Sequence record: SRR31156797_1360
Direction: 5' to 3' (one strand)
Length of the DNA stretch: 20,000 bases
The position numbers and the translations under genes are program-made. A model generated the notes under the pieces. The model was given only the letters and a program-made list of their open reading frames with translations. It did no database searches and was not told the DNA's origin. Below, one piece after another: positions 1 through 20,000 of the stretch. Within the stretch, counting starts at the first letter, position 1, and every line of letters starts with the position of its first letter.

Positions 1-1177
1 TCCAGGCATTTTTTTGTGTTAATTCCAGATTTTGAATTTGTGTTTTTTGTTGTAAGATTTCAAATTCTTTGGCTTTCTTCTCAGATTCATATAAAGCTGT
101 TAGTTCAGCTACTTTTTCTTCCTGAAAAATGCTGGTTATTGAATCTTTAAGTTTGATGTATTTTTTATAGTATAAAATCGAATTTGGAAAATCACGATTA
201 GATTCCAAAAATTCGGAATAGTATAAATAAGTATCCGCAAGATCTTCAATTAAATCATTCTCTTTATTCGCATTTTCTGCCTTTTTAAAGTAATCTTTAG
301 CAAGTTGATTTTGTTTGGTTTTACTATATAAAACAGCTTTAAAGGTAAAAATCTTACCAAGACCCCAAATGTCATTTAATTTTAACCTAAGATTCTCGCA
401 TTGAGAATAATAGTCAAGAGCTTTATCAAACTCTTCCAATCCTTCATAGGCTTGACCAATGTTTAAAAGAATTATGGCTTTATCGCGCACGGTTCCTAAT
501 TCTTCATTTAGTGCCAGAGCTTCATATTGAATGTTTAAGGATTCCTGGAATTTATTTTGACTGTATTTTATGACTCCAATATTGATAAGTGATTGTAGCA
601 ACCTGGATTTATTATCCAATTTCTCAAAAGTATTTTTGGCATGTACATAGAAACTTAAAGCATTCTCTAAATTTCCAAGCATATGATATACTCCGCCAAT
701 ATTAAAATAGGTTGAGGCTAATCCTTTTTGATTATCTAAAGATTCATACAATTTTATAGCCTTGAAATATTGTTTTAAAGCTTGATCATATTTGCAAGTT
801 CTGCGATAAATAATCCCCATATTACCTATAATCTTGCATACATTTAAAGAATCTCCAGTGATGGTAAATTGTTCAATGGCTTTATTGTAATAGTACATTG
901 AGGAATCGAATGTTCCTTTGTGTATGTAGGTGTTTCCTAGGGATTTATATGAGGCTCCAAGTTTTGCCGGAGAATGTAATGAATCAGCAAATGAAATTGC
1001 TTGTTTTCCTACCTTAATACTTGCATCGAAAGAGGAATCACGAAGTTGTATCGCCCGATTTAATAGGTTCTGAAATTTTGTATTGTTTTGTAACTCAGGA
1101 ATTGTATCCGAAAAGTTAAACGCATAGGAATTTAAATTTACAAGTATAGAAAATAGGGTCAGAAAAAATATCTTCAT
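1..1177 (-). CDS. TPR-repeat sensor protein, probably a LytS-type histidine kinase; 5' part only, runs off the left edge of the window
   Basis: Not in the ORF track. I translated both ends by hand. ATG at 1177 gives MKIFFLTLFSILVNLNSYAF (signal-peptide-like), then TPR-like repeats (YKSLGNTYIHKGTFDSSMYYYNKAI, IGNMGIIYRRTCKYDQALKQY, YFNIGGVYHMLGNLENALSFY). The same frame reads KEFEILQQKTQIQNLELTQKNAW at the window edge, nearly identical to the pre-TM segment of the adjacent kinase. The kinase domain itself lies outside the window and is inferred. Confidence 0.85.
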   Translation of the reverse strand, partial: MKIFFLTLFSILVNLNSYAFNFSDTIPELQNNTKFQNLLNRAIQLRDSSFDASIKVGKQAISFADSLHSPAKLGASYKSLGNTYIHKGTFDSSMYYYNKAIEQFTITGDSLNVCKIIGNMGIIYRRTCKYDQALKQYFKAIKLYESLDNQKGLASTYFNIGGVYHMLGNLENALSFYVHAKNTFEKLDNKSRLLQSLINIGVIKYSQNKFQESLNIQYEALALNEELGTVRDKAIILLNIGQAYEGLEEFDKALDYYSQCENLRLKLNDIWGLGKIFTFKAVLYSKTKQNQLAKDYFKKAENANKENDLIEDLADTYLYYSEFLESNRDFPNSILYYKKYIKLKDSITSIFQEEKVAELTALYESEKKAKEFEILQQKTQIQNLELTQKNAW

Positions 1178-1205
1178 AAATTAGATCAGATTGATAACCT
1201 TAGGG

Positions 1206-1213
1206 CAAAACTA
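1206..1213 (-). promoter_or_regulatory. Candidate Bacteroidota sigma70 -7 box (TAGTTTTG)
   Basis: Exact match to TAnnTTTG on the minus strand, 28 nt upstream of the ATG at 1177. No clean TTTG -33 box seen. Confidence 0.5.
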
Positions 1214-1272
1214 ATCTAAATATCTTCTTTAAAGAAACGGTATCGAACAAAAAATGCGAATAGTAAATTAAC

Positions 1273-3183
1273 TTATGATTTAATGCTTTGAGGAATGCTA
1301 AAAGTAACCTGCGTGCCGTGTAAGTTTGAATCGATATGCTTAAGGTCAGTGATTTCAAAATTCATCTTTTTAGATGATTTGAAATTATATATTTTCACAC
1401 GATCTAAAGCTATTGAAGTAGCCAGTGATTTGTGATTTTTTTTAAATGTTTGTTTTTTAGCTTCATCAATACCAATTCCATTATCTGTTATGCAAAACTT
1501 AAGGATTTCCTTATCCGAAGATTGAGATATACTAATGTTTATTAAAGCTTTAGGATTTGTTCTTAATCGACCATGAATTAATGCATTTTCAACAAATGGT
1601 TGAGCCAGCATAGGAGGAACCATAATTAAATTTTGATCTATATTTTGATCTACATCGAATTGGTAAGCAATATCATTTTCGAACCTTAATTTTTGCAAGC
1701 CAATATAGTCTTCCAGAGTATTTAATTCTGTTTTTAAGGAAACAAATTCTTCTCTTGAATTTTCAAGAATACCTCTAACCAAACTGGCTAATCTTGCCAA
1801 ATAACTGTTTGCTTTATCATTTTTATCATCTAAAATAAAACTTTGAATTGCGGTTAAAGAATTGAACAGAAAGTGAGGATTCATTTGTGTTAACAATACC
1901 TTCTGTCGTAAATCCATTATTTTATGATCTGCCCTTAGGCGATTTATTCGTAAGGAAACCAAAACCGCAACTATGCCTAAAATCATAACCACTAGTAGGA
2001 TGATAATCCATGCATTTTTCTGTCCTAATTCTAGATTTTGAATTTGAGTTTTTTGCTGTAACAATTCAAATTCTTTTTCTTTTTGTTCCGAAAGAAATTT
2101 TGCGTTTATTTCATTAAAACGCTGTTCTACCTCTGCATCTTTAATCGAATCATTAAGTTGAATCATTAATGATTGAGTTTTAAATGCCTCTTCATATTTG
2201 TTCTGTTGTTGATAGTTTTCTGTTAGGTATAAAAGAATTTCTGCTTGCCAATGCGACATATTATTAGCTATCGCAATACTTTCTGCTTCCTTGATGTATT
2301 TCTCGGCGCTTTTAAAATTATTTTGACTCGCCAAAATGCGACCAAGTTCTATTTTACAGCTTATATTTCCGTTTAAATCGCCAATTTGAGTTCTGATTTC
2401 TTCTGATTTTTTAACTTCTTGAAAAGCAATATCCAGCTTCCCTTGAGCATGATAAACATATCCAATGTTGAATAGAAGTTTTGATTTGAATAATTCATCA
2501 TTCAATTTACTGTTTTCCTGTAGAGATTTATCATAGTAATCCAGACTCAATTGGTAATTCTTCCTTTTTTCGTTGATTACTCCAAGATTACAATAGGCAT
2601 TAGCAAGTTCCTTTATATTCTTGTGTTTTTTGAAGTTTTTTAAGGCTAAAAGGTAGAACTCTTCTGCCTGTTTTAGTTCTTCTTGTTCGTGATATAGATT
2701 CGCGATATTATTTAAAACACTGCCTCTACCTTTGTCATATTTAGCCTCTTCGTAAATGGTTAAATTTTGAATATAATATTCTAAAGCTTTATCGTACTTT
2801 GCTTGTCTTTTGTAGAGTAAGCCTATATTTCCAAGGACCTTTCCAATATCTACTTTTGAATCTATAGCTTCAAATTGAGAAATCGCTTTATCGTAGTAGA
2901 CAAAAGCAGAGTCGTTGTTGCCAAGGAAATAATAATTGATTCCTTGTGTTTTATATAGTTTAGATAATGTTTGAGGGTTATTTTCTGTTTCGGCTATATC
3001 TACAGCTTGTTGGCAAATAGCAATGCTTTCAACCAAAGAGACATTTCGTAGGTTTAATGAAGAATCTAAAAGGATAGATATTTTCTTAGATACGATATCT
3101 TCACTATTTACACTCGCTATAGAAATTGTGCAGTAATAAAAAGTACTTACTATTATTAAAATGATTGATTTTAAATTAATCAT
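1273..3183 (-). CDS. TPR-repeat, single-TM LytS/YehU-type sensor histidine kinase (His_kinase + HATPase)
   Basis: Signal-like N-terminus, multiple TPRs (GNIGLLYKRQAKYDKALEYY, NNIANLY, CNLGVIN, FNIGYVY), TM segment AWIIILLVVMILGIVAVLVSL, H-box QMNPHFLFNSL, N-box QPFVENALIHG, G1 box ITDNGIG and terminal GTQVTF. Confidence 0.93.
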   Translation of the reverse strand: MINLKSIILIIVSTFYYCTISIASVNSEDIVSKKISILLDSSLNLRNVSLVESIAICQQAVDIAETENNPQTLSKLYKTQGINYYFLGNNDSAFVYYDKAISQFEAIDSKVDIGKVLGNIGLLYKRQAKYDKALEYYIQNLTIYEEAKYDKGRGSVLNNIANLYHEQEELKQAEEFYLLALKNFKKHKNIKELANAYCNLGVINEKRKNYQLSLDYYDKSLQENSKLNDELFKSKLLFNIGYVYHAQGKLDIAFQEVKKSEEIRTQIGDLNGNISCKIELGRILASQNNFKSAEKYIKEAESIAIANNMSHWQAEILLYLTENYQQQNKYEEAFKTQSLMIQLNDSIKDAEVEQRFNEINAKFLSEQKEKEFELLQQKTQIQNLELGQKNAWIIILLVVMILGIVAVLVSLRINRLRADHKIMDLRQKVLLTQMNPHFLFNSLTAIQSFILDDKNDKANSYLARLASLVRGILENSREEFVSLKTELNTLEDYIGLQKLRFENDIAYQFDVDQNIDQNLIMVPPMLAQPFVENALIHGRLRTNPKALINISISQSSDKEILKFCITDNGIGIDEAKKQTFKKNHKSLATSIALDRVKIYNFKSSKKMNFEITDLKHIDSNLHGTQVTFSIPQSIKS

Positions 3184-3293
3184 TCGACTTGGCTGAAGTT
3201 TGATTTATAGTCTTTTGGATCTTTACAGACTGCAAAATATAAAAAAATACTTAATCGATAGCTTTAAAATGATCTATTTGAAACATCTGGTAT

Positions 3294-3323
3294 AAAAAAA
3301 GCCTGATCATTTGATCAGGCTTT
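3294..3323 (-). terminator. Intrinsic terminator downstream of the FadL-like gene
   Basis: Minus strand reads AAAGCCTGATC-AAAT-GATCAGGC-TTTTTTT, a perfect stem followed by a 7-U tract, 20 nt after the stop at 3344. Confidence 0.85.
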
Positions 3324-3343
3324 AATGTTGAGACGATTAGGTC

Positions 3344-4597
3344 TTATAAGTTGTAAGTAATACCAATTCCGGGTAGGAATCCAGTATTTTTATATTTTCC
3401 ACCAAAACCACTATTGGTATCCATTCCATTAACCTCTTCACCTTCAATATAAAGAAGAGAAACATCTAAACTTAGCTTCTCATTTAGCATGTAAGAAGCA
3501 CCTGCAGAAAGACCAATTTTATTAGCTCCTGGTGTTTCTGGAGTGTAGTAGTTTTTATTTGTTGGTGTTTCATCGTAATAGAAACCAGCTCTAAGATCTA
3601 ATTTATCATTAGCCGAATATTGTGCTCCAATACGATAAATCATTGTATTATCCCAGTTTCTAAGGCTTTTAGAATCTAGAACGCCTGCTGGATCATTTTC
3701 AAAATCAAAATCTAAGGATTTGTATTCATCCCATTTAACAAAATTTACATCAGCTGAAACTAACCACTTTTCATTAATTTCATATGCCAGACCAATGTTA
3801 AAGCTTGCAGGCAGAGGAAGAGTCGCAGAAATTCCACCATCAGGGAAAGCGCCTGCAAATGGAGCCAAACTTGAAGGTAGGGTAAAATCTGCGTCACCTT
3901 CAGAATAATCTAAATCAATATCAACTTGAGAACGATAAGATAATCCGATATTTAATTTTTCATTAGGTTGTAAAAAGATTCCTAAATTATAACCATATTT
4001 TATTTTGTCACCTTTTAAATTAACATTTCCATCAGCGATGTAAGAACCATCTGCAGGATTCAAAACAGGAAAATTTCGGTTTAAATCGAATTGTCCATAT
4101 ACAATATTTAATCCAGCACCAACGCTAATCCAATCTGCTAATTTGTAAGAAATGGTAGGTTGAATATAAATGGCTTTTAAGCTAATATCTTGAATTAGAT
4201 ATTTACCAGACCATTCTTTGCCCCAATCTACTTTATTACCAAATGGAGTATAAACTCCTAAACCCAATGCAAGCTTGTCATTTACTTTCATTGATCCGTA
4301 TAAATAGAATGGTGTTCCTGTTGGATTATCTGTTTCTTCAACACCTGCTGCTCCTGTATATTCAGTTTTGATTAGAGTTGCAAAGCCACCAACAGAAAAA
4401 CTATACTTTTGATCTATGGTTGCCAAGGCTCCTGGGTTCCATTGCATACTACTAGCATCGAAGTTTAATGCAGTTCCAACATGTCCCATACCGGTTTGTT
4501 TAACACCTTGGACATTCACAGCATAACCTTCTGCTTTTACATTTACATTGTATGCCATTACAATAACTGCAATCGCTAAACAAATCTTTCTTATCAT
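3344..4597 (-). CDS. FadL/OmpP1/TodX-family outer-membrane transporter for long-chain fatty acids or other hydrophobic compounds
   Basis: Probable true start is the ATG at 4597 (MIRKICLAIAVIVMAYNVNVKA-EGY, a signal peptide), not 4675. Hatch-like N-terminus with GMG and WNPGAL (the NPA-like motif), LGLGVYTPFG, IQPTISYK, LPASFNIG, LRAGFYYDETP, and a C-terminal beta-strand GIGITYNL. Confidence 0.9.
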   Translation of the reverse strand: MIRKICLAIAVIVMAYNVNVKAEGYAVNVQGVKQTGMGHVGTALNFDASSMQWNPGALATIDQKYSFSVGGFATLIKTEYTGAAGVEETDNPTGTPFYLYGSMKVNDKLALGLGVYTPFGNKVDWGKEWSGKYLIQDISLKAIYIQPTISYKLADWISVGAGLNIVYGQFDLNRNFPVLNPADGSYIADGNVNLKGDKIKYGYNLGIFLQPNEKLNIGLSYRSQVDIDLDYSEGDADFTLPSSLAPFAGAFPDGGISATLPLPASFNIGLAYEINEKWLVSADVNFVKWDEYKSLDFDFENDPAGVLDSKSLRNWDNTMIYRIGAQYSANDKLDLRAGFYYDETPTNKNYYTPETPGANKIGLSAGASYMLNEKLSLDVSLLYIEGEEVNGMDTNSGFGGKYKNTGFLPGIGITYNL

Positions 4598-4816
4598 AAG
4601 TTGATGTTTTAAAATTCGGTCTGAATATAATTTATTTTCTTTTGCATACAAGAAGTTTTGAATTGAATTGAACAATGTTGATTGGATAAGTATCAGTAGT
4701 ACAGATGAATGTATGTATTTATATTTATTGATATGAAAAACATTTTCCTTAAAGGGGATTGGATTTTATTAAATTTTAATACTTTTATCTTGAATAAAAC
4801 ATCCTTATTCAATCAT

Positions 4817-5971
4817 ATGAGTGTTAAGTTGAATAAAAAAACGCAAGGAAATTTTGCTTATCAAAGTTTTAAAGAGGGCTATCGTAGTGTAACTCCCTCA
4901 TTGATTAATCGTTCGTTCGAGTGGAAAGATAAGCAAATAAATATTTTATTGGAATCCGCAATGTTGGAATTGGGAGAGTTGAATGCTTATTCAAAGTTTT
5001 TCCCAAATATAAATCAACATGTGCCTTTATTTGTAGCACAAGAGTCTGTAGCTTCCAACTTGATTGAAGGTAGCAAGTGTAATATCTCACAAGCTTTTGT
5101 ACCTGAAACTTCGAGAAGTTTTAAACGGATTTATGAGCAAAAGGAGATTACAAATCATATTGAAGCTATAAATTGGGGAGTAAAGGAGTTACGTAGATTT
5201 CCTCTTTCTATTAGACTAATTAAAGAATCTCATAGATTGTTGTGTTCTGACCTGCCTCAAAAAGAAGATTTTGGAGGTAAAATTCGACCTTTTTATGATT
5301 CCAACGATAGAAAATTTGATTCAGATTTTAAATACACTCCACCTAATAAACATGAGTTAAAAATCTTGATTAACGACGCCAAGAAATTCTGGCGTAATGA
5401 TGATTTAGAATTGCCTTTGTTAATAAAAATGGCAATTTCACTTTATCAGTTTGAAAATATTCTTCCTTTTCTTGATGGTAATGGAAGAACGGCCAGAACA
5501 TTGATTCTTTTTGAAATGTTGGAGTTAAAATTTGTTTACAAACCTGTGTTTTGCTTATCTGTATTTTTTGAAAAGAACAGATTGGAATATTACAACCGAC
5601 TAAATTTAATTCGTTCAAAAAATGATATTGAACAATGGATAAAGTTTTTTTTGACTGGAATTCGAGAATCAGCGATTCACAGTAAAGAGATTTTAGCACA
5701 ATTAAAGAAACTAATAGATACGTACAATACACGGATCGAATCTCAGATGGGTAAGAAAAGACATCAAACGGCTAAATTGTTAATGTTGGAATTTTATAGT
5801 AAACCATTCTTAACAGTGAATGAAGTTAAAGAAAAACTTAACCTTAGTTTTCAATCAGCAAATCAATTGATCAAAGAATTTGAATCGACTGGTTTAATAA
5901 AAGAATTGATTGGTGCCCGTAGAAACAGAATATTTTATTTGTGGGAGTATCTGGGTTTATTTGAATTATAA
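4817..5971 (+). CDS. Fic-family protein (N-terminal inhibitory SxxxEG helix, Fic core, C-terminal winged-helix-like domain) with a degenerate catalytic motif
   Basis: SNLIEG inhibitory motif; core YQFENILPFLDGNGRTAR versus canonical HPFx(D/E)GNGRxxR; EQWIKFFLTG; C-terminal LSFQSANQLIKEFESTGLIKELIGARRNRIF. The start is placed at ATG 4817 (MSVKLNKK) because the extension to 4709 looks like AT-rich intergenic DNA. Confidence 0.88.
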   Translation: MSVKLNKKTQGNFAYQSFKEGYRSVTPSLINRSFEWKDKQINILLESAMLELGELNAYSKFFPNINQHVPLFVAQESVASNLIEGSKCNISQAFVPETSRSFKRIYEQKEITNHIEAINWGVKELRRFPLSIRLIKESHRLLCSDLPQKEDFGGKIRPFYDSNDRKFDSDFKYTPPNKHELKILINDAKKFWRNDDLELPLLIKMAISLYQFENILPFLDGNGRTARTLILFEMLELKFVYKPVFCLSVFFEKNRLEYYNRLNLIRSKNDIEQWIKFFLTGIRESAIHSKEILAQLKKLIDTYNTRIESQMGKKRHQTAKLLMLEFYSKPFLTVNEVKEKLNLSFQSANQLIKEFESTGLIKELIGARRNRIFYLWEYLGLFEL

Positions 5972-5976
5972 GTAAG

Positions 5977-6006
5977 AAAAAAGGTTGATTCAATGAACCA
6001 ACCTTT
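5977..6006 (-). terminator. Intrinsic terminator of sucCD, possibly bidirectional with the convergent Fic gene
   Basis: Minus strand reads AAAGGTTGGTTC-ATT-GAATCAACC-TTTTTT with one G-U pair. It lies between two convergent stops (5971 and 6026). Confidence 0.8.
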
Positions 6007-6025
6007 CTATATGTTTGAGATTATT

Positions 6026-6901
6026 TTAAGCTAAAACTTCTTTCATTTTTTTACCTATATCGGCAGGAGAACTAACTACGTGAATTCCTGCAGCAGCTAA
6101 TGCCTTCATTTTTTCTTCAGCAGTACCTTTTCCGCCAGCAATAATTGCGCCTGCGTGTCCCATACGTTTACCCGGAGGCGCAGTTTGACCTGCAATAAAT
6201 GCAACAACAGGTTTATCAACATTTTTAGCAATGTATTCAGCAGCAGTTTCTTCATCAGAACCGCCAATTTCGCCAATTAAAACAATTGCTTCGGTTTTTG
6301 GATCATCATTCAATAATTTTACCGCATCAATGTGTTTGGTTCCAATAATTGGATCTCCACCAATACCAATTGCAGTAGATTGTCCAAAACCAGCCTCACC
6401 TAATTGGTGAACAGCTTCGTAGGTTAATGTACCCGAACGAGAAACAATACCTATGGTTCCAGGATTGTGAATAAATCCAGGCATGATACCAATTTTAGCT
6501 TCGCCTGGAGTAATAACACCAGGACAGTTCGGACCGACTAAAGTGGTTTCAGGATATTTCTTTAGAAATTCGTGAACTTTTAACATATCAAAAGTTGGAA
6601 TTCCTTCAGTAATACAAATAACCAATTCAACACCAGCTTCGGCAGCTTCCATAATTGCATCAGCAGCAAATGGAGGTGGAACAAAAATAACAGATGCATT
6701 AGCTCCTGTTTTTTCCACAGCACCTTTCATGGTATTGTGAATTGGAATTTTATCCATAAATAGCTGACCGCCTTTACCAGGAGTAACTCCAGCAACTACA
6801 TTCGTTCCATATTCGATCATTTGTTGGGTATGGAAAGCCCCTTCAGAACCAGTGATTCCCTGAACCACTAACTTTGTATTTTTATCGACTAATACGCTCA
6901 T
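6026..6901 (-). CDS. sucD: Succinyl-CoA ligase [ADP-forming] alpha subunit
   Basis: [42 protein letters not shown] and the phospho-His motif KRMGHAGA. Start overlaps the sucC stop (TAATG). Confidence 0.98.
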
Positions 6902-8070
6902 TATGCTTCAATTGTTTTAAGGGTGGCTACTACTTTTTTAGCTGCATCTTCTAATTCTGTTGCAGCAATAATATTCATTCCAGATGCCTCTAAAAGCTTC
7001 TTGCCTTCTTCAGCATTGGTTCCTTGTAAGCGAACCACAATTGGCACTTTTGTATCGATATTTTTGATTGCTTCAATAACTCCTTTTGCAACTCTGTCGC
7101 AACGAACAATACCACCAAAAATGTTGATTAGAACAGCTTTTACGCTACCATCTGATAGAATAATTCTAAAACCTTTCTCAACAGTCTCAGCAGAAGCTCC
7201 TCCTCCAACATCAAGGAAGTTAGCAGGTTCACCACCAGTAAGTTTAATAATATCCATGGTTCCCATTGCTAAACCAGCACCGTTTACCATACATCCTATA
7301 TTACCATCTAGCTTAATGTAATTTAATCCAGATCTACCAGCTTCAATTTCTAGAGGTTCTTCTTCGTCTAAATCGCGAAGAGCAGCAATTTCTTTATGGC
7401 GATACAAGGCATTTTCATCGAAATTTGCTTTTGCATCAAGTGCGATAACATCTCCTTCTTTTGTAACCACCAATGGGTTGATTTCAAAAATAGAAGCATC
7501 AGTTCCCATGTATGCCTTATAAAGTGCCATTAAAAATTTTACACCATTTTTAAAAGCATCACCAGTTAAATCAAGTGCGAAAGCCATTTGTCTGGCTTGA
7601 AAAGCTTGTAAACCAACTGCAGTATCAACAACTACTTTTACAATTTTTTCAGGAGTTTCCTCAGCTACTTTTTCAATTTCCATACCACCTTCGGTAGATA
7701 CCATAAAGGTAACAGCAGAAGTAGCACGATCCATTACAATACCTGCATACAACTCACGGTCGATATTCGATGCCGCTTCAATTAGAACTTTTTTTACTAG
7801 ATTTCCTTCAGGACCAGTTTGATGTGTTATCAGTGTCATTCCTAATATGTCATTTGCATATCTGGATACATCCTGAGCTGTAGGTGCGAATTTAACTCCT
7901 CCACCTTTACCTCTACCACCGGCATGAATTTGGGCTTTAACAACAACGGGCAATCCAATTTCGGTTGCAGCATCTTCAGCTTCCTTTACCGAAAAAGCAA
8001 TTTTGCTTTCCGGAACAGGAACACCAAACGACCGTAAAATTTCTTTTGCTTGATATTCGTGAATCTTCAT
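6901..8070 (-). CDS. sucC: Succinyl-CoA ligase [ADP-forming] beta subunit
   Basis: True start MKIHEYQAK at 8070; [70 protein letters not shown]. Confidence 0.98.
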
Positions 8071-8421
8071 TCTGTATAATTTTTTGTTAGGCTTGGAAAT
8101 GACCTGCAAAAGCTCTGCTAGTATTGTTTTAATTGATTTTGAACAGGTTTAGGCAAGTCGGTTAATAAAATACAATTGTTTAAATTTTTGATGAACCTAA
8201 ATATATAAATATCTGCATGGAATAAAAAGGACATTTATTGGAAATTTAAAGATTTTCGCATCTTTAAATGGCTGATTGTTTTAACTGTTTGATTGCCATG
8301 GCTTATGATGTGTGTTATTCTTTTTCGATATGGATATAGATTCCAATGATACTATCGCATAAAGTTTTCTGCATTTATTTTTTCTAATAAAACACTAACT
8401 TCATGAAAAATTGAAAATAGT

Positions 8422-9576
8422 ATGTATCCTGTAGAATTACGATTAGATTTTTTTGCTCTATTAATATTATTGGGTGTATTCCAAGGCTTTTTTCTCACCT
8501 ATTTTTTCTTGAATAAGGAGAATCGAAAAATCGTTTCCAATCGCCTGTATGGATTGCTTATTGGATCGTTATCGATTATGATTTTGGAGCATTGGTTGAA
8601 TTATACAGGATACATTGCCCAAATTATTTGGATTGATAATTACTCCGAACCATTTAATTTTTTCATAGCACCAATTGCTTTTTTATTCGTGAAAACGAAT
8701 CTCAAACCTCGTTTTGATAAAAAAGATTTGCTTCATTTAATACCATTTGCGATTTACTTTTGCTATTCATTTTTCTATTTTTTGCAGACCGACGAATTTA
8801 AATTCAATTCATTTTTGTGGGTTAACCATCCCGATTGGGAAAGAATTGTGGCAATTGAACGATTTAACTCAGATCCTTTAGGATTAAGATCTATAGTTAA
8901 TGATATGACATTGGTACATTTTGTAATTTACAATTTCATGTCAATGAGATTGGTTGTATTGGAGGTGAAAAAAGAGAAGTTGAAATTTTGGAAGCTAACA
9001 AATACCAGATTAAGGTGGTTACGCAACTTGATTTTCCATTTTATCATGATCATTTTGATTTTTGTTTTTGCTAAAAGCTACTATGGTAGAGATTTGGGTG
9101 ATCATTTAATTGGAGCGTATACTGCATTAATTATATATCTAATAAGCATTCAGGCTTTTAATGAATCTGCTTTTTTTAAGAAATCAGGTGAAATGGTTAA
9201 GGTTTCCAAATACACAAAATCTTCTTTATCAGAAGAACAAAAAGATGAAATATTAATCAACTTACAGAAGGAGATGAGAGAGAATGAATATTTTACCAAC
9301 AACATGGCTTCTCTTCCTGATTTGGCTAAAAGAGTATCTTCAGTTTCGCATCACGTTTCTCAAGTGATCAATGAGCGATTGGGAAAAAGCTTTTTTGAGT
9401 GGTTGGCAGAAAATAGAATTGAGAAGGCTAAGCAGATTCTATCAACACCTAAAACTGCAAAAATAACTATAGAAGAATTGGCTGAACTTGTTGGTTACAA
9501 TTCAAAATCATCATTCAATAAATCCTTTAAAAAGTATACTGGGCAAACTCCAAGTCAATTTCGAGATGCTTCTTAA
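8422..9576 (+). CDS. Membrane-anchored AraC/XylS-family transcriptional regulator
   Basis: About seven hydrophobic N-terminal segments, a linker KYTKSSL, then the AraC HTH region (SLPDLAKRV...HHVSQVINERLGKSFFEW...RIEKAK...IEELAELVGYNSKSSFNKSFKKYTGQTPSQFR). Confidence 0.93.
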   Translation: MYPVELRLDFFALLILLGVFQGFFLTYFFLNKENRKIVSNRLYGLLIGSLSIMILEHWLNYTGYIAQIIWIDNYSEPFNFFIAPIAFLFVKTNLKPRFDKKDLLHLIPFAIYFCYSFFYFLQTDEFKFNSFLWVNHPDWERIVAIERFNSDPLGLRSIVNDMTLVHFVIYNFMSMRLVVLEVKKEKLKFWKLTNTRLRWLRNLIFHFIMIILIFVFAKSYYGRDLGDHLIGAYTALIIYLISIQAFNESAFFKKSGEMVKVSKYTKSSLSEEQKDEILINLQKEMRENEYFTNNMASLPDLAKRVSSVSHHVSQVINERLGKSFFEWLAENRIEKAKQILSTPKTAKITIEELAELVGYNSKSSFNKSFKKYTGQTPSQFRDAS

Positions 9577-9612
9577 GTCTCATGAAATCAGTTATTGATG
9601 GTGTGTTTTAAG

Positions 9613-9634
9613 GTGTTGCCTTATAAGGGAACAC
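9613..9634. promoter_or_regulatory. 22-bp near-perfect palindrome, candidate operator upstream of the acyltransferase gene
   Basis: GTGTTGCCTTA|TAAGGGAACAC: 10 of 11 dyad positions are complementary, with no loop and no U-tract. Confidence 0.45.
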
Positions 9635-9721
9635 AGTCACCCAATAGGGAGATTCTAATTTAACGATGTATCTGACTTTACTTTGTTTTAGAAATCAAAG
9701 TTGAATGAAATTTTTATCGAA

Positions 9722-10873
9722 ATGGAAAAGTCAGAAAGAAGATACGAAGTAGATTGGTTACGAATATTATTAATTCTTAGTGTGTTTATATTTCATATTG
9801 GAATGTTCTTTAATACGTTTGGTTGGCATGTTAAAAATAATGTACAAGTAAGCGAATTGAGTGGAATAATGTCCTTCCTTCATATTTGGAGAATGCCATT
9901 GTTATTTTTTGTATCGGGTGCTGGAACTCATTTTGCTTTGGGGAATAAAACTTTGAGAAAATATGCTTCAGAAAGAAACAAGCGATTGATGCTTCCATTT
10001 TTGTTTGGGATATTCACTTTGGTACCGATTCAAGTATACCTTGAAAAATTCGATCAGTACTCCTCTCTTTTAAATTTTTATTCTCACATGTTCGAAGGAG
10101 CTTATCCCGAAGGTAATATGAGCTGGCATCATCTGTGGTTTATTCTGTACTTGTTTATTGTATCGATGCTATCTATTCCAGTAATCAAATGGTTTAGGAG
10201 TTCAAAATCTAGATTATTTTTTAAGTTGATAGATAAACTTGCCAGTAAAAAAGCTGGATTATTGTGGCTAGCAATTCCAATAATCATATCACAAATGATT
10301 CTTAGGCCATATTTTCCGGAGAGTACACATGCTTTGGTAGATGATTGGGCATATATGGCGATGTATTTTATATTCTTTATTTATGGTTATGTATTTGCTC
10401 AAAGTAAAATGTTTTCCCAAAATATAGTAAGTCAGCGATATATCCATTTGTTTGCTTCTATTCTTGTAACAATTTTGCTTTTTAACAGTTCCAATTTAAT
10501 TGAAAACAAGTATTGGGCTGGATACCTATATGGAGTATTATCAATTCTAGTAGCTTGGTTTGTTGGATTAACTGCAATGGGATTTTGTTTTAAGTATCTA
10601 ACATTTAATTCAAAACTTAGAAAATATGCTAACGAAGCCGTTTATCCTTTCTATTTGCTGCATCAGCCAATTATTCTATTAATTGGTTTTTATATGAAGG
10701 ATTTGGAAATGAGTGTTACATTGAAAGCAATTTATCTTACTGTAGCTAGTTTTACAGCTAGTGTAGGAATTTACATATTATTGATTCGCCCATTTAATTT
10801 AATGAGGATTGTATTTGGATTGAAAGCACGTAAACAAAAAGAAATTGAGTTAAGTGTGATAGGCAATAAATAA
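9722..10873 (+). CDS. Acyltransferase family 3 (OpgC/MdoC-like) integral membrane protein
   Basis: RRYEVDWLR...FH, WRMPLLFFVSG, KRLMLP, HHLWFILYL, VYPFYLLHQP and about ten TM segments. ATG 9722 is preferred over TTG 9701. Confidence 0.9.
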   Translation: MEKSERRYEVDWLRILLILSVFIFHIGMFFNTFGWHVKNNVQVSELSGIMSFLHIWRMPLLFFVSGAGTHFALGNKTLRKYASERNKRLMLPFLFGIFTLVPIQVYLEKFDQYSSLLNFYSHMFEGAYPEGNMSWHHLWFILYLFIVSMLSIPVIKWFRSSKSRLFFKLIDKLASKKAGLLWLAIPIIISQMILRPYFPESTHALVDDWAYMAMYFIFFIYGYVFAQSKMFSQNIVSQRYIHLFASILVTILLFNSSNLIENKYWAGYLYGVLSILVAWFVGLTAMGFCFKYLTFNSKLRKYANEAVYPFYLLHQPIILLIGFYMKDLEMSVTLKAIYLTVASFTASVGIYILLIRPFNLMRIVFGLKARKQKEIELSVIGNK

Positions 10874-10893
10874 TAACCTTTAATCAAGCTTTG

Positions 10894-10929
10894 AGAGGTT
10901 CATCTGATAAGGTGAACCTTTGTTGTATT
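10894..10929 (+). terminator. Probable intrinsic terminator after the acyltransferase
   Basis: AGAGGTTCATCT-GATA-AGGTGAACCTTT, a 12-bp stem with two G-U pairs, followed by T-rich GTTGTATT. Confidence 0.7.
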
Positions 10930-11078
10930 CTAAAATTTCTCCAATGTATTTCTTCAAATTTCAGGAAAACATGTAAAAACTCCCATTTATCGATTTTTTT
11001 GAAGATTCTCCCGATTAAATAATGTCTGTATGCTGCGGATTTAGTAATTTCAAACTCAAACCTTAAAAATCAGGGAAG

Positions 11079-11124
11079 TTGAAGAAATGTCTTTAGTGGC
11101 CATAACAGATAAATATTTCTTCAA
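11079..11124. promoter_or_regulatory. Inverted repeat TTGAAGAAAT-N26-ATTTCTTCAA in the leader of the PspA operon
   Basis: Perfect 10-bp arms at 11079-11088 and 11115-11124. The same half-site recurs at 10948-10957 (exact) and 10935-10944 (one mismatch). Confidence 0.45.
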
Positions 11125-11174
11125 GAGGATAAATTGTTCTAATTTTAATTAATTCAATTTTAAAACTAAAAAAA

Positions 11175-11570
11175 ATGAGTGCATATTATAACAAGGTAAA
11201 AGATTACCTATTGAATTTAGAATACAATATTGTTCAGGAAGATACAACAGAAGAACTTTTTGTAGTAGAAAATCCTGAAGGTGGAATTGCAAATCTGATT
11301 GTAGATTGTGAGGATCCAATTTTAATTATTGAAGGATTACTTTTTGAAATATCTGATGAAAATCCTGATATCTATAAATCATTATTGATTAAGAATCGAG
11401 AAATCATACATGGAGCTTTTACTTTGGATGAATCAGGTAAGAAAGTTATTTTCAGGGATACTCTTCAGTTAGAGAATTTGGATCAGAATGAATTGGAAGC
11501 AACATTAAACTCATTAGAGATGTTGTTGAGTGAATATTCTGAGGAGATTATTTCATTTTCAAAATTGTAA
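11175..11570 (+). CDS. YbjN/CesT-like (type III secretion chaperone-fold) small acidic protein
   Basis: 131 aa and acidic, with the pattern LLIKNREIIHGAFTLDESGKKVIFRDTLQLENLDQNELEATL that is typical of YbjN/CesT-fold proteins. Its position directly before pspA parallels E. coli yjfI-yjfJ. Confidence 0.7.
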   Translation: MSAYYNKVKDYLLNLEYNIVQEDTTEELFVVENPEGGIANLIVDCEDPILIIEGLLFEISDENPDIYKSLLIKNREIIHGAFTLDESGKKVIFRDTLQLENLDQNELEATLNSLEMLLSEYSEEIISFSKL

Positions 11571-11590
11571 ACGAATAAAATAAAATACAA

Positions 11591-12295
11591 ATGGGAATTT
11601 TTAGTAGACTTTTTAACGTGGGCAAAGCAGAAGCTCACTCAGCTATAGATAAATTGGAAGATCCAATTAAGATGACCGAGCAGGGAATCAGAGATCTTAA
11701 AAAGGATTTAGATAAAAGCTTACAAGCATTAGCAGAAGTTAAAGCTTTGGCAATTCGCAGTAAGAGAGAATTAAATGAACAATCATCTGTTGCTAAAAAT
11801 TACGAGCAAAAAGCAATGTTGTTATTGCAAAAAGCTGAGAAAGGTGATTTAGAAATGTCGGAAGCTGAACGTTTGGCTACAGAAGCTCTTACTCGTAAAG
11901 AGGAAGCAACTGCAAATGCAGCCCGAGCTCAGGAAGAGGTAAGCAAGTTTGATACGAACATTAGCCAGTTAGATGCAAATGTGAAGAAGCTGAAATCGAC
12001 AATTACTCGTTACGAGAATGAGTTGAGAACTCTAAAAGCACGTGCTCGAGTAAGTTCGGCTACTCAGAAAATTAACAAACAACTTTCAGGAATCGATAGC
12101 TCGGGAACAGTTTCTATGCTTGAGAAAATGAAAGATAAAGTTGCTCAACAAGAAGCAATGGCTGAAGCTTATGGCGAAATTTCGATGGAGAACAGAAGTT
12201 TAGATGACGAAATTGATGCAACATTAAGCGATACGAATGTGAAAGCCTCAAACGCCCTGGAAGAATTAAAGGCGAAAATGAAGAACAAAGCATAG
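11591..12295 (+). CDS. PspA/IM30 (Vipp1, bacterial ESCRT-III-like) family protein
   Basis: Amphipathic N-terminus MGIFSRLFNVGKA...IDKLEDPIKMTEQGIRDLK, long coiled coil, LKARA, LEKMKDKV...EAMAEA, SLDDEI, and C-terminal LEELKAKM. Confidence 0.95.
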   Translation: MGIFSRLFNVGKAEAHSAIDKLEDPIKMTEQGIRDLKKDLDKSLQALAEVKALAIRSKRELNEQSSVAKNYEQKAMLLLQKAEKGDLEMSEAERLATEALTRKEEATANAARAQEEVSKFDTNISQLDANVKKLKSTITRYENELRTLKARARVSSATQKINKQLSGIDSSGTVSMLEKMKDKVAQQEAMAEAYGEISMENRSLDDEIDATLSDTNVKASNALEELKAKMKNKA

Positions 12296-12324
12296 CTGTT
12301 TTACAAATTTGAACGATAACAAAA

Positions 12325-12870
12325 ATGGGAATATCCGATTTTTTTAAAAGAAAAAAACAGCCTAAGTACGACAGCACCAATATCCGGGTAACCGACCTGG
12401 ATATTGGTTTTGTTTTTGAATACGACTTGGAAAGCTGGGAAGTACAGGCTTGTTACGAGTACGATTGGGGAGATAATTTTTTCACTCAGGAATTCAAGAT
12501 TTTTAATGGTGTTAAAACCTTGTTTCTTTCTGTTGAGGATGATGATGAGATATCTATTTCAGTATCTACTAAAATTAAAACTCGTCAACTAGGAACACAG
12601 GTTCATGAAGATTTGTTGAACCGTCAAAAAGCACCAACATCTTTCGAATATGAAGGAAGAAAGTACTTTTTTGAGAAGGAAGCTCCAGGTTATTTTAACG
12701 ATGTAGCTAAAGGAGAGGAGTGGTTGGAATTTGTATCCTGGGATTTTGAAGATGAAACCGGAGAATACATTGTAACTATTGAGCAGTGGGACGAAAAGGA
12801 ATTCGAAGCCTCAGCTGGTAAAGTGATTAAAGAATTCGAAATCTCGAACATTCTACCTTTTGAGAATTAA
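12325..12870 (+). CDS. DUF4178-like acidic, aromatic-rich beta protein
   Basis: DLDIGFVFEYDLESWEV...YDWG...EF...LFLSVEDDDE...YEGRKY...SWDFEDETGE..TIEQW..EFEAS.G pattern. Short amphipathic N-terminus MGISDFFKRKK. The gene context fits. Confidence 0.7.
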   Translation: MGISDFFKRKKQPKYDSTNIRVTDLDIGFVFEYDLESWEVQACYEYDWGDNFFTQEFKIFNGVKTLFLSVEDDDEISISVSTKIKTRQLGTQVHEDLLNRQKAPTSFEYEGRKYFFEKEAPGYFNDVAKGEEWLEFVSWDFEDETGEYIVTIEQWDEKEFEASAGKVIKEFEISNILPFEN

Positions 12871-12909
12871 TAATATTGCCAATAACCTAATATTTAAAAG
12901 CTATCATTT

Positions 12910-13737
12910 ATGAATACTGCAGCAAAAATAGTCATTGGGATTATTGTGGTGTTTTTTATTGCTAAAACTTGTGGAAGAGATAATTCTTCAAGTTCTAGCT
13001 ATAAATCATCATCATCCCAAACCGCAAAAACATGGGAGAAATCTCCAGTTGATGACTTGATAAAGGATTTGAATGGGGAACAGAACTTTTCAATCATCCT
13101 TTTTGATATGGATGCTGATGAGAATGGAAATACCTACCGTCATCAATATCAAACGATCATCCAACGTCCTGATACGGTTATCGAAAGCAAAACCGATTGG
13201 AAAAATGTAAGTGAAGCTTTCTTTTCTCAGAATATCAATAATATGGGAATGGAGATTGCTTCGAAAAAAGATGGTAAAGTTACCAAGCAAGCAGTTCCTG
13301 CCGGATACAATCATTACGTTGGTAATGAGAAATACGGGCGATGGGAAAATCGTGGAGGTTCCTCTTTCTGGGCTTTTTATGGGCAGTATGCTTTTATGTC
13401 GTCTATGTTTAATATGATGACTTATCGTCGATCGTATTGGGATGATTACAACCGAGGGGGATATTATGGAGGTTCTCGCGGATATTATGGACCTCGAGGA
13501 AGTAATCCGGTATACGGAACCAAGAGTTACACTTCGTCAAGCTCTGGAAGTAAAAGTAAATGGGCAAGCAAACCATCTACTTTTAAAGATAGAGTTCGCA
13601 GTAAGGTAAGCCGATCTTCTTCTACGAGCAATTCAAAATTCTCGAAGCAAAGAACAACTACAAAAACAAAAAGAAGTTCATCAAGATACAGTTCAAGTCG
13701 ATCCACTCGATCAAGAAGTGGTGGATTTGGAAAATAA
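12910..13737 (+). CDS. Membrane-anchored or possibly lipoprotein hypothetical protein with a Y/G-rich and S/R-rich low-complexity tail
   Basis: N-terminal hydrophobic stretch followed by Cys (IVIGIIVVFFIAKTC), Ser linker, globular middle, PAGYNHYVGNEKYGRW..GGSSFWAFYGQYAF, and a tail ending RSTRSRSGGFGK. Confidence 0.85.
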   Translation: MNTAAKIVIGIIVVFFIAKTCGRDNSSSSSYKSSSSQTAKTWEKSPVDDLIKDLNGEQNFSIILFDMDADENGNTYRHQYQTIIQRPDTVIESKTDWKNVSEAFFSQNINNMGMEIASKKDGKVTKQAVPAGYNHYVGNEKYGRWENRGGSSFWAFYGQYAFMSSMFNMMTYRRSYWDDYNRGGYYGGSRGYYGPRGSNPVYGTKSYTSSSSGSKSKWASKPSTFKDRVRSKVSRSSSTSNSKFSKQRTTTKTKRSSSRYSSSRSTRSRSGGFGK

Positions 13738-13768
13738 ACCCAGTGTATAATTCATAGATTAAAATATT

Positions 13769-14641
13769 ATGATGTCATTATCAGAAATTTCGTTTATCGT
13801 TTATGATGCTGTGGTTTATATAGCCGTGGCTTTTGCTATTTTCCTCATTGGAAAATTTGTTTACCAATTGCTTCATCCTTCGTTTAAGGTGAAAGAGGAG
13901 TTGGTTAAGAAAGATAATTTTGCTTTTGCAATTGCTCATGTAGGTTACTATGTAGGATTGCTTTTGGCAATTGGTAGTGCAATAGTTGGTCCATCGAACG
14001 GATTGGTTGCCGATATTATCGATATCGCAGTATATGGTTTGCTGGCAATTGTACTATTGAACTGTTCCATTTTTATTTCAGATTATCTGATGCTTCGTAA
14101 CTTCTCAATTCGCAAAGAGATTATTGAGGATCAGAATGCAGGAACAGGAATTGTAGAAGGTGCTGTTTCGGTAGCTTCCGGATTGATTATTTTTGGAGCT
14201 GTTTCTGGTGAAAGTGGAGATCTGCTATTTGGAATTTTAACCGCAGTAGTGTTTTGGGCATTCGGACAGTTGGCTCTGATTATTACGACCAGATTCTACA
14301 ATTGGATTACGCCTTACAACCTTCATGAGCACATTGAAAAAGACAATGTTGCTGTTGGTGTCGGTTTTGCCGGAGCTATTATCGCTATTGCCAATTTAAT
14401 TCGTTTTGGATTGGCTGGTGATTTCGAAGGTTGGTTGCCATCCTTTACCGAAACAGGTTTCGAATTACTTGTTGGATTAATTCTTCTTCCTGTAATGCGT
14501 TTGATTACAGATAAAATTTTACTTCCAGGTGAAAGGTTGACTGACGAAATTATCAATCAGGAACATCCAAATGTGGGTGCTGCTTTGGTAGAAGCTTTTG
14601 CTTATATCGGAGGATCGGTACTAATCACATGGTGCTTGTAA
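13769..14641 (+). CDS. DUF350 (UPF0719/YjfL-like) membrane protein, internally repeated
   Basis: About eight TM segments and four repeats of an E-hydrophobic...N-x-(A/G) loop (EELVKKDNFAFA, EIIEDQNAGTG, EHIEKDNVAVG, EIINQEHPNVGAA). Confidence 0.85.
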   Translation: MMSLSEISFIVYDAVVYIAVAFAIFLIGKFVYQLLHPSFKVKEELVKKDNFAFAIAHVGYYVGLLLAIGSAIVGPSNGLVADIIDIAVYGLLAIVLLNCSIFISDYLMLRNFSIRKEIIEDQNAGTGIVEGAVSVASGLIIFGAVSGESGDLLFGILTAVVFWAFGQLALIITTRFYNWITPYNLHEHIEKDNVAVGVGFAGAIIAIANLIRFGLAGDFEGWLPSFTETGFELLVGLILLPVMRLITDKILLPGERLTDEIINQEHPNVGAALVEAFAYIGGSVLITWCL

Positions 14642-14645
14642 ACAA

Positions 14646-14680
14646 GTAAAAGGTAACAAGTATAAAGATACAAGATATCC
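14646..14680. repeat. Degenerate heptamer tandem repeat
   Basis: GTAAAAG GTAACAA GTATAAA GATACAA GATATCC, a strict 7-nt period. Confidence 0.5.
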
Positions 14681-14694
14681 TTGATCGGTTTGGA

Positions 14695-14735
14695 CTTTCT
14701 CCCTTTTTATGGGAGATCCCGACAGGGAGAGGGGT
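14695..14735. repeat. GC-rich REP-like double hairpin
   Basis: TCTCCC-TTTTTAT-GGGAGA followed by TCCC-GACA-GGGA and GAGGGGT. It stands out against the AT-rich background. Confidence 0.5.
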
Positions 14736-14768
14736 GTTTTAAGAATTAGAATTCATAAGTAAAGAATT

Positions 14769-16307
14769 GTGTTTAAAAGTAAATCTACATTATTAAAGGC
14801 AGCAATATTTGCCACCGGATTTTCGGGTGTGGTGGCAGAATATATTCTGTCTACTATGGCTACCTATTTTTTAGGAGATTCCAATTTTCAATGGATAATG
14901 ACCATCTCGTTGATGTTATTTTCAATGGGATTGGGAAGTCGTTTAAGTAAGAATTTTGATAAGAACTTGTTAAAACTCTTTTTGTTTACTGAGTTTGCCT
15001 TATCTATAATTGTTTCCTTTGCTCCATTATTGGTTTATACAGCTTCGGCATACACACAAGCTGTAGGAATATTGATTTATTCTTTAGCAATACTAGTCGG
15101 TTTGCTCATTGGGATGGAGATTCCATTGGTAATCCGTATTAACGATGATTACGAGAAACTGCGTTTTAATATTTCCAATATCTTGGAAAATGATTACTAT
15201 GGCAGTTTATTGGGAGGTATGTTCTTTGCCTTTATTGGTTTGCCAATTTTTGGGCTGATTTACACACCATTCATACTCGGTTTCGTTAATTTTTCTGTCT
15301 CAATTGTTGTATTGATTTTCCTTTGGAACTTATTGAAAGCAGGAGAGCAAAAAAGCCTGGTCGCAGTTGGTAGTTTTATATTGATATTTTTAACCTCAGG
15401 AGTTTTTGTTGCCGATAATGTAATTACCTATGGGGAGCAGCGAAAATATGCCGATAAGGTGATTTATGCTGAGCAAACCAAGTATCAAAGAATTGTAATT
15501 ACCCAATGGAAGAATGATTATTGGTTGTATTTAAACGGCAACCAGCAATTGTGTACTCGCGATGAAATCATGTATCACGAGCCTTTGGTTCATCCAGCAA
15601 TGACTATGCATCCTAACCCAACCGATGTTTTGGTTTTAGGTGGTGGCGATGGTTGTGCTGTTCGTGAGATTTTGAAGTATCCAAAAGTGGAAGAAATCAC
15701 CTTGGTAGATTTGGATCCGGCAATGACTAACTTAGGGAAAAGTAATCCTATTTTGACCGAGCTAAATCAAAATTCGTTGAGTAACGAAAAAGTGAAGATA
15801 CTGAATGATGATGGATATAAATACTTGCTGGCAACTGATAATTATTACGATATAATTATTATCGATTTACCAGATCCTCGTTCGGTTGAATTGGGCAGAT
15901 TGTATTCACATGAATTCTATAAAGTTTGCTACAAACATTTACGCCCTGGTGGTGTAATTATCACACAAGCTGGGAGTCCATATTTTGCCACACAGGCTTT
16001 TACCTGTATTTTGGAAACTATGAAAAGTGCTGGTTTCGAAACGGTGCCTATGCACAATCAGGTAATAACACTTGGTGAGTGGGGATGGAGTTTAGGAGTT
16101 AAACAGCCAAACTCAAATGTGAAAAAGCAATTGCAGAAACTGGAATTTGATGTGCCTACAAAATGGATAAATAATGAAGCAATGGCATTGATCACTTCTT
16201 TTGGTAAAGATTTTTATCCTTGGGTAAAAGACAGTGTATATGTCAATAGAATTCACGAACCAGTTTTGTACAAGTACTATTTAAAGGGGAATTGGGACCT
16301 GTATTGA
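14769..16307 (+). CDS. speE: Polyamine aminopropyltransferase (spermidine synthase family) with an N-terminal multi-TM domain
   Basis: GTG start, about seven TM segments in the first ~215 aa, then QTKYQRI, LYLNGNQQ, MYHEPLVHP, VLVLGGGDG, LVDLDP, DIIIIDLPDP, LYSHEFY, LRPGG and GEWG. Confidence 0.92.
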   Translation: MFKSKSTLLKAAIFATGFSGVVAEYILSTMATYFLGDSNFQWIMTISLMLFSMGLGSRLSKNFDKNLLKLFLFTEFALSIIVSFAPLLVYTASAYTQAVGILIYSLAILVGLLIGMEIPLVIRINDDYEKLRFNISNILENDYYGSLLGGMFFAFIGLPIFGLIYTPFILGFVNFSVSIVVLIFLWNLLKAGEQKSLVAVGSFILIFLTSGVFVADNVITYGEQRKYADKVIYAEQTKYQRIVITQWKNDYWLYLNGNQQLCTRDEIMYHEPLVHPAMTMHPNPTDVLVLGGGDGCAVREILKYPKVEEITLVDLDPAMTNLGKSNPILTELNQNSLSNEKVKILNDDGYKYLLATDNYYDIIIIDLPDPRSVELGRLYSHEFYKVCYKHLRPGGVIITQAGSPYFATQAFTCILETMKSAGFETVPMHNQVITLGEWGWSLGVKQPNSNVKKQLQKLEFDVPTKWINNEAMALITSFGKDFYPWVKDSVYVNRIHEPVLYKYYLKGNWDLY

Positions 16308-16331
16308 TAATGATCAATTATTAATGAGTAA
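16304..16331. repeat. Degenerate heptamer tandem repeat
   Basis: TTGATAA TGATCAA TTATTAA TGAGTAA, filling the speE-speD spacer. Confidence 0.5.
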
Positions 16332-16335
16332 TTAA

Positions 16336-16686
16336 ATGGAGTCAGAAACAAAAATATTAGCAGCAAAAATTCACAACCTTCGCTTTTGGGTATCGGAATG
16401 CAATCCGGATATCTTAAAAGAAACTTTCCAAAATTATTTGGAACAGGTTAAATTTGTGATTTTGAATTGTTCCGATCATCATTTTCCGGTGCAAGGATAT
16501 ACTGCATTTTGGTTGTTGGCAGAATCGCATTTAGCCATTCATACATTTCCAGATAAAGGATGGTCGTACGTAGAATTGAGTTCTTGCAATCAATTAAAAT
16601 CGAAGAATTTTAAGGAACTGGTTGAACAAAGCAATTTGGATGTAAATTGGAATGGAAATGGTATAGAAATTTGTTTACCTGAATAA
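16336..16686 (+). CDS. speD: Pyruvoyl-dependent S-adenosylmethionine decarboxylase family proenzyme (short class 1B-like)
   Basis: F.VQGYTAFWLLAE|SHLAIHTFPD...VELSSC, with the self-cleavage site E63-S64 plus His69 and Cys84. Adjacent to the aminopropyltransferase. Confidence 0.88.
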   Translation: MESETKILAAKIHNLRFWVSECNPDILKETFQNYLEQVKFVILNCSDHHFPVQGYTAFWLLAESHLAIHTFPDKGWSYVELSSCNQLKSKNFKELVEQSNLDVNWNGNGIEICLPE

Positions 16687-16696
16687 GTCAATTCTT

Positions 16697-17722
16697 ATGA
16701 ATAAAAAACTCGGGTTTTTAATTGCCTTTTTGGTATATGTTATTGCGATTTTAGCGATTCATTGGTTCGAAAGTCAATCGGCAGAATCCAATATCAAAAC
16801 CATTGGTGATGCCTTTTGGTATGCTATTGTAACACTTACTACGGTTGGCTATGGTGATTTTTATCCAGTGACTTTACCAGGGAAAATTATCGGTTTAATT
16901 GTAATTATTGGTAGTCTAGGAATTTTAGGATTTATTATTGGAGAAGTAACGGTAAGATTCAATCAGTATATGGAAAAGAAAAAAAGTGGTTTTTGGGGAA
17001 CCGATTTTGACAATCATTATGTGATTATTGGTTGGAATGAATTCGGACAGAAAGTGGCAAATCAAATTATTCATGCAGGACAAAAGGTTGCATTTGTAAC
17101 CAATTCAAAAGCCGATTTAGATTTGATTACGGATTTGTATTCTTCAAAAGATGTCTTCTGTTTATTTGCCGATTACTCTAATATTGATGCCTACACTAAA
17201 ATCAATATCGAGAGCTCGAAACGAGTATTTGTAAATTTTGTTGAGGATTCGGAAACTCTGGTTTTTGTAATCAATTTAAAAAAGCAATATCCTACTGCAA
17301 ATGTTGTGGTAACCTGCACTAACCCAAGTTTGAAAGAGACTTTCCTAAATGCAGGAATCGATCATGTGATTGCTCAAAACGAGGTGGCTTCTAAATTGGT
17401 TGCTTCCTATTTATTTGAACCTCATGTTGCAACCTATACCGAAGATTTAATAGCTACAAGTGTTGCAGAAGAAGATTCTGATATTCAGCAATATTTAATT
17501 ACAGAAGAATGTGATTTTTCAGGTTCTGACTACATGAATGCTTTTATGAAACTGAAATTGGATTACAATTCCATTTTGATTGGTTTGGTGAAGGATGATA
17601 AAATCATTAAAAATCCGGTAAAAGGAACGACGATAAATGCCGGAAATTATTTAATACTAATTTCTACAGGAGACAGCAAGCAAGGTCTTGAGAACTTTTT
17701 TGGAGTTAAAGAAGGAGAATAG
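16697..17722 (+). CDS. 2-TM potassium channel with a C-terminal RCK (TrkA-N/C-like) gating domain
   Basis: Pore helix and filter DAFWYAIVTLTTVGYGDFYP (TVGYG at 16841-16855), TM2, then Rossmann-like HYVIIGWNEFG and AGIDHVI. Confidence 0.95.
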   Translation: MNKKLGFLIAFLVYVIAILAIHWFESQSAESNIKTIGDAFWYAIVTLTTVGYGDFYPVTLPGKIIGLIVIIGSLGILGFIIGEVTVRFNQYMEKKKSGFWGTDFDNHYVIIGWNEFGQKVANQIIHAGQKVAFVTNSKADLDLITDLYSSKDVFCLFADYSNIDAYTKINIESSKRVFVNFVEDSETLVFVINLKKQYPTANVVVTCTNPSLKETFLNAGIDHVIAQNEVASKLVASYLFEPHVATYTEDLIATSVAEEDSDIQQYLITEECDFSGSDYMNAFMKLKLDYNSILIGLVKDDKIIKNPVKGTTINAGNYLILISTGDSKQGLENFFGVKEGE

Positions 17723-17780
17723 TATTGATTTCAATGTATTAAATACTGTCACTATTCACCAGTATAAGTATTAATGCTTC

Positions 17781-17853
17781 CACAGCCTAAGTGTTGACAG
17801 TGTCATAGCTTAAGTGTGAAGACTGTCATAGCCTAAGGGCGAACAGTCTCATA
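17781..17853. repeat. 23-bp quasi-palindromic tandem repeat (3 copies plus a partial copy, with a degenerate copy upstream)
   Basis: CACAGCCTAAGTGTTGACAGTGT / CATAGCTTAAGTGTGAAGACTGT / CATAGCCTAAGGGCGAACAGTCT / CATA, head-to-tail with no spacers. Confidence 0.8.
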
Positions 17854-17878
17854 TTATAAATTGGCGTATTTCAGAAAT

Positions 17879-18337
17879 TTACTCCGGATTGTATCCCACA
17901 TCATCCGGAAGGTTGGGTGCCTGCGAAGCCATAACTGCAAGTTCATCTGCTCGTTCGTTGCCTGGAATATTCGAATGACCTTTCACCCACACAAATTTCA
18001 CATTGTGTTTCTTATAGATCTCAAGAAAACGCATCCATAAATCAGCATTTTTCTTTCCTTTAAAACGTTTTTTCACCCAACCGAATACCCACTTTTTATC
18101 TACTGAATCTATCACGTATTTTGAATCAGAATAAATCGTAACATCGCAGCCAGGATTTTTTAGGCTTTCCAAACCCACGATAACAGCCAGTAATTCCATT
18201 CTGTTATTGGTAGTAAGTTTATAACCCTGGTTTAAATCTTTACGGTGTTTCCCCGATATTAAAACAACTCCATATCCTCCCGGTCCGGGATTTCCACTTG
18301 CTGCACCATCCGTAAACATTGTAATTTTTGCTGACAT
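17879..18337 (-). CDS. rnhA: Ribonuclease HI
   Basis: FTDGAASGNPGPGGYG, TTNNRMELLA, YSDSKYV, KNADLW, WVKGH, NERADELA. All catalytic acidic residues are present. Confidence 0.98.
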   Translation of the reverse strand: MSAKITMFTDGAASGNPGPGGYGVVLISGKHRKDLNQGYKLTTNNRMELLAVIVGLESLKNPGCDVTIYSDSKYVIDSVDKKWVFGWVKKRFKGKKNADLWMRFLEIYKKHNVKFVWVKGHSNIPGNERADELAVMASQAPNLPDDVGYNPE

Positions 18338-18362
18338 CTTTGTTGGTTTGGGATTTCTAAAT

Positions 18363-18370
18363 CAAAAGTA
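18363..18370 (-). promoter_or_regulatory. Candidate Bacteroidota sigma70 -7 box (TACTTTTG) for rnhA
   Basis: Exact TAnnTTTG match 25 nt upstream of the rnhA ATG and downstream of the preceding terminator. Confidence 0.55.
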
Positions 18371-18408
18371 AGAAAATTTACCTTCCATTTCTCGATTTGC
18401 AAACATAG

Positions 18409-18441
18409 AAAAAGGATGCCCGAAAATTCGAACATCCTTTT
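18409..18441 (-). terminator. Intrinsic terminator of the S46 peptidase gene
   Basis: Minus strand reads AAAAGGATGTTCGAA-TT-TTCGGGCATCC-TTTTT. The two plus-strand mismatches become G-U pairs only on the minus strand, which fixes the orientation. Confidence 0.82.
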
Positions 18442-18463
18442 GATTTATTTTGTGAGTGGTTAA

Positions 18464-20000
18464 TTACTTCACAATAGTTAATTCGTCGATGATGTTTTGA
18501 GCACCTGCAAACTTATCGATGATGAAAAGTGTGTAACGAATATCAAGGTTGATACATCTTTGTAGGTTTTCTTCAAAATCGATATCACCAGACATCGCTT
18601 CAGAGTTACCGTCGAAAGCTGTACCAATTAACTCACCATTACCGTTGATTACAGGAGAACCTGAGTTACCACCAGTAATGTCGTTGTTTGTAAGGAAACA
18701 AGCTGGTAAGTGACCATTCTTGTCAGCATACATACCGAAGTCTTTCTTTTCGTACAATTCCTTCAATTTAGCAGGAACAACGAATTCAGGATTTGTTGGA
18801 TCTTCCTTCTCCATTACACCTTTTAAGGTAGTGTAGTGGTAGTAGTAAGCACCATCTTTAGGAGCATATCCACCAACAGTTCCGTAAGTTAAACGAAGGG
18901 TTGAATTGGCATCTGGAGCAAGATTTTTCTCTTTGTTGATTTGCAATAAACCATCAACGAATAAACGCATACCTTTATTTAACTCATCAGCACCTGCACT
19001 CATTTTTTCGTAGCTTGCGCCATAAGATTTTCTTACAGAAAGACCAATATTTAGAAGTAAATCATTTTCTAATACAGTCAATTCAGGCGCTTCAATAAAT
19101 TTGTTGAATTTCTCCTCAGATGCGAACACTGAATTTGCATAAACTTCTTCAGCAAACTTATCAAAGTCATTGTTGTATTCTTCAGCAATAGTTTTGAAGA
19201 TTTCAGGACTTTCTTCTACAGCAATTTTATCAGCATACATTTTATACAATCCAGCCATTAACTTTTGATCGGTTGGAGCATTGTAATCTTTATAGAATCT
19301 TTTTGCAGATGCTTTTAGTTTGGTAATTGCTTTTTCAATTGCTACGGTATCTTGCTTTTCTGCGGCTAATAATTTTTTCAAACTCTTAGCTCTTGAAGCA
19401 AACATAGGAGCTTCAGCACCTTGTGCAAGTGCTTCACCAATGTATGAACTTGCAAATCTCGCATCTTTTCTGTCTGCGTAAGATTTTTTAATCATATTTA
19501 AAGCCTCAGCATATTTTGCTGCACGTTTTGGCTTCTCATTAGCCCAATCAAGAAATTCTTTTTCAATATCCTCTTTGGCACCTTTTGTATTTAATTTTTT
19601 TAATGCTTTGTTCTGCTCGTTAGAGTATTTCCAGTAGTTAGCACTTCCTGCATGCTTCGAAGCATACTGAATTCTAACCTTAGGATCTTTAAGCATATCT
19701 TTCTTCATGATATCCAACTTTAAAGTACGAATGTCGTAACGATTTTGGTTGGTAATTTTCATTGTTTCATCAAGACCATAAGAAGTTAGGTAACGATTTG
19801 TAGTTCCAGGGAAACCCATAATCATTGCGAAGTCTTGTTCTTCAACACCTTTTACAGATATAGGTAGGTGATGCTTAGGCTTCAATGGTACGTTTTCTTC
19901 TGCATAAGCAGCAGGCTTTCCATCAGGAGCAGTATAAATTCTGAACATTGAAAAGTCAGCAGTGTGACGAGGCCACATCCAGTTGTCGGTATCGCCACCA
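18464..20000 (-). CDS. Peptidase S46 family dipeptidyl peptidase, DPP7-like; 5' end lies beyond the right edge
   Basis: The frame stays open to the window edge (GGDTDNWMWPRHTADFS, containing the catalytic Asp), so the Met at 19978 is internal. Other motifs: GFPGTTNRY, PDANSTLRLTYG, catalytic Ser motif DITGGNSGSPV, and AFDGN. Confidence 0.95.
   Translation of the reverse strand, partial: GGDTDNWMWPRHTADFSMFRIYTAPDGKPAAYAEENVPLKPKHHLPISVKGVEEQDFAMIMGFPGTTNRYLTSYGLDETMKITNQNRYDIRTLKLDIMKKDMLKDPKVRIQYASKHAGSANYWKYSNEQNKALKKLNTKGAKEDIEKEFLDWANEKPKRAAKYAEALNMIKKSYADRKDARFASSYIGEALAQGAEAPMFASRAKSLKKLLAAEKQDTVAIEKAITKLKASAKRFYKDYNAPTDQKLMAGLYKMYADKIAVEESPEIFKTIAEEYNNDFDKFAEEVYANSVFASEEKFNKFIEAPELTVLENDLLLNIGLSVRKSYGASYEKMSAGADELNKGMRLFVDGLLQINKEKNLAPDANSTLRLTYGTVGGYAPKDGAYYYHYTTLKGVMEKEDPTNPEFVVPAKLKELYEKKDFGMYADKNGHLPACFLTNNDITGGNSGSPVINGNGELIGTAFDGNSEAMSGDIDFEENLQRCINLDIRYTLFIIDKFAGAQNIIDELTIVK

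Follow-up and report, generated by a model that had tools for sequence, protein, structure and literature searches.

A probable CesT/Tir-PspA-class operon of Marinifilaceae around a 7TM-fused aminopropyltransferase, extended by SpeD and an MthK-like K+ channel

The DNA stretch analyzed here (20,000 nucleotides of sequence record SRR31156797_1360, hereafter the window) contains a locus that, on balance, we regard as a Marinifilaceae operon of the CesT/Tir-PspA class, organized around a polyamine aminopropyltransferase fused to seven transmembrane (TM) helices and accompanied by an S-adenosylmethionine decarboxylase (SpeD) and an MthK-like K+ channel; its function and mechanism we infer from gene content, linkage and residue conservation. 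Eight co-oriented ORFs lie on the plus strand between 11175 and 17722, separated by gaps of 20, 29, 39, 31, 127, 28 and 10 nt. This layout agrees with the first-pass annotation, made from the letters alone, and its domain calls for all eight genes were upheld by Pfam and NCBIfam profiles, the fourth protein, which ends in SGGFGK, being without a family. The convergent rnhA that it had reported encodes RNase H (17879-18337, minus strand, 135.1 bits). Of the upstream terminator that it proposed, a 12-pair hairpin is present at 10894-10921, 21 nt past the stop codon of an acyltransferase gene, but the T tail is poor. Seventeen loci of Marinifilum, Labilibaculum and related bacteria share its rnhA and S46 peptidase neighbors, so the locus lies outside any variable island; the flanks are stable housekeeping genes.

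Operons of this type have been known since 2024, so that the system, put forward in the first-pass annotation as an uncharacterized candidate, had not gone unnoticed. Ravi et al. (2024, mSystems, PMC11237479) describe a 'second major group' of CesT/Tir-PspA operons, exemplified by AAN56744.1-AAN56747.1, that shares with the locus CesT/Tir-PspA, DUF4178, a lipoprotein, an 8TM YjfL/DUF350 protein and a 7TM-fused spermine/spermidine-synthase-like enzyme. As that group is described there, it comprises six to seven genes, sometimes with a terminal RHH regulator, whereas the present copy has eight genes and no RHH, and in addition encodes a divergent SpeD and a K+ channel resembling MthK. In the same account, K+ channel and AdoMetDC links are described separately, and the 'third group' operons encode a K+ channel, with AdoMetDC present in variants. 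Its authors put forward a monitoring role for the PspA-based membrane dynamics, directed at polyamines or at aminopropylation of other substrates. We agree with the first-pass annotation that no mechanism is known for the system.

The parallel drawn earlier with E. coli yjfIJKLMC (NC_000913.3), which also combines a CesT-superfamily protein, PspA, a cytoplasmic DUF, DUF350, a lipoprotein and a polyamine enzyme, holds at the level of homology for two pairs: PspA with YjfJ (E 7e-8, profile 2.4e-12) and DUF350 with YjfL (E 1.6e-4, profile 1.2e-10). The remaining pairs are positional, since hhalign detected no homology between CesT and YjfI, DUF4178 and YjfK, or lipoprotein and YjfM (probabilities of 5.8, 1.7, and 4.3%, respectively), and the lipoprotein and DUF350 genes have traded places. 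Furthermore, DUF350 is single (4TM) in E. coli and doubled in the locus, and the E. coli enzyme is the ATP-grasp protein YjfC, named peptide--spermidine ligase in RefSeq. As the first-pass annotation proposed, SpeE and SpeD take the position held by the ATP-grasp enzyme in the E. coli cluster, and five operon-carrying genomes show no GSP_synth match (0/5). In heat-evolved E. coli, yjfIJKL is reported as strongly upregulated through a promoter deletion (PMC12492005). The Pseudomonas aeruginosa bac cluster (PA3732-PA3729; Wallart et al. 2024, PMC10948618) likewise encodes a small YjfI-type protein and a PspA homologue within a single operon, and it is the sole relative with any reported phenotypes: biofilm, rhamnolipid secretion, swarming, virulence and BacB accumulation on osmotic shock. 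However, it is proteobacterial, it shows DUF2170 and not CesT_Tir_1, and according to its authors no spermidine-synthase-like gene lies in or near the operon.

Conservation of the gene set was analyzed in 80 related loci, 55 of which were fully flanked, that is, Bacteroidota loci with at least 4.5 kb upstream and at least 3 kb downstream of the SpeE gene. All eight genes are found in the same order in 23 of these 55 loci; 15 of the 23 belong to Marinifilum or Labilibaculum, so the counts are not independent. The arrangement nevertheless exceeds chance. Among the fully flanked loci, linkage to SpeE is highest for DUF350 (51, adjoining the SpeE gene), followed by the lipoprotein (50), DUF4178 (44), PspA and SpeD (35 each) and the channel (26); the PspA count rises to 36 if L023, where pspA was detected by tblastn alone, is included. 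The CesT gene adjoins pspA in 35 loci, five loci show an operon form without the lipoprotein, and in four the 7TM-SpeE gene has no partner gene at all. RNA-library contigs from four runs in three studies, 90-99% alike, span most of the operon, with junctions covered at CesT/PspA, PspA/DUF4178, lipoprotein/DUF350, DUF350/SpeE (crossing the 127-nt gap in X1 record 7 and X2 record 11) and SpeE/SpeD, although such contigs are compatible with more than one transcript and RNA libraries may contain DNA. These neighborhoods support the earlier proposal that the eight genes form a widely conserved unit coupling PspA to membrane-bound amine chemistry.

The last gene (16697..17722, plus strand) encodes a 341-residue protein with Ion_trans_2 (PF07885, 51.8 bits) and TrkA_N (PF02254, 51.0 bits) domains, predicted to form a two-TM pore with a TVGYGD filter and a cytoplasmic RCK domain. 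It resembles the Ca2+-gated channel MthK (PDB 1lnq; residues 17-335 aligned, E 6.6e-16), and its first RCK glycine motif reads G-W-N-E-F-G. To our knowledge, MthK has no link to polyamine genes. The channel could be a bystander gene without a role in the system, which we consider unlikely. It is missing from 29 of the 55 fully flanked loci, searches of five genomes with a channel-less operon found no orthologue elsewhere in four, and its spacing from SpeD reaches several hundred nt in some loci. Against this, an orthologue adjoins the operon in 26 loci, one of them inverted, and such orthologues (HMM scores 464-592) recur under at least nine differently labeled families or genera and in several positions: downstream, upstream (preceding CesT in L018) and inverted (L042, L067). 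Two sister modules without PspA also combine a 7TM-SpeE paralogue with a channel, of the 2TM-RCK type in L081 and of another type, having six TM helices, in L035; according to Ravi et al. (PMC11237479), sister operons with an ATP-grasp enzyme have a K+ channel too. Judged from these gene neighborhoods, the association of channel and operon, already suggested by the first-pass annotation, is real.

The SpeE gene (14769..16307, plus strand) encodes 512 residues, with a Spermine_synth domain at residues 267-452 preceded by about 215 hydrophobic residues, and the protein scores 561.7 bits against NF002956/PRK03612 (cut-off 472). It matches PDB spermidine synthases with E values down to 1.7e-38, the closest solved relatives being ordinary soluble aminopropyltransferases. 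GGGDG and DLPDP are invariant in 12/12 sequences, as are the charged residues E24, R58, E75, E117, R123, E140 and D142 of the 7TM domain. SpeD (16336..16686, plus strand, 116 residues) is a divergent class-1 pyruvoyl enzyme with AdoMet_dc at 53.4 bits (PF02675) and TIGR03330 at 45.9 bits, under the 75.65 cut-off; aligned to the AdoMetDC proenzymes 2iii and 1tlu, it retains the ES processing site, the His and the Cys. The catalytic motifs of both enzymes are intact. Since SpeE keeps the acid of GxG(D/E)G that marks users of decarboxylated AdoMet (dcAdoMet) and is accompanied by a dedicated SpeD, it should use this donor.

A plain housekeeping reading, in which SpeE and SpeD are the organism's spermidine pathway, membrane-anchored and functionally uncoupled from PspA, is quite unlikely in our judgment, in spite of several points in its favor. 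Besides the intact motifs and the soluble nearest structures, SpeE and SpeD (the latter by AdoMet_dc) are single-copy and operon-borne in five of five close genomes, none of which shows carboxyspermidine decarboxylase (nspC) above cut-off, and G004 and G005 show no deoxyhypusine-synthase-like (DHS-like) gene; ordinary spermidine synthesis may therefore account for the pair in this organism. The first-pass annotation had held that a sole housekeeping pathway unlinked to PspA would speak against its proposal; the pathway is indeed the sole one in these genomes, but its genetic link to PspA is strong. The DUF350-SpeE pair in 51 of 55 loci, the full gene set in 23 and the invariant charges in the 7TM domain argue against an uncoupled enzyme. 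A specialized role for SpeE is also suggested by genomes with other polyamine genes. G006, G009 and G010 contain a canonical fused SpeD-SpeE (139-148 and 207-217 bits, a single frame of about 430 aa) alongside the 7TM-SpeE of the operon, two SpeE types are also found in G028, G150 and G181, and G001-G003 show a separate cluster with a DHS-like gene and a decarboxylase. Furthermore, of 201 genomes sampled in the phylum, just 11 have the 7TM form above its cut-off, while soluble SpeE is found in many. Speaking against the reading that we favor (below), two genomes with a short lipoprotein-DUF350-SpeE form show no SpeD, although both are MAGs and perhaps incomplete.

The charge distribution of SpeE, the encoded lipoprotein and the sister modules all point to periplasm-directed chemistry. 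Across 81 SpeE homologues, the summed K+R mean is 10.07 in odd loops vs 0.02 in even loops. This positive-inside bias places the N-terminus inside, and with seven predicted helices the C-terminal catalytic domain would lie outside; the 20 residues that follow TM7 are likewise K+R-rich (3.75), which weakens this line of reasoning. Such charge-bias evidence for a periplasm-facing SpeE enzyme is new here. The lipoprotein (12910..13737, plus strand, 275 residues) matched no family in Pfam, NCBIfam or PADLOC searches and probably corresponds to what Ravi et al. call the 'Ctha_1186' lipoprotein. It consists of a signal peptide with Cys21, a globular core (residues ~45-135), a Tyr/Gly-rich stretch and a Ser/Arg-rich basic tail; its model has a pLDDT of 63.8 and a top fold match of Z 2.9. 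Conservation reaches at least 90% for Cys21, and all of 34 sequences have G274 and K275, while complete homologues show the -GK terminus in 65/65, described here for the first time, and the Cys in 64/65. Also new is the PspA-free sister module (L081, L035) with a predicted Tat-exported amine oxidase, which begins with an RR-x-F-L signal followed by a lipobox Cys. The next operon gene (13769..14641, plus strand) encodes a 290-residue integral membrane protein of tandem DUF350 (YjfL-type) structure (PF03994, 192.1 bits in two stretches), each half of which matches E. coli YjfL.

In the reading that we favor, SpeD would make dcAdoMet in the cytoplasm, and the membrane-embedded SpeE would transfer its aminopropyl group onto an amine that lies at the inner membrane or beyond it, yielding a cationic product, either a polyamine or an aminopropylated envelope molecule, that would act periplasmically. 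There, SpeE may work together with the GK-tailed lipoprotein and with tandem DUF350; PspA, which the CesT-like protein would hold or deliver, would stabilize the cytoplasmic face of the same membrane, and the RCK-gated channel would meanwhile tune ion flux or potential. In Marinifilaceae, SpeE and SpeD may in addition be the cell's sole source of aminopropylated polyamines.

A narrower version, in which a periplasmic SpeE domain aminopropylates the C-terminal lysine or basic tail of the lipoprotein with dcAdoMet exported through the 7TM or DUF350 proteins, appears improbable. The topology, the constant terminal GK, the Tat signals of the sister-module amine oxidases and the peptide--spermidine ligase name of YjfC would suit it, and there is a precedent in fungal NHMT (AN4663; Batth et al. 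2023, PMC10349129), where a spermidine-synthase-like domain also follows seven TM helices; NHMT acts on secreted proteins and requires its TM domain for activity. NHMT differs from the window SpeE, as described there, in using SAM as methyl donor and in having Ile in GxG(D/E)G where SpeE has Asp, and its authors limit the 7TM sequence to filamentous fungi. On the other hand, SpeD has no signal peptide and no dcAdoMet exporter is known, the post-TM7 flank is basic and the seven-helix count is a prediction, and five of the 55 loci have the operon without the lipoprotein.

Returning to the favored membrane-coupled operon, its cytoplasmic part begins with the CesT-like protein (11175..11570, plus strand, 131 residues), a small YbjN-like protein that matches CesT_Tir_1 over its full length (PF22550, 179.6 bits) and also YbjN (24.8) and CesT (22.6). 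PspA follows (11591..12295, plus strand, 234 residues; ESCRT-III-like PspA_IM30, PF04012, 162.8 bits) and carries an N-terminal MGIFSRLF segment; like the effectors of the classical Psp (pspABCDE/pspF) and Lia systems, it is a PspA/IM30 protein whose N-terminal segment is amphipathic. It scores 65.1, 46.1 and 39.3 bits against the NCBIfam PspA/LiaH equivalogs, with cut-offs of 242.95, 336 and 380. Unlike those systems, and as the first-pass annotation had noted, PspB, PspC, PspF and Lia families (including LiaFSR) were not found among the 18 window ORFs scanned, which outside the operon comprised those of at least 110 aa. We propose the CesT-like protein as a partner or chaperone of PspA. Complex prediction gave weak support, with a score of 0.36 vs 0.00 for the best of three controls, at least 92% of contacts agreeing between runs and a partner pLDDT of at least 85; the mark used is reached by 51/78 solved complexes and 2/108 mismatched pairs, and scores of 0.60 or below come from just 5 of the 78 solved complexes, yet from all four passing mismatches.

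An anti-phage system triggered by phage, as also raised in the first-pass annotation, is hardly credible: beyond the historical 'phage shock' name, it could draw on PADLOC rows of PspA with JetC (E 9.5e-5) and LmuB (E 0.0053), both coiled coil, and of SpeE with mad2 (E 5e-19) through the shared SAM-binding fold at residues 282-424, but the locus fits none of the PADLOC system models, PADLOC matches are lacking for the other five proteins, the flanks are constant, and PspA, SpeE and SpeD are single-copy per examined genome, with no PspA_IM30 match beyond the operon copy in 5/5 related genomes.

Upstream of the operon, the non-coding region 10975..11174 (plus strand) is a candidate promoter/operator, with 65% mean column identity and long invariant blocks across 11 Marinifilum/Labilibaculum sequences. 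The Bacteroidota -7 promoter consensus, TANNTTTG, has no exact match within 9821-12923. The DUF4178 gene (12325..12870, plus strand, 181 residues; PF13785, 67.4 bits) encodes a beta-rich protein without signal peptide and with a conserved basic N-terminal motif (consensus MGxFDxFKKKKEP); its model (pLDDT 87.2) gave 0 Foldseek matches at E<=0.001 and a best VIA Z of 6.1, under the noise level of VIA. Within its first 32 codons, 75-123 nt past the pspA stop, lies an RNA hairpin followed by a U-run (12370..12418, plus strand; MFE -25.9 kcal/mol, z -5.96, with 0/200 shuffles equally stable). In 13 sequences, 96.8% of cells pair vs 35-51% in slid controls, and there are four compensatory pairs, with a covariation score matched by 0/500 shuffles. 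The hairpin is restricted to one clade: among 57 loci tested, the 20 of the closest clade are those where its stability exceeds that of synonymous recodings (z -3.8 to -7.5). This conserved, terminator-like element shortly after pspA is new here and is a candidate attenuator that would lead to more CesT-PspA than downstream products. In the 127-nt gap preceding the SpeE gene (14642..14768, plus strand), a GC-rich hairpin specific to the window (z -1.26, non-significant) replaces most of an AT-rich inverted repeat that in relatives (L003, L005, L008 and L011) has arms of 29-34 nt, 76-83% complementary.

The eight genes of the operon (11175-17722) were found as plus-strand open reading frames at exactly the positions of the first-pass annotation, separated by gaps of 20, 29, 39, 31, 127, 28, and 10 nt, and Pfam and NCBIfam searches of all eight products upheld its family calls. 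The first gene encodes a protein with a CesT_Tir_1 domain (PF22550) over its full length (179.6 bits), with weaker matches to YbjN and CesT, and lies 20 nt from the gene encoding PspA/IM30 (PF04012, 162.8 bits). These are followed by genes encoding a DUF4178 protein (PF13785, 67.4 bits), a lipoprotein that matches no Pfam or NCBIfam family and shows a C-terminal SGGFGK, and a tandem DUF350 protein of the YjfL family with eight transmembrane helices (8TM), which matches PF03994 in two stretches (192.1 bits). SpeE shows a Spermine_synth domain after approximately 215 hydrophobic residues, and its residues 5-509 match NF002956 with 561.7 bits (cut-off 472). The last two genes encode SpeD, with a weak AdoMet_dc match (PF02675, 53.4 bits), and a K+ channel with Ion_trans_2 (PF07885) and TrkA_N (PF02254) domains.

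Downstream of the channel, the locus is bounded by an RNase H gene, which agrees with the convergent rnhA annotated previously. The gap between both genes (17723-17878) contains short palindromic repeat units, and one RNA-library contig omits 70 nt of it (17807 to 17878). Upstream of the operon, Pfam identified an acyltransferase_3 gene and a gene encoding a membrane-anchored AraC-type regulator, which is a possible candidate controller of the operon. The regulator, with a multi-TM N-terminus and an HTH_18 domain, and the acyltransferase_3 gene form a 2.5-kb block (8357-10931) that is missing in the closest relative, L001, and is found upstream of the operon in L005, L006, L008, L010, and L011. 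Furthermore, the region 2-8109 encodes two TPR proteins, of which one contains a LytS-type His_kinase domain; a FadL/TodX outer-membrane transporter; a Fic-domain protein whose C-terminus gives a winged-helix-like match; and the alpha and beta subunits of succinyl-CoA ligase. A second, divergently oriented CesT_Tir_1 paralogue is found about 1 kb 5' of the operon in the loci L031 (906-1301), L033 (662-1057), and L037 (4817-5212), on the minus strand in all three.

Ravi et al. [quoted passage not shown] The authors report the operon class in several phyla and propose that polyamines, or the aminopropylation of other substrates, are monitored through membrane dynamics based on PspA. The locus is a member of the second group in that its CesT/Tir gene adjoins pspA and that 7TM-fused SpeE, 8TM DUF350, and DUF4178 are all present. 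The fifth hallmark, a lipoprotein with the 'Ctha_1186' domain, is probably represented by the window lipoprotein, which shows lipoprotein features (Cys in 64 of 65 homologues); no model of this name was found among Pfam, NCBIfam, and PADLOC. The K+ channel (PF07885 and PF02254) and the AdoMet decarboxylase (PF02675) are shared with the third group; however, according to Pfam, the operon lacks the glutathionylspermidine-synthetase-like ATP-grasp ligase of that group and of E. coli yjfIJKLMC. The eight-gene form unites the second group with two third-group genes, and the supplementary tables of Ravi et al. may already list it. No experimental paper on any 7TM-SpeE operon was found in the literature.

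In the E. coli K-12 record, the yjf genes, to which the first-pass annotation had likened the operon, encode DUF2170 (yjfI), PspA family (yjfJ), DUF2491 (yjfK), DUF350 (yjfL), and DUF1190 (yjfM) proteins and a peptide--spermidine ligase (yjfC). PspA/YjfJ and DUF350/YjfL are detectably homologous, whereas hhalign gave probabilities of only 5.8% for CesT/YjfI, 1.7% for DUF4178/YjfK, and 4.3% for lipoprotein/YjfM, and the window operon has no Pfam match to DUF2170, DUF2491, or DUF1190. Three of the five pairs are without detectable homology, which makes the parallel a matter of position and logic. The suggested exchange of the ATP-grasp enzyme for SpeE and SpeD fits the finding that GSP_synth (PF03738) is present in none of five operon-carrying genomes, although five related genomes are a small sample. 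The locus also differs from the classical Psp system: as annotated, PspB, PspC, and PspF were not found beside pspA among the 18 window open reading frames scanned, which comprise the operon genes and, outside the operon, frames of at least 110 aa.

The search with SpeE gave 120 pattern matches; relatives are encoded by 102 of these, and the best 80 of the 102 were retained as loci. All but one carry Bacteroidota-type labels, with Marinifilum and Labilibaculum as the closest; L001, from genome G001, shows 90-95% DNA identity to the window. The eight proteins were placed in the loci by tblastn and then by profile HMMs built from the tblastn matches, and genome-wide statements are drawn from the relatives' genomes. 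Fifty-five of the 80 loci are fully flanked, with at least 4.5 kb upstream and at least 3 kb downstream of SpeE. In this neighborhood survey, which the first-pass annotation had proposed, all eight genes are found in order in 23 of the 55 loci; five loci lack only the channel, five lack SpeD and the channel, six show only lipoprotein-DUF350-SpeE, four extend from DUF4178 through SpeD, three from DUF4178 through SpeE, four contain SpeE alone, and five further patterns are represented by one locus each. DUF350 adjoins SpeE in 51 loci, the lipoprotein in 50, DUF4178 in 44, PspA and SpeD in 35 each, and the channel in 26; PspA rises to 36 if L023, where it was detected by tblastn only, is included. 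These counts are not independent, because 15 of the 23 complete loci belong to Marinifilum or Labilibaculum; the other eight carry labels of Marinilabiliaceae, Salinivirgaceae, Flavobacteriaceae, Flavobacteriia, Bacteroidales, and Marinifilaceae MAGs. Across 201 sampled genomes of the phylum, 7TM-SpeE is above the cut-off in 11, and a soluble SpeE of about 290 amino acids is present in many.

The closest PDB sequences to SpeE are the spermidine synthases 2e5w (E 1.7e-38), followed by 3anx, 7xif, and 1uir; these are thermophile enzymes with a broad acceptor range. The GGGDG and DLPDP motifs of SpeE show no variation among 12 aligned homologues. Batth et al. (2023, PMC10349129) distinguish users of decarboxylated AdoMet (dcAdoMet) from methyltransferases by the acidic residue in GxG(D/E)G, and report that the fungal 7TM methyltransferase NHMT, which has Ile at this position, methylates secreted proteins and requires its TM domain; unlike NHMT, the window SpeE has the acidic residue (GGGDG), plus the D-x-x-D-P motif. 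In SpeD, the self-processing Glu-Ser site, the His, and the Cys are kept, and LLAESHLAIHTFPD...SSC aligns to the matching residues of the proenzymes 2iii and 1tlu. Judged by these residues, SpeE and SpeD look catalytically active. The operon SpeD reaches 45.9 bits against the NCBIfam equivalog TIGR03330 (cut-off 75.65) and about 53 bits against Pfam AdoMet_dc, where canonical SpeD elsewhere scores 139-148, and therefore it represents a divergent clade. Other SpeD homologues have been shown to use a changed substrate (PMC10407285), and by analogy an altered substrate is conceivable for the operon SpeD. Apart from one MFS cluster (0.91), an atlas search with the 7TM part of SpeE gave nothing but membrane clusters without a name, of the 'spermidine synthase-related' kind. 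The segment 14855-15012 (SpeE residues ~30-82) is a mosaic, in which the window sequence is similar to the Marinifilum fragile type (L008) and that of L001 to the Labilibaculum type; the alternative version appears in RNA contigs of two studies as a joint of the same length but diverged, with shared loose ends, which suggests recombination inside the 7TM domain.

A rather unlikely alternative is that SpeE and SpeD are the plain housekeeping spermidine pathway of the organism; if the product is plain spermidine, the locus is an ordinary pathway, oddly organized. The first-pass annotation had named this alternative against its own reading, and the data bear it out by half. The genomes of L001, L008, L003, L011, and L037 (G001-G005, respectively) contain one Spermine_synth, one AdoMet_dc, and one PspA match each, all inside the operon, and no carboxyspermidine decarboxylase above the cut-off; however, second SpeE types co-occur in other genomes. 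G001-G003 also have a separate cluster, absent from G004 and G005, with a deoxyhypusine-synthase-like gene beside a gene for a 469-aa decarboxylase, which is probably a homospermidine route. Furthermore, three genomes whose operon lacks SpeD encode a canonical SpeD-SpeE fusion elsewhere (G006:C3:81880-83004, G009:C13:163637-164758, and G010:C30:90645-91769), in a single frame of about 430 aa with 139-148 bits for SpeD and 207-217 bits for SpeE, so that the 7TM enzyme is there a second or third aminopropyltransferase. Comparable frames of 420-470 aa recur in the 201-genome sample. Two SpeE types are also found in G028, G150, and G181, and SpeD is absent altogether from two MAGs, possibly incomplete, with the short lipoprotein-DUF350-SpeE form. 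The anti-phage role that the first-pass annotation had considered is highly improbable, since PADLOC gave only coiled-coil rows for PspA (JetC, LmuB) and a SAM-binding-fold row for SpeE (mad2), with no match for the other five proteins and no defined system whose models fit, and the rnhA and S46 peptidase neighbors are unchanged in 17 related loci. According to a preprint, DUF350 genes lie close to PspA in 10 cases from huge phages, which has no bearing on defense.

In 81 SpeE homologues, the mean number of Lys+Arg residues is 3.12 at the N-terminus and 2.46, 2.63, and 1.86 in the loops after TM2, TM4, and TM6, against 0.02, 0.00, and 0.00 in the other three loops. By the positive-inside rule, these charges place the N-terminus in the cytoplasm, and with seven helices the catalytic domain would be periplasmic; the 20 residues following TM7 are basic too (mean 3.75), which weakens this topology, and the helix count comes from hydropathy, with seven segments set by eye and four strongly hydrophobic stretches in a scan with a 19-residue span. 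In the co-encoded lipoprotein, the Ser/Arg-rich tail has -GK as its last two residues in all 65 complete homologues; one truncated copy was set aside. Its model is of moderate confidence (pLDDT 63.8), with a core at residues 45-135, and the best hit of a fold search against 48,161 chains reached only Z 2.9, which is no match.

A sister module without PspA was observed in L081 (6378-11633, plus strand), L035 (19263-14157, minus strand), and also L066 (14896-17123, minus strand). In L081, a 2TM-RCK K+ channel is followed by a 7TM-SpeE paralogue, then by a polytopic membrane protein that belongs to no family, and last by a flavin amine oxidase; L035 shares this order, with a divergent SpeD placed first and a 6TM channel. 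The amine oxidases of L081 and L035 carry an N-terminal RR-x-F-L twin-arginine motif and a lipobox Cys, which indicates that the oxidase chemistry of the sister modules is periplasmic. The co-encoded lipoprotein, the sister modules, and their Tat-signal oxidases point in the same direction as the charge bias, to an outward-facing enzyme. SpeD has no signal peptide, and therefore an outward-facing SpeE would need dcAdoMet to cross the membrane. The 7TM domain has five invariant acidic residues (E24, E75, E117, E140, and D142), which are candidates for a role in dcAdoMet passage.

[quoted passage not shown] If true, lipoprotein aminopropylation would be a new bacterial protein modification. The operon itself is unsurprising to a specialist, and the tail, topology, sister-module, and hairpin observations add experimentally accessible points: the -GK tail, the charge bias, the Tat-exported oxidases, and an attenuator-like hairpin give the idea of polyamines and membrane stress a concrete form. 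PspA-type ESCRT-III proteins are under intensive study, with their partners outside E. coli and Bacillus largely unexplored, and here the scaffold, the enzyme and its cofactor supplier, a channel, and a candidate substrate are encoded in one unit, in a group that has cultivable representatives (Marinifilum, Labilibaculum).

The channel aligns with MthK across residues 17-335. An orthologous channel (HMM scores 464-592) adjoins the operon in loci whose labels name at least nine different families or genera, mostly downstream, inverted in L042 and L067 and 5' of CesT in L018. The different channel type in the equivalent place of the sister modules argues for a functional link; however, the channel is dispensable, as 29 of the 55 loci are without it, and in four of five such genomes no orthologue was found elsewhere.

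Complex prediction for PspA and the CesT-like protein gave a score of 0.36 (best control 0.00), with runs agreeing in at least 92% of contacts and a partner pLDDT of at least 85. Of 78 solved complexes, 51 attained the mark of this test, as did 2 of 108 mismatched pairs, and scores of 0.60 or lower comprised only five of the 78 solved complexes but all four mismatches that passed, so the model gives a hint that both proteins may pair. The DUF4178 model (pLDDT 87.2) is all-beta except for short helices, with no Foldseek match at E<=0.001; profilin (VIA 6.1) and EF-P domain I, eIF5A, and CarD (6.0-5.0) were rejected as relatives, all being under the noise level of the tool. A PDB sequence search gave no match for DUF4178, the lipoprotein, DUF350, or the CesT profile. 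The DUF4178 N-terminus (12325-12365) shows a conserved MGxFDxFKKKKEP that resembles MGIFSRLF of PspA (11591-11615), and E. coli YjfK aligned to DUF4178 has a similar start; these may be a shared membrane- or PspA-docking peptide.

A strongly conserved, terminator-like RNA hairpin (12370-12418), with 14 pairs and a U-run at 12376-12418, lies just 3' of pspA, within the first 32 codons of the DUF4178 gene. Its fold of -25.9 kcal/mol (z -5.96) was equaled by none of 200 shuffles, and an alignment of 13 sequences has 96.8% of cells paired, compared with 35-51% in slid controls, with four pairs showing compensatory changes and a covariation score reached by none of 500 shuffles. Against 200 synonymous recodings (57 loci tested, one skipped), z ranges from -3.8 to -7.5 in the 20 closest-clade loci and is about 0 in distant ones, the stability excess being confined to the Marinifilaceae/Marinilabiliaceae-type clade. 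The 0.01 level is reached by 20 of 44 loci with an upstream pspA and by one of 10 without, but all 20 belong to one clade and are not independent. Weak matches of its covariance model R1 in distant loci (19-45 bits, some without pspA) reflect coding conservation and were discarded. We read the hairpin as a putative clade-specific terminator-like attenuator, which would keep CesT-PspA output above that of the downstream products.

Eight runs from four studies carry parts of the stretch; six of these runs are RNA libraries, and four RNA runs from three studies were compared. RNA contigs 90-99% alike to the window span most of the operon and bridge CesT/PspA (X2 record 8, X3 record 16), PspA/DUF4178 (X3 record 17), lipoprotein/DUF350 (X1 record 5), DUF350/SpeE (X1 record 7, X2 record 11), and SpeE/SpeD (X3 record 23, with 32 nt on one side); among the contigs listed, the SpeD/channel junction is bridged by none, and DUF4178/lipoprotein by none with 31 nt on each side. 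These contigs are no proof of a single transcript, and DNA can occur in such libraries. RNA depth declines along the operon, and the contigs are interrupted around the hairpin, where X3 record 17 stops at 12425 and both X1 record 3 and X3 record 18 begin at 12396, but neither levels nor ends can be read from contigs. The region 10500-11033 is covered by none of the four RNA runs.

Rfam gave no matches in the window, sigma-70-like sites show no excess (25 against 29.8 in shuffles), and the Bacteroidota -7 consensus motif has no exact match in 9821-12923. In 11 Marinifilum/Labilibaculum sequences, long invariant non-coding blocks lie 5' of the first gene (10975-11174), with no exact -7 consensus. 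A GC hairpin in the 127-nt gap (14642-14768) was rejected as a structured element (z -1.26; 22 of 200 shuffles fold equally well; missing in relatives), and the consensus fold of the gap alignment is only a 9-pair AT stem of -1.65 kcal/mol. Directly 5' of SpeE, L003, L005, L008, and L011 (~9877-9994) show an AT-rich inverted repeat of 29-34 nt, 76-83% complementary, which in the window is mostly replaced by a GC-rich insert within the 127-nt gap.
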